In this document: positions 1 to 64,000 of the stretch, piece after piece
Layout of the letters: each line of letters starts with the position of its first letter
Numbering within the stretch: position 1 is the stretch's first letter
From: Candidatus Nanoarchaeia archaeon
Lineage (GTDB): Archaea > Nanobdellota > Nanobdellia > SCGC-AAA011-G17 > GW2011-AR17
Direction: 5' to 3'
Assembly: GCA_028706745.1 (NCBI GenBank)
Contig: JAQTVM010000001.1
Location: forward strand, 12,399 to 76,398
DNA: 64,000 nucleotides
Made by a program: the position numbers and the translations under genes
Notes under the pieces: model-generated
The model's database searches: none
What the model saw: the letters and a program-made list of their open reading frames with translations, nothing else
What the model was told of the DNA's origin: nothing

Positions 1-29
1 TTGAAAAGCCCTTAACAGTGAGGGAAAGA

Positions 30-215
30 ATGGCGGAAAGAATTGGAATAAAGGACATTACATCAGACAAGGCAGAATACAGGTGCCCGAACTGCAAATA
101 CGAGTTTTCAAGGGCAAAAGCATTTCAGCTTACATGCTGCCCTTACTGCGGAAAGCCCGGCTTGGAAAAGAAGAAGCTGGTGCACCACGACTGGGTTGCC
201 GGAATGGAGCCTTAG
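30..215 (+). CDS. small zinc-ribbon protein (CPNC...CPYC)
   Basis: ATG at 30 in the frame of ORF 18..215; two CxxC pairs typical of a Zn ribbon; no further family recognised. Confidence 0.35.
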   Translation: MAERIGIKDITSDKAEYRCPNCKYEFSRAKAFQLTCCPYCGKPGLEKKKLVHHDWVAGMEP

Positions 216-300
216 TTTTCTTTTTAAAATTATTTTTAATAATTCTTATTTTCAATGTTATAATCTCTTAAAAAATAATTAAAGAATAAAAAATAGGATT

Positions 301-582
301 TTACTGCAAAACCCCAAAAGCCATGTAGTGCTTAATTGCAGGTATAGCCTCAAACCATTTGTCCTTGTTTTCATCGTGCCCCAAAAGCAAATGCGCAATG
401 TTGTTGTTTGCAGCAGCTTCGGGATATTTTCTTAGTATGTCTGAATACTGGTTTACTCTCAGCGCCTCGACATATTCAAAATAGAACTGCCTTATGTCGG
501 CAACAGTATTAAGTTTGTCCACTGCTGTCACCAGCACATTTTCTTTAGGATTTTCCCGCCTTAGTTTGTCCAATAAGCTCAT
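301..582 (-). CDS. hypothetical protein
   Basis: 93-aa ORF, no recognisable motif. Confidence 0.25.
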   Translation of the reverse strand: MSLLDKLRRENPKENVLVTAVDKLNTVADIRQFYFEYVEALRVNQYSDILRKYPEAAANNNIAHLLLGHDENKDKWFEAIPAIKHYMAFGVLQ

Positions 583-648
583 TTTAAATGCCTCCGCAAG
601 TTGATAAGAAGCAGAATAGCAGGCTTGTTTATAAGGATTATGCTTAAT

Positions 649-1551
649 TTAGAAAATAAAAGCAAGCACAAAAAAAAGCACATAAACCAAAGGCACCACT
701 CCAAGCATGCTGAACTCTGTCAGCCTGTGCATTCTCATCAGCTTTGCCTCCTGCTTTCTCTCGTGCAGCTCAAGCATTATAACATTGAGGATGAATGTAA
801 CAAGCAGTATGAAATAAGTCAATACCATAAACTTGTCTGCAAGAGTTAAATACCCTACAGGCGGAATCTGGTTTGAGATTGCTATGTGAAACATGACAGC
901 TGCAACCAGGCTTGAGCCCGCCATTCCCAATCTTGTTGTAATCTTGTCAGGGTCAAGCACAAAGCTGAACATGGTAACCATCATGATAAAGAACACAGGC
1001 AGGAATGTCTTCAGGAATGAGTTAAACACTATCCTTGAAATGTCAACATTGAATACATACTGCGAATATGTCTCATCATAGGGCTTGTAGTAATGCTCTG
1101 CAACGCTTGCTTCCCACCTGTCAATGTTCCAGCCTGTGAATGCAATGCTCTCATCAATTCCGCTTTCTTTCCCAATAGGAACATAAGCCAACTTGTCTAT
1201 TGTATTTTCCTTGTCCTCAAGTATAATCTGCATCTTCTGGCTGTCAAAAGGGAATGATTTCAAGTCAACAGGGCTGTTCAATGCAGCCTGTATCCTGTAG
1301 AACTTCTCGTTTGGCTCATCAATAATCCTGTCAACAGATGTGGCCCTTCCATTAACAAACTCAAAGTCAGAGCATTCATTATCACATTTCATTGAAAGAT
1401 AAAAGTCAGCTGTAAATGAGCCTGTGGAGATGTCAAACTTTCCAAGATTAAGTATGTACAAACCTACATCCACATTCTGCGCAGATGCCATTGGAGATGC
1501 TATTGAAAGCAGCATAACCAAAGCAAATGCAATCATTAAAATCTTCTTCAT
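649..1551 (-). CDS. pentameric ligand-gated ion channel (Cys-loop / GLIC-ELIC family) homolog
   Basis: Signal peptide (MKKILMIAFALVMLLSIASPMASA). The ~190-aa beta-rich ectodomain has FDISTGSFTADFYLSMKCD, resembling the beta1-beta2 region of pLGICs. Pre-M1 YYKPY...ISR is followed by four TM helices (M1-M4) with a short M3-M4 loop, as in prokaryotic pLGICs. Confidence 0.55.
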   Translation of the reverse strand: MKKILMIAFALVMLLSIASPMASAQNVDVGLYILNLGKFDISTGSFTADFYLSMKCDNECSDFEFVNGRATSVDRIIDEPNEKFYRIQAALNSPVDLKSFPFDSQKMQIILEDKENTIDKLAYVPIGKESGIDESIAFTGWNIDRWEASVAEHYYKPYDETYSQYVFNVDISRIVFNSFLKTFLPVFFIMMVTMFSFVLDPDKITTRLGMAGSSLVAAVMFHIAISNQIPPVGYLTLADKFMVLTYFILLVTFILNVIMLELHERKQEAKLMRMHRLTEFSMLGVVPLVYVLFFVLAFIF

Positions 1552-1663
1552 ATTGGAAGAATAATAAATGAGGTGTTTTATAAAGATTGCGGAATAATCT
1601 GAAAGCGGAAAACGGCTTTCCCGACGTAAGATTTAAATAAGCCCATAACTCTTATCCTCTATA

Positions 1664-4303
1664 ATGGACTTCAAGGCAATACAGGACAAGTGGCAGAAGC
1701 GCTGGGAAGAGAAGAAGATATTCAAAGTGAAAGAGAATTCAAAGAAAAAGAAGTTCTATGTCCTTGAGATGTTCCCTTACCCCTCTGCATCATACCTGCA
1801 CATGGGGCACGTAAGGAACTACACAATGGGCGACGTGGTCGCAAGATTCAAGCGAATGCAGGGCTTTAATGTTCTTTATCCCATGGGATATGACTCATTC
1901 GGACTGCCTGCAGAGAATGCAGCGAAAAAAGCAGGAATTCATCCAAAAGAATACACTGAAAACGCAATAACAAACATAATGGCTTACCAGAAAGCTTTGG
2001 GGAACAGTTATGACTGGGACAGGGTATTGGCAACGCACCGCCCTGAATACTACAAATGGAACCAGTATTTCTTCATCAAATTGTTTGAAAAAGGACTTGC
2101 ATACAGGGGGGAAGCGCCTGTCAATTTCTGCGATTCCTGCAACACAGTATTGGCGAATGAGGAAGTCGAGGCAGGCAAATGCTGGCGCTGCGGCACAGAA
2201 GTCACGACAAAATCCCTTAGCCAGTGGTTTTTGAAGACAACAGCATATACAGAGGAATTGCTGAATGACATTGACAAGCTTGACTGGTCTGACAAGATAA
2301 AGGAAATACAGAGGAACTGGATTGGCAAAAGCCACGGAACAATAATTAATTTCACAATTGACGGCAAAGTATGGCCTGTATTCACCACACGCTCCGACAC
2401 TGTTTTTGGCGTCACATTCATGGTAATATCAGCGCAGCATCCAAAGCTTAAAGAGCTTGTGAAAGGAACAAAAGAAGAAACAAGTGTTATGGCTTTCTCA
2501 GAAAAATGCAAAAAAGCAAGGTCAAGGGAAGAAATTGAAGAATTGGGGAAAGAAGGCGCCTTTACAGGCAAATATGCAGTCAATCCAATAACAAATGATA
2601 AAATACCTGTCTGGGCAGGAAACTTTGTTCTTGCAGAATACGGAAGCGGAATGGTAATGGCTGTCCCGACTCACGACCAAAGGGACTTTGAGTTTGCAAA
2701 GAAATACAGCCTGCCTTTGAAAGTTGTAATCCAGCCTAAGAATAAACAATTAAAAGAAAGTGAAATGTCAGAAGCATACACAGAAGAAGGTATTCTTGTC
2801 AATTCAGGGCAATTCAATAATATTGAAAATAAAACCGCAATTGAAAAAATAACAGATTACATTGAAAGCAAAAATCTTGGAAAAAGAACAGTCAATTACA
2901 AGATAAGGGACTGGCTAATCTCAAGGCAGAGATACTGGGGCACGCCAATACCAATGATTTACTGCGAAAAGTGCGGCATAGTGCCTGTGCCTGAGAAAGA
3001 GCTTCCACTCTTGCTGCCTGAAGATGTCTCGTTTACTGAAAAAGGCAATCCAATGCTTACAAGCAAAAAGTTCCAGAATGTTAAATGCCCGAAATGCGGG
3101 GCAAAGGCAAGAAGGGAAACAGACACAATGGGAGGATTTATGGACAGCAGCTGGTACTTCATGAGATACTGCTCTCCAAAGGAAAAGAAAACAGCTTTCA
3201 GCAAGGAATCAGTAGATTACTGGATGCCTGTTGACCAATATATCGGAGGCATAGAGCACGCTGTCGGGCATTTGATATACTCAAGATTTTTCACAAAGGC
3301 ATTAAGGGATATGGGGCTTTTGAAATGCGATGAGCCGTTCAATGCATTATTCAACCAAGGGATTGTTTACAGAGACGGCAAGAAAATGTCAAAGAGCGCA
3401 GGCAATGCAGTAATGCAGGATGAAATTGTAAAAGATTACGGCATTGACACTGCAAGATTGTTCCTGATGTTTGTAGCATCCCCTGAAAAGGAAATGGAGT
3501 GGAGCTCTGCAGGCATTGAAGGCAGTTTCAGGATTGTGCACAAGCTGATTTCATTGTTTGAGGATAAACCAAAAGGCAATGGGACAAAGGACAAGTTGAT
3601 AATCAGCAAAATGCACCGCACAATAAAGGAAGTGACTGCAGGTATTGAGGGGTTCAGGTTTAATAACTCGATTATTGCATTGATGGAATATGTGAATTAT
3701 TTGCATAGGGAGAAAGAAAATATATCTGAGAAAGTATGGAACAAGGCTTTGGAAACAGTGTGCGTATTGGCTTCTCCTTTCATGCCGCACATATGCGAGG
3801 AATGCTGGGAAAAGCTTGGCAACAAGCCGTTTGTATCTTTGGAAAAATGGCCTTCCTTTGACGAGAAGAAGATTGATTTGAAAGCTGAAGCAATTGAGCA
3901 GATTGCAGATAATGTTGCATCTGACATAAGAAAAGTCCTTGAGCTTGCAAAGATAGAGAAGCCTGCGAAAATCACTTTGTTTACAGCAAACAAATGGAAG
4001 TATGAGCTTGTAGAACAAGTGAAGAAATTAAACACAAGGAATGCAGGCGAGATAATAAAGTCAGTGATGCAAACATCCTTGAAACAGCACGGTCAGGATG
4101 TTATGAAAATTGTTCCTAAATTGGCAGAGAAGCTGCCTGAATTCGTGTTTGAGAAGAAAGAAGAGGAAAAAGCACTGAAAGATTCTGCTGCAGCGCTTGA
4201 AAAAGAGTTCAATTGCAAGATAGAAATTGTAGATGCAGAGAAAAGCACTCAGCAAAAGGCAAAACAGGCAATGCCGGCGAAGCCGGCGATACTGGCTGAG
4301 TAA
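1664..4303 (+). CDS. leuS: leucyl-tRNA synthetase (archaeal type)
   Basis: 879 aa; HMGH (class I HIGH) and KMSKS motifs; CP1 editing-domain features; overall LeuRS architecture. Confidence 0.9.
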
Positions 4304-4341
4304 TGCAAACTATTTTAAACATCGTTCTACACTAAATTCAC

Positions 4342-4899
4342 ATGCACGACAAATACACAGACAAGGCACTGGCTGAGGGCATGCGCGCAAGAAGCGCTTT
4401 CAAGCTCATTCAGGTTAATGAGAAGTACCACATTGTGAAGAGAGGGAATGACGTTCTTGACTTGGGCTGCTGGCCAGGCGGCTGGATGATTGCTTCAAAA
4501 CGGATGGGCGCAAACAAGGTTGTAGGCATTGATTTGTCAAAGATAGAGCCTGTTGTCGGAGCTGAATTCATACAGGGAAGCGTGACTGAAAAGAAAACAT
4601 TAAATAAACTAAAAGGCGCCTTTGATGTTATCCTGAGCGACCTGGCTCCAAAAACATCAGGCATACGAAACCTTGATGTAGCGAGATCTTTAGACTTAAC
4701 AAATACAGCGCTGAAGATTGCAATAAAGCATCTGAAAATAAACGGGAACTTTTTGGTCAAGGTATTTCAGGGAGAAGGATACCAGGAATTCTTCAGGGAA
4801 GTTAACAAGCATTTCCTCTTTGTGAAGACAGTGAAGCCAGAGGCATCAAGGCAAAGGAGCATGGAAGTTTATCTTTTGGGCATTGGCTTCAAGGGCTAA
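4342..4899 (+). CDS. rlmE: 23S rRNA 2'-O-methyltransferase RlmE/FtsJ
   Basis: ARSAFKL motif; LDLGCWPGGW SAM-binding motif; ~185 aa, typical FtsJ/RrmJ size. Confidence 0.8.
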   Translation: MHDKYTDKALAEGMRARSAFKLIQVNEKYHIVKRGNDVLDLGCWPGGWMIASKRMGANKVVGIDLSKIEPVVGAEFIQGSVTEKKTLNKLKGAFDVILSDLAPKTSGIRNLDVARSLDLTNTALKIAIKHLKINGNFLVKVFQGEGYQEFFREVNKHFLFVKTVKPEASRQRSMEVYLLGIGFKG

Positions 4900-5900
4900 T
4901 TAACCCTGAAATCAACACAGCCCCTGATAATACCCGGCCCGTACGTCCCGCACTGCACAGAATTAAGCAAAATAGCTTTTGGAAAGTATTTCTTTACCTT
5001 ATCAAAAGTCTCAGCCGGAAAAACATCCTGATTAAGAATCTCATAAATATGAATGACAGCAGAAGGCTTTGCAGCCTCTTTTGCAATGTCAAGGAAATCA
5101 GAAGCGCTCTTAGGCAAAGGCATTAAAATCCGGTCAAACTTCAATCCAAGCTTAGGCACAATCTTCCGCACATCGCCGCAAAACACCTTCACATTATTCA
5201 ATTTATTAATCTTCACATTCTCCAAAGCATATTTGTGAGCAGAAGGATTAATCTCAATTCCGTAAACCTCTTTTGCAGGAGTGTTCTTTGCAATCACGCA
5301 ATTGTAAGGCCCAACTCCTGAAAACATGACAAGAACTGATTCCCCTTGCTTAACTTGCCTTGCAACCCTCAGCCTTTCAGTGCTTAGCCTTGGAGAGAAA
5401 TAACAGGTCTCTGCATTCAGCTTAATCAAAACATTATTCTCTTTGCAGATTGTTTCTTTCCTTTTTGCGCCTGCAATAATCTTCAGCTTTTGCGTCCTGA
5501 AAACCCCTGAATGAATGCCTGCTTTTTTTGCAACAACTTTAATATGCCTGTTCAAAGACAAAAGCGCCTTTCCAATCATTGCCTCCTTCTTAACAAGTTC
5601 TGCAGGAATCTCGACAATTGCAATATCCCCTAAAGTGTCAAAAGCCCTTGGCAGTATTTCAAGCTGTTTTGCAGTTAATTTATTCTTTAATGCCTCATAT
5701 AAATTGCGAGGTTGCAATTCTCTCTTTTTAAGGGAGACATCAACAATCTCGAGCCCTTTAAGCCCTTTAACAGAAATAACAGGTATAATCAGGTGTTCTT
5801 TCTCAATCTTCAGGGCGTGCGAGCTGTCAAAAAGCCCCTTGGATTTCAGCATCTGCATTGTTTTCTCAGCATCTTTCTTAAGCACTTTTACCGCTTTCAT
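4896..5900 (-). CDS. trm5: tRNA methyltransferase of the Met-10+/Trm5-Taw2 family (tRNA m1G37 MTase-like)
   Basis: Class I SAM-MTase motifs (FSGVGPYNCVIA, VYGIEINPSA); architecture of archaeal Trm5b/Taw2. Confidence 0.6.
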   Translation of the reverse strand: MKAVKVLKKDAEKTMQMLKSKGLFDSSHALKIEKEHLIIPVISVKGLKGLEIVDVSLKKRELQPRNLYEALKNKLTAKQLEILPRAFDTLGDIAIVEIPAELVKKEAMIGKALLSLNRHIKVVAKKAGIHSGVFRTQKLKIIAGAKRKETICKENNVLIKLNAETCYFSPRLSTERLRVARQVKQGESVLVMFSGVGPYNCVIAKNTPAKEVYGIEINPSAHKYALENVKINKLNNVKVFCGDVRKIVPKLGLKFDRILMPLPKSASDFLDIAKEAAKPSAVIHIYEILNQDVFPAETFDKVKKYFPKAILLNSVQCGTYGPGIIRGCVDFRVN

Positions 5901-6014
5901 AAGCTAGAAGTTGCATATTCTGATTATAATACTTTCTGTAAGCAAGAACAAACAGAAAACCCGAACTAAAGTAAGAGCGTTAAGGGCATAAAAGAAACTG
6001 AAAGGAAAAAAGAA

Positions 6015-6063
6015 AGGCGGGGAAGAATTGGGTTGGGAAAAGAGGTGTTGTTTCCCCGCCTTG
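6015..6063. other. perfect 11-bp stem hairpin (AAGGCGGGGAA ... TTCCCCGCCTT) with 27-nt loop in an intergenic region
   Basis: seen directly; located between convergent or divergent genes at 5900-6265. Confidence 0.6.
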
Positions 6064-6265
6064 CTTGAACATTGACTTTTGGGAGGTGTCTGTTCAGGTA
6101 TACAAATTATATTGATGCAGGGTTTATAAAGCACTGTGAAAACCATATCTATAATAGTAATGCGTAAAGCTTAAAAAGGGTTTTTCGAGGGATTTTTCGT
6201 CGTGAAATCGGCGCATTAAGCCTTTTTCAGCAAGGTTTATAAATAAAGGAGAGAATAGATTAAAC

Positions 6266-6955
6266 ATGGTGGATTTAATAGTATCAATAAACGGGCCTGC
6301 ATGGTTCAACACATTTGACTCAATATTCCAGCTGCTTTTTGCAGTAATAACGCTCATAATCTGCGGATTCAGCTACAAGGCTTACCGCTTATTGCAGGAA
6401 AGAAGATACAAGTACTTTTCAGTCGGCTTTTTGATGATTTCAGCAGGTTTCTTTGTCCTGTCGCTTTCAAATCTTCTTATCTATCTCCATGTTTATGACG
6501 GGATAGTAACCAGGCTTGGCGGGCTTAATGTTGCAAATCTGCTTTATATGGGGCATATATTCCTCTTGCTTTTCGGCTATATGCTGCTTCTGGTAGTTGC
6601 AATGAAGCTCCAGCAGAGGCGCCTTACTGCGCTTTTATTTGCGTTTATTATACTATTTACTGTCTTTTCATACCAGTATTACCTTAAATTCCATATGATA
6701 TCCTTCATGCTCCTTGCATTCATGGCATGGCAGTTTTATGACAATTACAGGGAAAAGAAAAACCTTAACTCAGGGCTTGTGTTTTCAACATTCTACATGC
6801 TTGCATTTGCAGAGCTGTTTTTGCTGGCAATGGTTTTTATGCCTATATTATATGTTGTCGGGCATATACTGCAGCTGATAGGATACGGGCTATTGCTTTT
6901 GATGTTCATACTGGTTCATAAGGCAACAAAGGCAGTAAAATCAAAGAGGAAATAA
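6266..6955 (+). CDS. polytopic membrane protein, function unknown
   Basis: 229 aa with about 6-7 hydrophobic helices. Confidence 0.4.
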   Translation: MVDLIVSINGPAWFNTFDSIFQLLFAVITLIICGFSYKAYRLLQERRYKYFSVGFLMISAGFFVLSLSNLLIYLHVYDGIVTRLGGLNVANLLYMGHIFLLLFGYMLLLVVAMKLQQRRLTALLFAFIILFTVFSYQYYLKFHMISFMLLAFMAWQFYDNYREKKNLNSGLVFSTFYMLAFAELFLLAMVFMPILYVVGHILQLIGYGLLLLMFILVHKATKAVKSKRK

Positions 6956-6956
6956 G

Positions 6957-7238
6957 ATGGCTGAGCGAAGAAACAGGCTGGAAATAATATACGATATTCT
7001 CAAGTCAATACAGGACAAGAGAAACATGATGATTAAGCCGACTCATCTGCTCTATAAGTCAAACCTTTCCCACGACGGCATGAAAAGATACATTGACGAG
7101 CTTAAGGCAAGCAACATGATTATGGAAACAGAGGACCCTAAGACAAAAAACAAGATGTTCACATTGACTGAAAAAGGCTTGAAATTTCTTGAAGAGTACA
7201 ACAAGGTAAGGGCATTTACTGACAGCTTTGGAATCTGA
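6957..7238 (+). CDS. winged-helix DNA-binding protein (putative transcription regulator)
   Basis: 93 aa; pattern RLEIIYDIL...MKRYIDEL...TLTEKG typical of small archaeal wHTH regulators. Confidence 0.4.
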   Translation: MAERRNRLEIIYDILKSIQDKRNMMIKPTHLLYKSNLSHDGMKRYIDELKASNMIMETEDPKTKNKMFTLTEKGLKFLEEYNKVRAFTDSFGI

Positions 7239-8285
7239 TCATTTAAAGCTAAACAATCTAGTTTGCTTTTTTTCCTCTTTCTGCTTTTTCAGCTGCTCAA
7301 ACCCGGATTCAACCCTTTCAACAGAAAACTGGTGCTTGTCAATAAGTATTTTTCTTATTTTTTCCTCATCAAAATCATTAAACTCAATCTTGTAATCATT
7401 TAAAACAGGCATCTTCCTGAAAACATCCATTATCTCATCCAAATCAAACTCAGCGCCCATTTCTTCAATCTCTTTTTTAATCTCGGAAACTGATTTCTCC
7501 ATCACAAGCTTCAATGCTTTCTTTGAACCAATGCCCTTCACTCCGCCCGGATTAAAATCAGTGCCAACCAATACAGAAAGCAAAAGCAATTGCTCCTGGT
7601 TAATATTCAATGACGCAAGCGCTTCCTTAAGCTCAATCATCACTGGATAAATTTTTACATAACTACCATTTGGCATTTTCCTTTTTTCAGCAAGAGTCAA
7701 ATTTTGTATTACTTTGGGAGTTCCGTAAACCAGCGCATCATAATCCTGCGAAGCAACTGCCCATGCATCTGCATTCCTGCAAATCAATGAAGCCTGCGCC
7801 TCTGCCTCAGAGGGGGCCTGTATCACAGGCAAGCCAAAAGCAGATATCAATTCCTGCGCTTCCTTAATCATGTCCTTTGTCAGCTTCACAGACTGCCTTG
7901 AGTATTTCAGCATCTCTTCCTCATTGCCTTCCTCTTTTGCAATCTCAAACTTTTCATTTGCCTTCTCTTTTAACCCCCTTCTTCTTTCAATCTCCTGCTT
8001 CTTGAGCAAAGGAGGCTTTCCGTCAAAAACAAACACAGGCTTTATTCCCATTTCCATTAATCTGATTGTCCTGGGAAACAACCCAACAAGATGGCTTGTC
8101 ACATTGCCTTTTGAATCAGTTAGAAGGGTTCCGTCAGGCTTTCTTATCGAGCTTAGGAACTGGTAAAGGACATTCGGAGTATCGATTGCAATTGTCCTGC
8201 CTTTAAGCTCATCCCACTTTAGCTCTTTTCTTGGTATAATCTCAGTAAGCTTTACGCCCATAGAGAGTAGAGAGGAATAAGGCAA
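7239..8285 (-). CDS. fen: flap endonuclease 1
   Basis: 348 aa; N-terminal MGVKL...IAIDT, XPG N and I domains, C-terminal PCNA-interaction region. Confidence 0.9.
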   Translation of the reverse strand: MPYSSLLSMGVKLTEIIPRKELKWDELKGRTIAIDTPNVLYQFLSSIRKPDGTLLTDSKGNVTSHLVGLFPRTIRLMEMGIKPVFVFDGKPPLLKKQEIERRRGLKEKANEKFEIAKEEGNEEEMLKYSRQSVKLTKDMIKEAQELISAFGLPVIQAPSEAEAQASLICRNADAWAVASQDYDALVYGTPKVIQNLTLAEKRKMPNGSYVKIYPVMIELKEALASLNINQEQLLLLSVLVGTDFNPGGVKGIGSKKALKLVMEKSVSEIKKEIEEMGAEFDLDEIMDVFRKMPVLNDYKIEFNDFDEEKIRKILIDKHQFSVERVESGFEQLKKQKEEKKQTRLFSFK

Positions 8286-8361
8286 ATATAAATGTATTGC
8301 AGGTTATGGAAATGTTTATATCCTTGCAAACAATTGACAAACAGAAAAAGGGGCAGATATT

Positions 8362-8988
8362 TTGATTAAAAGCAAATGTTTCTGGCACGGGTGGAAGTAT
8401 GACTATGGGCTGCATAATAAAAAAGCAGAGGGGCTGCTCAACAATGGCTTTTCAGGATTAAAAGATTACCTTAATTCATTATTCACAAAATGCCCTGATG
8501 ATTATTTCAAGAACGGCCCAAGGGGCTCAAAGCTGAGATTCCAGCTTCCCAACCTTGACATAAAAAGGCACAATGACCACGAAGTAAGCTTATTGTGCAG
8601 CTACGGAATTGACATCAATGCGGAACGCTTCAAGTCAGAACACATGAAAGTCCAGATGTTCATGCTTGAAAATGACAAGAAAACAATTGCAATGGAAATC
8701 CCTGTCTGGTTTTCTTCTGAAGAAACACAGGAGCATAAGCCTATTGCAGGAAACTTCCCTCTCACCGGGCATATTGACCTGTTGAGAATAGAAGACAATA
8801 AAGTTTGGGTATGGGATTACAAGCCGAATGCGCAGAATGAAAAATACGCTGCAACACAAACCTATTTTTACGCATTAATGCTCAGCAAGAGGACAGGAAT
8901 TCCTATTGAAAATTTCATGTGCGGATGGTTTGACACCGCAAACGCGTTTGTATTCAGGCCAAATGCAAAATTTCTCGCAGAATACTGA
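8362..8988 (+). CDS. PD-(D/E)xK nuclease, Cas4/RecB-like (QxxxY motif), lacking the Cys cluster
   Basis: GHIDLLRIED (motif II), VWDYK (motif III D-x-K), ATQTYFY (QxxxY); no C-terminal Cys triad. Confidence 0.45.
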   Translation: MIKSKCFWHGWKYDYGLHNKKAEGLLNNGFSGLKDYLNSLFTKCPDDYFKNGPRGSKLRFQLPNLDIKRHNDHEVSLLCSYGIDINAERFKSEHMKVQMFMLENDKKTIAMEIPVWFSSEETQEHKPIAGNFPLTGHIDLLRIEDNKVWVWDYKPNAQNEKYAATQTYFYALMLSKRTGIPIENFMCGWFDTANAFVFRPNAKFLAEY

Positions 8989-8993
8989 AAGAG

Positions 8994-9872
8994 CTAGCTG
9001 TCTTCCCTGAACTGCAATTTTCTTATCAGCACTTCGAGCGGCTCAAGCCACGTTTTGTAAGTGCCGTAAGCCTCTATTTTCAGCTTTCCTTCAAAAAAAG
9101 ACCTGTTCATAAGTTCAGGATATTCAGGAAAATAATTGCCAACATCAAACTCAAAGTCGTACAGCCTTGCAATTGCGGGCGAAGCATATTCCTGCAGATG
9201 CCTTAATCCTGCATCAAACCCTTTTCTCTTTGCTTTTTTCAGCGCCGTCTTGTATATTCCTTTTGATGCCCTTATGCCCCTGTTTGCGCATATGTCAAAG
9301 CATAAGTCATAAAGGAGCAGGTATTTTCCATCTTCAATAAACCTCAGCCACGGAGATGAGTCAGAAAATACAGCCTCATCCCATTGAGGGATTATGTTTT
9401 GCGAAAACCTGTCAAGCACTTTTTCAAGCTCTTCCTCGCCGCAGTTCTGAACAAGAAGCTGTGTTTGTATGAAGCTGCTGCTAAGCCCAAGATATCTCTT
9501 GCCATAGCCGCCAATAACAGTTTCAATCACAGTTGCAGTTGCTTCCTCAATAAAATCACCTGCAGGAGAAACAAGCCCCAAGGCAGAAACTGTATTATGC
9601 CACTGCTCGTGAGCTATTATTGCCTTATCAGGATTTTCATCAGCATAGAGAGTTTCAGCCCCTGCAAAAGCGCCAGTCGTGCCAAGATAAGCAAGATGCT
9701 CTTTTTCAAGCTTAAAAAACGCTTCCTCTGCAAAACGGCATCCTGCCTTGTCATATTCATCCTGCGCTGACACATCAACATACAGCTTTACAGAATCCTT
9801 TACACGTCTGCAAGCCAAAAGTTCTGCCAGATAAGACATAAAATCGATAATCTTCTGCTGATTTATAAGCAT
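8994..9872 (-). CDS. hypothetical protein with HExxH (HEQWH) motif
   Basis: 292-aa ORF; single HExxH motif, otherwise unrecognised. Confidence 0.3.
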   Translation of the reverse strand: MLINQQKIIDFMSYLAELLACRRVKDSVKLYVDVSAQDEYDKAGCRFAEEAFFKLEKEHLAYLGTTGAFAGAETLYADENPDKAIIAHEQWHNTVSALGLVSPAGDFIEEATATVIETVIGGYGKRYLGLSSSFIQTQLLVQNCGEEELEKVLDRFSQNIIPQWDEAVFSDSSPWLRFIEDGKYLLLYDLCFDICANRGIRASKGIYKTALKKAKRKGFDAGLRHLQEYASPAIARLYDFEFDVGNYFPEYPELMNRSFFEGKLKIEAYGTYKTWLEPLEVLIRKLQFREDS

Positions 9873-9893
9873 TTATGTAATGCAGTTCAATAA

Positions 9894-12245
9894 TCAAAAA
9901 TCTCCCAAGTTCTTCTGTTTTACCCCTTTAGCGGCATCTTCAAATGTCTGCCCCATAAAGCATAGAATTGCGTCTGCAATCGGCTTGAGCTGCTTTTTAA
10001 GATAATGCTCATAGTCAATCTTATGCGATACAAAACCCATGGGCTCAGGCCCGTCTTCTGTCATCACGTATTCAATGATATTGCTTTCAACCTTCGGCAG
10101 TTTTCTTGCTGCCTTTATATGCGGCGGAGTTGTCTTTGTATATTCATCAATATTTTTTCTTGCTGTTTTCCTGTAAACAAGCCGGGAATCAAATTCCCCT
10201 TTCTCCAGTTTTTGCACAAAATCAGCTATGAAAGGAAGCAATTGCTTGTCATGAAAAAGCCTGTCAAGCAGTTCGTACTGAAACTTCTTTGCAAGCTCTG
10301 TCCAGTCTCCCCTTACAAACTCTAATCCTGTAATGTCAATCTTCTCCTTTCCTTCTTTTATAACCAGCCCCGCATACCTCTTTTTTGCGCCAACTTCTGT
10401 CTTGCGCAGCTTGGGCATCAAAAACTTCAAAAAGCACTTGTCAAACTGCATGTCAAGGAAAGAATCCCTCTTGAACTGCTTTTTCACATATGATTTATAA
10501 AATTCATTAATCTGAATCGCAAGCTTTCTTCCTATTTCCTCTGCCTCTTCCCTGTTTTTTGCCTTTGTAACAACAAAACAAGAGTCAGTGTCAGAGTAAA
10601 GCACTTCATATCCCCTTTTCCTGATTTCAACTGCAGTGTTCTGTATAATCTCCCTTGCAAAAGAGGTTATAGCATTCGCAATTGCCATGTTAAAGAACCT
10701 TGAATTAGGGGAAGCCATTGCGCCGTAAAAGCTGTTCATCAGTATTTTTATTGCATACCTTGCAAGCTCATCCTTTCTTTTTCTTGCTTCCTCCCTTGAA
10801 GCCCATAATTTATGTATTATTGAGGGCAAAATCCCGTCTTCATTCTTAAAGCACGCGCCATTCGGCGATTTTACCATTCCCTTAGCACACTTTTCAGAAA
10901 AAGAGGAGGGATCAATGTTAAAAGTTGTTATAATCGACGGATACAGCGATTTGAAATCAAGCACAGCTACATTCTCATAAATCCCCGGCTTTGGCTCCAT
11001 TACAAAAGCGCCTTTTACCATGGTTTCCTTTTCAGCATAAGACATAGACGGGCAGACAAGCCCTCTTTTCCTTGCCTCGCGAATGTACAATGAATCAAGA
11101 GAGGCAATCGAGGCAGAAACCCTGTCAATCTGCATTCCTGTCAGCAAACTGCGTTCAATCGCAAGGCTCAATGCATTTGACTTTTCAATTATCTTAATCA
11201 CAAGCCTCGCATCCTGAAGATTGTAATCAGCAAGCAATTGGGGATTTTTCACAAACATCTCGTCAATTTCATTCCCTTTGCTTGTAAATTTCACAAGCTT
11301 TCCCTCGCCTGTAAATGTTCTTGCGGCTGTCTCAAGCCTGTAATCCTCAAGCCTGATAAAAGCCCCCTTCAATAACTGCATTGCGTCAATTATCAGCCTG
11401 CCTTCTGCATCTGCCTTTGACTCTTTCATGAAATCCTTTTCAATCCTTAATTTGCACCTTGCATTTCCCCTTCCGAGAGCCAATTCCATTCCGTATTCCC
11501 TCATCCTGTCTTGCAAAACCTTAAGGTCAAAGTCAATCAGGTTCCATCCTGTTATTATGTCAGGATCAAACTCTCTCACTGCATCAATAAACTTCTCAAG
11601 CACTTCTTCCTCTGATTTGCAGCAGACTGCATTTTTTATTTTTTTCTTTGTGTTGATGAATGTATTTTCAAATGAATCAGCAGCCAATGAAATTGCATAC
11701 ACTTCGCCTGCATCCTGCCTTGTTTCAATGTCAAGAGAAAGCACTTTCAGCTTTGGAAAGAAAGAAGCAGGCTTAAAAGAAGGATTTTTGAAAACAAGAA
11801 GGTTGTCCTGATATTCCTGCTCTCCGTCAATATCAACACATCCTTTTATGTCGTTGTCAATAAGAAAGCGCTGCGCAAAACGTATGTCAGCTTCATAGCA
11901 AACAATGCCGTTTGATTCAAGCATCTGCCTGTATTCAGGAACGTCAGAAGGCTTTTGCGTGAAAATGCGCACAACCTTGTCGCCATTGAATGTCTTAAGC
12001 CCTGTCTTCTCAATCTCAAGCTCCTCAACTTCTCTTGCTCTTTTTAAGTCAGCTTCCTTTATGTAGAAATAAGGCTTGAAAGGAGCCACTGCTGCAAATG
12101 ACTCTCCTTTTTCCAGCCTTCCAAATAAGAATACATAAGGGCTGTCCCCTATAATCCTGTATGTCGAATACAATACAAAACCTTTCATGAGATGAAGTAA
12201 TAAAGGTATGATTAAAAGCCTTGCGGCTATATGATTTTCTGGCAA
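9894..12245 (-). CDS. polB: DNA polymerase, family B
   Basis: 783 aa; 3'-5' exonuclease motifs and polymerase motif C (LYSDTDS), motif A/B region. Confidence 0.9.
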   Translation of the reverse strand: MPENHIAARLLIIPLLLHLMKGFVLYSTYRIIGDSPYVFLFGRLEKGESFAAVAPFKPYFYIKEADLKRAREVEELEIEKTGLKTFNGDKVVRIFTQKPSDVPEYRQMLESNGIVCYEADIRFAQRFLIDNDIKGCVDIDGEQEYQDNLLVFKNPSFKPASFFPKLKVLSLDIETRQDAGEVYAISLAADSFENTFINTKKKIKNAVCCKSEEEVLEKFIDAVREFDPDIITGWNLIDFDLKVLQDRMREYGMELALGRGNARCKLRIEKDFMKESKADAEGRLIIDAMQLLKGAFIRLEDYRLETAARTFTGEGKLVKFTSKGNEIDEMFVKNPQLLADYNLQDARLVIKIIEKSNALSLAIERSLLTGMQIDRVSASIASLDSLYIREARKRGLVCPSMSYAEKETMVKGAFVMEPKPGIYENVAVLDFKSLYPSIITTFNIDPSSFSEKCAKGMVKSPNGACFKNEDGILPSIIHKLWASREEARKRKDELARYAIKILMNSFYGAMASPNSRFFNMAIANAITSFAREIIQNTAVEIRKRGYEVLYSDTDSCFVVTKAKNREEAEEIGRKLAIQINEFYKSYVKKQFKRDSFLDMQFDKCFLKFLMPKLRKTEVGAKKRYAGLVIKEGKEKIDITGLEFVRGDWTELAKKFQYELLDRLFHDKQLLPFIADFVQKLEKGEFDSRLVYRKTARKNIDEYTKTTPPHIKAARKLPKVESNIIEYVMTEDGPEPMGFVSHKIDYEHYLKKQLKPIADAILCFMGQTFEDAAKGVKQKNLGDF

Positions 12246-12299
12246 AATACAGCATTTTTAAAGGGAATATTTATAAACCTAAGTATTATTACTAATGCC

Positions 12300-14321
12300 A
12301 TGGCAGGAAAAGACGCCAAAAGCCTCGAAGAAAGGCTCAGATTGGGCTTTGACTGCGATGCACTATGTTCTACAGAGCAAAAAAAGGAAGAGCTCAGAAT
12401 TAACAAGGTAAACGGGATGGGCGCTTTCCTGAAAGAGGATTATTCATCAGCAAGGCAGTTCTTTATCAATGCAATTCCCAAAACAGGCGACAAGCAGGAG
12501 AAAGAATGGTTTTACAGGAAGATAATAGAGTGCTCAAAAGAGCTTTTTAAGAACCTGATGGACAACCAGCTTGAAGACAAGGCAGAAGAAGAGTTCAAAA
12601 GAGTATGCGCCGGGTATGAGCATCTGATAAAGGCATTTGAAACATCTGATAATTACCTTGACTATATGTCTTTTGTAGGCTTTGAGATGAGCGACAAATA
12701 TGACAAAAATCTTTTTGAAGAGGCAAAAAAAATAGGCGAAAAGGCATTATGCCGTTTCCCTGAAGACCATCGCCTTTACAAGGAAATGTATGACTTATGC
12801 ATTTACACGCAGGATGATGAACTGGAAGATAATTGTATACACACGGCTGCAAAGCTAAAATTCAACGATGCAGATTATATGCTTGATTCTTTCGGCAACG
12901 CATTATGGCAGAGGCATAAGGATAATGGGATTATTCCTTTTCAGACAATAATGGAATGCAGGGGCGGGGCTTTGTATGAAAACCCCGCAGCGCTGCAGAA
13001 ATACGGCAAATACATGGTTGACAATGTTGCAGGCAATGATAAGCTTGCGCTCCATATGCTTTATACAGCATACTGCAAAAAGCCGCTTATGCCCGGATTA
13101 AAGGAAGACCTTGTTGATGCTTTTGAGCAAACCATGGAATATATGAAAAAGAATAATGCGCCAATTGCAGAAAGAAAGCTTTTCATCGCCAGATACCAAA
13201 AAATTCTTGAAATCAGGAAAGAACTTGCAGGGGAAAATGAAAAAGAGAATGAAAAAAGCGCAGACCGGAACAGGTTTTCAAGCGAGATAGTTGTTGTGAA
13301 CCCAAAAGAAATAAAGCAGTACCTTGACCAGTATGTGATAGGGCAGGAGCAGGCAAAAAGAGGAGTTTCAGTGGGATATTACATGCACCTCCTGCGCCTT
13401 AAGCACCAGGGAGAAAAGAATTCAAAAATGGACAAGAGCAACATCCTTCTTCTCGGTCCTACAGGCTGCGGAAAAACATATATGCTGCAGATACTTGCGC
13501 AGATGTCAAAGGTTCCATTTGTAATATTCGACACTTCAAAGATAACATCAGCAGGCTATGTAGGAAGCGATGCAGAAGACTGCCTTAAGTCCCTCGTGAA
13601 TGCGGCAGAAGGGGACATTGAGCTTGCACAGAGAGGCATAGTTTACCTTGATGAGGCTGACAAGATAAAGGCAAAGCCCGGATACGGGAAAGATGTCGGC
13701 GGAGAAGGCGCACAGCAGCAGCTTTTGAAGCTTTTGGAAGGCTCGATTGTAAATGTCGGCGGGCATAATGAGAAAAAGTTTCAGATAGACACAAAAAACA
13801 TACTTTTTGTCGTTGGCGGGGCTTTTTCATACACAGAAGAAGGCGGCAGCATTGGTGACAGGATTCAGTGCAGGGAAAAGGTCGTAGGATTCAGGATGCA
13901 AAAAGACGAGCCGGAAGAAACAAAAACATGCAAAGAAGATAAAAAGAACATTGTTACAAAGCTCACTGACAAGGATTTGCACGAATATGGTTTCCTGCCT
14001 GAATTCATTGGCAGATTGCATTACAGAATTGTGCTTGACTCGCTTACAAAGCCCGAACTGAGAAGAATCCTCACAGAACCCGGAAATGCAATCATACCGC
14101 AATATGAAAACGCGTTCAGGCTGTCAGGAATAAAGCTGGTAATAAGGGATGATGCCCTTGACACAATCGCAGAAGAGGCATTTGCCTTGAATGCAGGCGC
14201 AAGAAGCCTCAAGACAATCTGCGACAAGATATTTGAAGACGCATTGTTCCACCTTCCGGGCAGCAGCACCACGGAGTATATTGTCAATAGAACGGAAGTA
14301 ATGCGCTACATAAAGAAATAG
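12300..14321 (+). CDS. ClpX-like AAA+ unfoldase with novel ~345-aa N-terminal alpha-helical domain
   Basis: C-terminal 330 aa match ClpX nearly motif-by-motif. Shared motifs: YVIGQEQAK, GPTGCGKT, GYVGSDAED, QRGIVYLDEADKI, GGEGAQQQLLKLLEGS, YGFLPEFIGRL and GARSL. A VGF tripeptide sits at the IGF-loop position. The N-terminal Zn-binding domain of ClpX is absent. ATG at 12300 is preceded by TTTATAAAC at 12269. Confidence 0.75.
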   Translation: MAGKDAKSLEERLRLGFDCDALCSTEQKKEELRINKVNGMGAFLKEDYSSARQFFINAIPKTGDKQEKEWFYRKIIECSKELFKNLMDNQLEDKAEEEFKRVCAGYEHLIKAFETSDNYLDYMSFVGFEMSDKYDKNLFEEAKKIGEKALCRFPEDHRLYKEMYDLCIYTQDDELEDNCIHTAAKLKFNDADYMLDSFGNALWQRHKDNGIIPFQTIMECRGGALYENPAALQKYGKYMVDNVAGNDKLALHMLYTAYCKKPLMPGLKEDLVDAFEQTMEYMKKNNAPIAERKLFIARYQKILEIRKELAGENEKENEKSADRNRFSSEIVVVNPKEIKQYLDQYVIGQEQAKRGVSVGYYMHLLRLKHQGEKNSKMDKSNILLLGPTGCGKTYMLQILAQMSKVPFVIFDTSKITSAGYVGSDAEDCLKSLVNAAEGDIELAQRGIVYLDEADKIKAKPGYGKDVGGEGAQQQLLKLLEGSIVNVGGHNEKKFQIDTKNILFVVGGAFSYTEEGGSIGDRIQCREKVVGFRMQKDEPEETKTCKEDKKNIVTKLTDKDLHEYGFLPEFIGRLHYRIVLDSLTKPELRRILTEPGNAIIPQYENAFRLSGIKLVIRDDALDTIAEEAFALNAGARSLKTICDKIFEDALFHLPGSSTTEYIVNRTEVMRYIKK

Positions 14322-14367
14322 TTTTCTTACAGATAGATTTATATTCTCTTTTTTACCTCCCAAACCT

Positions 14368-15234
14368 ATGGAAAACTGGGTAAAGGCAGGAAAAATAGCA
14401 GCAGAAAGCCTGAACTACGGCTGCGAACTGGCAAAGCCCGGAATCAAGCTGTTAGAGTTGGCAGAGAAGATAGAGGCAAAAATCAAAGAATTGGGCGGAA
14501 AGCAGGCATTTCCTGTAAATCTCTCCTTAAATGAGCTTGCAGCGCATTACACGCCTGCGTCTGATGACACAACAATCCTGAAGGCAGAAGACTTGCTTAA
14601 GATAGATGTTGGCGTGCATATTGAAGGGCATATAGGCGATTGCGCAAGAACAGTGGGAGATGACAAAGAATTAATACGAGCTTCAGAAGCCTGCCTTGCA
14701 GCGGCAATTCCACTTTGTGTTCCCGGAAGAAAAATAAGGGAAATCGGGAAGGCAATAGCGGAAGCTGCAAACGAACACGGATTCATTTCAATAAGAAACC
14801 TCTCCGGGCACGGAATTTCTCATTTTGACCTGCACTGCGGATTAAGCATCCCTAATTTTGACAACGGCGATGAAACAGTATTAAAAGAAGGCGCAATAAT
14901 CGCAATAGAGCCTTTTGTCACAAGAGGAAACTCAGCAAGAGTCAGTGAAGGAAAGCCCTCGGGCATATACAAACTTGAAAAAGTAAAGCCGGTAAGGGAT
15001 ATGAATGCCAGAAAGATTCTCAGTTTCATTGCAAATGAATACTCGAGCCTGCCATTCGCGTCAAGATGGCTTGAAAAGGAATTCCCGAAAGCAAAGTTCT
15101 ATATCCAATTATTAATAAAAGAAGGAATCCTGCGCAGTTATCCGCAGTTATACGAATCCTCAAAAGGAAATGTAAGCCAGGCAGAACATACAATACAAGT
15201 AAAGGAAAATCCCGTTATACTCACGCAAGCTTGA
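14368..15234 (+). CDS. map: methionine aminopeptidase, type 2 (archaeal)
   Basis: 288 aa; pita-bread fold metal ligands in a MetAP2-like arrangement. Confidence 0.85.
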   Translation: MENWVKAGKIAAESLNYGCELAKPGIKLLELAEKIEAKIKELGGKQAFPVNLSLNELAAHYTPASDDTTILKAEDLLKIDVGVHIEGHIGDCARTVGDDKELIRASEACLAAAIPLCVPGRKIREIGKAIAEAANEHGFISIRNLSGHGISHFDLHCGLSIPNFDNGDETVLKEGAIIAIEPFVTRGNSARVSEGKPSGIYKLEKVKPVRDMNARKILSFIANEYSSLPFASRWLEKEFPKAKFYIQLLIKEGILRSYPQLYESSKGNVSQAEHTIQVKENPVILTQA

Positions 15235-15276
15235 TAATTCTTAAAAAAGAAATAGGAAAATAAAAAGAAAAGAGGT

Positions 15277-16179
15277 TTACTCGTAGTGTATATTATTCTT
15301 CGTGGTGATTGTCTCTTCAATCTTATCGGCAAATCCTTTTCCTATGCTGTACCCGAAATGCGAGAACATTCTTCCGAAAAATGACGGGTTCTGCACCATC
15401 AGTGTGCCGACATAAGTGTTCTTGAAGTTCCCTCTTTTTTCGCAGGATTTTATTGCTGTCCTCAATGTGCCTGTCCTGTCAACAAGCCCCATTTTTGCTG
15501 CGTCAATACCGTCCCATACATAGCCGTTTGCATATCCTTCAAGCTGGCTCTTTGTCATCCTGTCGCCTGCCTTCTCTTGCCTGCTTTCATAAACAAGATT
15601 GACAAATCTCTCGTGGTGCCTCTTTACAAGGTATTCAAGGTGCTGCCTTTCCTCTGGTCTTAATTCCCTGAACATTGACATGAAGTCCTTTTCTTCCTTT
15701 GATTTTATTACCTCAAGCTTAACTCCAATTTTTTCCATCAGCTCCTTGACAACAAACTTGTTCATTATTACGCCGATGCTTCCGATTAATGCGTCTTCCG
15801 CAACAATTATCTCGTCGCAGCCGCACGCAGTCATGTAAGCGCCTGAAGCGCAAAGACTGTTCACGTAAGCCACCTTCGGCTTTTTCACTTTTCTTACCAA
15901 GTCATAAATTGTCTTGCTTGCTCCTGCCTCTCCTCCGCCTGAGCTTATGTCAAGAATAATTCCCTTTACCCTGTTATTTTCCTCCAAGCCCTTGAGAATC
16001 TTCTCAAGCCCCTGGGGTGTTGTGGGACCGGGCGCATAGTCCTTAGGTCCTGCATTCCCTATCTGCCCGTTGAAAGGCACTCTTATAATCTGGCTGTCTC
16101 CCTTCTTGTACTCGTCTATTTTCCTTTTTATCATGGGGTATCCTATCAGCCCCAGAAACAAAAGACTTATGTAATCCAT
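15277..16179 (-). CDS. sppA: signal peptide peptidase SppA (S49, ClpP/crotonase fold), 36K type
   Basis: ILDISSGGG oxyanion region and SLCASGAYMTACGCDEI catalytic-Ser region typical of SppA. Confidence 0.75.
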   Translation of the reverse strand: MDYISLLFLGLIGYPMIKRKIDEYKKGDSQIIRVPFNGQIGNAGPKDYAPGPTTPQGLEKILKGLEENNRVKGIILDISSGGGEAGASKTIYDLVRKVKKPKVAYVNSLCASGAYMTACGCDEIIVAEDALIGSIGVIMNKFVVKELMEKIGVKLEVIKSKEEKDFMSMFRELRPEERQHLEYLVKRHHERFVNLVYESRQEKAGDRMTKSQLEGYANGYVWDGIDAAKMGLVDRTGTLRTAIKSCEKRGNFKNTYVGTLMVQNPSFFGRMFSHFGYSIGKGFADKIEETITTKNNIHYE

Positions 16180-16373
16180 GTTGAATCGACCTCCGTTAAG
16201 GCTGATTATTCTCTGTCTATTTATATAAGTTGCGGGAAAAATCTCTTTTTTGCCTTTGATTAGCCACTATGCAATGCTATTTCCAACTGGGCCAAAAAGA
16301 AGGAGGTAAGGGGCTTTGCCCCTAACACCCCTTGTTTTCAGGAGAGTCAGCAGTTTTTAAGAAAAGTTTAAAT

Positions 16374-16416
16374 ACTTATTTAGTCCTTATTTAGTCCATA
16401 AATAGTCCTTATTTAA
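16374..16416. promoter_or_regulatory. direct repeats TAGTCCTTATTTA (x2) plus TAGTCCATAAA upstream of the RHH gene; candidate operator
   Basis: seen directly; immediately 5' of the RHH ORF at 16423. Confidence 0.4.
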
Positions 16417-16422
16417 TACAAA

Positions 16423-16572
16423 ATGGCGGAAATAAGATTTGGCATAACGGCGAAATTGGACGGGCTCCTTAAGGATATAGCCGGCAAGTACGGAGTTGAT
16501 AAGTCTGAATATGTAAAGAGCCTTATAATCTCTGACTTGAGAACTAAGGAAGCAAGACCAAAAGACAAGTAA
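16423..16572 (+). CDS. ribbon-helix-helix (CopG/Arc-like) DNA-binding protein, 49 aa
   Basis: Not in the ORF track (<60 aa). Translation MAEIRFGITAKLDGLLKDIAGKYGVDKSEYVKSLIISDLRTKEARPKDK has the beta-strand plus two-helix RHH pattern; sits upstream of the R-M genes. Confidence 0.45.
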   Translation: MAEIRFGITAKLDGLLKDIAGKYGVDKSEYVKSLIISDLRTKEARPKDK

Positions 16573-16750
16573 ATGGCAAGTGGTAAACGGTCATAAAATG
16601 AGAACAAAAAATAAGGCTTGCGAGGGAAGCAGGCGGAAGATTTGCGGAAAGTCCGAAGGACTTTCGGTTAAGGCGGAGAATCCGAACCAGTTGCCACTCG
16701 CCACCCGCACGGACAGGGCTTATAAACATCTAAAGTAAAGGAGAAAAGAA

Positions 16751-18748
16751 ATGATAAGAAAAAATGAATCACAGAAAGACATACTTTTGTTTAATTATTT
16801 GAAAGATAAACGTTCTTTTCAAGAAAAATGGAATACTAAAAAAACAACAAATAAGTTTATTCAACCAGTTCTTGATACTTCAAGTAAGAAAAAGAATGGG
16901 CAAAGAGGAGAACCTGATTTTGTATATGTAAACGAAAAAAGGAAAATATTAATATTAATAGAAAATAAAGATGATATTAATCAACATAAATCTAAAAATG
17001 AAGATAATCCTATAACTTATTCTGTAGACGGTATAAAACATTATTTAAGTTGTTTTAAGAAGGATTATCTAGAAAATTTTAATATTACAATTAAAAAATA
17101 TTTAAATGATTGGAAAATTGTTGGGATTGCTGTATCTGGAAATATTGAGGATGAATATAACCATTTAATCTCTACTTATACTCTCCAAGAAGATGAAGTA
17201 AAAGATATAGAAACAGAAGAAATACTTAATGAAGAGGATTACCTCTCTTTATTTGAGAATATCAATTTAGAAAAAATAACAAGAGATATATCCTTATCAT
17301 CAAATAAGATTAATAATCTTTTACGTTCTTTAGATTCACAAAAGAGACCCATTCTCCTTAGTGCTTTAATGATATGTTTATTTGAACCCAAAAATATTCA
17401 AAATGATTTCAAAAATAACTATTCTAATTGGACAGCAAACACAATTATAACGAATATTCCACTAATAATAAAAACGATTTTAGGAAATGAGGGGATACCC
17501 TCGGAAAAGATTGAAGTATTAAATAATGAACTGACATTTATTAAAACAGATTTAGAACTTAAAAATACAGATATATTGAAGGATATACTCAATGAGCTCG
17601 AGAATAATGTTATCCCACAATTTAATAAAAGCCATAATTATGATATTATTGGGAAGTTTTATGAAGATTTTTTGAGATATGCAGGAGTAACAAATGTAAA
17701 AAAAGGGATTATTTTAACACCTGCCCACATTACTAAATTATTTACAGAATTAATTGATGTTAAAACAAATGATGTTATTATTGATACTTGTTGTGGGACA
17801 GGGGCATTTCTTATTTCAGCGATGAATAAAATAATTGAGGAAATAACAGATTCAAGTATTAAAAATAAAAAAGATTTAATTGATAAAGTTAAACATAAAC
17901 AGTTAATTGGTATCGAAAAGAATACGACCATGTATACTCTCGCAATCTCTAATATGCTATTTAGGGGGGATGGTAAATCCAATATTTACCATTTAGATTC
18001 TTTTTCAAAAGAAGCAGATAAGATTTTATTAAATCTTAAAAAGAGGGGAATTATTCCAACAATCGGCTTTATCAATCCGCCTTATGGCGGTAGAGATAAT
18101 AAAGAAAATCCTACTAAAAAAGAAATTCAATTTTTAGAAAGATTATTGGATAATGTTAGCCGATACGGTATAATCATTGCACCATTGTCTACTTATTTTA
18201 AAGAAGAGATTATTAGAAGTAGAATATTATCCAAGCACACTTTGAAATATGTGATAAATATGCCAAAAGAATTATTTCAACCAAATGCATCTACACATAC
18301 AGCTATTGCAGTATTTAAAACAAATTTACCCCATAATAATAAAGAAGTTATATTTTATAATCTTCAAGATGACGGATTAGTTTTATCAAAAAATAGGGGC
18401 AGAACAGATGCATTAAATAAGTGGGCAAAAATAAAAAAGGAATTATTAACAAAATTGAATAATCCTAAAAAATATGCTGATGGAATAAATCTCGTTATAA
18501 CAAAAATCAGTAATGGGGATGAATGGATATTACAAGCTCATGCAAAAACAGATTATACTAAGATTAATGAAAGAGCATTTATTAATAGTATAAAGCAATA
18601 TATTATCTTTTCAACGAAGAGAAAACTAGGTCTATTAGACAGAGATATTGATGAAATAACCTTATTGGAGATACTTAATGAAAATAAGATAAATGCCAAT
18701 GCTTTACTAAGAGATGTTAAAATTAAAGAAAAAAATGAAAAGATATAA
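16751..18748 (+). CDS. fused restriction-modification enzyme (N-terminal PD-(D/E)xK nuclease plus gamma-class N6-adenine DNA methyltransferase), BcgI-A-like / Type IIB-IIG
   Basis: N-terminal EPDFVYV...ILILIENK (PD...ExK); MTase motif I VIIDTCCGTGAFL and motif IV FINPPYG (NPPY). Confidence 0.75.
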   Translation: MIRKNESQKDILLFNYLKDKRSFQEKWNTKKTTNKFIQPVLDTSSKKKNGQRGEPDFVYVNEKRKILILIENKDDINQHKSKNEDNPITYSVDGIKHYLSCFKKDYLENFNITIKKYLNDWKIVGIAVSGNIEDEYNHLISTYTLQEDEVKDIETEEILNEEDYLSLFENINLEKITRDISLSSNKINNLLRSLDSQKRPILLSALMICLFEPKNIQNDFKNNYSNWTANTIITNIPLIIKTILGNEGIPSEKIEVLNNELTFIKTDLELKNTDILKDILNELENNVIPQFNKSHNYDIIGKFYEDFLRYAGVTNVKKGIILTPAHITKLFTELIDVKTNDVIIDTCCGTGAFLISAMNKIIEEITDSSIKNKKDLIDKVKHKQLIGIEKNTTMYTLAISNMLFRGDGKSNIYHLDSFSKEADKILLNLKKRGIIPTIGFINPPYGGRDNKENPTKKEIQFLERLLDNVSRYGIIIAPLSTYFKEEIIRSRILSKHTLKYVINMPKELFQPNASTHTAIAVFKTNLPHNNKEVIFYNLQDDGLVLSKNRGRTDALNKWAKIKKELLTKLNNPKKYADGINLVITKISNGDEWILQAHAKTDYTKINERAFINSIKQYIIFSTKRKLGLLDRDIDEITLLEILNENKINANALLRDVKIKEKNEKI

Positions 18749-19745
18749 ACTAAATCTAAAAAATTGGAAATATTTTAATTTTAATGATATATTTTCATTT
18801 GAGAGGGGAAAAAGGCTTGTTGAATTAGACCAAATAGGGGGAGATATACCTTATATTGCATCTTCCAAAAAAAATAATGGTATAACAAATACAATTAATC
18901 CTCCTGAATTTATGAAATTATATCGGAATGTTTTAACTCTAAATAATAGCGGGAGTGTAGGATATTGTTTTTATCAAGAATCAGATATAGTATGTTCAGA
19001 CCATGTAACTGTAATATGGATTAAAGATGAAAATGTTAAACTAAATCCATATACTGCTTTATATCTAAAACCTATAATAGAATCAATGCAATATAAATTT
19101 AATTTTGCTAGAGAAATAAGTGATGCTAGGTTAAATAAAGAAAAGATATTACTTCCAACTGACAAAAATGGTAATCCTGACTGGTATTTTATGGAAAATT
19201 ACATAAAGCATATTTCTAAGAGAATAAAATATGATAAGGTAATAAATTTAAGAATAGCGAAGAAATTAGATACCCAGAAATGGAAATGGTTCGATATAGG
19301 AAGTTTATTTGAAATTAAAAAAGGAGAACGATTAATTGAAGAAGAACGAATTAGGGGTGAAATCCCTTTGATTACTGCCTCATCTGAAAATAATGGCGTT
19401 GTTGATTTAATATCCTACCCACATTTTAATAAAGAAAAAAAATGTTTTGAAAATAAGATAACAATTGATATGTTCTTCAATGTATTCTACCATAATTATA
19501 AATATTTTAGTGATGATAATGTTCATACTTTAATACCACTTTTTGAAAAAGTAAATACTTATATTTCATTATTTTTAGTAGCAGTTCTTAAAGAATTACA
19601 ATTTAAATATGCTTATGGTCGACAATTAAGAATAAAAAGATTAGAATTAGAAAAAATTAAGCTTCCCATAGATAAAAGAGGTAAACCTAATTGGGTATAT
19701 ATGGAGGATTATATTAAATCCTTGCCTTATAGCTCAAATCTTTAG
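18735..19745 (+). CDS. specificity (S) subunit with two target-recognition domains (HsdS/BcgI-B-like)
   Basis: Two internal repeats: WKYFNFNDIFSFERGKRL...PYIASSKKNNG and WKWFDIGSLFEIKKGERL...PLITASSENNG. ATG at 18735 overlaps the stop of the upstream gene by 14 nt. Confidence 0.75.
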   Translation: MKRYKLNLKNWKYFNFNDIFSFERGKRLVELDQIGGDIPYIASSKKNNGITNTINPPEFMKLYRNVLTLNNSGSVGYCFYQESDIVCSDHVTVIWIKDENVKLNPYTALYLKPIIESMQYKFNFAREISDARLNKEKILLPTDKNGNPDWYFMENYIKHISKRIKYDKVINLRIAKKLDTQKWKWFDIGSLFEIKKGERLIEEERIRGEIPLITASSENNGVVDLISYPHFNKEKKCFENKITIDMFFNVFYHNYKYFSDDNVHTLIPLFEKVNTYISLFLVAVLKELQFKYAYGRQLRIKRLELEKIKLPIDKRGKPNWVYMEDYIKSLPYSSNL

Positions 19746-19753
19746 GTATATAT

Positions 19754-20029
19754 TTAAGCATTCTTATCTAATTTATTCTTCCCCACTTTCCTGCCAGTTT
19801 TTATATTCCACTTTGCCATACATTCTTCAATAGTATACCACATATAGCATCCCCTATCGCCCTTAAATGCCCTGTATAAGAGTCCAAACAAAAACCATTT
19901 GGTTACTCTCTTTTGCTTTGAGAAAAAAGCCCTGAAAGCATATATAAACGCTATCGGACTCCAAATAATGTGCCTATAGAACCTTTTCCAGAAAGGGGGC
20001 TTAGGGTTTTGCGGTTTTGATGGATTCAT
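19754..20029 (-). CDS. hypothetical small protein
   Basis: 91-aa ORF, basic/hydrophobic, no family recognised. Confidence 0.2.
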   Translation of the reverse strand: MNPSKPQNPKPPFWKRFYRHIIWSPIAFIYAFRAFFSKQKRVTKWFLFGLLYRAFKGDRGCYMWYTIEECMAKWNIKTGRKVGKNKLDKNA

Positions 20030-20273
20030 TTCAATCCTGCTCTTACTGCAAAAATTATCAGTGTAATCATTATACCCACTAAAATACCTGCACCTGAACT
20101 TATTATAAGTTCTAATGTGGCAACCTTAAATCCTCTTACAAATTGTGATTCCATATTTCCACCCTTTATACTAAAATCATAATAATTTGTCATTTAAAAG
20201 CGTTTGCTTGATTTTTGTGCAACTTATAGTTTTTGTGCAAAGCTTTGTTTTCAGAAAAGCTTAAATATAAGTT

Positions 20274-20325
20274 GTATATACTCTCTGTGTATACACATAA
20301 AATATACACAGGAGATATACAACTG
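20274..20325. promoter_or_regulatory. cluster of TATACA(C) motifs including perfect palindrome GTGTATACAC; candidate operator upstream of the Zn-ribbon/AbrB gene
   Basis: seen directly; 45-100 bp upstream of ATG 20372. Confidence 0.3.
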
Positions 20326-20371
20326 ATGGTACTGAGCAAAAGCGAAGTGCCATATCGAACAAAGTGAGAAC

Positions 20372-20728
20372 ATGGCAGACATATTCGACGCGGACATTGT
20401 ATGCGACGCATGCAAAACAAAAACAGTGAAGGGGGAAATCCTCAAGGAAGGATTCAAGATAAGGGCATGGCGCTGCCCGAAGTGCGCCAAGATATGGCCT
20501 CACCCTCTTGACATGGCGCAGTACGAGGATTTCAAAAAGCTTAAGCAGAGGGATTTCGAGGTAAAGCTGAGGCAGGTGGGCAACAGCTGGTCTGTTTCAA
20601 TACCAAAGGAGATAATCAACTTTGAGGCTGTAAAAGCGACAAAGCTTGTCAGGCTTTCATTGGACAACCCGGGAAGGGTTTCAATTTCATTCACGCAGAT
20701 TAAAAGAGTAATCAACAGGGGGCAGTAA
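20372..20728 (+). CDS. Zn-ribbon plus AbrB/MazE (swapped-hairpin) domain protein
   Basis: CDAC...CPKC zinc ribbon; [18 protein letters not shown] matches the SpoVT/AbrB/MazE looped-hinge motif; 4 nt upstream of cdc48. Confidence 0.5.
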
Positions 20729-20732
20729 GAAA

Positions 20733-23597
20733 ATGGCAGAAAAAACAAGGGAAAAAAGATTGCAGGTAGTCGAGGCGCAGCAGGATGATGCGTTCAAGGG
20801 AATTGTAAGGATAGATTCTGAGATGCTCAAGGACATTGAATTAAGACCGGGAGACATAGTTGAAATAGAGGGCGCAAGAAAAACAGTCGCCATTGCAGAC
20901 AGGGCATACCCTACTGACATAGGCAGGGAAGTCGTAAGAATGGACGGCATAATGAGGAGAAATGCCAAGACAGCAATCGGCGAGAATGTCACAATAAGAA
21001 AGGCGGAAATAAAAGAGGCAAAGGAGATTATTATTGCTCCTGCTGAAAAAGGCATGATGATACAGGGAGAGCCGGACGTATTTTTGAAAGGATTGCTTGG
21101 CAGGCCGCTGCTGAAGGGGGATATTGTTGTCTTGGGCGGAGCAAGAACAAGGAGAAGGACAATGAGCAGCTCTCCTTTCGAGGAGATATTCCGCGGATTC
21201 GGGCTTGACATGGGGCATTTCGGCTTCAGCAACATAAGATTTGTCATTGTTGACACAAATCCAAAAACAGCAATCATAATCACAGAAGACACAAAAGTGC
21301 ATGTAAGACCTCAGCTGGAAGACAAGGATTTGTCAGAAGAAAAGGTTGCAGGCATAACCTATGAAGACATAGGCGGGCTTGATGATGAGCTGAAAAAAGT
21401 AAGGGAAATGGTTGAGCTTCCGTTGAAGCACCCTGAATTGTTTGAACGGCTTGGTGTGCAGCCTCCGAAGGGAGTCTTATTGCACGGTCCTCCGGGAACA
21501 GGAAAAACACTTTTGGCAAAGGCAGTCGCGACAGAGGCAGATGCCAAGTTTTATTCAATCAACGGGCCTGAAATAACTTCCAAGTTTGTGGGAGAGGCTG
21601 AAAAAAACATCAGGACAATATTTGAAGATGCTGAAAAAAATGCGCCTTCAATTATTTTTATTGACGAGATAGACGCAATCGCTTCAAAAAGGGAAGAAAC
21701 ATACGGCGATGTTGAGAAAAGAATTGTTGCGCAGCTTCTCGCCACAATGGACGGGCTTAAATCAAGGGGAAAAGTAATTGTTATGGCTGCGACAAACAGG
21801 CCAAATGCAATTGACCCTGCATTGAGAAGGCCGGGAAGGTTTGACAGGGAAATAGAAATAGGAGTTCCGTCAAAAGAAGGAAGATTAAGCGTTCTGAAGA
21901 TACACACAAGAAACATGCCGCTGAAATACTGGGACGACTCTGTTGCGTGCAATGTCCTGATGAAAAGGCTGAGCTCATTTGAAGAGGATGCCAAGGCAAG
22001 GATTAGCCAGAAAAAAAGTTCTGCAAGCCAGCTTAATGCCGAGCTGAAAGAAAAAAGCAAGGCGCTTGAAGAAAGCGCGGCTGAATTGAGAAAAATGGAG
22101 CAGCAGAAAAAAGACAGCCCTGACTCTTTCCTTACAGACATAATGGCAAGGATAAATTTCAAGCAGGGCAAGATTGCCGACTTGAAAAAGCAGATAGACA
22201 AGATTAAGTCTGAAATTGAAAGCATTCCGAAAGAGATTAAAAAAATCGAAGAAGATTTGATTGTGGACAAAGAGCTGCTGAAAGAGATAGAGAAAGACAA
22301 AAGCATCCTTCTCGAGCTTGAATCAAAGCTAAAGGAGATTATACACACAAAAGAGATTCGCTCTTTTGAAGACGCAAGGGATTTGTTCCTGAACAAGGAC
22401 TTGAAAGAATCACAGACAAAGATTAAGTCTGTCATTGAAAAGTTCATGAAATCAGGCATACTGTCAGGAGAGTTTGTGGGAGAGATATACAAGGAATCGT
22501 CTGTTATCCTGTTGAAAGGGCTTGCCCAAAAAACATACGGGTTTGTGGGAGCTGACCTTGAAGCATTATGCAAGGAAGCTGCAATGAATGTGGTGAGAAG
22601 AGTACTGCCTAATGTAAACTTCAAGGAAGACGTTCCGATAAAGCCGGAGATTTTGGAAAAATTGGTTATTACTCAGGAAGACTTTGATTCTGCAATGAAA
22701 AACGTCAGCCCTTCCGCATTAAGGGAAGTGTTTGTCGACATACCAAATATCAAATGGGGCGACATCGGCGGATTGAATGATTTGAAGCAGGAACTGAAAG
22801 AGGCAATTGAATGGCCCTTGAAATTCCCTGACTCATTCAAGAGAATGGGGGTTCGCCCGCCGAGAGGGGTAATGATGTACGGTCCGCCCGGCTGCGGAAA
22901 GACATTGCTTGCAAAAGCGGCTGCAAACGAGTCAGAGGCAAACTTCATTTTGGTAAAGGGGCCCGAGCTGATTTCAAAGTGGGTTGGAGAAAGCGAAAAG
23001 GGAATCAGGGAAATCTTCAAGAAGGCAAGGCAGAGCAGTCCCACAATAATCTTCTTTGACGAGATTGACTCAATTGCTCCGAGAAGGGGAAATGAGGCAG
23101 GCACGCACGTCACTGAAAGAATGGTTAACCAGCTTTTGACTGAGATGGACGGGCTTGAGACGCTGAATGACGTGATTGTGATTGCAGCGACAAACAGACC
23201 GGACATTATTGACCCCGGTTTGCTTAGGCAGGGAAGGTTTGACAGGATTATACTTGTCCCGCCGCCTGACACAAAAGCAAGGGAGGAGATTTTCAGGATA
23301 CACACAAAGAACATGCCTCTTGCAAAAGACGTGAAGATAGATAAGCTTGTTGAAAAAACAAACAATTATGTCGGCTCTGACATTGAAGGCATCTGCAGGG
23401 AAGCCGCCACAATTGCATTGAGGGAAAGCATTGACGCAAAGGATGTGAAGCTGAAGCATTTCGAAGAGGCGGTAAAGAAAGTGAAGAGCTCAATCCTGAA
23501 TGAAGAAATACAGAAGTACAGGGAAATTGAGAACAGCTACATACGAAATGCAAGAAGCATATCTGCCGGAGAAAAGGACAAGAGCTACTTCGGCTGA
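20733..23597 (+). CDS. cdc48: Cdc48/VCP-like AAA+ ATPase with ~180-aa coiled-coil insertion in the D1 helical subdomain
   Basis: N domain present. D1 Walker [12 protein letters not shown]; D2 Walker [11 protein letters not shown]; both second-region-of-homology motifs present. 954 aa versus ~740 aa typical. A K/E-rich heptad-like segment lies between IHTRNMPL and [11 protein letters not shown] (about nt 21920-22475). Confidence 0.85.
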
Positions 23598-23942
23598 TTT
23601 TTTTCTTTTTTAATAATTTTTTAATTAGGGATTTAATTTTTAAGATTTATGTATTTTTACCACACTCTAATTGCATTTTTGCGCATCACGGCAGAAACAT
23701 TTATATACAAGCATCATTGAGACATATACTCAGCATCGGGGAAGAGAGGCGAATTCAGGTTTTCCTCTATAAAATATGCAGGGTGGCGAGCTCTGCACGA
23801 TTCCATGGCTCTTGGCGGAGCCTTAGATGCACCTTGGTGGTTGGCTTTTTTTATTTTTTGCCAGCCCTTTAATTTTTTTCTTGAGTTTCAATTTCGCAAA
23901 CTATAAAAACCCCTGAATAAAAAGCTAAAGCGGTGAAAACAA

Positions 23943-24236
23943 ATGGCTGCAAAGAAAAAAACAATAAAAAAGCCCGCTAAGAAAAGCAGTAAGAAGGCAC
24001 TAATCAGAAAAGACACGCCCATAGGGGATGTAGTGCAAAAATACCCGGATACAGTTGAAGTCTTCGGAAACCACGGGCTCCACTGCATAGGCTGCGCAAT
24101 AGCCTCTTTTGAAAGCGTTGAGCAGGGCGCAAATGCCCACGGTATTGATGTTAATGCGCTGCTGAAAGACCTTAATGCAGCCGCTAAGAAAAAGAAAACA
24201 GCAGGACACGAAGAATGCTCGTGCTGCGGACATTAA
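23943..24236 (+). CDS. DUF1858-like redox-disulfide domain protein with Lys-rich N-tail and Cys/His-rich C-tail
   Basis: Core IGDVVQKYPDTVEVFGNHGLHCIGCAIASFESVEQGANAHGIDVNALLKDLN matches the hybrid-cluster-protein-associated DUF1858 pattern. Confidence 0.45.
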   Translation: MAAKKKTIKKPAKKSSKKALIRKDTPIGDVVQKYPDTVEVFGNHGLHCIGCAIASFESVEQGANAHGIDVNALLKDLNAAAKKKKTAGHEECSCCGH

Positions 24237-24257
24237 AAAACAAGGAGGAAAACAAAA

Positions 24258-24476
24258 ATGGTGAAGTACAAGATAACAGTGGACAATAATGCGTGCATAG
24301 GATGCGGCGCATGCGCCTCAGAATGCCCTGACAACTGGGAGCTGAAAGAGATGGATGAGGGCTATAAAGGGCACCCGAAGGTTGCAGTGCTTGAAACAGA
24401 GGAAGAATACGAAAAAAACAAGGCTGCAATGGATATCTGCCCTGTCCAGGCGATAAAGATTACAAAGGCAAAGTAA
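24258..24476 (+). CDS. fdx: 4Fe-4S ferredoxin (single-cluster, CxxCxxC...CP)
   Basis: CIGCGACASECP ... CP; 72 aa. Confidence 0.7.
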   Translation: MVKYKITVDNNACIGCGACASECPDNWELKEMDEGYKGHPKVAVLETEEEYEKNKAAMDICPVQAIKITKAK

Positions 24477-24550
24477 ATTTTTATTTTTTAGATATTTTAT
24501 TGGATTTTTCAGAAATGTTTATATAATACCGGCTCTACCGCCTTTTAAGA

Positions 24551-25351
24551 ATGGAAGAGCATAAAAAAAAGCAAGGAAGATGGATAAAAAGAATTGCCTG
24601 GGGAATGCTGGCAGGAAGCCTTTATGCTGTTTCAGGAAATATCTACACTTGCGCAAGAATAGAGGGAGATATCTTAGAAGCGGGAGAAGGGCATTTCAAC
24701 AGGTATCCGGATGAGGGATTTTATGATGAGTTTGCAAGGGATTTGGACTATCTTGATTTTGACTTGCAGGAAAAAAAGCCAAAAGGAAAAACAGTTGTGC
24801 CTATTGCAGTTTATGTGCATATCGGGCTGAAAAGCTATTTTGATGACGCAAACAACTCGGATGATGGCAACCTGTGGGCAAAAGAAGTCAGGAATGCGCT
24901 TGCCGGGCTGGATATGTATAAGGATTATGGGATAGAATTTGAAGTAAAAAGGGTAAGAGCAACTGAAACTGCAGCAGAGTTTGAGGAAAATGGCTATGCC
25001 TGCCTGTTTCACCCGGACTATAAGGATAGAGAAATTGCAATTGCATTTTATCCAATGAACGGCAGGCTTGGTAAAGAACAAGATTTAGGAAGGGCATACG
25101 TGGAAGGAAATTATGCAGAAGTATACCTCTCAAATAATGAGACATACAATAAAATAATAACTGCGCATGAGATGGGGCATATATTTGGGCTGAGACATGA
25201 TGAGGACATAAGCAGCTGGGCTGCACTCTATGATCCTTTTAGGATATTTTCAGGCCATCTTATGAGACAACATCTTCAATCCCAGGATTTGACATTAAGC
25301 GAAAATGATGAAGAAATACTGGAAAAAGCAAAAGAAAGGTTCAGGCGCTAG
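24551..25351 (+). CDS. membrane-anchored or secreted zincin metalloprotease (HEMGHIFGLRHD; metzincin-like HExxHxxGxxH)
   Basis: N-terminal hydrophobic segment; extended zinc-binding consensus. Confidence 0.5.
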   Translation: MEEHKKKQGRWIKRIAWGMLAGSLYAVSGNIYTCARIEGDILEAGEGHFNRYPDEGFYDEFARDLDYLDFDLQEKKPKGKTVVPIAVYVHIGLKSYFDDANNSDDGNLWAKEVRNALAGLDMYKDYGIEFEVKRVRATETAAEFEENGYACLFHPDYKDREIAIAFYPMNGRLGKEQDLGRAYVEGNYAEVYLSNNETYNKIITAHEMGHIFGLRHDEDISSWAALYDPFRIFSGHLMRQHLQSQDLTLSENDEEILEKAKERFRR

Positions 25352-25390
25352 AAAGGTTTTTATACAGAGGGAATATAGCAACAAATAGTT

Positions 25391-26200
25391 ATGAAAAGAG
25401 AGGTAGTAGACCGGATTTGCAAGGGCATAGGATATACCCTTCTTGGCTCTTTCTTGTATGTTTGTTCAGGACCCTGCTATGCCATGTACAAGTCAATGAA
25501 CATCAGTTCCAATATGGAAGGACAGAATAACAGGGAAAAAACAGAAGAGTATTACGAAGAGTTTGAAAAAGAAAGAAAAAGCCTTGAGCAGAGGTTAAGA
25601 ACAGACAATGATAATGAAGAGACAATAGTTGAAACAGACATCTACGTCTCTGAAAGCCTGAAATACTTCTTTGATGACAAGGACAATCTGAATGATAATG
25701 ATGATTGGGCAAGAAAAGTTGAAAAAGCGGTTTCAGGGCTTGACGCATTTGAGGATTATGGCTATGATTTCAGGGTAAGATATGTAAGGGTAATTCCCGA
25801 AAGTATAGAAAAAATGGGATTTAAGCATATAACTTATTATATGGCAGGCAGGGAAGATACAGCGGAGTTCAACATATCGCTTGTCCCAAACCCCCTGCAA
25901 AAATATTCATTTTGGGAAAGGATTCAGACAGACATGGTTTTCGGCATGGCATATGTCGGGCATGGGTACGGAATGGTCTATCTTGACAATAATGACTCCC
26001 TGAACAGGCACACGCTTGCGCACGAGGCAGGGCACATGCTTAATCTGATTCACAGGGAAGAAAACGCATTTCTTACTTGGTTTGACCCATTTTATTTTGG
26101 TGAAAGGGGGCTTATGTCTCAAGGCAACCTTAATTACAGCGACTATACGCTTAATGAGACGGAAATAGCAATAATTGGGGAATCAAAAAAGCGTTTCTGA
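25391..26200 (+). CDS. paralogous zincin metalloprotease (HEAGHMLNLIH)
   Basis: Same length and architecture as the upstream gene; shared YFDD...DDW..KV..A..GLD...DYG and HExxH blocks. Confidence 0.5.
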   Translation: MKREVVDRICKGIGYTLLGSFLYVCSGPCYAMYKSMNISSNMEGQNNREKTEEYYEEFEKERKSLEQRLRTDNDNEETIVETDIYVSESLKYFFDDKDNLNDNDDWARKVEKAVSGLDAFEDYGYDFRVRYVRVIPESIEKMGFKHITYYMAGREDTAEFNISLVPNPLQKYSFWERIQTDMVFGMAYVGHGYGMVYLDNNDSLNRHTLAHEAGHMLNLIHREENAFLTWFDPFYFGERGLMSQGNLNYSDYTLNETEIAIIGESKKRF

Positions 26201-26244
26201 CTTTCGCTAGGTTTAAATATGCAGGATTCTTAAATTAGTTTATT

Positions 26245-26808
26245 ATGCCGGAAGACATATTCGAAATAGTGGTGCACGGAAGGGCAGGACAGGGCGCAAA
26301 AAGCATGGCGCAGATAATTGCAGAGGCAGCCATGTTCAGGGGAAACTGCATACAGACTTTTCCCAGCTATAGCGCAGAAAAAACAGGAGCGCCCATGCAG
26401 GCGTATGTAAGAATTTCAAAAAAGCCGATAAAAACCCATTCCCCTGTAAGAAAAGCAGATGCAGTGATTGTTCTTGACCCGACGCTGCTTGAAACAATAG
26501 ACCTTAATATTAATCTCACGGATAAAAGTGTTTTAGTAATAAACACAACAAAGCCGCTGGAAAAAATAAGAAAGGGAATAAGATGCAAATGCAGGGTTGT
26601 TGCGTTTGATGCAGAGCAGGTTTCAATAAATCACGGCGGAAAAAATTTTCCGAATATGCCTCTGCTCGGCGCTTTTGCAAAAACAGCAGGCATACTTGAC
26701 TTGAAGAGCATTACAGAACATGTCAGGTGCATATTCCTCCACAAGCTGGGGCAGGAAATCACAGCCAAGAATATTGAAGCAGTAAAAGCAGGATATGGTG
26801 CAGTATGA
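26245..26808 (+). CDS. porG: pyruvate/2-oxoacid:ferredoxin oxidoreductase gamma subunit
   Basis: HGRAGQGAKS motif; 187 aa; first gene of a gamma-delta-alpha-beta operon. Confidence 0.8.
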   Translation: MPEDIFEIVVHGRAGQGAKSMAQIIAEAAMFRGNCIQTFPSYSAEKTGAPMQAYVRISKKPIKTHSPVRKADAVIVLDPTLLETIDLNINLTDKSVLVINTTKPLEKIRKGIRCKCRVVAFDAEQVSINHGGKNFPNMPLLGAFAKTAGILDLKSITEHVRCIFLHKLGQEITAKNIEAVKAGYGAV

Positions 26809-27122
26809 AAAAAGAACTCAAAGGCGCTCGAAAATCCGAGATTTTCGGCGCCCCGAGACAAAGTCTCGATGGCGCAAAAGTAAAGGCAGGGACAACTGCG
26901 GAAATGAAAACAGGCAGTTGGAAAACCCGGCGCCCGCTATGGGACAAAGCAAGGTGCATAAACTGCATGTTCTGCGTTATTTACTGCCCTGAAGCGTGCA
27001 TTCAGGCAAAAAAAGGAATAAGGAAAGAAACAGATTTATTTTACTGCAAGGGCTGCGGCATTTGCGCAAATGTATGCCCTGTGAAATGCATAAAAATGGA
27101 TGAGGAGCACAAGCACATATGA
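26805..27122 (+). CDS. porD: pyruvate:ferredoxin oxidoreductase delta subunit (2x[4Fe-4S])
   Basis: CINCMFCVIYCP and CKGCGICANVCP. Confidence 0.8.
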   Translation: MKKELKGARKSEIFGAPRQSLDGAKVKAGTTAEMKTGSWKTRRPLWDKARCINCMFCVIYCPEACIQAKKGIRKETDLFYCKGCGICANVCPVKCIKMDEEHKHI

Positions 27123-28282
27123 GCGGAAAAAAAGTCGCATTGACTGGAGCGCACGCAGCAGCAGAGGCAATGAAGCAGATTAATCCTGATGTTGTGCCTG
27201 TATACCCTATTACACCTCAAACCCCGATAATTGAAAAGTTCTGCTATTTCAAGGCAGAGGGGCAGGTAGATGCAGAGGTTGTGTTGGCTGAGTCAGAGCA
27301 TTCTGTAATGAGCATTTCAGTCGGGGCTTCAGCAGCAGGCGCAAGGGTGATGACTGCAAGCGCTTCGCAGGGAATATCGCTTATGAATGAAGTTTTGTCA
27401 GTTGCATCAGGAATGCGGCTTCCGATTATTATGACTGTGGTGAACAGGTCAATATCATCCCCCTTAAACATACACTGCGACCAGTGCAGCACCATGAATG
27501 TTAGGGATTTAGGATGGATACAGCTTTTTGCAGAAAATCCGCAGGAAGCATATGATTTTACAATAATTGCGACAAAGCTTGCAGAAGCAATAAACATGCC
27601 CGTAATGGTTTGCCAGGACGGATTCATAACATCACACTGCGTTGAGATGCTTGAGATAATAGACGATAAAAAAGTGAAGGGCTTTGTCGGAAAGTATAAT
27701 CCAAAAGAACATCTGCTTGACACAAGCAGGCCATTAACATTCGGGGCGTGGCAGCTTCCAAACACATATATGGAAACAAAGATTGAACAGCAGGAGGCAA
27801 TAAACCGGGCATTAAAGGAATATCCAAAAGTCGCAAAAGCGTTTGCAAAAATAACAGGCAGAAATTATGCATTTGTGGAAAAATACAAGACAAATGACGC
27901 AGATGCAATAATGGTCGCAACCTGCTCAACAGCAGGCACTGTAAAAGCAGTCATAGACAGGATGAGAAAAAAGAAAAAGAAAGTGGGGCTTTTGAAAATA
28001 TACATGCTCCGCCCTTTTCCAAAAACAGAAATAGCAAAGGCATTAGAAAAGGCAAATGCCGTATGCGTGCTTGACAGGGCAATCAACTTCGGCGCAGAAG
28101 CGCCGCTTTACACAGAAATAAAGAATGCATTGTTTGAATCAAAGAAAAAGCCAAGAGTGGAGAGCAGGGTGTTCGGTCTTGGGGGAAGGGATATTTTTGA
28201 AGAGCAGATAGAGGCAGTGTTCAATTCAATTCTTTCCAATCAAAACAAAGAAAAGAAGGGAGGAAATGTTTACATAAAGTGA
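27119..28282 (+). CDS. porA: pyruvate:ferredoxin oxidoreductase alpha subunit
   Basis: 387 aa; overlapping start/stop with neighbours; POR alpha N-terminal domain. Confidence 0.8.
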   Translation: MSGKKVALTGAHAAAEAMKQINPDVVPVYPITPQTPIIEKFCYFKAEGQVDAEVVLAESEHSVMSISVGASAAGARVMTASASQGISLMNEVLSVASGMRLPIIMTVVNRSISSPLNIHCDQCSTMNVRDLGWIQLFAENPQEAYDFTIIATKLAEAINMPVMVCQDGFITSHCVEMLEIIDDKKVKGFVGKYNPKEHLLDTSRPLTFGAWQLPNTYMETKIEQQEAINRALKEYPKVAKAFAKITGRNYAFVEKYKTNDADAIMVATCSTAGTVKAVIDRMRKKKKKVGLLKIYMLRPFPKTEIAKALEKANAVCVLDRAINFGAEAPLYTEIKNALFESKKKPRVESRVFGLGGRDIFEEQIEAVFNSILSNQNKEKKGGNVYIK

Positions 28283-29223
28283 CAATGGCAGCCAATATCA
28301 AAGAATTCGCGGAAATGGAATCTTATTTTGCCCCTGGGCACGGAAGCTGCTCAGGATGCGGATTCCCCATGATAGTCCGCACAGTGCTGAAAGCGGCAGG
28401 CAAAAATACAGTCGCCTGCATTGCAACAGGCTGCCTTGAGGTCACAACAACCCAATACCCCAGAAGCTCATGGAAAATACCCTGTATTCATTCGCTTTTT
28501 GAGAATGCGGGCGCAACAATCTCTGGAGTAGAATCAGCATACAGGGCATTGAAAAAGCAGGGAAAAATAAAGGATAATATTAATTTTGTAGCATTTGCAG
28601 GAGACGGCGGAACATATGATATCGGATTGCAAAGCCTTTCAGGCATGCTGGAAAGAGGGCACAAGGCAGTGTTTGTCTTGTACGACAACGGCGCTTACAT
28701 GAATACAGGAAACCAGAGAAGCAGCGGCACGCCTTACGCAGCAAAAACATCAACAACCCCTGTCGGCTCTGTTCTTAAGGGCAACATGCTGTTCAGAAAA
28801 GACATTGCAAGAATAGCGGCTGCACATAATATACCATATGCTGCGCAGGCGGCAGTGCACGACTGGCAGGACTTGTTTGAAAAGGCAAAAAAGGCATTTG
28901 CAGCAGACGGACCTGCATTCCTTAATGTCCTGTCGCCTTGCCAGCTGAACTGGGGGACAAAAACAGACCTGGCAATCGAGATTTCAAGATTAGCAGTGAA
29001 CACAAAGTTCTGGCCATTGTATGAAATAGAAAATGGAGTATGGAAGCTAAGCTATAAGCCTCAAACCCCTGTTCCAATCTCAGAATTCTTAAAGCACCAG
29101 AAGAGGTTCAGGCACCTGCTTGAGCCTGAGAACAAGAAATATCTTGAAAAAATGCAGGCAGGCATTGACAGGGAATGGGGATTGCTGGAAAAGCAGTGCG
29201 CAGGAGAAAAAAATGGAGTTTAA
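28279..29223 (+). CDS. porB: pyruvate:ferredoxin oxidoreductase beta subunit (TPP-binding)
   Basis: GDGGTYDIGLQ TPP motif; Cys ligands CSGCG...C. Confidence 0.8.
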   Translation: MTMAANIKEFAEMESYFAPGHGSCSGCGFPMIVRTVLKAAGKNTVACIATGCLEVTTTQYPRSSWKIPCIHSLFENAGATISGVESAYRALKKQGKIKDNINFVAFAGDGGTYDIGLQSLSGMLERGHKAVFVLYDNGAYMNTGNQRSSGTPYAAKTSTTPVGSVLKGNMLFRKDIARIAAAHNIPYAAQAAVHDWQDLFEKAKKAFAADGPAFLNVLSPCQLNWGTKTDLAIEISRLAVNTKFWPLYEIENGVWKLSYKPQTPVPISEFLKHQKRFRHLLEPENKKYLEKMQAGIDREWGLLEKQCAGEKNGV

Positions 29224-29506
29224 GGAAATCGCAAAAGACACATTCAAGCCGACTGTGCCAAAGATAGCGCTTTATGCTGCAATGACATTTGTAGTGCCCG
29301 GCGTCCTGAAAATCAGCGTTAATGACTGCAGCAGCAAGGTTGTTCCTCTTGCAGGATACAGGCTTGTCCTTAATCCTGAACAATACATGCTTACATTTCC
29401 AAGAATGATATTCATGTTTATCACTGCTTATATCTCTGCTTCAATTGCAATTTCTCTTGTTAATGCGGCAAGGCAAAGAGGCTGGTGGCATAAGCCAAAA
29501 GTATAA
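29213..29506 (+). CDS. small membrane protein (2 TM)
   Basis: ATG at 29213 in the frame of ORF 29120..29506; two hydrophobic helices; overlaps the porB stop. Confidence 0.25.
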   Translation: MEFKEIAKDTFKPTVPKIALYAAMTFVVPGVLKISVNDCSSKVVPLAGYRLVLNPEQYMLTFPRMIFMFITAYISASIAISLVNAARQRGWWHKPKV

Positions 29507-29532
29507 AAACAAGGCGGCAATGGGCAATTCTG

Positions 29533-30123
29533 ATGAAAATACTGGCATTTGTTGACACGCACGGGATAAAAAAGGCATTTGAAGAGATTTTGAAAAAATC
29601 AAAAGACGCAGATATTTTGCTATGCGCAGGAGATTTCACAAGCTGGGGAAAGGACACTGAAAAATGGATTCAGTTCCTTGAAAAAGCGGGAAAGCCCCTT
29701 ATTCTGACTTACGGGAACCATGAAAACGAAAAGGAAGTTGCAGAAGTATGCAGGAAATACAGTTTCTGTGTTTATTTGCACAGGGCGGCATATGAATACG
29801 GAGAATATCTGTTCTTCGGATTCGGAGGCGGCGGATTTTCTGAAAAAAATCCTGATTTCGAAAGAATAGCTGAAAGAGTAAAGAAAGATGCAAAAGGGAA
29901 GAAGCTTATTTTGATAACCCACGGGCCCCCATATGGGACAGCTCTTGACTACCTGCCAAGCACAGGGCACCGCGGCTGCAAGTCAATAAGAAAGTTCATA
30001 GAAGAGGCAAAACCGATGGCTGCAATCTCCGGGCATTTGCACGAAACATCAGGAAGAACAGACTTGATAGGAAAAACATTTGTTATAAATCCCGGACCTG
30101 CAGGCGCAATGCTTAAAGTTTAA
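29533..30123 (+). CDS. calcineurin-like metallophosphoesterase
   Basis: D-x-H-G ... GDF...GNHE motifs. Confidence 0.6.
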   Translation: MKILAFVDTHGIKKAFEEILKKSKDADILLCAGDFTSWGKDTEKWIQFLEKAGKPLILTYGNHENEKEVAEVCRKYSFCVYLHRAAYEYGEYLFFGFGGGGFSEKNPDFERIAERVKKDAKGKKLILITHGPPYGTALDYLPSTGHRGCKSIRKFIEEAKPMAAISGHLHETSGRTDLIGKTFVINPGPAGAMLKV

Positions 30124-31051
30124 TCTTCCTGCTTTTTTTGTCCTTTTTCATAAGAAGAACAACCCTTGAGTTTTGCTTTTCATCAATTATTTTTAATCCT
30201 GAAACAGCGCATATCTTTTTTGCAAATTCAATAATCTCATCATGCCTCGGCATCTGCTCATAAGCCATCCTGTACTGCGCATATCCTACAGGCATTGCGG
30301 CTTTTAATTCCACAAACATCGGCTTTGCTTTTGCAATTATCTCGGCATACTGCTCCGGGTTAACCATATTAAGCTTTTTTACAAGCGTCAGCCTTATTGT
30401 ACTCCTCTTGAACTTATGCAGAATAGAAAGCGACTTCTGAAGCCTTTTCCACCCATCCCTTACAAGCGGCTTGCAGGTTCTCATATAAACCTCCTCGTTA
30501 GGAGCAGGCAATGTTATGTAAAGCTGGGTAGGCATGTGCTTCAACAGCTTTTCAAGCATGTCAGGCTTTAATCCGTTTGTAACAAGAAAAGAAGTCATTT
30601 TTCTTTTCTTGATTTCATCAATAAGCCCGGGAAGTTTTGGATATAATGTTCCGTCTCCTGCCAAGGAAATGGCAACATGCTTCGGTGTCATTGCCTCATC
30701 AAAAAGCTTTTTCGGGACATTCTTGTTGCCCTTGAAACCCTGAAGATATTTTTTTTGCTCTGTTATCAGCCCGTCAAGTATAAATGAAGGCTCGTCGGGA
30801 TTCTCTACTTCTTTTGGAATTGTGTATTCCATGCATCTCCAGCAGAATTCGCACCTGTGAAAGCAGTTAAGCAATGTGACAGAAGACTGCACGCACCTGT
30901 GGCTTTGAATGCCGTAAAAGGTGTTTTTATAGCATACATCTTTTCCCTGTATTGCCCTCTTTACCCACAGGCATACTTTTACAGCAGAGTGGTTTCCCAC
31001 CAGCCTGTATCCCTGCTTTTCAAAATCAGCTTTTATTTTAGGGTTGAGCAT
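30113..31051 (-). CDS. taw1: tRNA 4-demethylwyosine synthase Taw1/Tyw1 (radical SAM)
   Basis: CFHRCEFC (CxxxCxxC) plus upstream Cys for the auxiliary cluster; 312 aa, typical archaeal Taw1 size. Confidence 0.6.
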   Translation of the reverse strand: MLNPKIKADFEKQGYRLVGNHSAVKVCLWVKRAIQGKDVCYKNTFYGIQSHRCVQSSVTLLNCFHRCEFCWRCMEYTIPKEVENPDEPSFILDGLITEQKKYLQGFKGNKNVPKKLFDEAMTPKHVAISLAGDGTLYPKLPGLIDEIKKRKMTSFLVTNGLKPDMLEKLLKHMPTQLYITLPAPNEEVYMRTCKPLVRDGWKRLQKSLSILHKFKRSTIRLTLVKKLNMVNPEQYAEIIAKAKPMFVELKAAMPVGYAQYRMAYEQMPRHDEIIEFAKKICAVSGLKIIDEKQNSRVVLLMKKDKKSRKIKL

Positions 31052-31062
31052 TTTTCAAAAAA

Positions 31063-31392
31063 TTAAAATTCCTCGGCAGCCTGCATTTCCTTTACAAGCC
31101 CTTTTCTCTTAAGCCATGCAGTTTGATTCCTTGTGTAAACATAAACAACGTCGCCTTTCTCATTGCCGCCAAGCTCCCACGGCTCAACAAGCACTGTGTC
31201 CCCGTCGCGAACCCATAATCTTTTCTTCAAACGCCCCGGAATCCTGCATATCCTTGTCTTGTTGTCAAAACAGCGGACTCTCATCCTGCTTCCGCCCAAA
31301 CGAGCCTCAAGAATTCCTATTACTTCCCTTCCGCGGGGGAGCTTTACTCTTGAGATTTCATCAGCCGCCTTTTGGGCTGCTTCCTCTGCCAT
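31063..31392 (-). CDS. eif1a: translation initiation factor 1A
   Basis: S1-like OB fold with RVRCFDNKTRICRIPGRLKKRLWVRDGDTVLV; start taken at the internal Met (MAEEAAQ). Confidence 0.8.
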   Translation of the reverse strand: MAEEAAQKAADEISRVKLPRGREVIGILEARLGGSRMRVRCFDNKTRICRIPGRLKKRLWVRDGDTVLVEPWELGGNEKGDVVYVYTRNQTAWLKRKGLVKEMQAAEEF

Positions 31393-31573
31393 TCTGTCTG
31401 CTATGCTCATAAACAGAGAAAGGAGCAAACCGCTTTATAAAGCTTTGCTTAACCACGAGGGAAAATGCAATATAATCATTGCAAAGCAGATATTCCATTA
31501 CATAAATGCTTAAAAAGGGCAGAATACAATATATTGTATATAAATCTTAAAAGGGGTACAAGGGGTTGATAAA

Positions 31574-32041
31574 ATGAAATGCCCGTATTGCGGCTGCAAG
31601 GAAACAAAAGTCACTGACAGCAGGGAAAGCAACGAAGAGCCTGTCACCAGAAGAAGGAGGGAATGCCCTAAATGCAAAAAACGATTCACGACATACGAGC
31701 GCCTTGAAACATCAAATGTCATTGTCGTAAAAAAAGACGGCAGGAGAGAGCAGTTTGACAGGGAAAAGCTCAGGAGAGGCTTGTTAAGGGCGTGCGAAAA
31801 AAGGCCCATCTCATCAGACAAAATAGATTCAGTAATCAGCGATATGGAATCAGACATAACTTCCTCGGGAAAAACAGAGGTTGCAAGCAGATTGCTGGGT
31901 GAAAAAGTAATGTCTGCGCTGAAAAAGCTGGACAAGGTGGCATACATCAGGTTTGCTTCTGTCTACAGGGAATTCACAGACCTTGAAACATTCCAGGAAG
32001 AGCTAAAGACGCTTCTCAAGAAGCAGAGGGGGAAAAGATGA
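31574..32041 (+). CDS. nrdR: transcriptional repressor NrdR (Zn ribbon plus ATP-cone)
   Basis: CPYCGC...CPKC; near-identity to the bacterial NrdR signature (KVAYIRFASVYREF). Confidence 0.85.
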   Translation: MKCPYCGCKETKVTDSRESNEEPVTRRRRECPKCKKRFTTYERLETSNVIVVKKDGRREQFDREKLRRGLLRACEKRPISSDKIDSVISDMESDITSSGKTEVASRLLGEKVMSALKKLDKVAYIRFASVYREFTDLETFQEELKTLLKKQRGKR

Positions 32042-35000
32042 TAACCCGGATTAAAAAAAGAGACGGAAGCATTGTTTTTTTTAACAAGGCAAAGATAAGC
32101 GATGCAATATTCAAGGCGGCAAAGTCAGTAGGGGGAAAAGACAGAAGAAGGGCTGAACATCTTGCCTTAATGTCTGTTGAGCTTCTTGAGCAAAGGGGCT
32201 TTTGCGAAGAAAAGATGCCCAATGTCGAGGATGTGCAGGATGCTGTTGAAAAAACGCTCATAGAAGAGGGGCATGCGCAGACAGCAAAAGCATACATAAT
32301 CTACAGGGAGCAGCACAAGAGAATAAGGGAATTCCATTCCTATGTAAACTCAAACGAAATAATGGACGGCTACCTTAACCAGCTTGACTGGAGGGTAAAG
32401 GAAAACAGCAATATGAGCTTCTCGCTCCAGGGATTAAACAACCATATATCATCCATAGTAAGCTCAAACTACTGGCTTCACAAGATTTACCCGCCTGAAG
32501 TGAGGGAAGCGCACATTGAAGGAGACATACATCTTCACGATTTGCAGATACTCGGCTCCTATTGCTGCGGCTGGGACATAATGGACTTGATGATAAAAGG
32601 ATTTGGCGGAGTTCCTGAAAAAGTCGAGAGCATGCCTGCAAGGCACTACAGGGCAATGCTCGGGCAGATAACAAACTTTTTCTACACTCTTCAGGGGGAA
32701 ACAGCAGGTGCGCAGGCATTTTCAAATTTTAATACAATGCTGGCGCCTTTTGTGAAGTATGACCATCTTGAATACAAGGAAGTAAAGCAGGGAATGCAGG
32801 AATTCTTATTTAACATGAATGTGCCGACAAGAGTAGGTTTTCAATGCCTTTCAGCAGACACAGAAATACTTACGCCCACAGGATGGAAAGGATATGGAGA
32901 TATTAACAAAGGCGAGATCATAGAAACATTTAATCTAAGAACAGGAATAATCGAGCATCAAAAAGTTGCCTCTTTTTTTAGAAAGGAATATACGGGCAAG
33001 ATGTACCGCCTGCAAAATCGCATCCAGGACCAGCTTATTTCTCCAAATCACAGAGTTGTAAGAAAAAAATTTCAGACAGGAGAGAATGTTTTGGAGCCTA
33101 TCGAGGAAATTTTGAAGCTCAAGTCTCCTTTTATTATTCCAATTGCCGGAAAAAATAGCAAGCCGGAAGCAAAAATAGAAGACAAGCAGATAAAATTGAT
33201 GGCATGGATTATAAGCGAAGGCACTATTGAAAGGCCAACAAAGTACAGATGCTGTTACAGGGTGAGTATATACCAGTCAAAGATTAAAAATAAAACCAAT
33301 TACAAAGAAATAAAATCACTTTTGCACTATTTTAAACTTGAATTTTCAGAATATGAAGTCGCCTCTTTGGGAGAGAGCGTAACAAGAATGAGGCTGAACG
33401 CAGAAAGCTCAAAAAAAATACATAAATGGTTTGGAAGCAGGGAAAATATCCATTTTATTCCTGATTATTTATTGAATTTAAGCGAAAGGCAATCGCGCTT
33501 GTTTTTGGATACATACATTAAAGGCGAAGGCTTTGAAGGCTGCAAAATATCTGTTTCCGACATAGCCTTGCTAGACAGGCTGCAGATTATCATTGTCAAT
33601 TCAGGATTTGGCTCGAGCATATTAAAACGAAAGCCGACAATCGGCAAGAAAGATATTTTTGTATTAAGGATTATAAGACATAAAGATACGTATATTTCAA
33701 AAGTAAGCCAAGTAAATTACAAAGGAATTATATGGTGCCCGCATACCAAAAATGAGACAGTAATTGCCAGAAGAAGAGGAAAAGTGTTTATTACAGGCAA
33801 TACGCCTTTTACAAATTTAACTCTGGATATTGAAGTGCCTGAAAATCTGAGAAACAGCCACGCAATAATCGGCGGAAAGCCCATGCCCGAAGTGTACGGC
33901 GATTTCCAGAAAGAGGCTGACATGGTAAACAGGGCTTTCCTGGAAGTTATGTCAGAGGGGGATGCAAAAGGGAGGATATTCACATTCCCAATACCTACTT
34001 ATAACATAACAAAAAACATTGATTGGGAAAACCCTGCCCATGACACATTATTTGAAGTTACGTCAAAATTCGGGCTGCCTTATTTTGCAAACTTTGTAAA
34101 CTCAGAGATGAGCCCTGACGATGCAAGAAGCATGTGCTGCAGGCTTAGGCTTGACAACAGGGAATTAAGAAAAAGAAGCGGCGGATTATTTGCTTCAGCC
34201 CCATTGACAGGAAGCATAGGCGTTGTAACACTTAACATGCCTAGGATAGCGTTTGCAGCAAAAGATGAAACAAAATTTGCAGAGCGCGTGGTTGAGCTTA
34301 TGAGAATAGCAAAAACAAGCCTTGACATAAAAAGAAAGGCGGTTGAAAGATTCACGGAGCAGGGGCTTTATCCCTATGCAAAAAAATACCTCGGCGGGGT
34401 AAAACAGGCAACAGGGCAATATTGGGGAAATCATTTCAACACAATAGGGCTTATAGGAATGAACGAGGCGTGCCTTAATATTCTTGGAGAGAACATTGCT
34501 TCAAACAAGGGCAGGAATTTTGCGCTCAGGATTCTTGACGTAATGCGCGAAGAGCTAAGGCAATACCAGGAAAGCACAAACGACAATTATAACCTCGAAG
34601 CAACCCCTGGAGAAGGATGCAGCTACAGGTTTGCAAAGATGGACAGGGAAAGGTTTCCGCAAATAAAAACAGCAGGAGAGCAAGTGCCTTATTACACAAA
34701 CAGCACCCACCTCCCGGTAGGATATACAGACGACATATTTGAAGCGCTTGACCTGCAGGATGAACTTCAGTGCAAGTACACAGGCGGAACAGTGCTTCAC
34801 GGGTTTGTCGGAGAAAGAATATCAGACCCGGAAACATGCAAGAAACTCGTTAAAAAAATAGCCAGTAATTATAAGCTGCCTTACTTTACAATAACCCCGA
34901 CATTCAGCGTATGCCCTGAGCACGGTTATATTGCAGGCGAGCATTCACAATGCAAGAAAGAGACAGCAGAAGGGGCATGCGGAAAGCAGTGCGAAGTTTT

Positions 35001-35142
35001 TTCAAGGGTAGTCGGCTATTACAGACCTGTCCAAAGCTGGAATAATGGGAAAAGAGAGGAGTTCAGGCAGAGAAAAGCTTACTGCGAAAAGAAAAGCATT
35101 GAAAGCATGGAAAAAAAACAGGGATTCAGGTTTGCGATGTAA
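32038..35142 (+). CDS. nrdD: anaerobic ribonucleoside-triphosphate reductase NrdD, intein-containing
   Basis: ATP-cone at N-terminus. The GFQ/TPFTN active-site region is interrupted by a 319-aa insertion. C-terminal Zn ribbon and glycyl-radical motif RVVGYY are present. Extein about 715 aa. Confidence 0.85.
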   Translation: MITRIKKRDGSIVFFNKAKISDAIFKAAKSVGGKDRRRAEHLALMSVELLEQRGFCEEKMPNVEDVQDAVEKTLIEEGHAQTAKAYIIYREQHKRIREFHSYVNSNEIMDGYLNQLDWRVKENSNMSFSLQGLNNHISSIVSSNYWLHKIYPPEVREAHIEGDIHLHDLQILGSYCCGWDIMDLMIKGFGGVPEKVESMPARHYRAMLGQITNFFYTLQGETAGAQAFSNFNTMLAPFVKYDHLEYKEVKQGMQEFLFNMNVPTRVGFQCLSADTEILTPTGWKGYGDINKGEIIETFNLRTGIIEHQKVASFFRKEYTGKMYRLQNRIQDQLISPNHRVVRKKFQTGENVLEPIEEILKLKSPFIIPIAGKNSKPEAKIEDKQIKLMAWIISEGTIERPTKYRCCYRVSIYQSKIKNKTNYKEIKSLLHYFKLEFSEYEVASLGESVTRMRLNAESSKKIHKWFGSRENIHFIPDYLLNLSERQSRLFLDTYIKGEGFEGCKISVSDIALLDRLQIIIVNSGFGSSILKRKPTIGKKDIFVLRIIRHKDTYISKVSQVNYKGIIWCPHTKNETVIARRRGKVFITGNTPFTNLTLDIEVPENLRNSHAIIGGKPMPEVYGDFQKEADMVNRAFLEVMSEGDAKGRIFTFPIPTYNITKNIDWENPAHDTLFEVTSKFGLPYFANFVNSEMSPDDARSMCCRLRLDNRELRKRSGGLFASAPLTGSIGVVTLNMPRIAFAAKDETKFAERVVELMRIAKTSLDIKRKAVERFTEQGLYPYAKKYLGGVKQATGQYWGNHFNTIGLIGMNEACLNILGENIASNKGRNFALRILDVMREELRQYQESTNDNYNLEATPGEGCSYRFAKMDRERFPQIKTAGEQVPYYTNSTHLPVGYTDDIFEALDLQDELQCKYTGGTVLHGFVGERISDPETCKKLVKKIASNYKLPYFTITPTFSVCPEHGYIAGEHSQCKKETAEGACGKQCEVFSRVVGYYRPVQSWNNGKREEFRQRKAYCEKKSIESMEKKQGFRFAM
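32845..33801 (+). mobile_element. intein (Cys1 ... terminal Asn, +1 Thr) with degenerate LAGLIDADG-like homing-endonuclease region
   Basis: Starts CLSADTEIL (block A) right after GFQ and ends ...VFITGN followed by TPFTNLT; internal LMAWIISEGT and FLDTYIKGEGF blocks. Confidence 0.7.
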
Positions 35143-35143
35143 G

Positions 35144-35836
35144 ATGGAGATTGCAGGATTAAAAAAAACATCTCTCGTGGATTATCCGGGCACCATATCT
35201 GCTGTTATTTTTCTTTCTGGATGCAATTTCAGGTGCGGATTCTGCCATAATCCGTCCGTTGTTTTTGGAAAGTCAGCAAAGATAGATGAAAAAGAGGTAA
35301 TGGATTTCCTTGAAAGGAGAAAAAGAGTTCTAGAAGGCGTATGCGTAACAGGAGGTGAGCCGACTATTCACGATAACCTTCCTATGCTTTTAAAAAAAAT
35401 AAAATCAATGGGCTTTTTGGCAAAGCTTGACACAAACGGCACAAATCCTGAAATGCTGAAAAAGATTATAGAAGAAAATATTGTGGATTATGTGGCAATG
35501 GACATAAAGGCGCCGCTTGAGACATATTCTTTTGCTGCAAATGCAGATGTTAATATCAAAAAAATAAAAGAGAGCATGCGGATTCTAATGGAATCAAAAA
35601 TAAAATATGAGTTTCGCATGACTTTACTGCCTAAGTTTGTCAGCATTGAAAGCTTTAAAGAAATATGCGAAATGCTCAAAGGGGCAAAACGATTCTATAT
35701 CCAGCAGTTTGAAAAAGGAAGCGAGATGATTGACTGCGCATTTAAGTCGGAAAAAGCATACACTAAAGAAGAGCTGAATGAGTTTCTTAATGTTGCAAAA
35801 GAATATTTTGAAGAATGCGGCATACGGAACGCTTAA
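35144..35836 (+). CDS. nrdG: anaerobic RNR activating enzyme NrdG (radical SAM)
   Basis: CNFRCGFCHN; the ATG at 35144 immediately follows the nrdD stop. Confidence 0.75.
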   Translation: MEIAGLKKTSLVDYPGTISAVIFLSGCNFRCGFCHNPSVVFGKSAKIDEKEVMDFLERRKRVLEGVCVTGGEPTIHDNLPMLLKKIKSMGFLAKLDTNGTNPEMLKKIIEENIVDYVAMDIKAPLETYSFAANADVNIKKIKESMRILMESKIKYEFRMTLLPKFVSIESFKEICEMLKGAKRFYIQQFEKGSEMIDCAFKSEKAYTKEELNEFLNVAKEYFEECGIRNA

Positions 35837-36204
35837 TCTTCCTGCTCTTCAGAGTCTTCGCTTTCCTCTTCAGAAGGTTCTTTTGGATTAAGCCTGAACA
35901 TTATTGTACCCCGGTAAATCTGCTTGCCCGTCATCCTGTCCATTGTATGAAGAGTTCTTGTAATCTTAAGCTCGCCCTTGAAAGCATGCTTCAGCTTTTT
36001 ACCTATTGCCCTTGCATAGCTCTGGGAAGACATGTAAATGTCAATTCCATAGTCGAATTCCTTTATTTTTGAAATTGAAACATTCGGCCTTTCTTTTATC
36101 CTGTTCATTACAAAACTGACAACTTCCTCATCTGCAGGCCTGAGCTGGATTACTGCCTCATAATATTCAGCATGCCTCTGTATAACCTGATTTGGCTTGT
36201 TCAT
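35833..36204 (-). CDS. conserved hypothetical protein with acidic C-terminal tail
   Basis: 123-aa ORF; no confident family assignment. Confidence 0.3.
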   Translation of the reverse strand: MNKPNQVIQRHAEYYEAVIQLRPADEEVVSFVMNRIKERPNVSISKIKEFDYGIDIYMSSQSYARAIGKKLKHAFKGELKITRTLHTMDRMTGKQIYRGTIMFRLNPKEPSEEESEDSEEQED

Positions 36205-36207
36205 TAT

Positions 36208-36498
36208 TCACACCGCAAATATGCATGCCACAGGCACTTTTCCTATCTTCTTTACGCAATTCTTGTCCACGAATCCGCGCTTGACTGCAAACTCAACCGC
36301 ATTTTTTCCGACAATTGTTGCATTGCCTGTCGCCTCGAGTATTTCAGCAACAAAATCCTCGCTTCTTGCCTCGCCCTTGAAAAACCGCTCGATAATTTCA
36401 ATTTTTTCTGTTTTTGTCTCGAAAGTTTTCCCTATTAGGTTTTCATCGCAGAGAGAAACAATGCCTTTCGGATGTATTTTGATAAGTATTCTAACCAT
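36208..36498 (-). CDS. small conserved archaeal protein (DUF424-like)
   Basis: 96 aa; the pattern and the aIF2-beta neighbourhood resemble DUF424. Confidence 0.35.
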   Translation of the reverse strand: MVRILIKIHPKGIVSLCDENLIGKTFETKTEKIEIIERFFKGEARSEDFVAEILEATGNATIVGKNAVEFAVKRGFVDKNCVKKIGKVPVACIFAV

Positions 36499-36519
36499 TT
36501 GCCACCAACTATAACCTGC

Positions 36520-36945
36520 CTAAGCTATCTTTGCCTTGACAGGGTGCTTTGCGCCGCAGGCAGAGCAGTGCATGAAAAGCACATTGCCTTCCTTCTTCAG
36601 CTGGGTGTCAGGCCTGTTGCATTCTGTGCAAAGCACGAAATCCTTTGCAAACTGCTCTACCTTTGAATTAATCAGCATTGAAGTCAGCTTTCTTCCAAGA
36701 ATAAGCCTTGCTCCGTCAATCGCGGCAGGTGTTGCAAGCTCTCTCTGGAGGTATTTCAAAACCTGCGCCGGCTCTCTCCTGAATATGCTGCAGATGTCTA
36801 TGAAGTTTGCGATTATTGTCTTGTTGCCCTCAACATGCCCTCTTACCTTGGGTATCTCAAACCTTTCTGATTTAAGATGCACGTCAGGCAAAAGCTCCTT
36901 TGCCCTCTTGAGCAATGCGCGGTAATCAAAGATGTTTTCAGCCAT
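36520..36945 (-). CDS. eif2b: translation initiation factor 2 beta subunit
   Basis: KTIIANF...ELAT...C-TEC-...CSACGA zinc ribbon; 141 aa. Confidence 0.85.
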   Translation of the reverse strand: MAENIFDYRALLKRAKELLPDVHLKSERFEIPKVRGHVEGNKTIIANFIDICSIFRREPAQVLKYLQRELATPAAIDGARLILGRKLTSMLINSKVEQFAKDFVLCTECNRPDTQLKKEGNVLFMHCSACGAKHPVKAKIA

Positions 36946-36968
36946 AAATAAGACGAAAATAAGGTGAT

Positions 36969-36992
36969 TTATAATACTTTGCCTTAAAGCGC
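36969..36992. repeat. 24-bp direct repeat TTATAATACTTTGCCTTAAAGCGC (copy 1)
   Basis: Identical to 38480..38503. Contains a TATA-like TTTATAATA/TTTAAGG on the minus strand about 25 bp upstream of the aIF2-beta ATG, and overlaps the HEPN stop codon. Confidence 0.9.
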
Positions 36993-37454
36993 ATTTAGCT
37001 TCATTAGTATCTCCTCTTTGAGCTTATTGAAATAAAGCCTGAATTGCAGCTCAATTTTTTTCCAATCATCAAAGTTGACAGGTGTACCATAATAATGGAT
37101 TCCATTCCTTTTGGTCCTCACTATTTCAAAGAAATCCCAATCAAAATCCAATTCAGGATGTATTTCACATAAATAAGCAAAAAGGCACTGGTGGTTATCA
37201 ATTTTAATCCTGTCAAAACGCAGAAAAGATTCAGCCATTTCATGCAGTGCATCATAATAAAGCTTGTATACGCTGTTCCATTCGATGCTGTCTTTAGGAA
37301 TATCTGCAATAAGGCGGTTGGCTGAACTTATGTCGCCTTCTGCAATATCCAATGTTGACTTTATCTTATGAATATCAACGAACTCAACAGCTAAGAATTT
37401 GCCTTCCTTTTTGCATCTGCAAAATGCATCTTTTAGCACAAGATATTCAGGCAT
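36984..37454 (-). CDS. HEPN domain protein (toxin-antitoxin component)
   Basis: R-x4-6-H motif RTKRNGIHY; 8-nt overlap with the upstream MNT gene. Confidence 0.6.
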   Translation of the reverse strand: MPEYLVLKDAFCRCKKEGKFLAVEFVDIHKIKSTLDIAEGDISSANRLIADIPKDSIEWNSVYKLYYDALHEMAESFLRFDRIKIDNHQCLFAYLCEIHPELDFDWDFFEIVRTKRNGIHYYGTPVNFDDWKKIELQFRLYFNKLKEEILMKLNAL

Positions 37455-38073
37455 TTATACTAGCCCTCACAAAATTCATGTCTCCTTTGATAAGATTGCC
37501 TTTTATTATGTTGCTTAATAGCCCTTCGCCAAATTTTTTAAGCTCGCCCTTGTCCTTGCAATTAAATATTTCAATATCCCTGTGAAGCTTTTGCTCAAAA
37601 CCGGCCATTTTCAGCCCGGAATAATCGCCATAAATAAAAATGTCAATATCACTCTTCTCATACCAGTCCGAGCGGGAAAAGCTGCCAAAAAGCACTACTG
37701 TGTCTGCCGCAGGCAAAGAAGCGAGATGGTTCAAAAGCCCTGAATTGTAAAGCTCGTTTAGCGCAAACAGCTTTTTTCTGTTCTTGTATGCCGCTGACTC
37801 GTAATTACCTATATAAAAAGGCATTTTTCCATTTTCCTTTGCCTTCTTTATAATGCCTTGCTTCAAAAATACCTTAAGCCAGCCCGCAGCCTTGCTTCTG
37901 GTAATTTTTGCCTGCTTGAGTATCTCCTCAAAATGCCATTCCCTTGTAGGATTATTGAAAAAGAGCCCAAGCACATTGTCTTCCTTGCTTTTCATAATAG
38001 TTTCTATAATGGGAACTAATTTATAAGCTTTGCTCTTGATGTCCATAAACCACAGTAAAAAGAGATTGTTCAT
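37447..38073 (-). CDS. wHTH plus minimal nucleotidyltransferase (MNT) protein
   Basis: GSFSRSD...DIDIFIY (GS-x9-13-DxD NTase motif); N-terminal winged helix. Confidence 0.65.
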   Translation of the reverse strand: MNNLFLLWFMDIKSKAYKLVPIIETIMKSKEDNVLGLFFNNPTREWHFEEILKQAKITRSKAAGWLKVFLKQGIIKKAKENGKMPFYIGNYESAAYKNRKKLFALNELYNSGLLNHLASLPAADTVVLFGSFSRSDWYEKSDIDIFIYGDYSGLKMAGFEQKLHRDIEIFNCKDKGELKKFGEGLLSNIIKGNLIKGDMNFVRASINA

Positions 38074-38091
38074 AAACTCTTCGGCTCAAAT

Positions 38092-38228
38092 TCCGCAATA
38101 TTTCCGGCAAACCTTGGAAAACCAAAGGAGGCAGCAGGAAAAATAGAGCCAAAATCACGCAAAAACCAATAAATTTCCAACATCTCCGAAAGGGTATTTT
38201 TACCTCTCGTCGTCAAAGCTGGCTTTGC
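38092..38228. repeat. ~140-bp noncoding element, copy 1 (about 70-75% identical to 46470..46620)
   Basis: Shared blocks ATTCCGCA..ATTTCCGGCAA.CCTTGGAAAACC, CCGAAAG and CTCGTCAAAGCTGGCT. Confidence 0.7.
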
Positions 38229-38456
38229 TTATTCATGCTCTTTTGGAACGCGAATGCGCAATGGCTTGTATGGCGGCTGTGATAATTCAAGCCCGGGCAA
38301 GCAATAATTATTCCTGCCCGTGGGGTCTTCCTTAACTGCCTTTCTCCAATATTTTACCGCCTTTCTGAATATTTCTTTTTTTTCTTTATCATCATTAAAC
38401 CCTAAAAGAATATCTTTCGCAAATTCTATCTCATATTCCAAGCTTTTGCCAGCCAT
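38229..38456 (-). CDS. hypothetical small protein
   Basis: ORF 38229..38477 uses a TTG start; first ATG gives MAGKSLEY...; no family recognised. Confidence 0.25.
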   Translation of the reverse strand: MAGKSLEYEIEFAKDILLGFNDDKEKKEIFRKAVKYWRKAVKEDPTGRNNYCLPGLELSQPPYKPLRIRVPKEHE

Positions 38457-38479
38457 AACAATCAAAATATCATTCAAAA

Positions 38480-38503
38480 TTATAATACTTTGCCTTAAAG
38501 CGC
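38480..38503. repeat. 24-bp direct repeat TTATAATACTTTGCCTTAAAGCGC (copy 2)
   Basis: Perfect copy; immediately upstream (minus-strand sense) of the small ORF ending at 38477. Confidence 0.9.
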
Positions 38504-39127
38504 CTGCACAAATCCGGCCTTCGGCTTGAAAACTTCCCCGTCCTTAATCAACTCATCAAGAATCCTCTCAACCATCTTTGCAGGCATTGCCGCTTTTGCA
38601 ATAAGCTCTTCAACATTAACCATTCCGTCATAAGAAGAAATCAGGGAAACAACCCTTCCTCTCGCCTCCATCGAAGGCTCAACAGGCTCTTCAATCACTT
38701 CCTCGCTTACCTTGAAGTGCTCAGCTTCCTGTTTTCCATAGACAGCATCAAGATATTGCCTTCTTGCAAATGCCCATTCAGCAGACATTTTTCTGACAAT
38801 TTCAGGGCGCACGAATATCTCGCCGTTTGACTCGTGAAGCATTCCAACAACAAGAGCCATATCGCCAATTGAAAGAGATGACATAAGTAAAGTGTCCTCG
38901 TCCCACGCCTTTACCCTTATCTGCCCTGAGCCGTCATCAAGAGTAAAGGCATTATACCTCTTGTCAGAATTTTCATAAGAATCAACAACAGCCGCAATCA
39001 AATTAACCCTTCTAACCTGCTTTCCGCCAACATTAAACACCTTGAATCCTGATTCATTAAGCAAAGGAGAAGCAGAAGCCAAATCCTTTATCCAGAAAAT
39101 GTAAGCAGTATTCCTCTTAATGTCCAT
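38495..39127 (-). CDS. OB-fold plus C-terminal winged-helix protein, RPA32/Stn1-like
   Basis: VRRVNLIAAVVD...TLDDGSGQIRVKAW...GDMALVVGML OB pattern; C-terminal wH; directly downstream of mcm. Confidence 0.45.
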   Translation of the reverse strand: MDIKRNTAYIFWIKDLASASPLLNESGFKVFNVGGKQVRRVNLIAAVVDSYENSDKRYNAFTLDDGSGQIRVKAWDEDTLLMSSLSIGDMALVVGMLHESNGEIFVRPEIVRKMSAEWAFARRQYLDAVYGKQEAEHFKVSEEVIEEPVEPSMEARGRVVSLISSYDGMVNVEELIAKAAMPAKMVERILDELIKDGEVFKPKAGFVQAL

Positions 39128-39144
39128 TGTATCTCCTTAATAAC

Positions 39145-41145
39145 CTACTTCATCAGTTCTATAATGCGGGGCTTGGGTTTATAGATATAGCCGTCTCTTA
39201 CTAGCTTATCAATTGCATCCTCTGCCTTAAACCTTGAAACACCTAGTTTTTCAGCCTCATCCAACACTTTCTCAATTTCCATTGATTTCTGCTCTTTGCT
39301 CATATTATAAATTAGCTCCCTGATTCCAACCACCTTTGCCCTTTCAGAAGTGGGCATTCCGCTGATTCTGTCAATGTCAATCTGCCCTGTTTCAGGGTCC
39401 TGGCCTACTTCCATAAGGCAGTATCTCTGCAGGTCAATCGCCCTTCTTGCATCCTCGACAGTTATCTTGTCAGAGAGCCTTACTTTCGCAGAAGCTTCTG
39501 CAAGCCTTACAATCCCGTCCAAATGTCTCGGAGTTATGGGAATTGGCTTTATTGCATCACCCACTGTGCCTGTATTTCTAAGCTTTACATAGAAGTTTTT
39601 AATTTCATCCCTTGCCTCGTCTGAAAGCATCGGGCGAAGCTGCTTTGCAAATGCAATGTATTTTCTCAATAGTTTTGCATCAATGTCAGGGTCAGCTCCG
39701 CTCATTATCTGGTTAAGCAAAACCTTGTTTGCAATATTTGTGTCTTTTTCTTTTTCAGGCAAATCCCTCATTACAAAAATCAGGTCAAACCTGCTAATCA
39801 AAGCAGGAGGCAGGTCAATCTGCTGCCCTATTATGCCGTAAGGGTCAAACCTTCCCAGCTTCGGGTTTGCGGCTGCAAGAACAGTTGTCTGCGCCCTTAA
39901 AGTTGCCTGAACATTTGCCTTTGCAATGCTGATTTGCTGCTGCTCAAGCGCCTCGTGCAAGGCGGCCGTGTCCTCATGCGACATCTTGTCAAGCTCGTCA
40001 ATGCAAAGCAGGCCCTTGTCAGCAAGAACCATTGCCCCTGCTTCCAAAGCCCATCCTCTCAAGAATTCATCCTTGACTACTGTGGCAGTTAGCCCTGCTC
40101 CTGAAGCGCCCTTTCCCGCTACAAACCTTGACTTAGGGGCAACTTTTGATATGAATATAATCATCTGCGACTTTGCAACCCCGGGGTCTCCGACAAGAAG
40201 TATGTGCATGTCACCCCTGATGAAAGTGCCGTCTTTCTTCTGCTTCCTTACTCCTCCAAACATCTGCAAAGCCAAAGCAAGCTTTACCATGTCATAACCG
40301 TAGATGCTCGGCGCAACAGAGGCGATGAGCTTTTGGTAAATATTTTTTTCTTTTGCAAGCTTCCTTATCTCTGTTTCCTCTTCCTTTGAGATGATTATTT
40401 CTGAAAAATCCTCCTGCAGAGGGTCAATATGATTTGCATCCATGGCAAGGTCAAACCTTGTCATTATTCCCCCCAGCTTGTGGGGTATTGGAACTTCGCG
40501 GATTATGCCTGAAACGCAAACACCGCATCCGGGAGTTGTCCTTCTTTCCATTCTTGGCTCAACAAGGTCTTCCCTTAGGAATACTGAAAGCCTTTTTGGC
40601 TGCGCATTTCCCTCCAATGTCTGCGGCGACTCTTCCAAAACAAGCCTCTGCGCATCAGTAAGCTCTTTTGAAAGAAGCCTGAATTGCCCTTTTCTTCCGC
40701 ATGAGCATCTTGACGGCTCCTTGAACTTTGAGTCAGTCTGCAGCATGGTGATTACATTGCCGCACGACGGGCATTCAAACCTTGCCGAAACAACCTCAGG
40801 TCTGACATCAGACGACTGCCTTATGATTCCTGTAATGGAAATCAGCCTTCCCAAATGCTCAGCCCTTACATTTCTTATGAAAGCCTGCTGGCTCTCTGGC
40901 AGGTTCTTGAACCTTATTCTCAGCTTAAAGCCCATTACCTTTGCAGCTTCCTCCATTGCCTTGAGCGTATTGTCAGGGTCATCCAGCAATTGTTCGGCTG
41001 CCTCTGACTTGAACTTTGCAAGCTTGAAGAAATCAACAGATATTGCCTTCTGCCCCCTTGCGGCAGCTTCCTGAAGCTCTATTATGTAATCTGATTCAAG
41101 AAAATCCTGAAAAAGTTCCACAAGGTCCCTTAGTTCTATTGGCAT
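39145..41145 (-). CDS. mcm: MCM replicative helicase
   Basis: Zn finger C-x2-C...C-x-C; Walker A GDPGVAKSQ; Walker B CIDELDKM; arginine finger SRFDL. Confidence 0.9.
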   Translation of the reverse strand: MPIELRDLVELFQDFLESDYIIELQEAAARGQKAISVDFFKLAKFKSEAAEQLLDDPDNTLKAMEEAAKVMGFKLRIRFKNLPESQQAFIRNVRAEHLGRLISITGIIRQSSDVRPEVVSARFECPSCGNVITMLQTDSKFKEPSRCSCGRKGQFRLLSKELTDAQRLVLEESPQTLEGNAQPKRLSVFLREDLVEPRMERRTTPGCGVCVSGIIREVPIPHKLGGIMTRFDLAMDANHIDPLQEDFSEIIISKEEETEIRKLAKEKNIYQKLIASVAPSIYGYDMVKLALALQMFGGVRKQKKDGTFIRGDMHILLVGDPGVAKSQMIIFISKVAPKSRFVAGKGASGAGLTATVVKDEFLRGWALEAGAMVLADKGLLCIDELDKMSHEDTAALHEALEQQQISIAKANVQATLRAQTTVLAAANPKLGRFDPYGIIGQQIDLPPALISRFDLIFVMRDLPEKEKDTNIANKVLLNQIMSGADPDIDAKLLRKYIAFAKQLRPMLSDEARDEIKNFYVKLRNTGTVGDAIKPIPITPRHLDGIVRLAEASAKVRLSDKITVEDARRAIDLQRYCLMEVGQDPETGQIDIDRISGMPTSERAKVVGIRELIYNMSKEQKSMEIEKVLDEAEKLGVSRFKAEDAIDKLVRDGYIYKPKPRIIELMK

Positions 41146-41259
41146 TTTTTTCCTTTTGGAGTATTAGCTGCTGATTCTATATTAAATGTAATCACTCCTT
41201 TCTTACTCACCCGAAAAGTGTTTTGTTTTGGTGTATTATAAAGCTTTTGGCTGATTTTT

Positions 41260-41281
41260 TGAAAATCCTTCGGGATTTTCA
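41260..41281. other. perfect hairpin TGAAAATCC-TTCG-GGATTTTCA downstream of tbp
   Basis: seen directly; between the tbp stop and the mcm start. Confidence 0.5.
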
Positions 41282-41318
41282 GAAAAATTGAAAAAATAAA
41301 AAATAAGGCAATTCGCCT

Positions 41319-41867
41319 TTACTTGTATCCCTTCTTTGCCAGGTTCACGACAAGCATGTCAACAGCCTCGTTAAGCTTTGATTCGCTGCGCGTGCCTGTG
41401 CATACTATCTTTCCGTTGCTGAACAATAGGAATGTGGCCCTTGTTCCCGGAAGCTTGTAAACAAGCCCTGGAAACTGCTCAGGCTCATATTCTGTGTTTT
41501 CCATGTCAATTGCAAGGGAGTTCAGGTTAAGGTCAATGTTTATGCTTCCTGAAGCAACCATGTTCTGCACAATCGCCTTTGGCTTGATTTTAATCTTAAT
41601 CTTTATTTTTTCAACATTTTTTATGATATTCAAAATAGCTTCATTGACTTTCTTCATTGACTTTGCGCCTGTGCACACGATTCTTCCTGAGCTGAATATC
41701 AGTGCAGAAGTCTTTGGCTCTTTTATCCTCATTACAAGCCCGGGAAACTGCTCGGGATTGTATTCTGTGTTTGGCAAAGCCTCAGCCAGCTTTACAAGCG
41801 GAATAGGCTGCTCAAGGCTGGTTGTCGCAACAATGTTCTGGATTTTTATTTCCTTTTTTACCGGCAT
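41319..41867 (-). CDS. tbp: TATA-box binding protein
   Basis: Two imperfect repeats; IQNIVATTSL...FPGLVMRIKEP / VQNMVASGSI...FPGLVYKLPG. Confidence 0.9.
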   Translation of the reverse strand: MPVKKEIKIQNIVATTSLEQPIPLVKLAEALPNTEYNPEQFPGLVMRIKEPKTSALIFSSGRIVCTGAKSMKKVNEAILNIIKNVEKIKIKIKIKPKAIVQNMVASGSINIDLNLNSLAIDMENTEYEPEQFPGLVYKLPGTRATFLLFSNGKIVCTGTRSESKLNEAVDMLVVNLAKKGYK

Positions 41868-41940
41868 TTTAGTCCCTCCAAAACACCCAAGGTATCCTCG
41901 GATGATTTATAAATGGTATAGAGAGGTAGATATATAGGGG

Positions 41941-41968
41941 GGTTTATAAAGGTAATGGTTTATAAAGG
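41941..41968. promoter_or_regulatory. tandem GGTTTATAAAGG (x2) TATA-like elements upstream of tbp
   Basis: 12-bp direct repeat with 4-bp spacer, plus a third TTTATAAAT at 41905, all within 100 bp of the tbp start. Confidence 0.4.
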
Positions 41969-41986
41969 CATTTATGCCGGAAAATT

Positions 41987-44872
41987 TTAAGCCTGCTTCA
42001 ATCCTATCTTGAAGCTCCTGCCCTTAATCTTCTCTTCCTTTGTCTTCTCAAAGCCCTTGTCTTCAAAGAATATGTTCTTGGCTCCTACTTTTGCCTTAAT
42101 AATTTTTTCTAATTTCTTCAAATCAACATCTGAAACAATGGATAATTCAATCATATCATCCTTCTTCAAGCCGGATTCCTTCCTCAGCTGCTGAACCCTT
42201 CTCATTATTTCCCTTGAAAATCCCTCTGCCTCAAGCTCAGGCGTCAAGGCAGTGTCAATAAGCACTGTTCCATTCCTGCATTCAGCCGCGAATATTGACT
42301 TTCCTTCAGCCTTTCCTGCCTTTACTTCTTTCACATTAACCTGCCCCATAATCAGTTCCTTAAGATGCACAACAGCCTCTTTCAATTCCTTGTCCTCTGT
42401 TGAAACATATGCGGCGGGCAAAGGCCACCTTACTCCAATCTGCGCCTTCTCCCTGGCAGAAAGCATTGCCTGTATTACCATCTGCGCATCAGCCATCTGC
42501 TTTTCCAGCTTTGCGTCAAGCATTTTCTCATCGTGCTTTGTCCATAAGCAGTGAGTTATGCTCTCTTCCTTCAATGCAAATGCTTCCTTCAAGTTCAAGT
42601 AAATCTTCTCAGATATGAAAGGCGCAACAGTTGAAAGCATCTTCAATAATTCAAAAAGCACATTGTATATTGTGTAAAGCACGGGCTCAGGCTCATTGTT
42701 TGCTTTTTCCCTTGTAAGCTGTATGTAAACCCTGCTTAATTCCAAAAACAAGGATTCAATCTTTTTAGGCACCTTGTCAATCTCATAGGATTCGTATGCT
42801 TCGCTTACCTCTTTTATTGTCCTGTGCAGTCTTGAAAACATGAACTTTTCTTCAATTGAAAGCTTTGGCTTTTTCATTGTTGAGGGATTAATGCCTGCGC
42901 TCTTGGCATATTCAATCAAATAGTTTTGCACATTCCATAAAATAGTCAGGTTCCTGTAGCACTGCCCTGCCATTTCCCACGAGAAGTTTATGTCCTCCCC
43001 TGCAGGAGTTGAGCAAAGGTAATACCTTAGTGTATCTGCTCCGTGCTTGTCAATCAGTTCGTAAGGAGAAATGACATTTCCCAGTGATTTTGACATCTTC
43101 TGCCCCTCTATGTCAGTAAGCATTCCGTGCATATATACTGCGTTAAAGCAGGGCTTGTCAAATGCAATCATTGAAGCAACCATCAAAAGGTTAAACCATC
43201 CCCTTACCTGCTCCTTTGCCTCTAATATGAAGTCAGCAGGGAAATACCTGTCAAACAGGTCCTTTCTTTTTGGATAATATAAGCAGTTCCACGAAGCGCT
43301 TCCCGCATCAACCCACACATCTATGATGTCAGGCAGGCGTTTCATTTCACCGCCGCATTTGCATGGAATTACTGTCTCATCAATCCACGGCTTGTGAAGT
43401 GACTCAGGAATATTCTTTGCTTTAAGCTTTTTCAGCTCATCAATGCTTTCAACAACAACATATTCATTGCACTTTTCGCATCTCCATATTGGAACGGGGG
43501 TGCCCCAGAATCTCTGTTTTGTGATTGAATTGTCCCTCAAATGATTAAGCCACGAGTCAAACGCGTTCTTTCCTGCTTCAGGCACCCAGTGCACTTTCGA
43601 GTTTGCCTTTATCATTTTTTCTTTCAAATCCTCAACCTTGAAGAACCACTGCTTCGTTGTCCTGAAAACAACAGGCTCGTGGCATCTTTCGCAGTGCGCA
43701 TAATCGTGCTCAACAGGCACTTCTGCAACAAGTATCTTGTAATCCTTCAAAGCATCGATGAATTTCCTGTCATCTGTCTTTGCCTTTAACCCTGAGAACC
43801 AGCCCATGCTTGAAGGGAAAATGCCGTACTGGTCAATGTTGTTGAAAGGCGGAACATTATTCTTGTACCCTACTTCATAGTCTTCAGGACCGCAGCCCGG
43901 CGCGCAATGGACCAGCCCAGAGCCTGCATCCAAGGAAACATAATCAGCTGACAATAATACAGTGTGAACTTTCGGATGCTTTTTCTTTAATTCTGCAAAA
44001 TCCTTGATCTGGTCGCTCCACGGATGCTCATACTCCATCCCTTCCAGCTTTTCTCCCTTGAATTCCTCAAGAACCTTCAACGGCTTTCCGACAACAGCCT
44101 GCATAACAGCTCCTGCCAATCCTTTTGCCATAATCCATTTCTCGCCGTCTCCTGCATCAACCTTAACATAATCAAGTTCGGGATTTGCCATTATTGCAAG
44201 ATTGAAAGCAATTGTCCAAGGGGTTGTTGTCCAGATTAGAAAAAATTCGTTCTTCTTTCCCTTTATCGGAAATTTCACGAATATTGAAGGCTCTTCCCTT
44301 TCCTTGTACTGGCATTCGTGCTTTGCAAGCGCTGTTCCGCAGCTTGCGCACCATGTGATTGTCCTTAAGCCTTCATACAATCTCTTCTTCTCGTGCGCCT
44401 TCTTAATCAGCCACCATATTCCCTCAATATATTCGTTCTTGATTGGCCAGTAAGCATTATCATAATCCATCCAGATGCCTAATCTCCATAGGTCAGTGTC
44501 CATCATCTTTGCCTTTTCAGACGAGAATTTGATGCATTCCTTTGCAAATCTGTCAAGTCCGAAATCAACAATGTCCTCTTTTGTCTTCAGGTTAAACTCA
44601 GCCTGCACCTTGTGCTCTGTTGGCAAACCGTGCATGTCATAGCCTGCCCTGTCCCAGACATCCAAGCCCTGAGCTCTTTTGTATCTTAAGACAAAATCTT
44701 TCAGTGAATTGTTCCACGCATGCCCCATGTGCAATCTGCCGCTTGTATAAGGCGGGCCCTGGAGGAAATAGAACTTCTTCTTGCCTTCTGCCCTTTTCTT
44801 CAGCTTGGGGTAAATCTTGTGCTCTTCCCAGTATTTGAGCACTTCCTGTTCAACTGCTTTGAAGTCATACAT
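41987..44872 (-). CDS. ileS: isoleucyl-tRNA synthetase
   Basis: HMGH, KMSKS, WTTTPWT (IleRS CP1 editing signature); 961 aa. Confidence 0.85.
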   Translation of the reverse strand: MYDFKAVEQEVLKYWEEHKIYPKLKKRAEGKKKFYFLQGPPYTSGRLHMGHAWNNSLKDFVLRYKRAQGLDVWDRAGYDMHGLPTEHKVQAEFNLKTKEDIVDFGLDRFAKECIKFSSEKAKMMDTDLWRLGIWMDYDNAYWPIKNEYIEGIWWLIKKAHEKKRLYEGLRTITWCASCGTALAKHECQYKEREEPSIFVKFPIKGKKNEFFLIWTTTPWTIAFNLAIMANPELDYVKVDAGDGEKWIMAKGLAGAVMQAVVGKPLKVLEEFKGEKLEGMEYEHPWSDQIKDFAELKKKHPKVHTVLLSADYVSLDAGSGLVHCAPGCGPEDYEVGYKNNVPPFNNIDQYGIFPSSMGWFSGLKAKTDDRKFIDALKDYKILVAEVPVEHDYAHCERCHEPVVFRTTKQWFFKVEDLKEKMIKANSKVHWVPEAGKNAFDSWLNHLRDNSITKQRFWGTPVPIWRCEKCNEYVVVESIDELKKLKAKNIPESLHKPWIDETVIPCKCGGEMKRLPDIIDVWVDAGSASWNCLYYPKRKDLFDRYFPADFILEAKEQVRGWFNLLMVASMIAFDKPCFNAVYMHGMLTDIEGQKMSKSLGNVISPYELIDKHGADTLRYYLCSTPAGEDINFSWEMAGQCYRNLTILWNVQNYLIEYAKSAGINPSTMKKPKLSIEEKFMFSRLHRTIKEVSEAYESYEIDKVPKKIESLFLELSRVYIQLTREKANNEPEPVLYTIYNVLFELLKMLSTVAPFISEKIYLNLKEAFALKEESITHCLWTKHDEKMLDAKLEKQMADAQMVIQAMLSAREKAQIGVRWPLPAAYVSTEDKELKEAVVHLKELIMGQVNVKEVKAGKAEGKSIFAAECRNGTVLIDTALTPELEAEGFSREIMRRVQQLRKESGLKKDDMIELSIVSDVDLKKLEKIIKAKVGAKNIFFEDKGFEKTKEEKIKGRSFKIGLKQA

Positions 44873-44993
44873 GATGGATATGGTATTCTACGGCTTTATA
44901 TATAAAGGTTTCTGCAAGTCGCAACGAGCAGGAACTTTCGAACGCAGTGAGAAATCTTTTGGCAAATTGACGGCGGAAAAAGGAGGCAAAAAT

Positions 44994-45323
44994 TTACTGT
45001 CTTAAGCCGGCCAGCTTTGAAACAAGCTCATTGAAAACAACCTGCTTTTTTTCTTTTGGCAAAGAAAACAATATTTTCTGAACCATTGCCTCTGATATTG
45101 TAAAGATGTAATTAAGCTTGATTATGCTGTCTTTTACAGCGCCTTCTTTCCTTGAAAGCGCAATCCCTTCCATTGAAGTGTTGGATGTTATCCCTGCAAC
45201 AGCCACATTGCCGTGCTCCTCAAATAATACAAGAGCAGGCCGCTTTTTAACTTCAAAAGTGTCCGCAAATTGGACAGAGGCAAGCACCACATCTCCCGCC
45301 TTAAGCATTCTCCCACACCTCAT
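44994..45323 (-). CDS. MazF/PemK-family toxin
   Basis: GDVVLASVQF...KKRPALVL...VAGITSN pattern of the CcdB/MazF fold. Confidence 0.55.
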   Translation of the reverse strand: MRCGRMLKAGDVVLASVQFADTFEVKKRPALVLFEEHGNVAVAGITSNTSMEGIALSRKEGAVKDSIIKLNYIFTISEAMVQKILFSLPKEKKQVVFNELVSKLAGLRQ

Positions 45324-45522
45324 CTTCCTTGTTGTCCCAAAGCTCTTTCATCTTTTGCTGTTGTATCTTGTGCAGGAATTCATCGTATTGGTTTCTTTTC
45401 TTTACGCTATGGAATACCTTTATCATATGCTCAATCAGCTCGGCATAAGTCTGCCTTGGATATTCCTTCAGCTCCTGCATTGCCTTAACAAGCGCCTTGT
45501 CTATCTGTATTGTCGTGTTCAT
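45301..45522 (-). CDS. ribbon-helix-helix antitoxin (partner of MazF-like toxin)
   Basis: Internal Met start MNTTIQIDKALVKAMQEL; 23-nt overlap with the toxin gene. Confidence 0.45.
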   Translation of the reverse strand: MNTTIQIDKALVKAMQELKEYPRQTYAELIEHMIKVFHSVKKRNQYDEFLHKIQQQKMKELWDNKEDEVWENA

Positions 45523-45600
45523 TATATATTCACTATAGTTGGCATATAATCTATTATATATAAGCCTTGCGGATGTTTTGGTTTTGACTATATTTTCCAT

Positions 45601-46434
45601 TCAGGCGCACCCCTCTTTCCTTAAGCCGTCATAAGGGCTTTTAACCGAAATAAAGGCAGAAGGGCACATGTGCACATAAACCATTGTTGTTTCCGCACTG
45701 CTGTGCCCCATCAGGGGCTGGACAGCTGAAACACTGTATCCATTTTCAATCAAATGAGTTGCAAAAGAATGCCTTAATGAATGCGGATGAACCTTCTTCT
45801 TAATGCCTGCCTTTCTTGCAGCATCCCTTACAGTCTCCTGCACGCTCCTCGGATGAAGCGGAAAGCCATTTCTTCCTGCAAACAGCCAATCCTCTCCTGC
45901 ATCACAAACAGCCTTTTTCAGCCTTTCACGCAGGCACTCTGCTATAATAAAAGGCCTGTCCTTGTTTCCCTTTCCGTGCCTTACCCATCCAATGCATCTC
46001 TCAAATTCAAAATCAATAGTTCTTAGGTTAAGAGCCTCGCTTACCCTTAATCCTGCAGAATACAACAACTCAAGAATAAGCCTGTGCTTTTCATTATCAA
46101 CAGCAGAAAAAAGTCGAAGCACCTCATCTTTTGTAAGGAATACAGGCAGCGTTTTCGGCACCTTTGAATACTTAATCCGCCAAGTGACTCTTTTGTGCAA
46201 AACCTCTTCCATCAGGAACTTCAGCGCATTCACGTGCACGTTCAGCGTATTGCCGCACTTATTCTCCGCAACAAGCACGTCGATATAATCCCTAACATCC
46301 TTTGACGTAACGCGCATGAATTCCTTAGGGCAAAAGCGCATGAACTGCCTGACACACTGTATATAAGTAAGGATTGTCTTTCGGCTTAGCCCTCTTCTAA
46401 GCATCTCTTTTTGCATGTTGTAGATAGCGTCCAT
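45601..46434 (-). CDS. tyrosine recombinase, XerC/XerD/XerA-like, without IntI-specific insertion
   Basis: C-terminal HPHSLRHSFATHLIENGYSVSAVQPLMGHSSAETTMVYVHM (R..HxxR...Y). Only ~55 aa lie between the KGNKDR and LRHSF boxes, versus ~100 aa in IntI. Start taken at MDAIYNM (46434). Transcribed away from the cassette array. Confidence 0.8.
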   Translation of the reverse strand: MDAIYNMQKEMLRRGLSRKTILTYIQCVRQFMRFCPKEFMRVTSKDVRDYIDVLVAENKCGNTLNVHVNALKFLMEEVLHKRVTWRIKYSKVPKTLPVFLTKDEVLRLFSAVDNEKHRLILELLYSAGLRVSEALNLRTIDFEFERCIGWVRHGKGNKDRPFIIAECLRERLKKAVCDAGEDWLFAGRNGFPLHPRSVQETVRDAARKAGIKKKVHPHSLRHSFATHLIENGYSVSAVQPLMGHSSAETTMVYVHMCPSAFISVKSPYDGLRKEGCA

Positions 46435-46469
46435 ATAAAGGAGGCAAGAAGCTCGTCCCTTAAAAAATC

Positions 46470-46620
46470 TTCGCACAAAATTCCGCAGGATTTCCGGCAA
46501 CCCTTGGAAAACCCACCAAGCCAGTCGAAAATTATATGCAAAAATAGGCAAAAGACACAAAAATTTACAACATCGCCGAAAGCACTTTTTGAGAACCCTC
46601 GTCAAAGCTGGCTAACTAAA
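46470..46620. repeat. ~140-bp noncoding element, copy 2, in the attI-like region between recombinase and first cassette
   Basis: see copy 1 at 38092..38228. Confidence 0.7.
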
Positions 46621-46705
46621 ACGTGACGACAAAAAATCAAACAATGGCTCTACCAAAAGCCGCCTGAAACCCGCAAAAAGAATGAATTCCTGTGTCTTCT
46701 CGCAT

Positions 46706-46736
46706 ATAGACTGTTAGGCAACATTTGGGTTTGGGC
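46706..46736. repeat. attI-like junction: unique left half (CATATAGACT) plus conserved right half GTTAGGCAACATTT plus left inverted repeat of cassette 1
   Basis: GTTAGGCAACATTTGGG is identical to the start of cassette 4; the left side is unrelated to the attC-like left half. Confidence 0.55.
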
Positions 46737-46748
46737 TAAAAACACTTC

Positions 46749-46979
46749 TTAGAATTTTGCATATAATGGTTCTTTGGGAATTTTTATCATGTAACTATGT
46801 TTACCAACAATTATAATTCCTTCTTCTAAGCCCCATTCAAATAAGTCTTGAGGATTAAACTCAGGAGGAACTCCACCCCTATAAGGTCTAGCCATTAAAC
46901 CTTCTATTCCCTTTCTTAATGCGATAGGCTCAAAAATATGTCCGTCTATTTCTGAAAAAAATTTGTATATATCAAACAT
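46749..46979 (-). CDS. cassette 1 ORF, hypothetical 76 aa
   Basis: Bracketed by the inverted repeats TTTGGGTTTGGGC (46724-46736) and GCCCAAACCCAAA (47038-47050). Confidence 0.35.
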   Translation of the reverse strand: MFDIYKFFSEIDGHIFEPIALRKGIEGLMARPYRGGVPPEFNPQDLFEWGLEEGIIIVGKHSYMIKIPKEPLYAKF

Positions 46980-47037
46980 TTTTTACTCCTATTCATTGTT
47001 AATATTATACCCCTATATAAGTATTATGGTTTTAAAC

Positions 47038-47162
47038 GCCCAAACCCAAACGCTGCGCCCCTGCGGGGGCTTGCCCGACCAGCTCTGGAGCTTGCTGTGA
47101 GGCTCACTTCGCTCGCACTCCAGCTGCGCTCCGAGGGTCGGGTCGCCTAACAGTCGTTAGGC
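47038..47162. repeat. attC-like site 1: cassette IR plus GC-rich module plus palindromic core GCCTAACAGTCGTTAGGC (47145-47162)
   Basis: about 70% GC in a <40% GC genome; conserved blocks AAACGCTGCGCCCCTGCGGGGGCTTGCCCG ... CGAGGGTCGGGTCGCCTAACAGTCGTTAGGCA. Confidence 0.7.
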
Positions 47163-47233
47163 ACAATTTGAGTTGGGACTTCCCCACCGACAAAAGCAAT
47201 ACATTTATATATTTCTAGCAATTTACAAAGGAT

Positions 47234-47566
47234 ATGGTTAGAAAAATATTAAGAAAAACAATAGAAGATTTACCTGTTTGGAAAATAAAATATGGATTAA
47301 CAAGAGGCGATCTAATTCTTATTCATGAATTAGCATTAATCACATTTAAACCTAATGTATTAAATAACTATTTTAAACAAGAGATGGGTGGGGTTCTTGG
47401 TCGTAATCAAGATTGCTCCATTATTTACTTTGCTCGCAATCTCCTTTTAGAAAAGGGTTTGCCACATGCTTTTGTCGGAATGAAATCTGATATGGATGGA
47501 GAAGATTATAAGTTAATACCTGTATCAGATATAGAATCTTACGAAACTCTTAAATTAAAACCTTAA
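47234..47566 (+). CDS. cassette 2 ORF, hypothetical 110 aa
   Basis: Bracketed by TTTGAGTTGGGAC (47167-47179) and GTCCCAACTCAAA (47579-47591). Confidence 0.35.
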   Translation: MVRKILRKTIEDLPVWKIKYGLTRGDLILIHELALITFKPNVLNNYFKQEMGGVLGRNQDCSIIYFARNLLLEKGLPHAFVGMKSDMDGEDYKLIPVSDIESYETLKLKP

Positions 47567-47578
47567 TTGTATATATTC

Positions 47579-47714
47579 GTCCCAACTCAAACTTCTCCGC
47601 TCCTCGCCTGCGGGCTGCGGTGCTCGACCTGCGCAGCTCTGGGCTCGTCAGGAGTGCTCGCTGTCGCTCGCCTCGACTTCGCCCGAGGCGCAGGGTGCCT
47701 AACAGTCGTTAGGC
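47579..47714. repeat. attC-like site 2 (divergent GC-rich module plus core 47697-47714)
   Basis: Same terminal GCCTAACAGTCGTTAGGCAACATT; the GC-rich body is more diverged than at sites 1, 3 and 4. Confidence 0.65.
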
Positions 47715-47766
47715 AACATTTTCCAAAAAGTCCGAAAACACAAAAAGGGAAAGGAAAAAGAATTAT

Positions 47767-48075
47767 CTAAATTCTAGCAGCAACCAAGGGATTATAATAA
47801 TAATCAAACACTAACATAACTGGGGATTTGTTATATATTTTCACTAATTGCCAACCACACTCTTGTTTAGAGGTATGTTTATATTGTTCAAGTACCTTAC
47901 TAAGAGTTCTAATATTTATATCATTTCCAAAAGTTATAGTAGCATGACAAGAAGTTTCATCAGAAGTATAATTATATTCCTTCTCCAATCTCAAAGCTTT
48001 ATTTAATGCTTTACGGATCTTTTGTTCAAGATTTTGATTTGGTGTTGTCTTATCTACTCTTAATTTTATATCCAT
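47767..48075 (-). CDS. cassette 3 ORF, hypothetical 102 aa
   Basis: Bracketed by ATTTTCCAAAAAGTCCG (47718-47734) and CGGACTTTTGGAAAAC (48193-48208). Confidence 0.35.
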   Translation of the reverse strand: MDIKLRVDKTTPNQNLEQKIRKALNKALRLEKEYNYTSDETSCHATITFGNDINIRTLSKVLEQYKHTSKQECGWQLVKIYNKSPVMLVFDYYYNPLVAARI

Positions 48076-48192
48076 TTTTACCCCCTACAATGTTGTTATT
48101 TAAGAGATATGACAAATATATAAGCCTTTCGGTGAGAGGTTATTTATTCCTTTCCCTCATTAACCTATCATTAAAGGGCTTCGCCCCGTTAG

Positions 48193-48313
48193 CGGACTTT
48201 TGGAAAACGCTGCGCCCTGCGGGGCTTGCCCGCTCATCCTCGAACTCGCCATGATGGCTCGCTCCGCTCGCCTCGGCTCGTTCGGGGAGCGGGTCGCCTA
48301 ACAGTCGTTAGGC
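48193..48313. repeat. attC-like site 3 (GC-rich module plus core 48296-48313)
   Basis: see site 1. Confidence 0.7.
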
Positions 48314-48332
48314 AACATTTGGGAACCGAAAC

Positions 48333-48560
48333 TCAGTCCCTTAAAGGCAATTTTCCACATATTTCATCAAAGTGTGTAACCTTGATATCATATAGAGAAT
48401 AAGTAGAATATTTTGTACCAAAGTTATCATTTATTGCATTTATTGCCAATGTGTAGGCTACTACTTTATCTTCATTAGGTTTTCCAAATCCATTTAATTC
48501 ATGTAATACCATATGTTGTAGCGATTTTACGACTTTGTCTAAAGAAGTTTGTTCTGTCAT
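48333..48560 (-). CDS. cassette 4 ORF, hypothetical 75 aa
   Basis: Bracketed by TTTGGGAACCGAAA (48318-48331) and TTTCGGTTCCCAAAC (48608-48622). Confidence 0.35.
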   Translation of the reverse strand: MTEQTSLDKVVKSLQHMVLHELNGFGKPNEDKVVAYTLAINAINDNFGTKYSTYSLYDIKVTHFDEICGKLPLRD

Positions 48561-48607
48561 TATAATACCACCTCAATAGGAAAGAATTATCTTTCAGTTT
48601 TTATAGC

Positions 48608-48754
48608 TTTCGGTTCCCAAACGCTGCGCCCCTGCGGGGGCTTGCCCGCCCAGCTCTGGGGCTTGCCCGCCCAGCTCTGGGGCTTGCCAGGATGGCTCGC
48701 TACCGCTCGCCTCGGCTGCGCCCCGAGGGTCGGGTCGCCTAACAGTCGTTAGGC
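48608..48754. repeat. attC-like site 4 (GC-rich module with internal 21-bp tandem duplication plus core 48737-48754)
   Basis: CTTGCCCGCCCAGCTCTGGGG occurs twice inside the module. Confidence 0.7.
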
Positions 48755-48810
48755 AAAATTACAGGCGGCTCATAAGACTAATAACAAGAAAAGAACAAAC
48801 GGCGGGCGGC

Positions 48811-49281
48811 TTATTGGCTGTTTTTCCATTTTTCCCACAAATGTGCAGCGTCTCTTACATTCAGGCTTTCAAATAGATAATTATACATATTTATTGCGGT
48901 TTGCCTGGCAGGGCGCTCTTCGTAAATCAGCCCAAAGCCATGTTCCTGTTCTGCTATGTCATATACGTCAAGAGTCTGGTTGCATCCTGTATCTATAAAC
49001 CTTTCATAAAAGAATCCGCCGGGCTGTGGCTTTTTGCTAATAAGGTTTTCACAGCCCCCATAAACAACTACTGTAAATGTAGGGCTATTATAGCTTTCGC
49101 GGTGCTCAAAGGTATATTCGCCACATTCTACCCTAAAGCCCTCTTCCATAAAGGCAACATTTGCTTCATTGCATATATTGCCTATTGTATCTATTGTCGT
49201 TTCTCTATTATTTACACCTGTTGTTGCGCATCCTGCTCCAAGTGCAAGTGCTGCTAATCCACCAAATATTGCTTTTTTCAT
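48811..49281 (-). CDS. putative secreted lipoprotein (cassette 5)
   Basis: Signal peptide with LGAGC lipobox-like Cys; paralogous to the next gene; locally elevated GC. Confidence 0.4.
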   Translation of the reverse strand: MKKAIFGGLAALALGAGCATTGVNNRETTIDTIGNICNEANVAFMEEGFRVECGEYTFEHRESYNSPTFTVVVYGGCENLISKKPQPGGFFYERFIDTGCNQTLDVYDIAEQEHGFGLIYEERPARQTAINMYNYLFESLNVRDAAHLWEKWKNSQ

Positions 49282-49335
49282 TTTGATTTACCTCCCTCAA
49301 TATATCTTATACAGCAATAATCTACTGCGGGCGGC

Positions 49336-49878
49336 TTATAATTTTTCTTTTGCCTGATGCCATTCCGCAATAAGTCGCTCAACATCAAATGTACTTGTGA
49401 TTGTCTGCATATATGAATCATATGCACTATTGCGGAATGCCTGCGCTTGCTCTTCCGCCCCGGGTTCCTCTAAATCAAAGGAGCACCGCAGCCCGCAGGT
49501 GAAGAGCGGAGAAAGAGGACCAGCAGGTCCATGCTCAAATGTCCTGTCGCAACCTTCGTCTGAAAAATATTGATGATTTATCTGTGCATCTGACTGAAAC
49601 ACGTCCAATGTTATTCTTACGCATCCTGTACTCTCCGCATATTCCTGCCTTCTCCATACTGTTTCTGATTCCAAATTGCCGTTATTTACAACTCTTACCG
49701 CAAGTTCTAATTGTTCTTCATTCCAATAAATATCGCCAGAAATAACTTCTGCCCCATTTTGCGTCAGGACATTACTACTTTGACCGTACAAAGGCAGATC
49801 CCTTGCGCAATCTAATCCGGCTGCTGCTAAAGTCGCCAATCCGGCAACCGCGACTGATGATATTATTCTTGCTTTCAT
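49336..49878 (-). CDS. putative secreted lipoprotein paralog (cassette 5)
   Basis: Signal peptide AAAGLDC; similar C-terminal region (..AEWHQAKEK vs ..HLWEKWKN); flanking sequence duplicated (ACAGCAATAATC..). Confidence 0.4.
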   Translation of the reverse strand: MKARIISSVAVAGLATLAAAGLDCARDLPLYGQSSNVLTQNGAEVISGDIYWNEEQLELAVRVVNNGNLESETVWRRQEYAESTGCVRITLDVFQSDAQINHQYFSDEGCDRTFEHGPAGPLSPLFTCGLRCSFDLEEPGAEEQAQAFRNSAYDSYMQTITSTFDVERLIAEWHQAKEKL

Positions 49879-50079
49879 TTTGATTTACCCCCTAAACATA
49901 CTTTCTACAGCAATAATCCACTCCTTCCTTATAAGCCTTACGGAGAACGCCGCCCGCCAACGACGAATATGCCGCCTGTAACTCACCAGATGTCGCTCGC
50001 TGCGGCTCGCTACATCGGTGCCGCGCAGCAGCAGGCTCGCCGTGAAGCTATATTCAACTGTCCGATATATTCGGACAAT

Positions 50080-50595
50080 TCAGCTAAAAATAATATCTTT
50101 CGTCGCATCAATTAATTCTTTACAAATATTTTTTAATTTACTTATCTTCGCCTCATTCTCAACAGAAATCTGCACGCCGTATGTATAGTCCTCCCTCATG
50201 CCAATAATGCTGTCCATATCTTCATATTCCAATAATTCAATAAACTTATCATCCAGGCTGATCTTTTTCTCTTCTTTCAAATATCTCATTAAAGCAATTG
50301 TGCATGTCTGGTTTCCGGATTCAAACCCGAATTTTGCCGCAATAGCCAAAAAGCAATGATAAATGCAATAAAACCCGGCTGACATTGACCAGTCTGAAAA
50401 TCCGTCTCTTTTAAAAACAGTTATCCCATCCAGGTCATGCTCTGCCTTTGCAAGATGCTTTTTTGCTTCCTCAATATCCGGCTTGCCTTTCAATAATCCC
50501 CTGTGCTTTAGCCTTTTCCCTAACTTTTTGCATTCTTCAATCTCTTTTTTTGCCTTGTTCAGGCACCATTCAATTTGGTTAAAAGCGTGCGGCAT
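50080..50595 (-). CDS. HEPN-like domain protein (partner of downstream MNT), cassette 5
   Basis: N-terminal helix pattern AKKHLAKAEHDL typical of HEPN; 17-nt overlap with the MNT gene; HEPN Rx4-6H motif not clearly identified. Confidence 0.35.
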   Translation of the reverse strand: MPHAFNQIEWCLNKAKKEIEECKKLGKRLKHRGLLKGKPDIEEAKKHLAKAEHDLDGITVFKRDGFSDWSMSAGFYCIYHCFLAIAAKFGFESGNQTCTIALMRYLKEEKKISLDDKFIELLEYEDMDSIIGMREDYTYGVQISVENEAKISKLKNICKELIDATKDIIFS

Positions 50596-51169
50596 CTTTC
50601 ATTATCTCCACATATTTATCCTGCCCATATAATACAATAGCATTTTTGACTATATCAATAATGGCTTTGTTTCTCTTTTTAAGGTTTTCCAGCAAATCTT
50701 GCTGTGTCACCATAATAGCATGAAGCTTTTTAGGCAGCATCTCTTCTTTTTTGTTAATGAATTTATTTATTTCTTTAATATCATTTTTATTCATCACAAC
50801 CATAATATCAATATCGCTTGCCTGAACATAGTTCTTAATGGCAGAGCCGTAAATCATTACAATCCTGCCTTCCTTAAAAACTTCCTTAAATTCCTCTTTC
50901 CATCTTTTGAAGCTATTGGCTTCATCAGCAAGCAAGAAAGCTATAAGCTGGCTGACATAAGCCTCCTCAAAATTCAGCCTGTAATTTATTGATTTGCCTA
51001 TTTGCCTGCTTATTACTAAATTTTCCTTAAACAGCCTTTTGAACAGCTTTTGGGCGCCAACATGGCTTATATCCAGTATCTTGCTTATGGAGTTGGCATT
51101 ATAAAATGCAGTGAACTCCTTGAATAAAACAAGCAAGCATTCCCTTTCAGTTAACGTTAAAGACACCAT
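50579..51169 (-). CDS. wHTH plus minimal nucleotidyltransferase protein (cassette 5)
   Basis: IYGSAIKNYVQASDIDIMVV NTase motif; N-terminal wHTH; same architecture as 37447..38073. Confidence 0.6.
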   Translation of the reverse strand: MVSLTLTERECLLVLFKEFTAFYNANSISKILDISHVGAQKLFKRLFKENLVISRQIGKSINYRLNFEEAYVSQLIAFLLADEANSFKRWKEEFKEVFKEGRIVMIYGSAIKNYVQASDIDIMVVMNKNDIKEINKFINKKEEMLPKKLHAIMVTQQDLLENLKKRNKAIIDIVKNAIVLYGQDKYVEIMKDAARF

Positions 51170-51312
51170 ATTAACTCCAAGTTACTATATAGAAACTATG
51201 AATTACTATATAAACCTTTCTATCCCTAATGACGAAAAACCCCACCTCCTTTATTTTTCGGACAAATAGAGCCTGCGGCGGAGAGATATATCGCCCACCA
51301 AGCCTTATGTCT

Positions 51313-51330
51313 TCCTAACAGTCGTTAGGC
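51313..51330. repeat. core site 5 (TCCTAAC-AGTC-GTTAGGC) without GC-rich module
   Basis: seen directly; followed by GAAATTACAGGCGGCTCACAAGACTAATAACAA, near-identical to the start of cassette 5 (48755-48790). Confidence 0.7.
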
Positions 51331-51395
51331 AGAAATTACAGGCGGCTCACAAGACTAATAACAACTATTAAATATCTGCAAAGCATAATCCTAAT

Positions 51396-51776
51396 ATGAA
51401 AAGAAAGGTTGGGCTCTTTGTTTACTGGACTCCAAGAATATTATCCATAATCTTCTTATTGTTCCTTGCATTAATGTCCCTTGACATCTTTGACGGCAAT
51501 TACGGATTTTGGGGCACAATACTGGGCTTGTTCATGCATAACATACCTGCATTTATCCTGCTTATAATCCTGTTAATCTCCTGGAATCACGAGATTGTGG
51601 GAGGAATCGGCTTTATCCTTGCAGGGATTGCATATGCCTCACTTATCATATCTCATCTGATTAAAACCGGATTTGAATGGTATTATCTGGCGTGGATATT
51701 GCAAATCTCAGGGGTTGCATTTCTTATAGGAATCCTTTTTCTTATTGGCTGGTTCAAGAAAAATAAGAAAAAATAA
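51396..51776 (+). CDS. membrane protein (4 TM), function unknown
   Basis: 126 aa, hydrophobic helices; after the last core site. Confidence 0.35.
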   Translation: MKRKVGLFVYWTPRILSIIFLLFLALMSLDIFDGNYGFWGTILGLFMHNIPAFILLIILLISWNHEIVGGIGFILAGIAYASLIISHLIKTGFEWYYLAWILQISGVAFLIGILFLIGWFKKNKKK

Positions 51777-51778
51777 AT

Positions 51779-52087
51779 CTACTTCTTCGCAACCTTCTCT
51801 TCCTTCATTATCTTCTTTGCGATAAGGAATACAACCAGAGCGATTATCACGAAGTTCAGCAATTCACCTAAGAAAGACCCCCAGCCGATAACTATCGGAC
51901 CTAAAGCAAATGTAGCCGCCTTCCACGCTCCGCCCGGAATAAACGGCGTTATCAAAGGCATAACAACATTATCAACCAGGGATTTTATCAAGGCAGTGGC
52001 TGCAAAGCCCATTACAAAGGCAATAGCCATGCCTACCACTTTGTATTCCCTTAAAAATCCCATAAACTCTTTCATCAGTTGCTTCAT
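51779..52087 (-). CDS. mscL: large-conductance mechanosensitive channel MscL
   Basis: KEF..F...VVGMAIAFVMGFA...SLV.NVVMPLI ... and second TM; aligns along its length to MscL. Confidence 0.75.
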   Translation of the reverse strand: MKQLMKEFMGFLREYKVVGMAIAFVMGFAATALIKSLVDNVVMPLITPFIPGGAWKAATFALGPIVIGWGSFLGELLNFVIIALVVFLIAKKIMKEEKVAKK

Positions 52088-52118
52088 TTTTCCCTCCAGT
52101 ATATATTAAATAAAAAAA

Positions 52119-52298
52119 TTACTTCTTCCTGCCTATGAAATAATAGACAATAGCGGTAATTATGCTGAACAGCACTGCGCAGATTATCCAAATCAGCTTA
52201 TGTGTCGAGTTCATTTTCTTGTTCTTCGCAACCACGTCATAAATTACCCATATTGCACACACAAGTGCAATAACGCCTACAATTCCTCCAAATGCCAT
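52119..52298 (-). CDS. small membrane protein (PLD-nuclease-N-terminal-like domain)
   Basis: 59 aa, not in the ORF track: MAFGGIVGVIALVCAIWVIYDVV...IWIICAVLFSIITAIVYYFIGRKK. Confidence 0.3.
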   Translation of the reverse strand: MAFGGIVGVIALVCAIWVIYDVVAKNKKMNSTHKLIWIICAVLFSIITAIVYYFIGRKK

Positions 52299-52349
52299 TT
52301 TATCTACCTCCTTTGCTTTTTATTAAAGCGCAAATATTATTAAATATTC

Positions 52350-53585
52350 CTATTCATACAGCTTCTTAATCTTTACCTTAATAATCTTCTTGGGCGTTGC
52401 CTCAACAATCGTAATCTCATTCTGGTTAATAGTCACAACTTCATCCTGCTTAGGAAATTTTTTTATGTTCTTCAGTATAATCTTGCTTAAAGAATCATTT
52501 GACGCTCCGGGCAGTGTCGTGTGAAAGAACCTGTTCAAAGCCCTTAATTCAGTCATTCCGTGAGCCAAAACAGTCTGCTTGTCCAATCTTTTAATCAAGT
52601 GCTGCTTTACATCACTTTCGTCAATTATCTCTCCAACAAGCTCTTCAAGCAAGTCCTCAAGTGTCGCCACGCCTATAAGCTCTCCGTGGTCATTCACAAC
52701 AACAGCCATGTGCATCTGCTTGTTCTGGAACTCCTTGAAAAGCTGGTTAAGAAGCATATGCTGAGGCACAAACTCTATTTTTGACATTATTGAAATTACG
52801 GGCTTGTTCTCCATGCCCTTGCCCATCGCAAGAAACATGTCTTTTATATGGACAACGCCAACAATATTCTCTTTAGATTTCTTGAAAACAGGGTATCTTG
52901 AGAACTGGTGCTCTTCTGCAACACCGGCTGCATCTGAAAGCTTCATTGCAGAATCAAGGCATATCATCTCGCTCCTGTGCGTCATTACTTCCCTGACCGT
53001 AATGTCATTAAACCTTAAAACAGATTCAATCATCTCTTTTTCTTCCTTTCTCACATTGCCTGAAGCAGCGCTCATCTCAAGTGTCGCCTTTAATTCCTCC
53101 TCTGTAACAATGGGCTGATTCATGCCCTGTCCCGTCTTTGTCAACTTTATTGCAACAAGCTCAAAAAGCAGTATTACAGGATAAAGAGCTTTCATCAGGA
53201 ATATTAAAATTGGCGCAAACCATACAGCAATCTTGTCTGCATTGTGTGTTGCATATGACTTTGGCACAATCTCTCCAAAAACAAGTATAACCAGCACCAT
53301 TGCTCCTGTTGCAATTCCTGTGCCTATGTCTCCAAAAGCCTTTATTGCAAGCATTGTGGCTATTGCAGAGGCAGCTATGTTTGCTATGTTATTCCCGACA
53401 AGTATTGTAACAAGAGTCTTCTTGGGGTTTGTCTTAAGGTATTCAAGCTTTTTCGCCCCGGGAATATTCTTTTCCACCATTGCCCTGAGCTTTGCAGCTG
53501 TTGTTGAAAATATTGCTATCTCGGCAGCGGAAAAGAACGCTGACATAAGCACAAGTACAATTAAACCTATAAAATATCCAAGCAT
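52350..53585 (-). CDS. corC: CNNM/CorC-family Mg2+/Co2+ transporter (DUF21 plus CBS pair plus CorC_HlyC)
   Basis: N-terminal 4-TM DUF21, tandem CBS region, C-terminal transporter-associated domain. Confidence 0.7.
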   Translation of the reverse strand: MLGYFIGLIVLVLMSAFFSAAEIAIFSTTAAKLRAMVEKNIPGAKKLEYLKTNPKKTLVTILVGNNIANIAASAIATMLAIKAFGDIGTGIATGAMVLVILVFGEIVPKSYATHNADKIAVWFAPILIFLMKALYPVILLFELVAIKLTKTGQGMNQPIVTEEELKATLEMSAASGNVRKEEKEMIESVLRFNDITVREVMTHRSEMICLDSAMKLSDAAGVAEEHQFSRYPVFKKSKENIVGVVHIKDMFLAMGKGMENKPVISIMSKIEFVPQHMLLNQLFKEFQNKQMHMAVVVNDHGELIGVATLEDLLEELVGEIIDESDVKQHLIKRLDKQTVLAHGMTELRALNRFFHTTLPGASNDSLSKIILKNIKKFPKQDEVVTINQNEITIVEATPKKIIKVKIKKLYE

Positions 53586-53638
53586 TTTACCTTATTGTCC
53601 ATAATAGGCACGATAAGTATATAAAACTAATGCAAGGG

Positions 53639-54232
53639 CTAAAGCTCAAGAATCTTGCCTTTCCTGCCTACATTAATAACAGTTGTATTGCCTATCTTCT
53701 CTTCAATGCCTTCTGCTTCGTGCACGTGGCTGCAGAATAATATGTCCGGCTGAAATTCCTCAATTGCCTTCTTCACTCCGTCGCTTCCGGGAACAAAGCT
53801 TGAGAACTTTGCCATCAATGTGCCTTTTGGATGAACATGAGTTACCATTATCTTCTTCCTGCAATCCTTTGTGTATTTGGCTCCTTTCTTCAAAGTGTCA
53901 AATATCTCTGTTTCAGTAAGCCCGAACTGCCCCACATTTGCAGAGCCGCAGCCAAAGAAGCCTAGATTGTCAACCCTGTACGCATAACCGTGCAGGTTCT
54001 TTCCGTCATACCTTTCTGCAAGAAAGTCAGCAATGTCATTGCCTTCGTGATTGCCGGGAACAAGCAAAACCTTCTGCTTGAAAGCCCCCACCAGATTGTC
54101 AGTTGTAAGCCCGTCCTGTGTAATATCACCGCAAATAACCACAAGATCCACTTTTTCCTTGTCAGCCCTTTCAGCGGCCTTTTTAGCCATCTGGGTGTCG
54201 CCGTGAAAGTCGCCTATTGCTAATATTTTCAT
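53639..54232 (-). CDS. calcineurin-like metallophosphoesterase
   Basis: GDFHG...GDITQDG...GNHE motifs. Confidence 0.6.
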   Translation of the reverse strand: MKILAIGDFHGDTQMAKKAAERADKEKVDLVVICGDITQDGLTTDNLVGAFKQKVLLVPGNHEGNDIADFLAERYDGKNLHGYAYRVDNLGFFGCGSANVGQFGLTETEIFDTLKKGAKYTKDCRKKIMVTHVHPKGTLMAKFSSFVPGSDGVKKAIEEFQPDILFCSHVHEAEGIEEKIGNTTVINVGRKGKILEL

Positions 54233-54306
54233 TTTTTATTCCCTAAATCGCTTATTTTTAGCTCAAAAATAGGTATTTAAACCTTATGGTTATTGAAAAG
54301 TAATAA

Positions 54307-55584
54307 CTATTTATTCCCCAAAACCTTCAAACCATTCATATAAGGAACAAGCACTTTAGGAACATTAACTGTCCCGTCCTTGTTCTGGTAATTCTCAAGA
54401 ACAGCAACAAGAGCCCTAGATGTGGCAACAGCAGTGGAATTCAATGTATGCAAAACTCTCTTTTCTCCGCCTTCCTTGCCGCACTTGATATTCAGCCTTC
54501 TTGCCTGGTAATCAGTGCAGTTTGAACAGCTTACAACCTCGCCGTACTTGTTCTGCCTTGGCATCCAAGCCTCAATGTCATACTTCTTTGCAGCAACCGT
54601 CCCTATGTCGCCTGTGCAGATATTTACAACATGATAAGGTAGCTCCAATCCCTTAAAAACATCTTCTGCATTCTTAATCATCTCTTCGTGAATCTTCCAT
54701 GAATCTTCAGGCCTGCAGAAAACAAACTGCTCAACCTTGTTGAACTGGTGCCTTCTGAAAAGCCCTTTTGTGTCAATGCCGTGCGCCCCTATCTCCTTCC
54801 TGAAGCACTGGCTGTAGCCTGCAAATTTTATAGGGAGCATTTTCTCATCAATTGTCTCATTCATGAAGAAAGCAGCCATCGGATGCTCTGAAGTCGCAAT
54901 CAGATATTCATCATCATTCTCAACCTTGTACATTACTTTTTCAAAATCACTCAAATCAGTTACTCCCTCGTACGGCTTTCTCTTAATCATGAAAGGAGGA
55001 AGGAATAACTTGTAGCCTTTTTTAATCAGTGTATCTATTGCAAACCTTGCGATTGCCTGCTCCAATAATGCAATCTCCCCTGTCAGAACAAAGAATCCGC
55101 TTCCTGATAATTTAGTTGCCCTGTCAAAATCCGCCCCAATTTTCTCTGCAATTTCAACGTGAGTTTTTAATTCAAAATCAAACTTGGGAATTTTGCCCCA
55201 CTTGCGAACCTCAACATTCTCAGAATCATCCTTTCCGTAAGGGACTGACTCGTGCAGTATGTTGGGCATTCTCATAAGATAATTTCTTAATTTCTCTTCA
55301 GCTTCAGAAACCCATTTTTCCCCTTCAGCAATCTCTTTGGGCAAGGAAGCTGCCTTCTTTATCTGCTTTGAAGCATCCTTTCCCTCTTTCTTCAAGGCAT
55401 TTATCTCCATGCTTACCTTGTTTCTCTCAGCTCTTAAGGAATCCAAATCAGCCTTTCTCTTTCTCCATTCAGAATCAAGCTTTATTATATCATCAACCTG
55501 ATTCAGTTTCTCAGAATCCTTCCTTTTTTCAAGGTTCTTTCGGATAATTTCCGGATGTTCCCTGAATAGTTGTATGTCAAGCAT
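54307..55584 (-). CDS. serS: seryl-tRNA synthetase
   Basis: N-terminal coiled-coil arm; class II motifs 1-3; 425 aa. Confidence 0.9.
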   Translation of the reverse strand: MLDIQLFREHPEIIRKNLEKRKDSEKLNQVDDIIKLDSEWRKRKADLDSLRAERNKVSMEINALKKEGKDASKQIKKAASLPKEIAEGEKWVSEAEEKLRNYLMRMPNILHESVPYGKDDSENVEVRKWGKIPKFDFELKTHVEIAEKIGADFDRATKLSGSGFFVLTGEIALLEQAIARFAIDTLIKKGYKLFLPPFMIKRKPYEGVTDLSDFEKVMYKVENDDEYLIATSEHPMAAFFMNETIDEKMLPIKFAGYSQCFRKEIGAHGIDTKGLFRRHQFNKVEQFVFCRPEDSWKIHEEMIKNAEDVFKGLELPYHVVNICTGDIGTVAAKKYDIEAWMPRQNKYGEVVSCSNCTDYQARRLNIKCGKEGGEKRVLHTLNSTAVATSRALVAVLENYQNKDGTVNVPKVLVPYMNGLKVLGNK

Positions 55585-55777
55585 TGTATCTGCTTATATT
55601 CCCCACCTATTTAATTCTTTTGCTGGTTTTTGGTGTCAACAGCCAGTAACTACAGGCAAAACTTTATATATTTTCCTGCATTAGATTACTAAGTTCCGAG
55701 TGAGTTTGAGAGTTTAAGCAAAGCTTTAAATATAAGTACTGGAATATATATGTTAGAGGATATAGGTTCCAAAGAGG

Positions 55778-56062
55778 ATGAAAATGGCAAAAAAAAGCAA
55801 GGAAATGTTTGATGTTTTTTTTAGGGCAAAGCCGGCTAATCTGCTGGTTGAATTAAGAAAGCAGGGCAAGAACAAGTATGGAAGCACCCTCGCGAAAGAC
55901 GTCAACTGCACATATTCGCACGCCGTAAAAATTCTTCAGGACATGGAAAAGGCAAGGCTTGTAAATTTTGAAAGAAACGGAAGGATAAAGACAATAGCCC
56001 TTACAGACAGCGGGCACAAGATTGCCGAGTTTATTGAAAAAATAAAAGAAATGCTTCCGTAA
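55778..56062 (+). CDS. winged-helix transcription regulator
   Basis: 94 aa; wHTH pattern (STLAKDVNCTYSHAVKILQDMEKARLV). Confidence 0.4.
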   Translation: MKMAKKSKEMFDVFFRAKPANLLVELRKQGKNKYGSTLAKDVNCTYSHAVKILQDMEKARLVNFERNGRIKTIALTDSGHKIAEFIEKIKEMLP

Positions 56063-56102
56063 GCGCATAAAGTTTTTATACCAGAAGTAATTCTCAAGCA
56101 AT

Positions 56103-57203
56103 ATGAGTGATGAGTTCAAAAAAGTCATACTTCTTGCAGATTATGGGAGCCTGAGCCTTGCGCAAAAAGTATATAATGAACTTTCAAAAAAGGATATATA
56201 CGGCGGACTGGAAGTTTTTGACCCTAACGGAGTGTATGTAAACCGGTTTGCAAACAGGGAAATAAATGTTGACATAATGCATCATGTAAGGGGAAGAGAT
56301 GTGTTCCTTTTCAAATCCTTTTGCACCTGCGAGCAGCCATGGGATAAATCTCAAAAATACCCGCCAAAAGACAAGATGGTTTTCAGCCCTACAGAAGCAT
56401 ATCACGAACTTTTTCTGCTGAATGATGCATTATGGAGGGGTGAAGCAAGCACCATTACAAATGTTCTCCCTTTCATGCCTTATCAAAGGCAGGATAGGAG
56501 GCCTGAAACAAACGGAAGAAGAACAAGAAGCCCCATATCGGCAAAAGTGTTTGCAGCTATGTTCAGCATAGGGGACGTAGAAAGAATCATAACCCTTGAT
56601 TCTCACTTCAAGCAGATAGAGGGTTTTCACGGCAATCATTACAATGAACTTGAAAGCTTTGTCTTATTTGCCGAATATATTGAAAAAACATTCTCAAATG
56701 ACATGGACAAGATAGTGTTTGTTGCTCCGGACCAGGGAAGCAGGGACAGGGCAAAAAAATATGCTGCATATTTTAAAAGACCTTATACTGTCGTTGACAA
56801 GGAAAGGAATATTCCGGGCGCATGCACTGCAAGCGGCATAGTTCCGGATATGAGCCTGACAGACGCAATATGCATAATACCGGATGACATAGTGGATGGC
56901 GGAGGAACACTTGTTGCTTCATCAGGCGTATTAAGAACAAAAGGCGCAAAGGAGATTATTGCGTGCTGCACGCACCCTGTATTAAGCGGCACTGCAAAAG
57001 ACAAGCTTGTTGGAAACAACATCAAATTGATTACAACAGAAAGCATTCCTGTAATGGACATTGACAGCTATCCGAATATTACTGTCCTTGATACATCTTA
57101 TCCAATCGCGCGGGCTATATGGTGCATATGCAACGGAAAGTCAATAAGCCAGCATCTTTTTGACTATGACAGGTACAAGGCAACAAGAGCTGCAAATCCT
57201 TAA
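56103..57203 (+). CDS. prs: ribose-phosphate pyrophosphokinase (PRPP synthetase) family
   Basis: PRPP-binding loop IIPDDIVDGGGTL; YQRQDRR motif; Prs fold order. Confidence 0.65.
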   Translation: MSDEFKKVILLADYGSLSLAQKVYNELSKKDIYGGLEVFDPNGVYVNRFANREINVDIMHHVRGRDVFLFKSFCTCEQPWDKSQKYPPKDKMVFSPTEAYHELFLLNDALWRGEASTITNVLPFMPYQRQDRRPETNGRRTRSPISAKVFAAMFSIGDVERIITLDSHFKQIEGFHGNHYNELESFVLFAEYIEKTFSNDMDKIVFVAPDQGSRDRAKKYAAYFKRPYTVVDKERNIPGACTASGIVPDMSLTDAICIIPDDIVDGGGTLVASSGVLRTKGAKEIIACCTHPVLSGTAKDKLVGNNIKLITTESIPVMDIDSYPNITVLDTSYPIARAIWCICNGKSISQHLFDYDRYKATRAANP

Positions 57204-57255
57204 AAAATCCCAGATTAGTTAAATATAAAAATACATTTCTTAATTCTAACCAAAG

Positions 57256-58560
57256 ATGAGAAAGCTTTTTGGCACAGACGGAATAAGGGGGAAAGCTTAT
57301 GAATATCCCATTAATGTTGACATTGCGGAAAAGCTTGGATATGCTGTTGCCTTATTCTCTAAACAAAAAAAAGTTGCAATAGGAAGAGACACAAGGATTT
57401 CAGGAAAAGAATTGGAACAGGCAGCTGCAAAGGGTGTTTCCAAAGCAGGAAAAGAAGCGGTCCTGTTAGGCATACTCCCGACTCCTGCTGTTGCATTCCT
57501 GACAAGAAAATTAAACGCAGGCGCAGGAATAATGATATCTGCTTCCCATAATCCTGCAGAAGACAATGGATTAAAGGTATTTTCCTCAGAAGGGTATAAG
57601 CTGGAGGATGAAAAAGAGGAAACGATAGAATCATATATGCTTAACACGCAAAAAGAAACAGCAGGCGGAAAAATAACAGAATATGCAGATGCAAAAAGGC
57701 AGTACATTGATTTTGCAAAAAAAGCATTCAATGGGAGCGCGGGCGGAATAAAAATTGTTGTTGATTGCGCAAACGGGGCTGCTTGCAATGTTGCAAAAGA
57801 TATTTTCAGCGATTTGAAAGCAGAAGTAACCGCAATCAACGACAGCGAAGACGGAAGCATAATAAACAGAGGCTGCGGCGCGCTGCATACAGGCAGCCTG
57901 AAAGAAGCTGTGCTGAAAGAAAAAGCGGATTTAGGCATTGCATTAGACGGGGATGCAGACAGGATTATTGCAGTGGATGAAACAGGCAGGGAGCTTGACG
58001 GAGATTATCTTCTTTACATCTGTGCAAAGCTGATGAAAGATAAAAACAGGTTAAAAAATAATACAGTTGTTGCAACAAGTATGAGCAATGGCGGTTTTGA
58101 AGAGTCAATGAGAATGGCGGGAATTGCAGTAAAAGAAACAAAAGTCGGAGACAAGTATGTTATTGAGGAGATGAGAAAAAACAATTACAGCCTTGGCGGA
58201 GAGCAGTCAGGGCATATAATCATTGCAGATTATTCAACAACAGGAGACGGAATACTCTGCGGACTGGAAATAATAAAAGCAATAAAGGAATACAAAAAGC
58301 CTCTTTCAGAGCTTGCCAACGAAGTTCAGAAATATCCACAAGTGTTAATCAACGTGCCTGTAAGGGAAAAAAAAGAAATTAAATCCCTTGATTCATATGC
58401 ATTAATACAAAAAGCAGAAAAAGATCTGGAAGGAAAAGGCAGGGTTCTTGTCAGGTATTCCGGCACAGAAATTCTATTAAGGGTAATGGTGGAGTCAAAA
58501 GAAACCCCGGAGATTTATGCAAAAGAAATAGCAGATTCATTAAGAAAAGAACTTAGCTGA
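57256..58560 (+). CDS. glmM: phosphohexomutase (phosphoglucosamine mutase GlmM-like)
   Basis: GTDGIRG; active-site SASHNPAEDNG; sugar-binding GEQSGH. Confidence 0.7.
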   Translation: MRKLFGTDGIRGKAYEYPINVDIAEKLGYAVALFSKQKKVAIGRDTRISGKELEQAAAKGVSKAGKEAVLLGILPTPAVAFLTRKLNAGAGIMISASHNPAEDNGLKVFSSEGYKLEDEKEETIESYMLNTQKETAGGKITEYADAKRQYIDFAKKAFNGSAGGIKIVVDCANGAACNVAKDIFSDLKAEVTAINDSEDGSIINRGCGALHTGSLKEAVLKEKADLGIALDGDADRIIAVDETGRELDGDYLLYICAKLMKDKNRLKNNTVVATSMSNGGFEESMRMAGIAVKETKVGDKYVIEEMRKNNYSLGGEQSGHIIIADYSTTGDGILCGLEIIKAIKEYKKPLSELANEVQKYPQVLINVPVREKKEIKSLDSYALIQKAEKDLEGKGRVLVRYSGTEILLRVMVESKETPEIYAKEIADSLRKELS

Positions 58561-61500
58561 ACCACTTATTAAGCCCTTCCTGCTTTTCAGAGTCCTTCCC
58601 AAACACAGATTCAATCCTTTTCCTTGTAATCTCAACAGACTGCCTCAGGTAAGAAGGCAGTTTATATCTCTTAATCAGGTCTTCAACAGGTTCAAGGTAT
58701 TTCACGACAGAGCCTTCTGAAATTGTAAAAAGCAGCTTCCCCTTGCACTTAATGCATTTTCCGCTCAAAGGCGGCCGCCTGTATTTTTCATTGCAGCTCA
58801 CGCACCTGAACTCCTGTGTTGAAAACTTACGCAGATTGCCCTTTATATCACGAATAAAGTGCCTTTCAATCACAAGCCGCGCTGTATCATCCGCATCAGC
58901 CGCCCTTATCTTCTCTGCAAGAATCATCTGCTTCTGCACCTTTTCCTTCATTGAAGGTATTGACTTGTAGGAACTGCAAAGCACGCCTGTATTGAAATCG
59001 GAAGTGTCGTGCGTAAATCCTATTCCCTCATACTGGCTTTCTTTTCCCAATCTCTGCCTGAATGTTTCAATTGTTTTCAAGTCAGAAGGCGATTTATACT
59101 GTTCAGCCATCTCATAAAGCTCAATAGGATATTTCCAGGCGGTGTCCATGTCAAACACCATGTCATCAACTTCAGCAGGTATTAATTTTGTAGTTATGAG
59201 CAATGGGGCGTCCTGAGTGGCTCCCCTTTTATCCGGCAAAAACTTTTTTGAAAAATTAAGCAGATGGTCCATAAGCATCATTACTGCTGCTTCATCTCCA
59301 TCACAATCGCGGCGCATAATGCAGTGCAATAATGGGTGGGCAAGAAAGCCCTGTGTTTTCGAAAACCCGACAATCCTGCATACTATGCCTGCCGCTGTGT
59401 GCGGAGACATTGCAACGCATAAGTGCCCTATTAAATCTTGTTTTGTTTCAAGCTTGTAATACGGCTCAACACCATAGAGATAAACAAGCATATCATCTAT
59501 GAAATTCGCAACCCTGAAAAGAACATTGTCAGCTCCTTCTTCAAGAGCAGCATCGCAGGCGGGCAGTATTACATCTTGGGCATTCAATTCAAGTATCTGC
59601 TCATTGCTTTCCAGGGGATTTCCATAACAGTCATGAGTATACCCCATCTCCTTTAATTTCTCAACAGAAGCCCCTACTTCTTTTGGCTTGAAATGCGTGC
59701 AAGACATTTCAGTCATGTCATACCTTATTGTCCCTTCTTTGTTAACATTAAGGTTGTGCTTCGCCCTCAGTATTCCTTTCAATATGTGCTCGGGTATGTG
59801 CTCAACATTTGAAGTTCCCCTTATTCCTTTCACAATCTCAGGCTGCTGCTGAAGCTTTGCTTTTCTCAATGCGTTGTTGTAAAAGAAATTAATGTCAATT
59901 GAATCTTTCTTGAACAAAAGGCATTTGCCGTGCGCAGGGCAGGTATCATTGTCCATCTCCTTGTTGCACTTCGGGCAGAAATATTTTCTTGCTGATTCAG
60001 AGCCGCATTCGTCACAATTGGTATAAACTGTCTTTTTCCCGCAGTTTTTGCAGTATCTTAATGGAAACTGTGCTGTAATCTTTCCTTTCCCGATTGCAGC
60101 CTGAAAGCTTCTAAGCCTGCCTCCTTCTTCTCCGACAGGAAACAATACGTGCGGGCTGCTTTTGAGCTTTCTCATCTTTGCCTTTTCAGGACGCCCCATT
60201 CTTGCGCCGATGAAAGTGCCGCACTTGTCTTTTATCTTGACAGAAGAAACGCTGTTTGCCATCTCTAATGGGGTTTCACCAACGGGCTGTTTCAAAAGTC
60301 CGCCCAAATTTTCCATTAATGCATCAGCATCATCTTTTTCAACAACAACGTGTTCGTTTCCGACAGCTATATGCTCAATTCCTATAAGCTCAAGAGCTCT
60401 TTTTGCATCCGGTGATGGAAGCGCAATCACTATCTTGCCTTTTTCAACAACAGCCTGCTTAAGAGATTCATACAACACCATAAACTGCTCTTTGGATATT
60501 GAATTCCAGTAATATACCCATCTTGGATGCAAAGGCATATCCAATAAATTGGACAATCCCATCGCTTCGCTAAAACTAAATTTTGAAATTAATGGATTTG
60601 CAACAGCCTCTTTTGTTTTTCCTGAATTTAATCCTGCTTTTTCATCAATTTGCTCGAAAGAAAGCGCTTTTTCCTTCATCTGCTTTTCAATGCACAAAGC
60701 CCACCATTCTTCATTAAATCCGCAAGGAACAAGCTTGTGCCCCCTGTTAAGGAAGTCGCCGTAATTAACAAGCAAATCCCCCAGATAAATTATTTCAGCA
60801 ACATCTTTCACATACTGCTTTGCCTCGTCTATTGTCTCAATTCTCTTCACGCTTCCGGAATTAAGCTTCACAATTGGACCGTCAATCATATCGCACACTG
60901 AAATTGTCGTTGACTTGCCTGGTCTTTCTGTCTTAAGCTGTGTTCCTATTCCAATAAATGAATCAAGTATAACCATTGTGGCAGGGCTTATTGCATCTGA
61001 AGAAAGACCGGTTGCTCTTGACCTTCCGTATCTTAACCTTAATCCGCCATTTCTTAGGGGATAAGCAATAATGGGTCTTCCTGCAACCAAATCCTTGATA
61101 AAAGTAAAGTCAGGCAGTATAGGGGCTTTTTTCTCGTCTGTTTTTGCAACAGCGCCTTTTGCTTTTATTTTGTCCTGCAAATCAAGAAATTCCCCAAGAA
61201 AATTCCACTGTTCCATGCCAAAGTCCTTGCCCCATTTTGAAAGCTGTTTCCAGAGTTTTTTTGCTTTTGCAGAAAGGCATTCGGCAGTTACAAGGCAGAA
61301 ACCCCCCCTTATCCTGTCTGACTCAATTCTCTTGAGCCCTTTGTAATTGCTTACATTAATCTCGGCAGTTCCGTCTCCGTCAATCTGCACAGGAAGGCGG
61401 CTTGTCATGAATGCAACCTCTTCATTTGAAGGCCTGTACTGAAGATTGGTTACTCTTTCATGATAATCAGCAACCTCTATGCAAGCCCTTTTAACTTCAG

Positions 61501-62086
61501 TTTCGTCAGGGTCATATTCAGCATAACCTAATTTTTTTCTTACATAATCAGCAATAAGAACAGAAACAGCCGCGCCTGTTCCACCTGCGCTTCTTACAGG
61601 TCCTGAATAAAACAATGCAAAATACTCCTTCCCGTTGTCATTTCTCTTGTTGAAATTTAATCCTGCAAAACCTTCAAGCGGGGAGGAAACAACCCCCACA
61701 GTAACATAAGCAAAGCCCATCCTTATTCCTGTTTCAATTGCTTTCTTTTTGTCTTCAAACTTGCAGAATTTTTCGCAGGCAACCTCTTCTGCTATCTTAA
61801 GCGCGACTCTCCAGTCCTGCGAACCGTATTGGGCTTCAAGCTCTGCAATCCTTGCAACAACCCCTTTGCCTACTATTTCAGGGGCAACAGTTGCTATAAG
61901 CCCCTCTACCCTCTCAGCCATGTTCTTTGCAAGAGGAATCATCACCCTGTCATCAGGGTCAAATCCTTTCTTTTTTGTCTCATTTGCAATAGAGTAAGCC
62001 CTATTAACCTCATCATCCATCCTCTTGAAGTATGCTAATATTTTTGGGCTTGCTTCCATATTATTTGTCCTATTTACTTCTTTCAC
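58553..62086 (-). CDS. polC: DNA polymerase II (PolD) large subunit DP2
   Basis: 1177 aa; DP2 Zn-finger clusters (CKNCGKK, CDECG); conserved catalytic regions; no intein. Confidence 0.9.
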   Translation of the reverse strand: MKEVNRTNNMEASPKILAYFKRMDDEVNRAYSIANETKKKGFDPDDRVMIPLAKNMAERVEGLIATVAPEIVGKGVVARIAELEAQYGSQDWRVALKIAEEVACEKFCKFEDKKKAIETGIRMGFAYVTVGVVSSPLEGFAGLNFNKRNDNGKEYFALFYSGPVRSAGGTGAAVSVLIADYVRKKLGYAEYDPDETEVKRACIEVADYHERVTNLQYRPSNEEVAFMTSRLPVQIDGDGTAEINVSNYKGLKRIESDRIRGGFCLVTAECLSAKAKKLWKQLSKWGKDFGMEQWNFLGEFLDLQDKIKAKGAVAKTDEKKAPILPDFTFIKDLVAGRPIIAYPLRNGGLRLRYGRSRATGLSSDAISPATMVILDSFIGIGTQLKTERPGKSTTISVCDMIDGPIVKLNSGSVKRIETIDEAKQYVKDVAEIIYLGDLLVNYGDFLNRGHKLVPCGFNEEWWALCIEKQMKEKALSFEQIDEKAGLNSGKTKEAVANPLISKFSFSEAMGLSNLLDMPLHPRWVYYWNSISKEQFMVLYESLKQAVVEKGKIVIALPSPDAKRALELIGIEHIAVGNEHVVVEKDDADALMENLGGLLKQPVGETPLEMANSVSSVKIKDKCGTFIGARMGRPEKAKMRKLKSSPHVLFPVGEEGGRLRSFQAAIGKGKITAQFPLRYCKNCGKKTVYTNCDECGSESARKYFCPKCNKEMDNDTCPAHGKCLLFKKDSIDINFFYNNALRKAKLQQQPEIVKGIRGTSNVEHIPEHILKGILRAKHNLNVNKEGTIRYDMTEMSCTHFKPKEVGASVEKLKEMGYTHDCYGNPLESNEQILELNAQDVILPACDAALEEGADNVLFRVANFIDDMLVYLYGVEPYYKLETKQDLIGHLCVAMSPHTAAGIVCRIVGFSKTQGFLAHPLLHCIMRRDCDGDEAAVMMLMDHLLNFSKKFLPDKRGATQDAPLLITTKLIPAEVDDMVFDMDTAWKYPIELYEMAEQYKSPSDLKTIETFRQRLGKESQYEGIGFTHDTSDFNTGVLCSSYKSIPSMKEKVQKQMILAEKIRAADADDTARLVIERHFIRDIKGNLRKFSTQEFRCVSCNEKYRRPPLSGKCIKCKGKLLFTISEGSVVKYLEPVEDLIKRYKLPSYLRQSVEITRKRIESVFGKDSEKQEGLNKWFS

Positions 62087-63534
62087 GCCATGAACTTTAC
62101 CACTTTCACTTCTCTTGTCTTCAAATTAACAACAGGCACCCTTGCAGGCTCAGGATTATGCCCTACTTTTTCCTGGAATGCTGTTTTTGACTGCCAGCAC
62201 GAGCCTGAAAGCAGAGTTGTGCTTTTGTAATTGCTTATTGCTGTCTTGTGTATGTGACCTGTTATGAAAATGTCAGGCACCTTGTCAATAACCAACGGGT
62301 CTGTTTTCTCATCAGGAATATACAATGAAGAGCCGTGCGTGGGACAGAGGTGCCTTTTTTGAAGCAAATGCTTCATCACAAGATCACCCCTATCATATCC
62401 GCCATTATGCCTTATGCTTTCAACATTTGAAATATAATAATCAAAGCTGTAGCCGTGGTACATCATTACATTGAATCCGGGAAAACCTTTAACAGCATGA
62501 ATATTAATCATCGCGGGGTTTGAAACAAATATTGCATTGGAAAGCGTATAAAGCGCAGCGGCATATGTCTTTTCAAGCACAGGCTGCGGCTCTGAAATCC
62601 TTATTGCATCGTGGTTTCCTCCGCAGATTATTATTGAAATATCCTTTCTTATTATTGAAAGATACCTTGCGCATTCATTATACTGCTCAATAATGTCTTT
62701 TATCTCAAGCTCATTGTCCTGCTCAGGATAAATTCCTATGCCGTCAACGAGGTCTCCTGCAATAAAAAGGTATTTGATTTTCATTGCCTCTTTTTTTTGC
62801 TCGTCAGTTCCTGTCTCGCCGTTAATCCAGCTTATAAATTTAAGAAATTCATCTTTCAGGAACATCTTTGAGCCTATATGCAAGTCTGATATGAATGCGG
62901 CGGAAACATCATCCGGTCCTTTTTTGAATTCGGCAACAGGAATGTCAGGCAATAACAAGTCATTTACAAAAAAAACTTCTCCATTGCAGCTTCCTGTCAC
63001 GCCTATGACTTCATCCATTGTAAGCTCATTTGCAGATTCAAATGATTTTCTATTGTCTTTTCGCACAATTGCTTTCATATGCCCTGACTGGTCTTCAAGA
63101 GTAAGGCAGATGTTTCCGTTTTTTGTTTCTTCCTTCTTAAGAACCATTCCGACGAGAGATGTTTTTTCCATTGTTTTTTTCTCAGTTGCCCGTTTTATGG
63201 AAATTGCGGACTGCATATCCAGCCTGTTCATAAGAATATCCCTTAACTGGTCATATCTTGCCCTCATATATGAAACAAAATGCCCTACTTCTCTTTTCTT
63301 TGGCTCTTCATTATAGGATTTTATAACAAAAACAGAAGGTTTCAGCTCTGCAGATGAAACAAACAAGGCATCTATCATTGAATTGTCAAAAAAAACAGGT
63401 GTATTTTTTCTTTCAATAAGGGAAGCTGCCTGCATTATGTCCTCTGCTTTCCTGCTTTTCAGAATATAATCCATGGCAGAAGGATTAAGGAATATGTTTT
63501 TTTGCATGAATGCAGAAACAATGTCAGCGCTCAT
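62083..63534 (-). CDS. polB2: DNA polymerase II (PolD) small subunit DP1 (calcineurin-like 3'-5' exonuclease)
   Basis: OB plus phosphoesterase motifs (DLHIGS, GNHD, GHIH); overlaps DP2 by 4 nt. Confidence 0.85.
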   Translation of the reverse strand: MSADIVSAFMQKNIFLNPSAMDYILKSRKAEDIMQAASLIERKNTPVFFDNSMIDALFVSSAELKPSVFVIKSYNEEPKKREVGHFVSYMRARYDQLRDILMNRLDMQSAISIKRATEKKTMEKTSLVGMVLKKEETKNGNICLTLEDQSGHMKAIVRKDNRKSFESANELTMDEVIGVTGSCNGEVFFVNDLLLPDIPVAEFKKGPDDVSAAFISDLHIGSKMFLKDEFLKFISWINGETGTDEQKKEAMKIKYLFIAGDLVDGIGIYPEQDNELEIKDIIEQYNECARYLSIIRKDISIIICGGNHDAIRISEPQPVLEKTYAAALYTLSNAIFVSNPAMINIHAVKGFPGFNVMMYHGYSFDYYISNVESIRHNGGYDRGDLVMKHLLQKRHLCPTHGSSLYIPDEKTDPLVIDKVPDIFITGHIHKTAISNYKSTTLLSGSCWQSKTAFQEKVGHNPEPARVPVVNLKTREVKVVKFMA

Positions 63535-64000
63535 AATCCCAATCCCTCCCTCAGCAGCCTTTCTATTTTAGGAGCGGTTGAGGGAGGTATTCCTAGCCCG
63601 AGATGCCTTGTCCTGCCATATCTTCCATGGCTCACTAATTTCGTATGCAAAATCCCAAGAAGTTCAAGTTCCCCCAAAATGTCAGAAAATCTTCTTTGCG
63701 TCAAAACCTTGTTCTTGAGGTTCAGGCAAAGATTTTTGTAGCCGTCGTACGCGTTGCCGCTTAAAACAGGCTTGCTATTATCCTTGCTGCAAAGCTCGAA
63801 CAAGGAAAAAAGAACCATCATGTTTTGCTTGTTCATGTTCTTGACAGCATCAAAATATTTGTCAGTGTCCAGCTTTTCATCAGCCTCGTCAAGGCTTTCT
63901 ATTGTTATCAAATTCTCATTTTTTCTTTCAGATATTTCCGCAGAAACCCTTAGAAGGTCTATTGCCCTTCTTGCATCCCCGTGAGTGGCGGCATACGCGG
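63531..64000 (-). CDS. cdc6: Orc1/Cdc6 replication initiator, C-terminal part (5' end beyond window)
   Basis: Translation of the minus strand to the window edge gives ...THGDARRAIDLLRVSAEI... followed by a winged-helix domain; overlaps DP1 by 4 nt. Confidence 0.8.
   Translation of the reverse strand, partial: AYAATHGDARRAIDLLRVSAEISERKNENLITIESLDEADEKLDTDKYFDAVKNMNKQNMMVLFSLFELCSKDNSKPVLSGNAYDGYKNLCLNLKNKVLTQRRFSDILGELELLGILHTKLVSHGRYGRTRHLGLGIPPSTAPKIERLLREGLGL

What the first reader, a model, noticed from the sequence alone, without database searches (positions are those of the whole stretch)
46435..46736. attI-like region: hybrid first site with reversed spacer and a 140-bp element shared with a distant TA cassette
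The recombinase-proximal boundary reads CGCATATA-GACT-GTTAGGCAACATTTGGG. Its right half is identical to a cassette start. The left half is unique. The 4-bp spacer is the reverse complement (GACT) of the AGTC found in all attC-like sites. The 280 bp between this site and the recombinase start codon contain a ~140-bp element (46470-46620) that recurs at 38092-38228.
Basis: seen in the sequence. Interest (0 to 1): 0.6.

Follow-up and report, generated by a model that had tools for sequence, protein, structure and literature searches.

The report
Cassette insertion site beside archaeal recombinase
This stretch is the docking site where a DPANN archaeon adds small gene cassettes next to a Xer-type recombinase gene, plus that gene's promoter region; the system behaves like a bacterial integron but is built differently.

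Summary
All three observations are real. The boundary reads TCGCATATA-GACT-GTTAGGC at 46700-46719. Its spacer is the reverse complement of the AGTC in all five attC-like cores. A ~180-bp element (46435-46613) recurs at 38047-38224.

The attI reading is supported. Eight related loci carry the same box (YTAAC-N4-TRTATGCGA in recombinase orientation), once each, upstream of orthologous recombinases, each with a different neighbouring cassette. Two pairs of contigs encoding the same recombinase protein are 99.99-100% identical for 7.0 and 7.7 kb up to the (C)TAAC of this box and unrelated beyond it.

The reversed spacer holds in only 2 of 6 genomes and is probably coincidence.

The repeated element shows no conserved RNA fold. 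It is the recombinase's promoter-proximal region, with a conserved BRE/TATA about 30 nt before the ATG. Its second copy sits upstream of a lineage-conserved nucleotidyltransferase gene pair among core genes, not a cassette. One relative carries a full attI region there. Another lineage independently duplicated its recombinase promoter in front of hicBA.

The recombinase is XerA-like and lacks the IntI-specific domain, and the attC-like sites are not classical. This is an integron-like platform of a new variant.

The parts
45601..46434 (-). Tyrosine recombinase, 277 aa, XerA-like, without the IntI-specific insertion. NCBI MDD4877462.1, Candidatus Nanoarchaeia MAG.
   Evidence: Pfam Phage_integrase 9.4e-42 plus SAM_4. 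NCBIfam XerA_Arch 214.8 bits (cutoff 220) and integron integrase 197 bits (cutoff 265), in two stretches. Against VchIntIA 2A3V, 19 query residues span 63 chain residues; against XerA 4A8E and 5HXY one continuous alignment covers most of the protein (query 14-256 and 15-261). The LRVSE, HSLRH and VYVH motifs align with the XerA chains. Identity to the public record.
46460..46474 (-). Core promoter of the recombinase gene: BRE-like GCGAAGA (46468-46474) and TATA-like TTTTTTAA (46460-46467), 25 nt before the ATG. A leaderless or short-leader transcript is inferred.
   Evidence: GCGAAGAnTTTTTAAg is conserved in five of the six recombinase-linked copies (window, L001, L002, L050; diverged in L043; not in L003). 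The MNT-linked copies keep the same BRE (CGAAGAG) with a different A/T box, TTTATGAA. Good TATA-like 8-mers in this window's 41 long genes start mostly at -35 to -31 from the ATG.
46435..46613 (-). Motifs: GGCTTTCGGnnATGTTGnAAATT, TTGCCGGAAATnnTGCGGAATTT, then BRE/TATA.
   Evidence: Found upstream of the recombinase or its operon in L001, L002, L003, L043 and L050. No consensus RNA structure on either strand. No Rfam hit. The open reading frame through it is not conserved: 59 codons here, 3-11 in relatives.
46614..46699 (-). Module A: GGGTTTCAGGCGGC (46659-46672), small hairpin GGCTTTTGGTAGAGCC (46646-46661), T-tract TTGATTTTTTGTCGTC (46625-46640) and GTTAGCC (46610-46616, straddling the junction with module B). 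Inferred role: terminator or insulator against read-through from the cassettes, and/or accessory binding sites.
   Evidence: Terminator-like hit on the minus strand at 46661-46646. The motifs are conserved in L001, L003 and L063, and the T-tract also in L046/47. Most cassette ORFs read towards this region.
46700..46719 (.). attI-type core: diverged arm TCGCATATA, 4-nt GACT, cassette-derived arm GTTAGGC. The crossover is inferred at G46713|T46714, the canonical G|TTRRRY position.
   Evidence: The box is conserved in eight related loci, each with a different left flank in recombinase orientation. Identity breakpoints fall at CTAAC in L046/L047 (7,038 bp identical) and at TAAC in L044/L045 (7,666 bp at 99.99%).
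46714..47156 (.). First cassette (443 bp). It carries a 76-aa ORF at 46749-46979 (-), its own TATA-like and SD-like signals, and terminal inverted repeats TTTGGGTTTGGGC / GCCCAAACCCAAA.
   Evidence: Read directly in the sequence and in the ORF list. The ends of the circularised cassette fold into an outer stem.
47038..47162 (+). attC-like site 1: cassette-specific inverted-repeat arm, GC-rich hairpin, palindromic core GCCTAAC-AGTC-GTTAGGC.
   Evidence: Covariation in the hairpin base and the palindrome arms across 24 sites.
47579..47714 (+). attC-like site 2
48193..48313 (+). attC-like site 3
48608..48754 (+). attC-like site 4
51314..51330 (+). Terminal palindromic core with no GC-rich hairpin; marks the distal end of the array.
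38047..38224 (-). Second copy of module B. It is a direct repeat of 46435-46613 lying 8.39 kb away, immediately upstream of the nucleotidyltransferase gene. BRE/TATA CCGAAGAGTTTATGAA lies 22 nt before ATG 38046.
   Evidence: The same arrangement is conserved in L063 and L087.
36984..38046 (-). Conserved gene pair: a 199-aa nucleotidyltransferase (MNT-like, with a possible N-terminal winged helix) at 37447-38046 and a 156-aa partner at 36984-37454.
   Evidence: Pfam Polbeta and NTP_transf_2. NCBI starts the protein at this ATG (P0121), and 337 homologues were found. The partner has no Pfam hit. The winged helix is weak: TrmB E = 0.16 here, with PF01978 recorded for two homologues.

Best explanation
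46700-46719 is the attI-type insertion site of a chromosomal gene-cassette platform run by the adjacent XerA-like tyrosine recombinase.

Shown: the array joins conserved DNA exactly here, and cassettes differ from strain to strain on the array side only.

Inferred: the recombinase binds the cassette-type arm (GTTAGGCAACAT) and the diverged but conserved arm (TCGCATATA). It exchanges strands at G|TT, as in integrons. The 4-nt and central sequences of attI and attC do not match, so probably only one strand pair is exchanged and replication resolves the junction, as in integron and CTX-phage integration.

The 278 bp between the site and the gene are regulatory DNA in two modules. Module A is a T-rich, terminator-like segment that could shield the recombinase gene from cassette transcription, which mostly runs towards it. 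Module B is the recombinase promoter with upstream operator-like motifs. Module B is duplicated in front of a conserved nucleotidyltransferase gene pair, so the two operons probably share a regulator.

The reverse-complement spacer is a lineage-specific coincidence.
For: Site conservation: YTAAC-N4-TRTATGCGA occurs once per locus, 200-850 bp upstream of orthologous recombinases (64-84% identity), in L001, L002, L003, L043, L044/45 and L046/47. It also occurs in L063. Every locus has a different sequence on the cassette side.

Turnover: L046 and L047 encode the identical recombinase. They are 100% identical for 7,038 bp from CTAAC onwards and unrelated before it. They share a Fic cassette at different array positions. 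L044 and L045 are 99.99% identical over 7,666 bp from TAAC onwards and unrelated before it.

The cassette boundary core GTTAGGC fits GTTRRRY.

The attI arm TATATGCGA resembles the attC arm GTTAGGCGA at 6 of 9 positions (direct reading).

Structure is conserved in the cassette sites: compensatory changes occur in the hairpin base and the palindrome arms across 24 sites.

Module B: it is found at the recombinase in L001, L002, L003, L043 and L050. Its BRE/TATA sits where this genome's TATA-like elements sit. No RNA structure, no Rfam hit and no conserved ORF were found.

The second copy is conserved with its gene pair in L063 and L087. An independent 62-nt promoter duplication precedes hicBA and the recombinase in L044.
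Against: No biochemical or read-level evidence of recombination exists for this window's own genome. The strand-exchange point is bounded only to (C)TAAC plus adjacent bases.

The recombinase scores essentially as a housekeeping XerA, so a dedicated cassette function is inferred from linkage alone.

The TATA-like box of the recombinase copy (TTTTTTAA) is a weak match to TTTAWATA.

The terminator and operator roles are inferred from motif conservation and position only. No regulator has been identified, and the winged helix of the nucleotidyltransferase is sub-threshold.

L063, the contig with a full attI in front of the nucleotidyltransferase pair, is only 2.2 kb long and could be a chimeric assembly across the repeat.
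Confidence: 0.72

Rival explanations
1. The site is the chromosome's dif site for the housekeeping XerA, and the 'cassettes' are small IMEX-like elements that integrated in tandem at dif by exploiting Xer.
For: The recombinase is XerA-type: 214.8 bits against a cutoff of 220, homologues are named by that model, and one continuous alignment with XerA structures covers most of the protein. The cores can be read in an 11-6-11 format: attC GGGTCGCCTAA-CAGTCG-TTAGGCAACAT with arms matching 9/11 as an inverted repeat, and attI TTCTCGCATAT-AGACTG-TTAGGCAACAT (direct reading). From memory, the E. coli dif XerC arm also contains CGCATA. Tandem arrays of elements each carrying a dif-like site are known for IMEXs (established knowledge).
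Against: The arms of attI match only about 3-6 of 11 as an inverted repeat. Predicted XerA dif sites in Thermococcales show few or no arm mismatches and are not next to xerA (PMC2958812). The cassettes are 0.44-0.6 kb single-ORF units with no replication or phage genes. The sites carry a covarying ~85-nt hairpin unknown in dif. GC skew in the window follows the coding strand and shows no switch at the site.
Confidence: 0.2
2. The reversed spacer is functional. It makes attI and attC pair antiparallel, so the recombinase inverts DNA, or it sets cassette orientation, rather than simply inserting.
For: The attI minus strand (GCCTAACAGTC) is identical for 11 nt to the plus strand of every attC core in the window. 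L043 shows the same AGTC/GACT relation. The array-distal flank is homologous to that of L003 but in the opposite orientation, which hints at inversions at palindromic cores.
Against: The relation is absent in L001, L002, L003 and L046/47. The observed junction (cassette inverted-repeat arm next to attI, GC hairpin distal) is not the product expected from spacer-homology-guided pairing (inference). A 4-mer relation has roughly a 1-2% prior once several possible relations are allowed.
Confidence: 0.06
3. The 180-bp element is a small non-coding RNA gene, a mobile element or a short peptide gene, not a promoter region.
For: It is a discrete unit with sharp ends. L001 and L050 carry an insertion exactly at its distal edge. 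A 59-codon open frame runs through it in the window.
Against: RNAalifold gives -6.85 kcal/mol on the sense strand and 0 pairs on the antisense strand. There is no Rfam hit. The frame is closed after 3-11 codons in relatives, and the two window copies differ by indels. Every copy lies directly upstream of a gene or operon start (within 34 nt in six of the eight copies) and contains BRE/TATA. The window has only two copies, and no other locus fetched has more than one.
Confidence: 0.05

Closest known systems
Integron attI sites (attI1 of class 1 integrons; the putative archaeal attIs of Ghaly et al. 2022, PMC9668308)
   Same: A unique site lies next to the recombinase gene where cassettes join conserved DNA. 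The junction is at G|TTRRRY (here G|TTAGGC). One arm is cassette-like and one is diverged. Cassette content varies between strains. Upstream conserved motifs could be accessory binding sites.
   Different: The recombinase lacks the IntI-specific additional domain. The cassette sites are not single R''-L''/L'-R' hairpins: the two GTTRRRY-type boxes are only 3-4 nt apart, beside a separate GC hairpin, all enclosed by a cassette-specific stem. Most cassette ORFs read towards attI and carry their own promoters, so no Pc is needed.
Xer/dif recombination and IMEX arrays (CTX/TLC-type elements at Vibrio dif; XerA/dif in Thermococcales, PMC2958812)
   Same: The recombinase is a simple Xer-type enzyme. 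The core sites have inverted arms around a short central region. Units are integrated in tandem, each bringing its own site. The central regions do not match, which suggests a single strand exchange.
   Different: The units are gene cassettes, not phages or plasmids. attI is strongly asymmetric. The site lies next to the recombinase gene. A large covarying hairpin belongs to each cassette site.
LexA/SOS control of the integron integrase promoter in bacteria (established knowledge)
   Same: The recombinase promoter carries conserved operator-like motifs that it shares with another operon. This suggests regulated rather than constitutive expression.
   Different: Archaea have no LexA and the regulator here is unknown. 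The shared partner operons are toxin-antitoxin-like (a nucleotidyltransferase pair; hicBA in L044). The link is inferred only from duplicated promoter DNA.

Membership tests
Integron (IntI, attI, attC cassettes) | The integrase carries the IntI-specific additional domain around patch III | tested here: not met
   Against VchIntIA (2A3V), query residues 178-196 (19 aa) correspond to chain residues 183-245 (63 aa). The TIGR02249 match is split in two and scores 197 against a cutoff of 265.
Integron (IntI, attI, attC cassettes) | A unique attI lies next to the integrase gene and cassettes join at G|TTRRRY | tested here: met
   TCGCATATA-GACT-G|TTAGGC lies 278 bp from the ATG and is unique in the window. 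The box is conserved in relatives. Identity breakpoints fall there.
Integron (IntI, attI, attC cassettes) | attC is a single imperfect hairpin R''-L''...L'-R' with boxes 50-140 nt apart and extrahelical bases | tested here: not met
   GCCTAAC and GTTAGGC are 4 nt apart. The folds are multibranched: outer cassette-specific stem, GC hairpin and mini-hairpin. Published archaeal attCs are classical (Data S9).
Integron (IntI, attI, attC cassettes) | Cassette sites are conserved in structure rather than in sequence | tested here: met
   Across 24 sites, 9 of 14 predicted pairs show compensatory changes; for example, hairpin-base pairs switch from CG to UA in up to 9 sites.
Integron (IntI, attI, attC cassettes) | Promoterless cassettes are transcribed away from attI from a common Pc promoter | tested here: not met
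   Six of seven ORFs in the window's array, and most in L001, L046 and L047, read towards attI. Cassette 1 has its own TATA-like and SD-like signals. The only outward TATA-like candidate (46528-46540, +) is conserved in L003 alone.
Integron (IntI, attI, attC cassettes) | Recombinase-dependent attI x attC recombination | not testable with these tools
   Only population-level breakpoints are available.
Archaeal XerA/dif dimer-resolution system | The recombinase belongs to the XerA equivalog | tested here: inconclusive
   NF040815 scores 214.8 bits, just under its cutoff of 220. Some homologues carry that model's name.
Archaeal XerA/dif dimer-resolution system | dif is a single 28-bp site with near-perfect 11-bp inverted arms and a 6-bp spacer | tested here: not met
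   The attI arms match at most about 6 of 11. The near-palindromic cores are the multi-copy attC-like sites. The criterion comes from PMC2958812.
Archaeal XerA/dif dimer-resolution system | The site lies at the replication terminus and is the only Xer target in the genome | not testable with these tools
   Only a 64-kb window is available, and the skew follows the coding strand.
   The nucleotidyltransferase domain is present, but MntA scores 21.7 against a cutoff of 60. The partner has no HEPN hit. The pair is lineage-conserved and lies among core genes with no attC-like site.

The most novel reading that the evidence does not exclude
DPANN (Nanoarchaeia/Woesearchaeota) archaea run an integron-like cassette-capture platform with their XerA-type recombinase, with no IntI insertion. 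It uses compound cassette sites (dif-like palindromic core plus covarying hairpin plus cassette-specific stem) and a conserved asymmetric attI. The recombinase promoter is wired to toxin-antitoxin-type operons through a shared operator, giving stress-linked control analogous to SOS control of bacterial integrases. This would be either a living intermediate between Xer/dif and integrons or an independent invention of the integron principle.
Probability: 0.4. Interest if true: 0.85.

Novelty: new variant of a known kind. Interest (0 to 1): 0.62.

Why it matters
Integrons are defined by a specialised integrase and by folded attC sites, and their origin from Xer-like recombinases is assumed but undocumented. 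Here a plain Xer-type enzyme sits beside arrays that turn over at one conserved site in natural populations. If this is confirmed, cassette capture does not need the IntI-specific domain. Tools that require that domain and a classical attC model would probably miss such systems, and this gives a concrete system for testing how integrons arose. The promoter shared with toxin-antitoxin-like operons offers a testable lead on how archaea, which have no LexA, might time recombinase expression.

Tried and rejected
- Rfam on the whole window (gathering threshold) and on 46300-47800 (E up to 1) found nothing.
- RNAalifold on module B, both strands, found no structure.
- A peptide or N-terminal extension through module B was rejected because the open frame is not conserved.
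- The sigma-70 promoter scan is not relevant to archaea; only its terminator-like hit was used.
- GC skew as a clue to the terminus or dif was uninformative.
- A second recombinase in the window was sought by tblastn; none was found.
- The two nucleotidyltransferases in the window are not detectably similar to each other.
- Extra operator-like copies were sought in the window (TGCCGGAAAT, CTTTCGGnGATGTTG); only the two known places matched beyond chance.
- The metagenome scan for the module B motif gave 34 hits. Only L050 and L063 are full-length copies, and L079 has a 55-nt sub-motif.
- The viral-contig scans gave 1 and 120+ pattern hits. None matches module B beyond a weak partial hit (the single hit, L082) and none lies near a recombinase homologue (the 120), so they are chance matches.
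- More distant nucleotidyltransferase loci (L083-L086) and more distant recombinase loci (L044-L047, L004-L008) have no module B.
- Literature searches for Xer-linked cassette arrays in DPANN or Woesearchaeota found no description in the held library.
- The archaeal dif sequence could not be read from the papers' text because it is in figures. The comparison with E. coli dif therefore rests on memory.

Full report
**Setting**

The window comes from a Candidatus Nanoarchaeia (DPANN) metagenome-assembled genome. The recombinase protein is 100% identical to NCBI MDD4877462.1, which sits on a 106,874-bp contig. MCM, TBP, a class I aminoacyl-tRNA synthetase (Pfam tRNA-synt_1; called LeuRS in my working notes without a specific test), aIF2-beta and an RPA-like gene lie nearby.

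On the minus strand the gene order is: array (51.3 to 46.7 kb), boundary site, 278-bp spacer, recombinase (46434-45601), a 99-aa DUF7557-like gene plus a MazF-like gene, the tRNA synthetase, TBP, MCM, the RPA-like gene, an 82-aa ORF, the second copy of the element, a nucleotidyltransferase gene pair, and aIF2-beta.

- The boundary reads TCGCATATA (46700-46708), GACT (46709-46712), GTTAGGCAACATTTGGG (46713-46729).
- The right half equals the starts of cassettes 3 and 4.
- The core CCTAACAGTCGTTAGG occurs exactly five times on the + strand, against 0.15 expected, always with spacer AGTC. The boundary spacer is therefore its reverse complement.
- TCGCATATA is unique in the window.
- The repeat is genuine. 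With gaps, 46435-46613 matches 38047-38224. The blocks AGCCAGCTTTGACGA and TTTTCCAAGGnTTGCCGGAAAT are found only at these two places, and nhmmer gives E = 4.9e-15.

**The site in relatives**

I fetched loci encoding close relatives of the recombinase, oriented with the recombinase on the + strand. In that orientation every locus with 64-84% identity has one copy of YTAAC-N4-TRTATGCGA, 200-850 bp upstream of the gene.

| Locus | Boundary site (recombinase orientation) |
|---|---|
| window | GCCTAAC-AGTC-TATATGCGAGAAGA |
| L001 | AACTAAC-TGTT-TATATGCGA |
| L002 | AACTAAC-GCTC-TGTATGCGA |
| L003 | ACCTAAC-TGAT-TATATGCGAGAAGA |
| L043 | GCATAAC-AGTC-TATATGCGA |
| L044/45 | TTAAC-AGTG-TATATGCGA |
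| L046/47 | CTAAC-CGTT-TATATGCGA |

The sequence on the cassette side differs in every locus.

**Direct evidence of turnover**

L046 and L047 encode the same recombinase protein. They are 100% identical for 7,038 bp from CTAAC rightwards and unrelated to the left. They share a Fic-like cassette that is second from the site in one and ninth in the other.

L044 and L045 are 99.99% identical for 7,666 bp from TAAC rightwards. To the left, one has a 421-aa gene and the other a methyltransferase plus a radical-SAM gene.

Two independent strain pairs thus place a recombination breakpoint at this box. This is what an attI does.

**The spacer**

| Genome | attI 4-mer | attC spacer | Reverse complements? 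|
|---|---|---|---|
| window | AGTC | GACT | yes |
| L043 | AGTC | GACT (one site), GAT (other) | yes |
| L001 | TGTT | GACT / GACG | no |
| L002 | GCTC | GACT | no |
| L003 | TGAT | GATT | no |
| L046/47 | CGTT | CGT | no |

The junction actually seen has the cassette's inverted-repeat arm next to attI and the GC hairpin distal. That is not the product expected if spacer homology guided antiparallel pairing. I treat the reversed spacer as coincidence, or at most lineage-specific.

**Anatomy of the cores**

The cassette-side arm extends beyond 7 bp. AATWTTGnnCCTAAC is conserved across genomes.

The attI arm TATATGCGA matches the attC arm GTTAGGCGA at 6 of 9 positions, so attI looks like a core site with one diverged arm.

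The central sequences of attI and attC do not match. Ordinary two-step duplex exchange with overlap homology is therefore unlikely. A single strand exchange at G|TT resolved by replication, as in integrons and CTX-type Xer integration, fits best. This is an inference.

**What kind of system this is**

The recombinase has both Pfam tyrosine-recombinase domains, and the LRVSE, HSLRH and VYVH motifs align with the XerA structures. It has 19 residues where VchIntIA has 63, so it lacks the IntI-specific domain. One continuous alignment with XerA structures covers most of the protein, residues 14-256 and 15-261 of 277. It scores 214.8 on the XerA model (cutoff 220) and 197 on the integron-integrase model (cutoff 265).

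The cassette sites are compound structures:
- a cassette-specific 13-16-bp outer stem formed by the two cassette ends;
- a GC-rich ~85-nt hairpin;
- the palindrome GCCTAAC-N3/4-GTTAGGC.

Across 24 sites from six loci plus the window, the hairpin base and the outer palindrome pairs show compensatory changes. Structure is therefore selected, as in attCs, but the architecture differs from the classical archaeal attCs published by Ghaly et al. (Data S9), whose integrases do carry the extra domain.

Most cassette ORFs read towards attI and carry their own promoter-like signals. There is no need for a Pc promoter. The only outward TATA-like candidate (46528-46540) is conserved in L003 alone.

**The 278-bp spacer is modular**

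Module A (46614-46699) holds GGGTTTCAGGCGGC, a small hairpin and the T-tract TTGATTTTTTGTCGTC. Cassette transcription runs towards the recombinase and archaeal termination uses oligo-T tracts, so I infer a terminator or insulator role. Accessory binding sites are an alternative.

It runs from AGCCAGCTTTGACGA to the start codon. It ends in a conserved BRE/TATA (GCGAAGAnTTTTTAAg) 25 nt before the ATG, where this genome's TATA-like elements usually lie. It has no consensus RNA fold on either strand, no Rfam match and no conserved reading frame. It precedes the recombinase or its operon in L001, L002, L003, L043 and L050.

**The second copy**

The second copy precedes ATG 38046 of a nucleotidyltransferase gene, with its own BRE/TATA (CCGAAGAGTTTATGAA) ending 22 nt before that ATG. 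This gene and its 156-aa partner have hundreds of 60-70% identical homologues. In more distant genomes they lie among housekeeping genes, with no array and no module B. This is not a cassette.

Within the narrow clade the link is conserved:
- L087 has MCM, the RPA-like gene, the tail of module A, module B, then the nucleotidyltransferase.
- L063 has a cassette-like end, a full attI box (CATAAC-TGAT-TATATGCGAAGAGAGG), module A, module B, then the nucleotidyltransferase, its partner and aIF2-beta.

The window's second copy is therefore a truncated paralogue of an attI-plus-promoter region. L063 is short and could be an assembly chimera across the repeat.

The distal 29 nt of L087's copy are identical to the window's recombinase-linked copy, which suggests gene conversion between the two copies.

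Independently, L044 has a 62-nt promoter repeat (85% identity) in front of hicBA and in front of the recombinase.

Recombinase genes of this family are also flanked by toxin-antitoxin-like pairs:
- DUF7557/MazF in the window;
- RHH/PIN in L044/45;
- a ParE/YoeB-like pair in L041.

The simplest reading is shared transcriptional control of the recombinase and toxin-antitoxin-type operons. The regulator is unknown, and a winged helix in the nucleotidyltransferase is only weakly indicated.

**Rivals**

The dif/IMEX reading remains possible at about 0.2, because the enzyme is Xer-type and the cores can be read as 11-6-11. Against it stand the asymmetry of attI, the position next to the gene, the single-ORF cassettes and the covarying hairpin. 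A functional reversed spacer and an RNA or mobile-element reading of module B have little support.

**Verdict**

The attI-like function is supported by comparative and population evidence. The reversed spacer is probably meaningless. The repeated element is a duplicated promoter module.

The wider system works like an integron but fails two defining membership tests (the IntI domain and classical attC), so I rate it a new variant of a known kind. No description of it was found in the held literature.

Noticed in passing
window 48748-48787 and 51324-51364; 49955-50050: A ~40-bp direct repeat (GTTAGGCAnAATTACAGGCGGCTCAyAAGACTAATAACAA) brackets cassette 5 and a HEPN/nucleotidyltransferase pair. 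Between them lies a degenerate attC-like GC hairpin (GCCGCCTGTAAC...) that lacks the palindromic core.
   Followed up: partly
window 51230-51330 versus L003 1-50 and 1640-1700: The last core has no GC hairpin. Its left flank (CGCCCACCAAGCCTTATGTCTT and GACGAAAAACCCCACC...GGACAAATAGAGCCT) is homologous to the array-distal flank of L003, but in the opposite orientation relative to the recombinase. This may reflect an inversion at a palindromic core.
   Followed up: partly
window 44994-45600; L044 5412-5909 and 6902-7532; L041 196-791: Recombinase genes of this family are flanked by toxin-antitoxin-like pairs that are contiguous and co-oriented: DUF7557/MazF here, HicBA plus RHH/PIN in L044/45, and a 90-aa gene plus a ParE/YoeB-like gene in L041 and L005.
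   Followed up: partly
L001 9655-9825; L050: A ~170-bp insertion sits exactly at the module A/B junction, flanked by TTTGACAAC repeats. The L001 array also carries IS elements (Y2 transposase and DDE transposase genes).
   Followed up: no
L087 ~950-1000 versus window 46585-46613: The distal 29 nt of L087's nucleotidyltransferase-linked module B are identical to the window's recombinase-linked copy, not to the window's own second copy. This suggests gene conversion between the two copies.
   Followed up: partly
L046 4278-4951 and L047 625-1293: The same Fic-like cassette sits at different distances from attI in two strains with identical recombinases. This is consistent with insertion of newer cassettes at attI or with shuffling.
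   Followed up: partly
window 16001-20000: A region of markedly low G+C (0.30 against about 0.41 elsewhere), which may be an island of foreign DNA.
   Followed up: no
L079 4470-4526: A 55-nt sub-motif of module B (GGCTTTCGGTAATGTTGGAAATTC) occurs alone, just upstream of a TTTAAATA box of an unrelated small gene. It may be an independent protein-binding motif.
   Followed up: no
L043 3396-6944: The EF-2 gene downstream of the recombinase carries an intein with a LAGLIDADG domain.
   Followed up: no

Follow-up and report, generated by a model that had tools for sequence, protein, structure and literature searches.

Integrons are the textbook case of structure-specific, single-strand recombination. 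Small gene modules bounded by Xer-type sites are found on Acinetobacter plasmids, where these pdif (dif) modules often carry toxin-antitoxin or accessory genes and are flanked by sites in alternating, inverted orientation. The I2 insertion of IntI enzymes is thought necessary for their action on single-stranded attC, and how Xer-like double-strand recombinases gave rise to IntI is still to be explained (PMC7790495). Folded DNA can also serve Xer enzymes: in CTX-phi a folded single strand is the substrate and is integrated by one strand exchange, two inverted dif-like sites pairing to rebuild both arms and a bulged centre along one stem (PMC7790495). For archaeal XerA the described role is resolution of chromosome dimers at one double-stranded dif site; the enzyme also binds stem-loop DNA (PMC8371274).

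The window analysed here (64,000 nucleotides from a Candidatus Nanoarchaeia archaeon) contains a locus that can be assigned, from its sequence, as an integron-like platform of a DPANN (Nanoarchaeia/Woesearchaeota-type) archaeon with an Xer-type rather than integron-type enzyme. As in classical integrons, including those of archaea (Ghaly et al. 2022, PMC9668308), a recombinase gene lies by attI and is followed by tandem cassettes with small, mostly orphan ORFs, toxin-antitoxin cassettes among them. No published description of XerA-linked cassette arrays in DPANN came up in literature searches, and the supplement of Ghaly et al. (2022) contains neither this core motif nor the MAG accession.

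The recombinase is 100% identical to an NCBI protein of “Candidatus Nanoarchaeia archaeon”. It scores 214 bits against NCBIfam NF040815 XerA_Arch (cut-off 220), and 196 against TIGR02249 IntI (cut-off 265) in a match split into two stretches. It is collinear with the XerA structures 4a8e and 5hxy. When aligned to VchIntIA (2a3v) the match breaks at 178/182 and resumes at 198/246; about 44 residues (183-245 of VchIntIA, the I2 region) are absent, and with them the IntI-specific additional domain, the I2 helix around patch III. The enzyme is therefore of XerA/XerCD type, with XerA its best match in sequence and structure. The locus shares with Xer/dif systems and IMEX an Xer-family recombinase lacking I2 and mobile DNA stacked at one chromosomal site, and with archaeal XerA/dif (Pyrococcus, Thermoplasma) a matching recombinase and a palindromic target with a short centre. 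Unlike in Xer/dif-IMEX systems, the recombinase gene adjoins the site and the elements are promoter-ORF units of 0.25-2.6 kb in arrays of up to 18. Cassette arrays, GC modules and cassette-specific inverted repeats likewise set the locus apart from archaeal XerA/dif as described (PMC8371274).

The array comprises five tandem cassettes with GC-rich hairpin modules between them, each ending in the palindrome GCCTAAC-AGTC-GTTAGGC (Table 1). Five matches to this core are present, all on the + strand and with the same asymmetric centre AGTC, vs 0.14 expected, and modules and cores keep a single orientation throughout. There are no tRNA genes near the array.

Table 1. Features of the recombinase locus and cassette array (window coordinates; IR_L and IR_R, left and right inverted repeat).
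Feature	Position	Strand	Remarks
XerA-type tyrosine recombinase, 277 aa, presumed cassette integrase	45601..46434	-	start codon mapped
attI CGCATATA-GACT-G|TTAGGC, cassette insertion point	46701..46719	+	motif conservation in related loci
Cassette 1 (ORF 46749-46979, - strand)	46714..47156	+	ends at G|TT; own TATA/SD
IR_L, cassette 1, TTTGGGTTTGGGC	46724..46736	.	partner GCCCAAACCCAAA; perfect, 13 bp
IR_R, cassette 1, GCCCAAACCCAAA	47038..47050	.	partner TTTGGGTTTGGGC; perfect, 13 bp
GC-rich module, cassette 1	47051..47144	+	short hairpin and long imperfect hairpin; folding, alignment
Core palindrome GCCTAAC-AGTC-G|TTAGGC, site between cassettes 1/2	47145..47162	+	motif scan
Cassette 2 (ORF 47234-47566, + strand; orphan protein)	47157..47708	+	ends at G|TT; own TATA/SD
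IR_L, cassette 2, TTTGAGTTGGGAC	47167..47179	.	partner GTCCCAACTCAAA; perfect, 13 bp
IR_R, cassette 2, GTCCCAACTCAAA	47579..47591	.	partner TTTGAGTTGGGAC; perfect, 13 bp
GC-rich module, cassette 2, divergent AACTTCTCCGC class	47592..47696	+	folding, alignment
Core palindrome, site between cassettes 2/3	47697..47714	+	motif scan
Cassette 3 (ORF 47767-48075, - strand)	47709..48307	+	ends at G|TT; own TATA/SD
IR_L, cassette 3, TTTTCCAAAAAGTCCG	47719..47734	.	1 nt longer than partner CGGACTTTTGGAAAA
IR_R, cassette 3, CGGACTTTTGGAAAA	48193..48207	.	partner TTTTCCAAAAAGTCCG
GC-rich module, cassette 3	48208..48295	+	folding, alignment
Core palindrome, site between cassettes 3/4	48296..48313	+	motif scan
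Cassette 4 (ORF 48333-48560, - strand)	48308..48748	+	ends at G|TT; own TATA/SD
IR_L, cassette 4, TTTGGGAACCGAAA	48318..48331	.	partner TTTCGGTTCCCAAA; perfect, 14 bp
IR_R, cassette 4, TTTCGGTTCCCAAA	48608..48621	.	partner TTTGGGAACCGAAA; perfect, 14 bp
GC-rich module, cassette 4; internal 22-nt duplication	48622..48736	+	folding
Core palindrome, site between cassettes 4/5	48737..48754	+	motif scan
Composite cassette 5: two lipoprotein-like ORFs, truncated module, HEPN/nucleotidyltransferase pair	48749..51324	+	
IR, cassette 5, ATTACAGGCGGC / GCCGCCTGTAA	48758-48769 / 49971-49981		composite cassette
Last core palindrome TCCTAAC-AGTC-GTTAGGC, no GC module upstream	51313..51330	+	motif scan

An earlier note on this DNA reported that each cassette ORF is bracketed by its own perfect inverted repeats (IRs) of 13-16 bp. 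The observation is confirmed, with perfect pairs of 13-14 bp in cassettes 1, 2 and 4, but the pair of cassette 3 (16/15 nt) is imperfect, with A5 opposite T4 and a 1-nt bulge. The first 3 bp (TTT/AAA) are part of a conserved motif, so that 10-13 bp per IR are cassette-specific. The left copy was said always to follow the same motif; this is GTTAGGCAACATT for cassettes 1, 3 and 4, whereas cassette 2 has GTTAGGCACAATT. In the former three, pairing runs further inward through a conserved stretch, GCAACATTT / AAACGCTGC, where the top strand has two A.C mismatches that correspond to G.T wobbles in the bottom strand. Seven perfect 13-mer IR matches spaced 200-700 nt occur in the 64-kb window (block-shuffle mean 0.7), and four of the seven represent the three perfect cassette pairs.

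What, then, are these repeats? The units are short and IR-bounded and so superficially resemble MITEs, which raises the question of terminal repeats of MITE-like or transposon units inserted in a tandem repeat, or of chance matches. Termini recognized by a transposase would be conserved between copies, whereas here all differ; the 64-kb window holds no further copy of any arm, and target-site duplications or flanking direct repeats are absent. Chance is excluded by the shuffles and by the scores of cognate and non-cognate IRs (below). Such an origin therefore seems scarcely credible, and the description of the repeats as cassette-specific stands.

The same rule extends to related archaeal loci (L-numbers; W denotes the array of the window). 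Most matches in exact 18-mer scans were unrelated and archaeal loci alone were kept; a Succinivibrionaceae match (a hairpin followed by a T-run, terminator-like) and unrelated matches in Hymenobacter and Peptococcaceae were excluded. The comparison set contains 38 unique cassettes from 10 arrays (W, L011, L012, L023, L025, L039-41, L046, and L047), and in these the IR_L starts at cassette nt 11 or 19 and the IR_R ends 106-130 nt before the cassette end, in line with the fixed offsets proposed for the window. The mean IR score is 10.7 for cognate and 5.3 for non-cognate pairs (non-cognate 95th percentile 8), and in some cassettes the outer IR is just 7-8 bp or contains indels. Array size ranges from five cassettes in the window up to 18 in L046, and content is variable, with cassettes common to some arrays and different in others. 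As sought in the earlier note, the same cassettes occur behind different neighbors: a homolog of cassette 1 (94% identical) lies behind another cassette in L054, a second (70%) is found in L012/L048/L050-53, and the cassette 5 family recurs in L001, L012, L020, and L023. Between homologous cassettes there is a single compensated change, TTTGGGTTTGGGC/GCCCAAACCCAAA in W vs TTTGGGTTCGGGC/GCCCGAAACCCAAA in the L012 family.

Some of these comparisons would fit IRs left as scars, or serving as handles, when cassettes arose or exchanged cargo, marking the joint of a promoter-ORF unit to a pre-existing palindromic site and not needed later. Fold-back synthesis, template switching during synthesis or recombination between short IRs might, for instance, give rise to them. 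Several cassettes with different ORFs have in common a GAACGAAAATCC/GGATTT(C|TG)CGTTC IR and the adjoining 50-150 nt of flank; L012_846 and L039_15661 have cargo that is 99.8% identical, yet differ in 3′ modules and left arms; the L054 homolog of cassette 1 diverges precisely at the IR_R boundary; and ORF-less cassettes of 231-270 bp exist. However, we know of no mechanism that would duplicate sequence at both cargo joints in inverted and not in direct orientation, and scars explain neither the constant IR offsets from the site nor the covarying half-sites beside the crossover (below). This origin is accordingly rated as improbable.

The crossover itself can be bracketed by comparing loci. Upstream of the recombinase gene, W, L025, L039, L040, L041, and L046/47 share a conserved CGCATATA-N4-GTTA, which recurs in L042-45; an attI adjoining the gene is conserved in every orthologue context for which there is sequence. 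L046 and L047 are identical in recombinase and attI-left, and their first cassettes differ from directly right of GTTA, as do L044 and L045. The part common to attI and attC is GTTA and the sequence to its right only. The junction lies between the base before G (T in attI vs C in attC) and position 4-5 of GTTA(G/T), which moves with the cassette, as does the GTTG/CAAC variant. Sequence comparison thus places the crossover at G|TT, in the middle of the palindrome, so that integration would split the site of each cassette, with TTAGGC-AACATT-IR_L at its start and IR_R-AAAC-module-GCCTAAC at its end.

Both the outer IRs and the 9-nt half-sites beside G|TT are complementary between the ends of one cassette (38 cassettes, 10 arrays), with many alleles that covary; such complementarity is mostly absent between the halves of a single in-array site. 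A cassette's own right and left half-sites match at 8.41/9 positions on average and perfectly in 26 of 41, including cassette 2 (GTTAGGCAC / GTGCCTAAC, 9/9); only 6/9 match in 4/41. The two arms of one in-array site average 6.82/9 (p = 1.5e-6). Pairs in the arm helix are 95% Watson-Crick (70% with shuffled partners), six positions showing 2-4 pair types, and the basal helix of hairpin 2 in the GC modules is 86% Watson-Crick with 2-4 pair types per position. We therefore favor, with a probability of roughly 0.6, a reading in which each cassette has a recombination structure of its own, whose basal helix consists of the IR pair, one arm per strand, and which is split on insertion. The site of a free circular cassette would run from IR_R through AAAC, two GC-rich hairpins and the left half-site (xxGCCTAAC) to AGTC, the right half-site (GTTAGGCxx), AACATT and IR_L. 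Its self-complementarity would extend over three nested levels (half-sites, AACATTT/AAACGCT and outer IR), and it may fold as a 3- or 4-way junction. Strands would be exchanged at G|TT, close to the half-site hairpin's tip, whereas in classical attC this happens at the base of the structure. On insertion at attI the 3′ half (TTAGGC-AACATT-IR_L, 25-35 nt) would then come to lie at the cassette start and the rest at its end, and each promoter-ORF unit in the array would appear bracketed by a private IR.

The absence of I2 counts, on alignment, against a folded substrate. Together with the enzyme's XerA likeness and its collinearity with solved XerA structures, it suits a pure double-strand reaction of the Xer/dif type, in which GGGTCGCCTAA-CAGTCG-TTAGGCAACAT (11-6-11) is an ordinary core bound by a XerA homodimer, the cassettes are IMEX-like and stacked at a dif-like site, and IRs and arm complementarity are irrelevant to recombination; the IRs would be a historical residue or have another role, such as maintenance of the excised circle. 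The site can indeed be parsed into two inverted arms flanking a 6-bp centre, an array has identical attC centres throughout (making double-strand attC x attC excision feasible), and most in-array sites of L046 are unable to form the arm hairpin, yet arrays turn over. However, attI and attC of the W family differ at all 6 nt left of G|TT, which leaves no homologous overlap for a two-strand exchange, and the centre is 3 or 4 nt long among sites of one array. Nor does such a reaction account for at least eight arm alleles and 38 outer IRs that are complementary within the cassette and not within the site, or lead one to expect the strand asymmetry of mismatches and loops described below. We consider it unlikely.

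In predicted folds of a circular or single-stranded cassette the IRs pair and enclose the GC-rich module and core palindrome, as the earlier note had proposed; 21-30 of the first 35 nt are paired with the 3′ end in whole-cassette circular folds. Rejoined junctions reach -28 to -51 kcal/mol and are more stable than in-array junctions in 28/30 cases (mean difference 11.3 kcal), an automatic consequence of complementarity and thus not independent evidence. The bottom strand folds more stably than the top in 34/38 cassettes. Non-Watson-Crick cells in the arm and hairpin-2 helices are A.C on the top strand in 15 cases and G.T in one, counts that a few alleles dominate and that are not independent; for the outer IR alone, G.T and A.C wobbles number 6 vs 4. 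Bottom-strand module loops are of G..A type (GAA, GAAA, GNNA, mostly closed by C-G) in 37 of 91, vs one of T..C type. The many T.C “pairs” in the conserved AATATTACTCGG / TGCGTCATACT of L046 suggest that these motifs are unpaired altogether. All evidence on folding and recombination is in silico. On the basal-helix reading, the structure would form in vivo, be it in single-stranded DNA (probably bottom-strand DNA) or, once the circle is excised, as a cruciform; the outer IR may stabilize or nucleate it, and the recombinase would need the fold, most likely for attC x attI insertion by single strand exchange. Against folding of single strands, archaeal Okazaki fragments are short, which limits long single-stranded stretches.

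Within the IR bracket, each cassette ORF is preceded by a TATA-like box (about 40-50 nt upstream of ATG) and a Shine-Dalgarno-like motif (5-8 nt upstream) of its own. Three of the four small cassettes point toward attI, and the promoterless, co-oriented, Pc-expressed pattern is not seen. The symmetry of the IRs had been offered as the reason why ORFs sit in either orientation; this did not hold, as cassette-borne promoters explain it instead and modules and cores all share one orientation. A search for homologs of the cassette 2 ORF with inverted cargo returned none, because this ORF is an orphan. Could the IRs act in RNA or in regulation, each gene being flanked by a transcript stem, a processing site, a terminator or an operator? 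Bottom-sense transcription applies to most ORFs, and the GC modules as bottom-sense RNA would bear GNRA-like loops. In minus-strand ORFs, however, IR_R lies upstream of the TATA box, so that IR_L and IR_R share no transcript and their pairing cannot be an mRNA feature. Every IR differs, so no common regulator could bind; the in-array IR_L of one cassette adjoins the module of the preceding one and not its cognate partner; and an Rfam search of the array gave one sub-threshold chance match only. A regulatory role is thus very improbable.

How close is the proposed site to attC? As in integrons, the crossover falls at G|TT of a GTTRRRY-type box, GCCTAAC and GTTAGGC are identical to common R″/R′ boxes, the cassette starts with the distal part of its own R′-like box, complementary to its own R″-like box, the bottom strand folds better, and array content differs between samples right at attI. 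Unlike in integrons, the recombinase lacks I2, the R″- and R′-like boxes are 4 nt apart (3 nt in L046) with no L″/L′ boxes or variable loop between them, and the GC module, long and structured, is external, on the 5′ side of the R″-like box. An extra cassette-specific helix, the outer IR, closes the whole structure, about 25-35 nt go to the cassette start instead of 6 nt, and cassettes carry their own promoters, mostly pointing toward attI. The half-site hairpin would offer one protein-binding duplex with a 3-4 nt loop and not R box - spacer - L box, a point against the basal-helix reading. A canonical mapping (R″ = last IR_R bases + AAC; R′ = GTTAGGC) was rejected because AAC/GTT and 2-3 bases pair alone and the L′ candidate pairs with R′. 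The earlier interpretation of the IRs is thus partly supported: in place of the suggested L boxes, a better analog is the R″/R′ complementarity across the crossover of classical cassettes, 6-7 bp there and about 25-35 bp here, lengthened because the crossover lies inside the structure and not at its base. In CTX-phi two sites pair, but here a single palindrome self-folds to give one arm duplex. Small gene modules bounded by Xer-type sites recall pdif modules; unlike those, all sites here are direct repeats, a recombinase dedicated to them and an attI lie alongside, the modules are structured, and complementarity is at the level of the cassette.

These arrays show integron logic (attI, G|TT crossover, R″/R′-type boxes, turnover) with an I2-less Xer-type enzyme and a different site geometry. 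More tentatively, and at somewhat less than even odds, DPANN archaea (Woesearchaeales/Nanoarchaeia) would possess a widespread integron analog built on an I2-less XerA-type recombinase, with insertion at attI via single strand exchange on folded DNA. Its branched, self-complementary cassette site would consist of half-site hairpin, GC-rich hairpins and a cassette-specific closing stem and, being split by the crossover, would be intact only in the excised cassette. Such a system could be a surviving relative of the Xer-like integron ancestor or an independent invention of structure-specific cassette capture. The complementarity of half-sites and outer IRs makes the folded, excised cassette a testable substrate. 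If it is used, the arrays would offer an experimental handle on Xer-type use of folded DNA and explain hypervariable orphan-gene islands in reduced DPANN genomes, and such arrays might escape annotation tools that look for IntI and canonical attC. If the fold turns out not to matter, what is left is a XerA-linked cassette array not described before.

Two minor resemblances were set aside. GCCGCCTGT at 58774, considered as a distal partner of ACAGGCGGC at 51338, was rejected as chance because it lies inside a coding region without a module. The attI centre GACT is the reverse complement of the attC centre AGTC in the window, a relation treated as coincidence because it does not recur in L039, L040, L044, or L046.

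The cassette array comprises four small cassettes of one ORF each, spaced by GC-rich modules of about 90-115 nt, and a composite fifth. An 18-mer, GCCTAACAGTCGTTAGGC, terminates each GC module (47145, 47697, 48296 and 48737) and a variant copy, TCCTAAC..., is found at 51313; all copies in the window lie on the plus strand, with a chance expectation of 0.14. In Succinivibrionaceae the same 18-mer is present in a single copy per genome with a T-run behind it (L002, L007-L009, L015 and others among the loci collected), and there resembles a conserved intrinsic terminator with no relation to the archaeal arrays.

Recombinase gene, insertion point (attI) and cassettes, with cassette boundaries drawn at G|TT
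Feature	Position	Strand	Description
Tyrosine recombinase	45601-46434	minus	277 aa; directly upstream of the array
attI	46701-46719		CGCATATA-GACT-GTTAGGC; between the recombinase gene and cassette 1
Cassette 1	46714-47156		
Cassette 2	47157-47708		
Cassette 3	47709-48307		
Cassette 4	48308-48748		
Cassette 5	48749-51324		composite

The earlier note proposed that each ORF is bracketed by a private, perfect inverted repeat (IR). This is the case in cassettes 1, 2 and 4 (13, 13 and 14 bp), but in cassette 3 a 16-nt copy faces one of 15 nt, leaving a one-base bulge. Cassettes 1, 3 and 4 have further complementarity in the adjoining conserved GCAACATTT / AAACGCTGC, apart from two top-strand A.C mismatches. 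No extra copy of any IR arm is present elsewhere in the window. Perfect inverted 13-mers at 200-700 nt spacing number seven in the window, compared with a mean of 0.7 in block shuffles, and the three perfect cassette pairs account for four of them. Another perfect 13-nt pair, ATTATATGCAAAA (46531-46543 / 46755-46767), links the recombinase-attI spacer to the 3' part of the cassette 1 ORF; it is AT-rich and possibly a chance match.

Where does exchange occur? The attI and cassette sites are the same from the G of GTTAGGC rightwards, whereas all six of the six bases leftwards differ. Metagenome contigs L046 and L047 have identical recombinases and left attI halves and a distal array region in common, yet different cassettes start directly after GTTA; L044 and L045 show the same pattern at attI. 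Where a cassette of L046 has the variant GTTG, its opposite end reads CAAC. Together these observations place exchange within TAAC-N3/4-GTT. The comparison defines this interval and not one bond, and is consistent with G|TT, the crossover position of classical integrons.

Related arrays were gathered by exact-motif scans of genome and metagenome collections and from contigs encoding recombinase homologues, giving 50 cassettes, 38 of them unique. The left IR (IR_L) starts at nt 11 or 19 past the crossover in almost every cassette of these arrays, and its partner (IR_R) ends 106-130 nt short of the cassette end, immediately 5' of the GC module. Cognate IRs score a mean of 10.7, against 5.3 (95th percentile 8) for non-cognate left/right combinations. 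The 9-nt arms flanking the site centre exist as many alleles (e.g., GTTAGGTGA, GTTATATTC, GTTAGTTTC, GTTGTATTC, GTTATATGA, GTTAGTTAC, GTTAGGCAC, GTTATGCAC). The right and left arms of one cassette, at its opposite ends, are complementary at 8.41 of 9 positions (perfectly so in 26/41), compared with 6.82 of 9 for the two arms of one in-array site (p = 1.5e-6). Column analysis of the own-arm helix gives 95% Watson-Crick pairs, with 2-4 pair types at six positions, against 70% for shuffled partners. In cassette 2 the arms GTTAGGCAC ... GTGCCTAAC match 9/9, while the neighbouring cassettes carry GTTAGGCAA ... TCGCCTAAC. The complementarity thus belongs to the cassette and not to the in-array site. 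Since it begins at the crossover and takes in first the arms and then the outer IR, the repeats described initially are its outermost layer. Their likening to the L-boxes of attC sites does not hold.

When the 3' end of a cassette is joined to its own 5' end and folded as single-stranded DNA, the predicted structure is multi-branched: an outer stem (IR plus AACATTT/AAACGCT) encloses two GC hairpins, one short and the other long and imperfect, and a half-site hairpin with a predicted loop of 3-4 nt. Circular folds of whole cassettes likewise pair 21-30 of the first 35 nt with the 3'-terminal region, bearing out the suggestion that in a free cassette the IRs would pair around the core. Next to the left arm, the 7-bp helix at the base of the long hairpin covaries strongly (86% Watson-Crick, up to four pair types per position; shuffled partners 55%). 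Rejoined junctions are more stable than chimeric in-array junctions in 28/30 comparisons (mean 11.3 kcal/mol), a gain that restates the complementarity itself. The bottom strand gives the more stable fold in 34/38 cassettes, and its module hairpins have G..A loops in 37/91 cases against one of T..C type. These loops are GAA, GAAA or GNNA, mostly closed by C-G, a kind known to stabilise DNA mini-hairpins. Non-Watson-Crick cells in the arm and basal helices are top-strand A.C in 15 instances and G.T in one, drawn from few alleles; such A.C cells become G.T wobbles on the bottom strand. The same mismatch-strand test gives 6 versus 4 for the outer IR alone.

Cassettes are also found at other positions, as mobility would predict. 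A 94% identical homologue of the cassette 1 protein, with the same IR_L, lies in L054 behind a GAACGAAAATCC-type cassette and not attI, and a 70% homologue follows ACAGGCGGC-type cassettes with two different cargos (L012/L048/L051 versus L050/L052). Relative to the window, the IR of the 70% homologue carries a compensated substitution, T to C in the left copy with G in the right, and one extra A. A 99.8% identical cargo is common to different arrays (L012_846 and L039_15661), and positions 2 and 17 of L046 hold two copies of one cassette, 86% identical. The L054 homologue (region about 575-639 of L054) has no module and departs from the window exactly at the expected IR_R start, which may reflect rearrangement or insertion at this IR border. 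Four cassettes of 231-270 bp in L046 (13268-13789 and 17738-18214, window-like orientation) contain no plausible ORF and may be empty or RNA-coding; an inner sequence of 86 nt is common to two of the four. The first 4.3 kb past attI in L039 (11318-15660, window-like orientation) hold transposase fragments (Y2_Tnp, DDE_3, HTH) and not small cassettes; this array seems to have been invaded by an insertion sequence.

It was further suggested that IR symmetry explains why the ORFs sit in either orientation. In each cassette ORF the ATG is preceded by a Shine-Dalgarno-like motif at 5-8 nt and by a TATA-like box at about 40-50 nt, in every case inside the IR bracket, and the modules and cores all share one orientation. 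Free ORF orientation follows from these cassette-borne promoters, not from IR symmetry. For ORFs on the minus strand, the TATA box comes after IR_R in the direction of transcription, so the two arms are not on one transcript and an mRNA-level role for their pairing is ruled out. A search for homologues of the cassette 2 protein, intended as a test of cargo inversion, returned none, making it an orphan.

The best family for the recombinase is archaeal XerA (NF040815, 214 bits, slightly below the cut-off of 220), and its alignment to the XerA structures 4a8e and 5hxy is collinear. An integron-integrase model matches below its cut-off and in two pieces. Alignment to Vibrio IntI4 (2a3v) ends at 178/182 and restarts at 198/246, so the recombinase lacks about 44 residues corresponding to the IntI-specific I2 region. 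It is identical to a protein of a 'Candidatus Nanoarchaeia archaeon' MAG and has hundreds of relatives at 50-85% identity in Woesearchaeota/Nanoarchaeota assemblies. CGCATATA-N4-GTTA is kept upstream of the orthologous gene in all readable contexts, in some as weaker versions. Directly downstream of the recombinase gene lie a gene for a PemK/MazF-like toxin and, overlapping it, a DUF7557 gene (44994-45600, minus strand); in L044/L045 the orthologue is flanked by HicAB or RHH/PIN pairs.

Published archaeal integrons encode an IntI with its additional domain and canonical attCs ordered R''-L''...L'-R', for example GCCTAAC-...-GAGTC-GTTAGGC at 58 nt (PMC9668308). The array described here uses the same GCCTAAC/GTTAGGC boxes. 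However, its two boxes sit side by side with the structured module on the outside, and the site gains a private closing stem. The array departs from integrons in integrase domain, attC architecture and Pc-driven expression. Neither its core arrangement nor the MAG appears in the supplement of that study (PMC9668308), and no description of XerA-linked cassette arrays in DPANN archaea was found in the openly accessible literature. The array appears to work like an integron, in a variant form.

In-array sites are chimeric, yet the many arm alleles and private IRs have kept their complementarity inside each cassette, an argument for selection on the pairing of its two ends. The recombination substrate would then be the excised cassette, the only form with an intact site, as a folded single strand or as a cruciform. 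With the crossover close to the tip of the predicted half-site hairpin, insertion at attI would separate TTAGGC-AACATT-IR_L, the 3' half, from IR_R-AAAC-module-left arm, the 5' part. Classical two-strand exchange over a 6-8 bp homologous overlap is unlikely for insertion, since attI and attC in the window's family have no sequence in common to the left of G|TT. One exchange that replication then resolves, the route of integrons and CTX-phi (PMC7790495), would fit better. Excision between direct attC copies with identical centres could remain an ordinary double-stranded reaction. The main difficulty for a folded substrate is that the recombinase lacks I2 and that the modelled half-site hairpin would offer one binding duplex only.

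Cassette 5 contains two paralogous lipoprotein-like ORFs, each followed by a GGCGGGCGGCTTA-like sequence, then an IR_R, GCCGCCTGTAA, a truncated GC module without palindrome (about 49983-50075) and a HEPN/nucleotidyltransferase toxin-antitoxin pair; it looks like two cassettes fused through deletion of the intervening site. A 33-nt inverted copy (94% complementary) of the 5' part of the cassette 2 module (47593-47625 versus 49481-49513) falls within the coding sequence of one lipoprotein-like ORF (49336-49878), and may represent either capture of a module fragment by the gene or read-through of a degenerate site by the ORF. The last site (51291-51330) has no GC module; 4 nt upstream of its left arm is CGCCCACCAAGCCTTAT (51292-51308), whose reverse complement, ATAAGGCTGGGTGGGCGA, starts a cassette family in other arrays (L005, L012, L030, L048). 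Past this site, ATTACAGGCGGCTCACAAGACTAATAACAA (51335-51365) repeats the start of cassette 5 (48758-48788), so the distal border resembles a cassette start; no matching IR_R or module follows it. Elsewhere in the window, G+C falls to 0.26-0.28 over 3 kb (17001-20000) compared with about 0.41, which may mark an island of foreign origin or a cluster of AT-rich genes free of rRNA.

What the first reader, a model, noticed from the sequence alone, without database searches (positions are those of the whole stretch)
47038..48754. attC-like sites have an unusual composite architecture: ~110-bp GC-rich module plus tight 18-bp palindrome
Four boundaries (47038-47162, 47579-47714, 48193-48313, 48608-48754) share the conserved sequence AAACGCTGCGCCCCTGCGGGGGCTTGCCCG ... 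CTCGC.TC.GCT ... CGAGGGTCGGGTCGCCTAACAGTCGTTAGGCAACATTT. The module is about 70% GC, while the surrounding genome is below 40%. It is made of short self-complementary hairpins (GCCCCTGCGGGGGC, CCCGAGGGTCGGG). Unlike canonical attC, where RYYYAAC and GTTRRRY lie 50-130 bp apart at opposite ends, here they abut with a 4-bp spacer. The extended arms GTCGCCTAA / TTAGGCAAC with a CAGTCG overlap resemble a 9-6-9 tyrosine-recombinase core. Site 4 contains an internal 21-bp tandem duplication, and site 2 has a diverged body but an identical terminus.
Basis: seen in the sequence. Interest (0 to 1): 0.8.

Follow-up and report, generated by a model that had tools for sequence, protein, structure and literature searches.

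The report
Archaeal Xer-type gene-cassette array sites
The repeats are the recombination sites of an integron-like gene-cassette array in a DPANN (Nanoarchaeia) archaeon, but they are run by a Xer-type recombinase and built differently from bacterial attC sites, which bears on how integrons arose.

Summary
Four exact copies of GCCTAACAGTCGTTAGGC, each preceded by a roughly 60-70% GC module, lie at the stated coordinates. A fifth copy lies at 51313 and an attI-like half-site at 46702-46719, next to a tyrosine recombinase gene (45601-46434, minus strand).

The sites bound single-gene cassettes. Related groundwater contigs carry the same cassettes in other orders, and contigs with identical recombinases differ in the cassettes next to a conserved attI (ttcGCATATA-N4-GTTA). 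Linkage of variants places the crossover inside TAAC-N3/4-GTTA.

This is not a canonical integron. The recombinase is XerA-like and lacks the IntI-specific insertion. A covariance model built from published archaeal attC sites matches only its R-box stem to the palindrome.

- Each cassette's two ends are complementary to each other (9-bp arms plus a 13-19-nt cassette-specific stem).
- The GC module is an optional, mosaic side branch.
- The same architecture recurs in at least four sequence families.

Best reading: an integron-like platform with an inverted site geometry, in which the conserved core lies at the tip of the hairpin. Whether the substrate is folded single-stranded DNA or duplex DNA is unresolved. 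I found no published description.

The parts
45601..46434 (-). Tyrosine recombinase, 277 aa from MDAIYNMQ, XerA-like, without the IntI-specific insertion
   Evidence: Pfam Phage_integrase 1.5e-41 plus SAM_4. NCBIfam recomb_XerA_Arch scores 214.8 bits against a cutoff of 220; the integron integrase model scores 197 against 265, in two stretches. In the alignment to VchIntIA (2a3v), chain residues 183-245 have no counterpart. It is the only tyrosine recombinase in the window. It is 100% identical to P0001, labelled Candidatus Nanoarchaeia archaeon.
46696..46719 (+). attI: cttctcGCATATA-GACT-G|TTAGGC, a non-palindromic insertion site
   Evidence: The left arm (c)ttcGCATATA-N4-GTTA is conserved upstream of the recombinase gene in W, L015, L029, L031, L032, L033, L034, L035 and L038. 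Sequences diverge right after GTTA(G) in contig pairs with identical recombinases (L032/L033 and L034/L035).
46714..47156 (+). Cassette 1: X stem 46724-46736, ORF 46749-46979 (minus strand), X' stem 47038-47050, module 47051-47144, left core arm
   Evidence: Homology to L002 starts exactly at 46713.
47145..47162 (+). Core palindrome 1: GCCTAAC-AGTC-GTTAGGC
47157..47708 (+). Cassette 2: X 47167-47179, ORF 47234-47566 (plus strand), X' 47579-47591, module 47592-47696 (diverged type b)
47697..47714 (+). Core palindrome 2
47709..48307 (+). Cassette 3: X 47719-47734, ORF 47767-48075 (minus strand), X' 48193-48207, module 48208-48295
48296..48313 (+). Core palindrome 3
48308..48748 (+). Cassette 4: X 48318-48331, ORF 48333-48560 (minus strand), X' 48608-48621, module 48622-48736 with a 21-bp tandem duplication at 48637-48688
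48737..48754 (+). Core palindrome 4
48749..50045 (+). Cassette 5, which has lost its core: X 48759-48769, two lipoprotein-like ORFs (48811-49281 and 49336-49878, minus strand), X' 49971-49981, truncated module 49982-50045
   Evidence: The intact homologue of the module, with its palindrome, is in L013. The module segment W 49929-50022 is also found in L002, and L004 matches W 49883-50010.
50080..51324 (+). HEPN / nucleotidyltransferase toxin-antitoxin cassette whose start is missing. Its end is X' 51293-51311 abutting the core with no GC module.
   Evidence: Pfam HEPN and Polbeta/NTP_transf_2. X' is the reverse complement of the cassette start 'aacataaggcttggtgggcg' seen in L008, L020, L002 and L038. 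The homologous cassette end in L002 carries a module.
51313..51330 (+). Core palindrome 5 (TCCTAAC-AGTC-GTTAGGC), the last site of the array

Best explanation
This is a chromosomal gene-cassette platform of a Nanoarchaeia (DPANN) archaeon. It works like an integron but is built from different parts.

A XerA-type tyrosine recombinase (45601-46434) recombines short core sites of the form xxxxxTAAC-N3/4-GTTAxxxxx. New cassettes enter at a conserved, non-palindromic attI (ttcGCATATA-N4-G|TTA) next to the recombinase gene. Cassettes leave by recombination between the two cores that flank them. The crossover lies inside the core, most likely at G|TTA. That equals bottom-strand xxTAA|C, the position used in integrons.

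The 6 bp before TTAGGC differ between attI (AGACTG) and the cassette sites (CAGTCG). Insertion therefore probably proceeds by exchange of one strand pair, completed by replication, as in integron attI x attC and CTX-phage/Xer reactions (inferred).

Each cassette carries the right half of one core at its start and the left half of the next at its end. Those two ends are complementary to each other: 9-bp arms, then a 13-19-nt cassette-specific stem. The excised cassette can therefore fold into a long hairpin with the conserved core at its tip. The GC-rich module is an optional, mosaic set of two extra hairpins inserted between the outer stem and the left arm. Cassettes appear to carry their own TATA-like promoters.

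Shown: array structure, cassette mobility, crossover interval, complementarity of cassette ends, recombinase type. Inferred: single-strand exchange, folding in vivo, role of the module.
For: Array and sites:
- There are five cores plus attI beside the only tyrosine recombinase in the window.

Mobility:
- The cassette-1 homologue in L002 follows a different module, and homology starts exactly at W 46713.
- The cassette beginning 'cacaattgaacgaaaatcc' follows five different modules.
- The module ending 'cctggctcgggt' is followed by three different cassettes.
- L032 and L033 have identical recombinases and flanks and share 9 distal sites. They differ in the proximal 6 versus 2 sites, with breakpoints at attI GTTA and at a core. 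L034 and L035 behave likewise.

Crossover interval:
- The right-arm variant GTTATGC and the linker travel with the following cassette.
- Spacer position 1 (A/C) travels with the preceding module.

Complementarity of cassette ends:
- The duplex energy of a cassette's start against its own pre-module segment has a median of -16.0 kcal/mol, against -7.7 for other cassettes (n=30; Mann-Whitney p=5e-16).
- The 5-nt arms are perfectly complementary in 20/39 same-cassette pairs, against 6/52 within the same site. Arms pair for exactly 5 nt beyond TAAC/GTTA.

Strand asymmetry and loop length:
- The bottom strand folds better in 26/30 cassettes.
- A conserved C.A on top equals G.T on the bottom at the stem base.
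- In L079 the core closing pair exists only on the bottom strand.
- Spacers of 3 and 4 nt occur within one array.

Module and generality:
- The module is optional: compare site 5 with L002.
- The same architecture appears in four families: AGTC, ACG, GGG and ACTG/ATTA.

Host:
- The flanking genes are archaeal housekeeping genes: MCM, PolD, aminoacyl-tRNA synthetases.
Against: - No recombination has been observed directly. I looked for no excised circles or empty-site reads.
- The geometry is awkward for a folded substrate. With cleavage at xxTAA|C, the side that should hold the partner arm is the 3-4-nt hairpin loop, so a hairpin offers only a half-site. A duplex core (8/9-bp arms with a 5/6-bp overlap) fits tyrosine-recombinase chemistry better, but it does not explain why cassette ends are complementary.
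- Arm covariation in family A is weak (6 agree, 4 disagree). The family B statistic rests on about 16 cassettes with one dominant arm type.
- The better folding of the bottom strand may partly reflect G+T composition.
- Consensus folding of the modules found no covarying structure.
- The recombinase could simply be the host's housekeeping XerA.
Confidence: 0.75

Rival explanations
1. This is the host's chromosome-dimer resolution locus. The recombinase is the housekeeping XerA, the first site is dif, and the cassettes are miniature IMEX-type parasites that integrate at dif as duplex DNA by ordinary Xer recombination. The outer inverted repeats and GC modules would be incidental or regulatory.
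For: - The best family match is archaeal XerA, at 214.8 bits, and the best solved relatives are XerA structures 4a8e and 5hxy.
- There is a single recombinase in 64 kb, within a conserved housekeeping neighbourhood.
- The core has dif-like inner symmetry, CTAA-N6-TTAG, and XerA recombines dif without partner proteins (PMC2958812, PMC8371274).
- A 53%-identical homologue has no array (L077).
Against: - Archaeal dif is 11-6-11, single copy, near-palindromic, and not adjacent to xerA (PMC2958812; PMC8371274 section 20). Here attI is asymmetric (GCATATA versus TTAGGC), and its left arm is conserved separately from the cassette sites.
- The overlap sequences of attI and the cassette sites differ, and spacer lengths of 3 and 4 nt coexist. 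Complete two-strand exchange is therefore unlikely.
- Duplex recombination gives no reason for cassette-specific complementarity of cassette ends.
- Known IMEX elements are kilobase-sized phages or islands, not cassettes of about 450 bp with one ORF.
Confidence: 0.15
2. This is a canonical integron, or a cluster of attC sites lacking an integrase (a CALIN), whose attC sites are merely degenerate.
For: The R-box sequences GCCTAAC/GTTAGGC and the preceding (A)GTC are the same as in published archaeal attCs. There is an array beside an integrase with an attI. NCBI names some homologues 'integron integrase'.
Against: - The IntI-specific insertion is absent.
- A model built from 5 published archaeal attCs finds bacterial attC_aadA1 at 47.9 bits. 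It aligns only its 7-bp R stem to these sites, at 13.4 bits, with 58 interior positions deleted.
- The architecture is conserved across four families rather than decayed.
- Ghaly et al. report that archaeal IntIs carry the additional domain and that archaeal attCs have the canonical fold (PMC9668308).
Confidence: 0.03
3. The modules and palindromes are repeats unrelated to recombination: MITE or REP-like elements, transcription terminators, or structured RNAs.
For: - The modules form stable hairpins, with z about -3 for sites 1-3.
- The same 18-mer serves as a terminator-like hairpin followed by a T-run in unrelated gut-bacterial contigs.
- G.T pairs on the bottom strand would also be G.U pairs in transcripts of the mostly minus-strand ORFs.
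Against: - The repeats are confined to the array next to the recombinase.
- There is no Rfam match.
- There are no target-site duplications. The flanks of one module are unrelated, while the flanks of one cassette are complementary.
- Presence/absence polymorphisms break exactly at the cores.
- No T-run follows the palindrome in this window.
Confidence: 0.05

Closest known systems
Integrons (IntI, attI, attC; including the archaeal integrons of Ghaly et al. 2022, PMC9668308)
   Same: - A tyrosine recombinase gene sits next to an attI, followed by an array of short, mostly single-ORF cassettes.
- The RYYYAAC/GTTRRRY box sequence is the same, and the crossover is compatible with G|TT.
- The end of a cassette is complementary to its own start.
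- Variation concentrates at the attI-proximal end.
- Toxin-antitoxin cassettes are present.
- Site similarity is high within an array.
   Different: - The recombinase lacks the IntI-specific domain and scores best as XerA.
- The site has no L box, unpaired central spacer or variable terminal structure. R'' and R' are 3-4 nt apart.
- Pairing extends outward from the R box (cassette-specific stem) instead of inward, so the crossover is at the hairpin tip rather than its base.
- A GC-rich accessory module lies outside R''.
- Cassettes seem to have their own promoters, and most ORFs point toward the recombinase gene.
Xer/dif and IMEX elements (CTX, VGJ and TLC phages; own knowledge plus PMC9226527, PMC2958812)
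   Same: The recombinase is Xer-type. The core has dif-like inner symmetry (xTAA-N5/6-TTAx). Elements are integrated in tandem at one site. Single-strand exchange is plausible where overlaps differ. CTX phage uses a folded single strand.
   Different: dif is single copy and 11-6-11. IMEX elements are phages or islands. In the CTX hairpin the two arms lie along the stem, whereas here the two arms pair with each other. Here the insertion site has a dedicated conserved attI left arm.
pdif modules of Acinetobacter plasmids (own knowledge)
   Same: Small gene modules, often toxin-antitoxin or accessory genes, bounded by Xer-type sites.
   Different: pdif sites alternate in orientation, are XerC/XerD hetero-sites on plasmids, and are not arrayed beside a dedicated recombinase and attI.

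Membership tests
Integron | Integrase with the IntI-specific additional domain around patch III | tested here: not met
   The TIGR02249 model matches in two stretches and scores 197 bits against a cutoff of 265. VchIntIA chain residues 183-245 are unmatched; the query has about 20 aa there.
Integron | attC with R'' and R' at opposite ends, L''/L' boxes, an unpaired central spacer and extrahelical bases | tested here: not met
   Model R1, built from published archaeal attCs, scores 47.9 bits on the attC_aadA1 control. In the window it aligns only the R stem, at 13.4 bits, with 58 interior positions deleted. R1 is small (5 sequences) and missed attC_dfrA1. IntegronFinder's own model was not available.
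Integron | R-box consensus RYYYAAC / GTTRRRY with crossover at G|TT | tested here: met
   The sites read GCCTAAC / GTTAGGC. Linkage of variants confines the crossover to GTC-GTTA. Homology breakpoints fall at the G of GTTAGGC and after GTTA. The exact phosphodiester bond is not resolved.
Integron | An attI next to the integrase gene where new cassettes are inserted | tested here: met
   A conserved ttcGCATATA-N4-GTTA lies upstream of the recombinase gene in 9 loci. The first cassette differs between contigs with identical recombinases.
Integron | Promoterless cassettes expressed from a common promoter Pc | tested here: inconclusive
   TATA-like boxes and Shine-Dalgarno-like motifs precede each ORF (read by eye), and ORF orientations are mixed. 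There is no transcript data.
Integron | The attC site is recombined as a folded bottom strand | not testable with these tools
   Indirect only: cassette ends are complementary, the bottom strand folds better in 26/30 cassettes, and some G.T pairs exist only on the bottom strand.
Xer/dif chromosome dimer resolution | XerA/XerCD-type recombinase | tested here: inconclusive
   NF040815 scores 214.8 bits, just under its 220 cutoff. The best PDB relatives are XerA structures.
Xer/dif chromosome dimer resolution | A single-copy, near-palindromic 11-6-11 dif in the replication terminus region | tested here: not met
   There are five cores plus attI within 4.7 kb. The arms pair for 9 bp, with spacers of 3-4 nt. 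attI is asymmetric. The terminus position is not testable on a contig.
IMEX (elements exploiting host Xer) | An element without its own recombinase that carries a dif-like site and integrates at the host dif | tested here: inconclusive
   Cassettes carry no recombinase and have a dif-like core. Whether attI is the host dif and whether the recombinase is the host's only Xer could not be determined.
MITE / REP elements | Terminal inverted repeats of the element itself, target-site duplication, and dispersed copies | tested here: not met
   The flanks of one module are unrelated, and the inverted repeats flank the cassette instead. No copies lie outside the array.

The most novel reading that the evidence does not exclude
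DPANN archaea may carry a separate, Xer-based counterpart of the integron, either a surviving 'proto-integron' or an independent invention. Its cassette site would be an R box alone at the tip of a cassette-specific hairpin. Its reaction would differ mechanistically from IntI/attC: it needs no L box, no extrahelical-base recognition and no IntI domain. It might run as single-strand exchange on a half-site hairpin, or as a hairpin-forming and hairpin-fusing reaction on a folded single strand. If so, it would give a concrete intermediate between dif/Xer and attC/IntI.
Probability: 0.3. Interest if true: 0.9.

Novelty: new variant of a known kind. Interest (0 to 1): 0.8.

Why it matters
Integrons are the standard example of gene capture by site-specific recombination. 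Their origin is an open question: IntI is thought to derive from a Xer-like enzyme, and the source of attC sites is unknown.

This locus combines a Xer-type enzyme lacking the IntI domain with the integron R-box sequence, a dedicated attI and mobile single-gene cassettes. The site geometry is inverted and simpler than in attC. It recurs in at least four sequence families in Nanoarchaeota/Woesearchaeota contigs.

If the system is active, three things follow:
- It extends cassette-array gene capture to a recombinase type and a host group (small-genome episymbiotic archaea) where standard tools would miss it, because IntegronFinder needs the IntI domain and a canonical attC.
- It offers a testable intermediate for integron evolution.
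- It provides a minimal site, about 22 bp of core, for studying how tyrosine recombinases choose between folded and duplex substrates.

Tried and rejected
- Rfam at gathering thresholds on the whole window gave no match. No tRNA genes were found.
- The viral contig scan for the 18-mer found nothing.
- In the metagenome scan, 19 of 28 loci were unrelated AT-rich terminator-like hairpins in gut bacteria.
- Consensus folding of 20 aligned modules recovered only the palindrome. The modules are mosaics with indels and MAFFT does not align them structurally.
- I considered a crossover at the outer AAC/ATT boundary, about 10 nt to the right. I rejected it because the right arm and linker travel with the following cassette, and because arms are complementary within cassettes rather than within sites.
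- I considered an 'inside-out attC', with the outer stem acting as an L box. I rejected it because cleavage at xxTAA|C faces the loop, not the outer stem.
- The supplementary tables of Ghaly et al. do not contain TAACAGTCGTTA; the held text may be truncated.
- Four literature searches for Xer-type or integron-like cassette arrays in DPANN or other archaea found no description.
- The genome-contig scan by protein returned only one close relative, L038, because of its pattern-based search.
- My early note that the neighbouring gene is EF-2 was wrong for this window. It is a class I aminoacyl-tRNA synthetase. EF-2 is the neighbour in L030 and L031.
- The two lipoprotein-like ORFs of cassette 5 are not detectably paralogous.
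Full report
**1. Observation**

The 18-mer GCCTAACAGTCGTTAGGC occurs exactly four times on the + strand, at 47145, 47697, 48296 and 48737. It occurs once with one mismatch at 51313, and a half-site lies at 46702-46719. None is expected by chance.

Each of the four exact copies is preceded by 90-115 nt of GC-rich sequence. Windows with GC of at least 62% are essentially confined to this array, against a background of about 40%.

Site 2 has a different body and the same terminus. Site 4 contains a perfect 21-bp tandem duplication at 48637-48688.

**2. Context**

Immediately to the left lies the only tyrosine recombinase gene in the window, 45601-46434 on the minus strand.

- It is 100% identical to a protein labelled Candidatus Nanoarchaeia archaeon, from a 106,874-bp contig.
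- The window is archaeal chromosome: MCM, PolD DP2, Cdc48, NrdD and two aminoacyl-tRNA synthetases.
- Between the cores lie single short ORFs of 75-110 aa with no Pfam match. Further along are two lipoprotein-like ORFs and a HEPN/nucleotidyltransferase toxin-antitoxin pair.

**3. Recombinase type**

- The best NCBIfam model is archaeal XerA, at 214.8 bits against a cutoff of 220. The integron-integrase model reaches 197 against 265, and only as two separate stretches.
- Against solved structures the best hits are XerA (4a8e, 5hxy).
- In the alignment to Vibrio IntIA (2a3v), chain residues 183-245 have no counterpart. Those residues hold the IntI-specific insertion.
- The enzyme is therefore Xer-like and is not an IntI by the defining criterion. 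Ghaly et al. state that archaeal IntIs meet that criterion (PMC9668308).

**4. The sites bound mobile cassettes**

A metagenome scan for the 18-mer gave nine related groundwater loci. It also gave 19 unrelated terminator-like hairpins. Fetching contigs of recombinase homologues gave further arrays.

- L002 carries the homologue of cassette 1 behind a different module. Its homology to the window begins exactly at 46713, the G of GTTAGGC.
- One cassette, starting cacaattgaacgaaaatcc, follows five different modules.
- One module, ending cctggctcgggt, precedes three different cassettes.
- L032 and L033 have identical recombinase genes and flanks and share their nine distal sites. They carry six versus two different proximal sites. 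The breakpoints fall at attI GTTA and at a core.
- L034 and L035 likewise diverge right after attI GTTA.

**5. attI**

Upstream of the recombinase gene a non-palindromic site, (c)ttcGCATATA-N4-GTTA, is conserved in the window (46696-46719) and in L015, L029, L031, L032, L033, L034, L035 and L038. Those loci have recombinases 64-84% identical to the window's.

The left arm of attI is distinct from the left arm of the cassette sites, as in integrons.

**6. Crossover position**

- The right-arm variant GTTATGC and the following 4-nt linker stay with the following cassette.
- Position 1 of the spacer (A or C) stays with the preceding module.
- In family B (L032/L033) the 5 nt outside TAAC/GTTA differ among cassettes. 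They are perfectly complementary between the right arm of site n and the left arm of site n+1 in 20 of 39 cases. Within the same site the figure is 6 of 52, and for random pairs 26 of 229.
- The crossover therefore lies between the arms, within GTC-GTTA in this window. That is compatible with the integron position G|TT, which equals bottom-strand GCCTAA|C.
- The six bases before TTAGGC differ between attI (AGACTG) and the cassette sites (CAGTCG). Spacers of 3 and 4 nt coexist in one array.
- From this I infer that complete two-strand exchange is unlikely. Exchange of a single strand pair, followed by replication, is more likely. This mirrors integron attI x attC and CTX-phage/Xer integration (own knowledge).

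**7.

*Cassette-specific inverted repeats.* The 13-19 nt that follow palindrome n, after a 4-nt linker, are the reverse complement of the sequence just before module n+1.

| Cassette | Start-side stem (X) | End-side stem (X') |
|---|---|---|
| 1 | 46724-46736 | 47038-47050 |
| 2 | 47167-47179 | 47579-47591 |
| 3 | 47719-47734 | 48193-48207 |
| 4 | 48318-48331 | 48608-48621 |
| 5 | 48759-48769 | 49971-49981 |

Over 30 unique cassettes from two sequence families, the duplex energy of a cassette's own two ends has a median of -16.0 kcal/mol. Mismatched cassette pairs give -7.7 (p = 5e-16).

Together with the 9-bp arms, this means the junction of an excised cassette would be one long imperfect palindrome. 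The conserved core sits at its centre. This is the reverse of attC, where the conserved boxes are at the base of the hairpin and the centre is variable.

*Predicted fold.* Folding the circularised junctions gives four elements: an outer stem, a small GC hairpin, a long imperfect GC hairpin, and the palindrome hairpin.

*Strand asymmetry.*
- The bottom strand is more stable in 26 of 30 cassettes.
- A conserved C.A (top) = G.T (bottom) pair sits at the inner end of the outer stem, exactly 6 nt after GTTA, in families A and B.
- In L079 the core is TAAC-ACTG-ATTA, so its closing pair forms only on the bottom strand.

**8. The GC module is accessory**

- Site 5 has its outer-stem half (51293-51311) abutting the core with no module. 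The homologous cassette end in L002 has a module inserted at that point.
- The modules are mosaics of interchangeable segments. For example, the first module of L002 combines W 49929-50022 with W 48227-48323.
- Modules are absent outside arrays.
- Sites 1-3 fold better than shuffled controls (z -2.8 to -3.7). Site 4, which carries the duplication, does not.
- Consensus folding found no covarying structure.
- The role of the module is unknown.

**9. Test against canonical attC**

Ghaly et al. list nine archaeal attCs that they tested experimentally. All have R'' (such as GCCTAAC) at the 5' end and ...(A/G)GTC-GTTAGGC at the 3' end.

I built a covariance model from five of them.
- It finds the bacterial attC_aadA1 in a class 1 integron control at 47.9 bits, E 1e-11.
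- In the window, with filters off, it aligns only its 7-bp R''/R' stem to each palindrome, at 13.4 bits. It deletes all 58 interior positions and never uses the GC module as an attC body.
- The palindrome is therefore an R box with a 4-nt loop. The L boxes, central spacer and variable terminal structure are absent.
- The model is small and missed attC_dfrA1, so this is a limited test.

**10. Generality**

The same design recurs with different sequences: a 9-bp-arm core, a GC-rich module on the left, an A/T-rich linker, and then a cassette-specific stem on the right.

| Family | Core | Loci |
|---|---|---|
| A | TAAC-AGTC-GTTA | window, L001, L002, L015, L029-L031, L038 |
| B | TAAC-ACG-GTTA | L032, L033 |
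| C | TAAC-GGG-GTTA | L078 |
| D | TAAC-ACTG-ATTA | L079 |

L038's core has the spacer AATC and one L031 site has ATC; I group both with family A on flanking-sequence similarity. A homologue at 53% identity (L077) has no array.

**11. Mechanism and its limits**

The integron-like function is well supported: capture at attI, and excision between cores.

The physical form of the substrate is not settled.
- For folding: the complementarity of cassette ends, the strand asymmetry and the variable loop length.
- Against folding: cleavage at xxTAA|C faces the loop, so a hairpin presents only a half-site.
- A duplex core fits the chemistry better, but it leaves the complementarity unexplained.
- XerA is reported to bind stem-loops as well as dif (PMC8371274 section 20).

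**12. Known or new**

Four literature searches found no description of Xer-type cassette arrays in DPANN or other archaea. The published archaeal integrons are canonical.

I class this as a new variant of a known kind. It works like an integron, but it fails two defining membership features: the IntI domain and the attC structure.

Noticed in passing
window 48755-48790 and 51331-51365: About 35 nt (AAATTACAGGCGGCTCAyAAGACTAATAACAA) follow both site 4 and the last site 5. The same cassette start follows cores in L004, L010 and L013. At the array end it is only a fragment, followed by a DUF7670 gene (51396-51776). This suggests a truncated terminal cassette.
   Followed up: partly
window 49481-49513: An inverted fragment of module type b (reverse complement of CTTCTCCGCTCCTCGCCTGCGGGCTGCGGTGCTC) lies inside the lipoprotein-like ORF 49336-49878. 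It is 93-94% identical to module segments of L002 and L038. Module sequence appears to have been incorporated into coding sequence.
   Followed up: no
window 50040-50085: Where the module of cassette 5 is truncated, a different 7-5-7 palindrome (TGTCCGA-TATAT-TCGGACA) appears. L008 has 90% similarity to 50053-50082. Its meaning is unknown.
   Followed up: no
window 44994-45600: A MazF/PemK-like toxin (44994-45323) and an overlapping 99-aa ORF (45301-45600) lie directly downstream of the recombinase gene. In L034/L035 a HicAB pair lies between the recombinase gene and attI. Toxin-antitoxin genes seem to be associated with the platform itself.
   Followed up: partly
window 16751-20000: A low-GC island (26-28% against about 41%) contains an N6 DNA methylase (16751-18748). 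It is probably a horizontally acquired restriction-modification region.
   Followed up: no
window about 35000-37000: The cumulative GC skew peaks here and gene orientation switches, between NrdD (ending at 35142) and the MCM region. This is about 10 kb from the array. It could mark a replication origin or terminus, which would bear on the dif question.
   Followed up: no
L029 6338-8992 (locus coordinates): Fragments of IS91-type (Y2_Tnp) and DDE transposases sit between the recombinase gene and the cassette array in this relative.
   Followed up: no
P0027; L036/L037: A 62%-identical recombinase is labelled Candidatus Nomurabacteria (a CPR bacterium) in NCBI. It occurs on 25 contigs, and L036 has TAAC-ATC-GTTA sites. 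This reflects either mis-binning or cross-domain spread of the platform.
   Followed up: no
L005, L007, L012, L014, L016 and others: The identical 18-mer GCCTAACAGTCGTTAGGC recurs in AT-rich human-gut and other contigs as a hairpin followed by a T-run. These look like intrinsic terminators and are unrelated to the archaeal arrays.
   Followed up: partly
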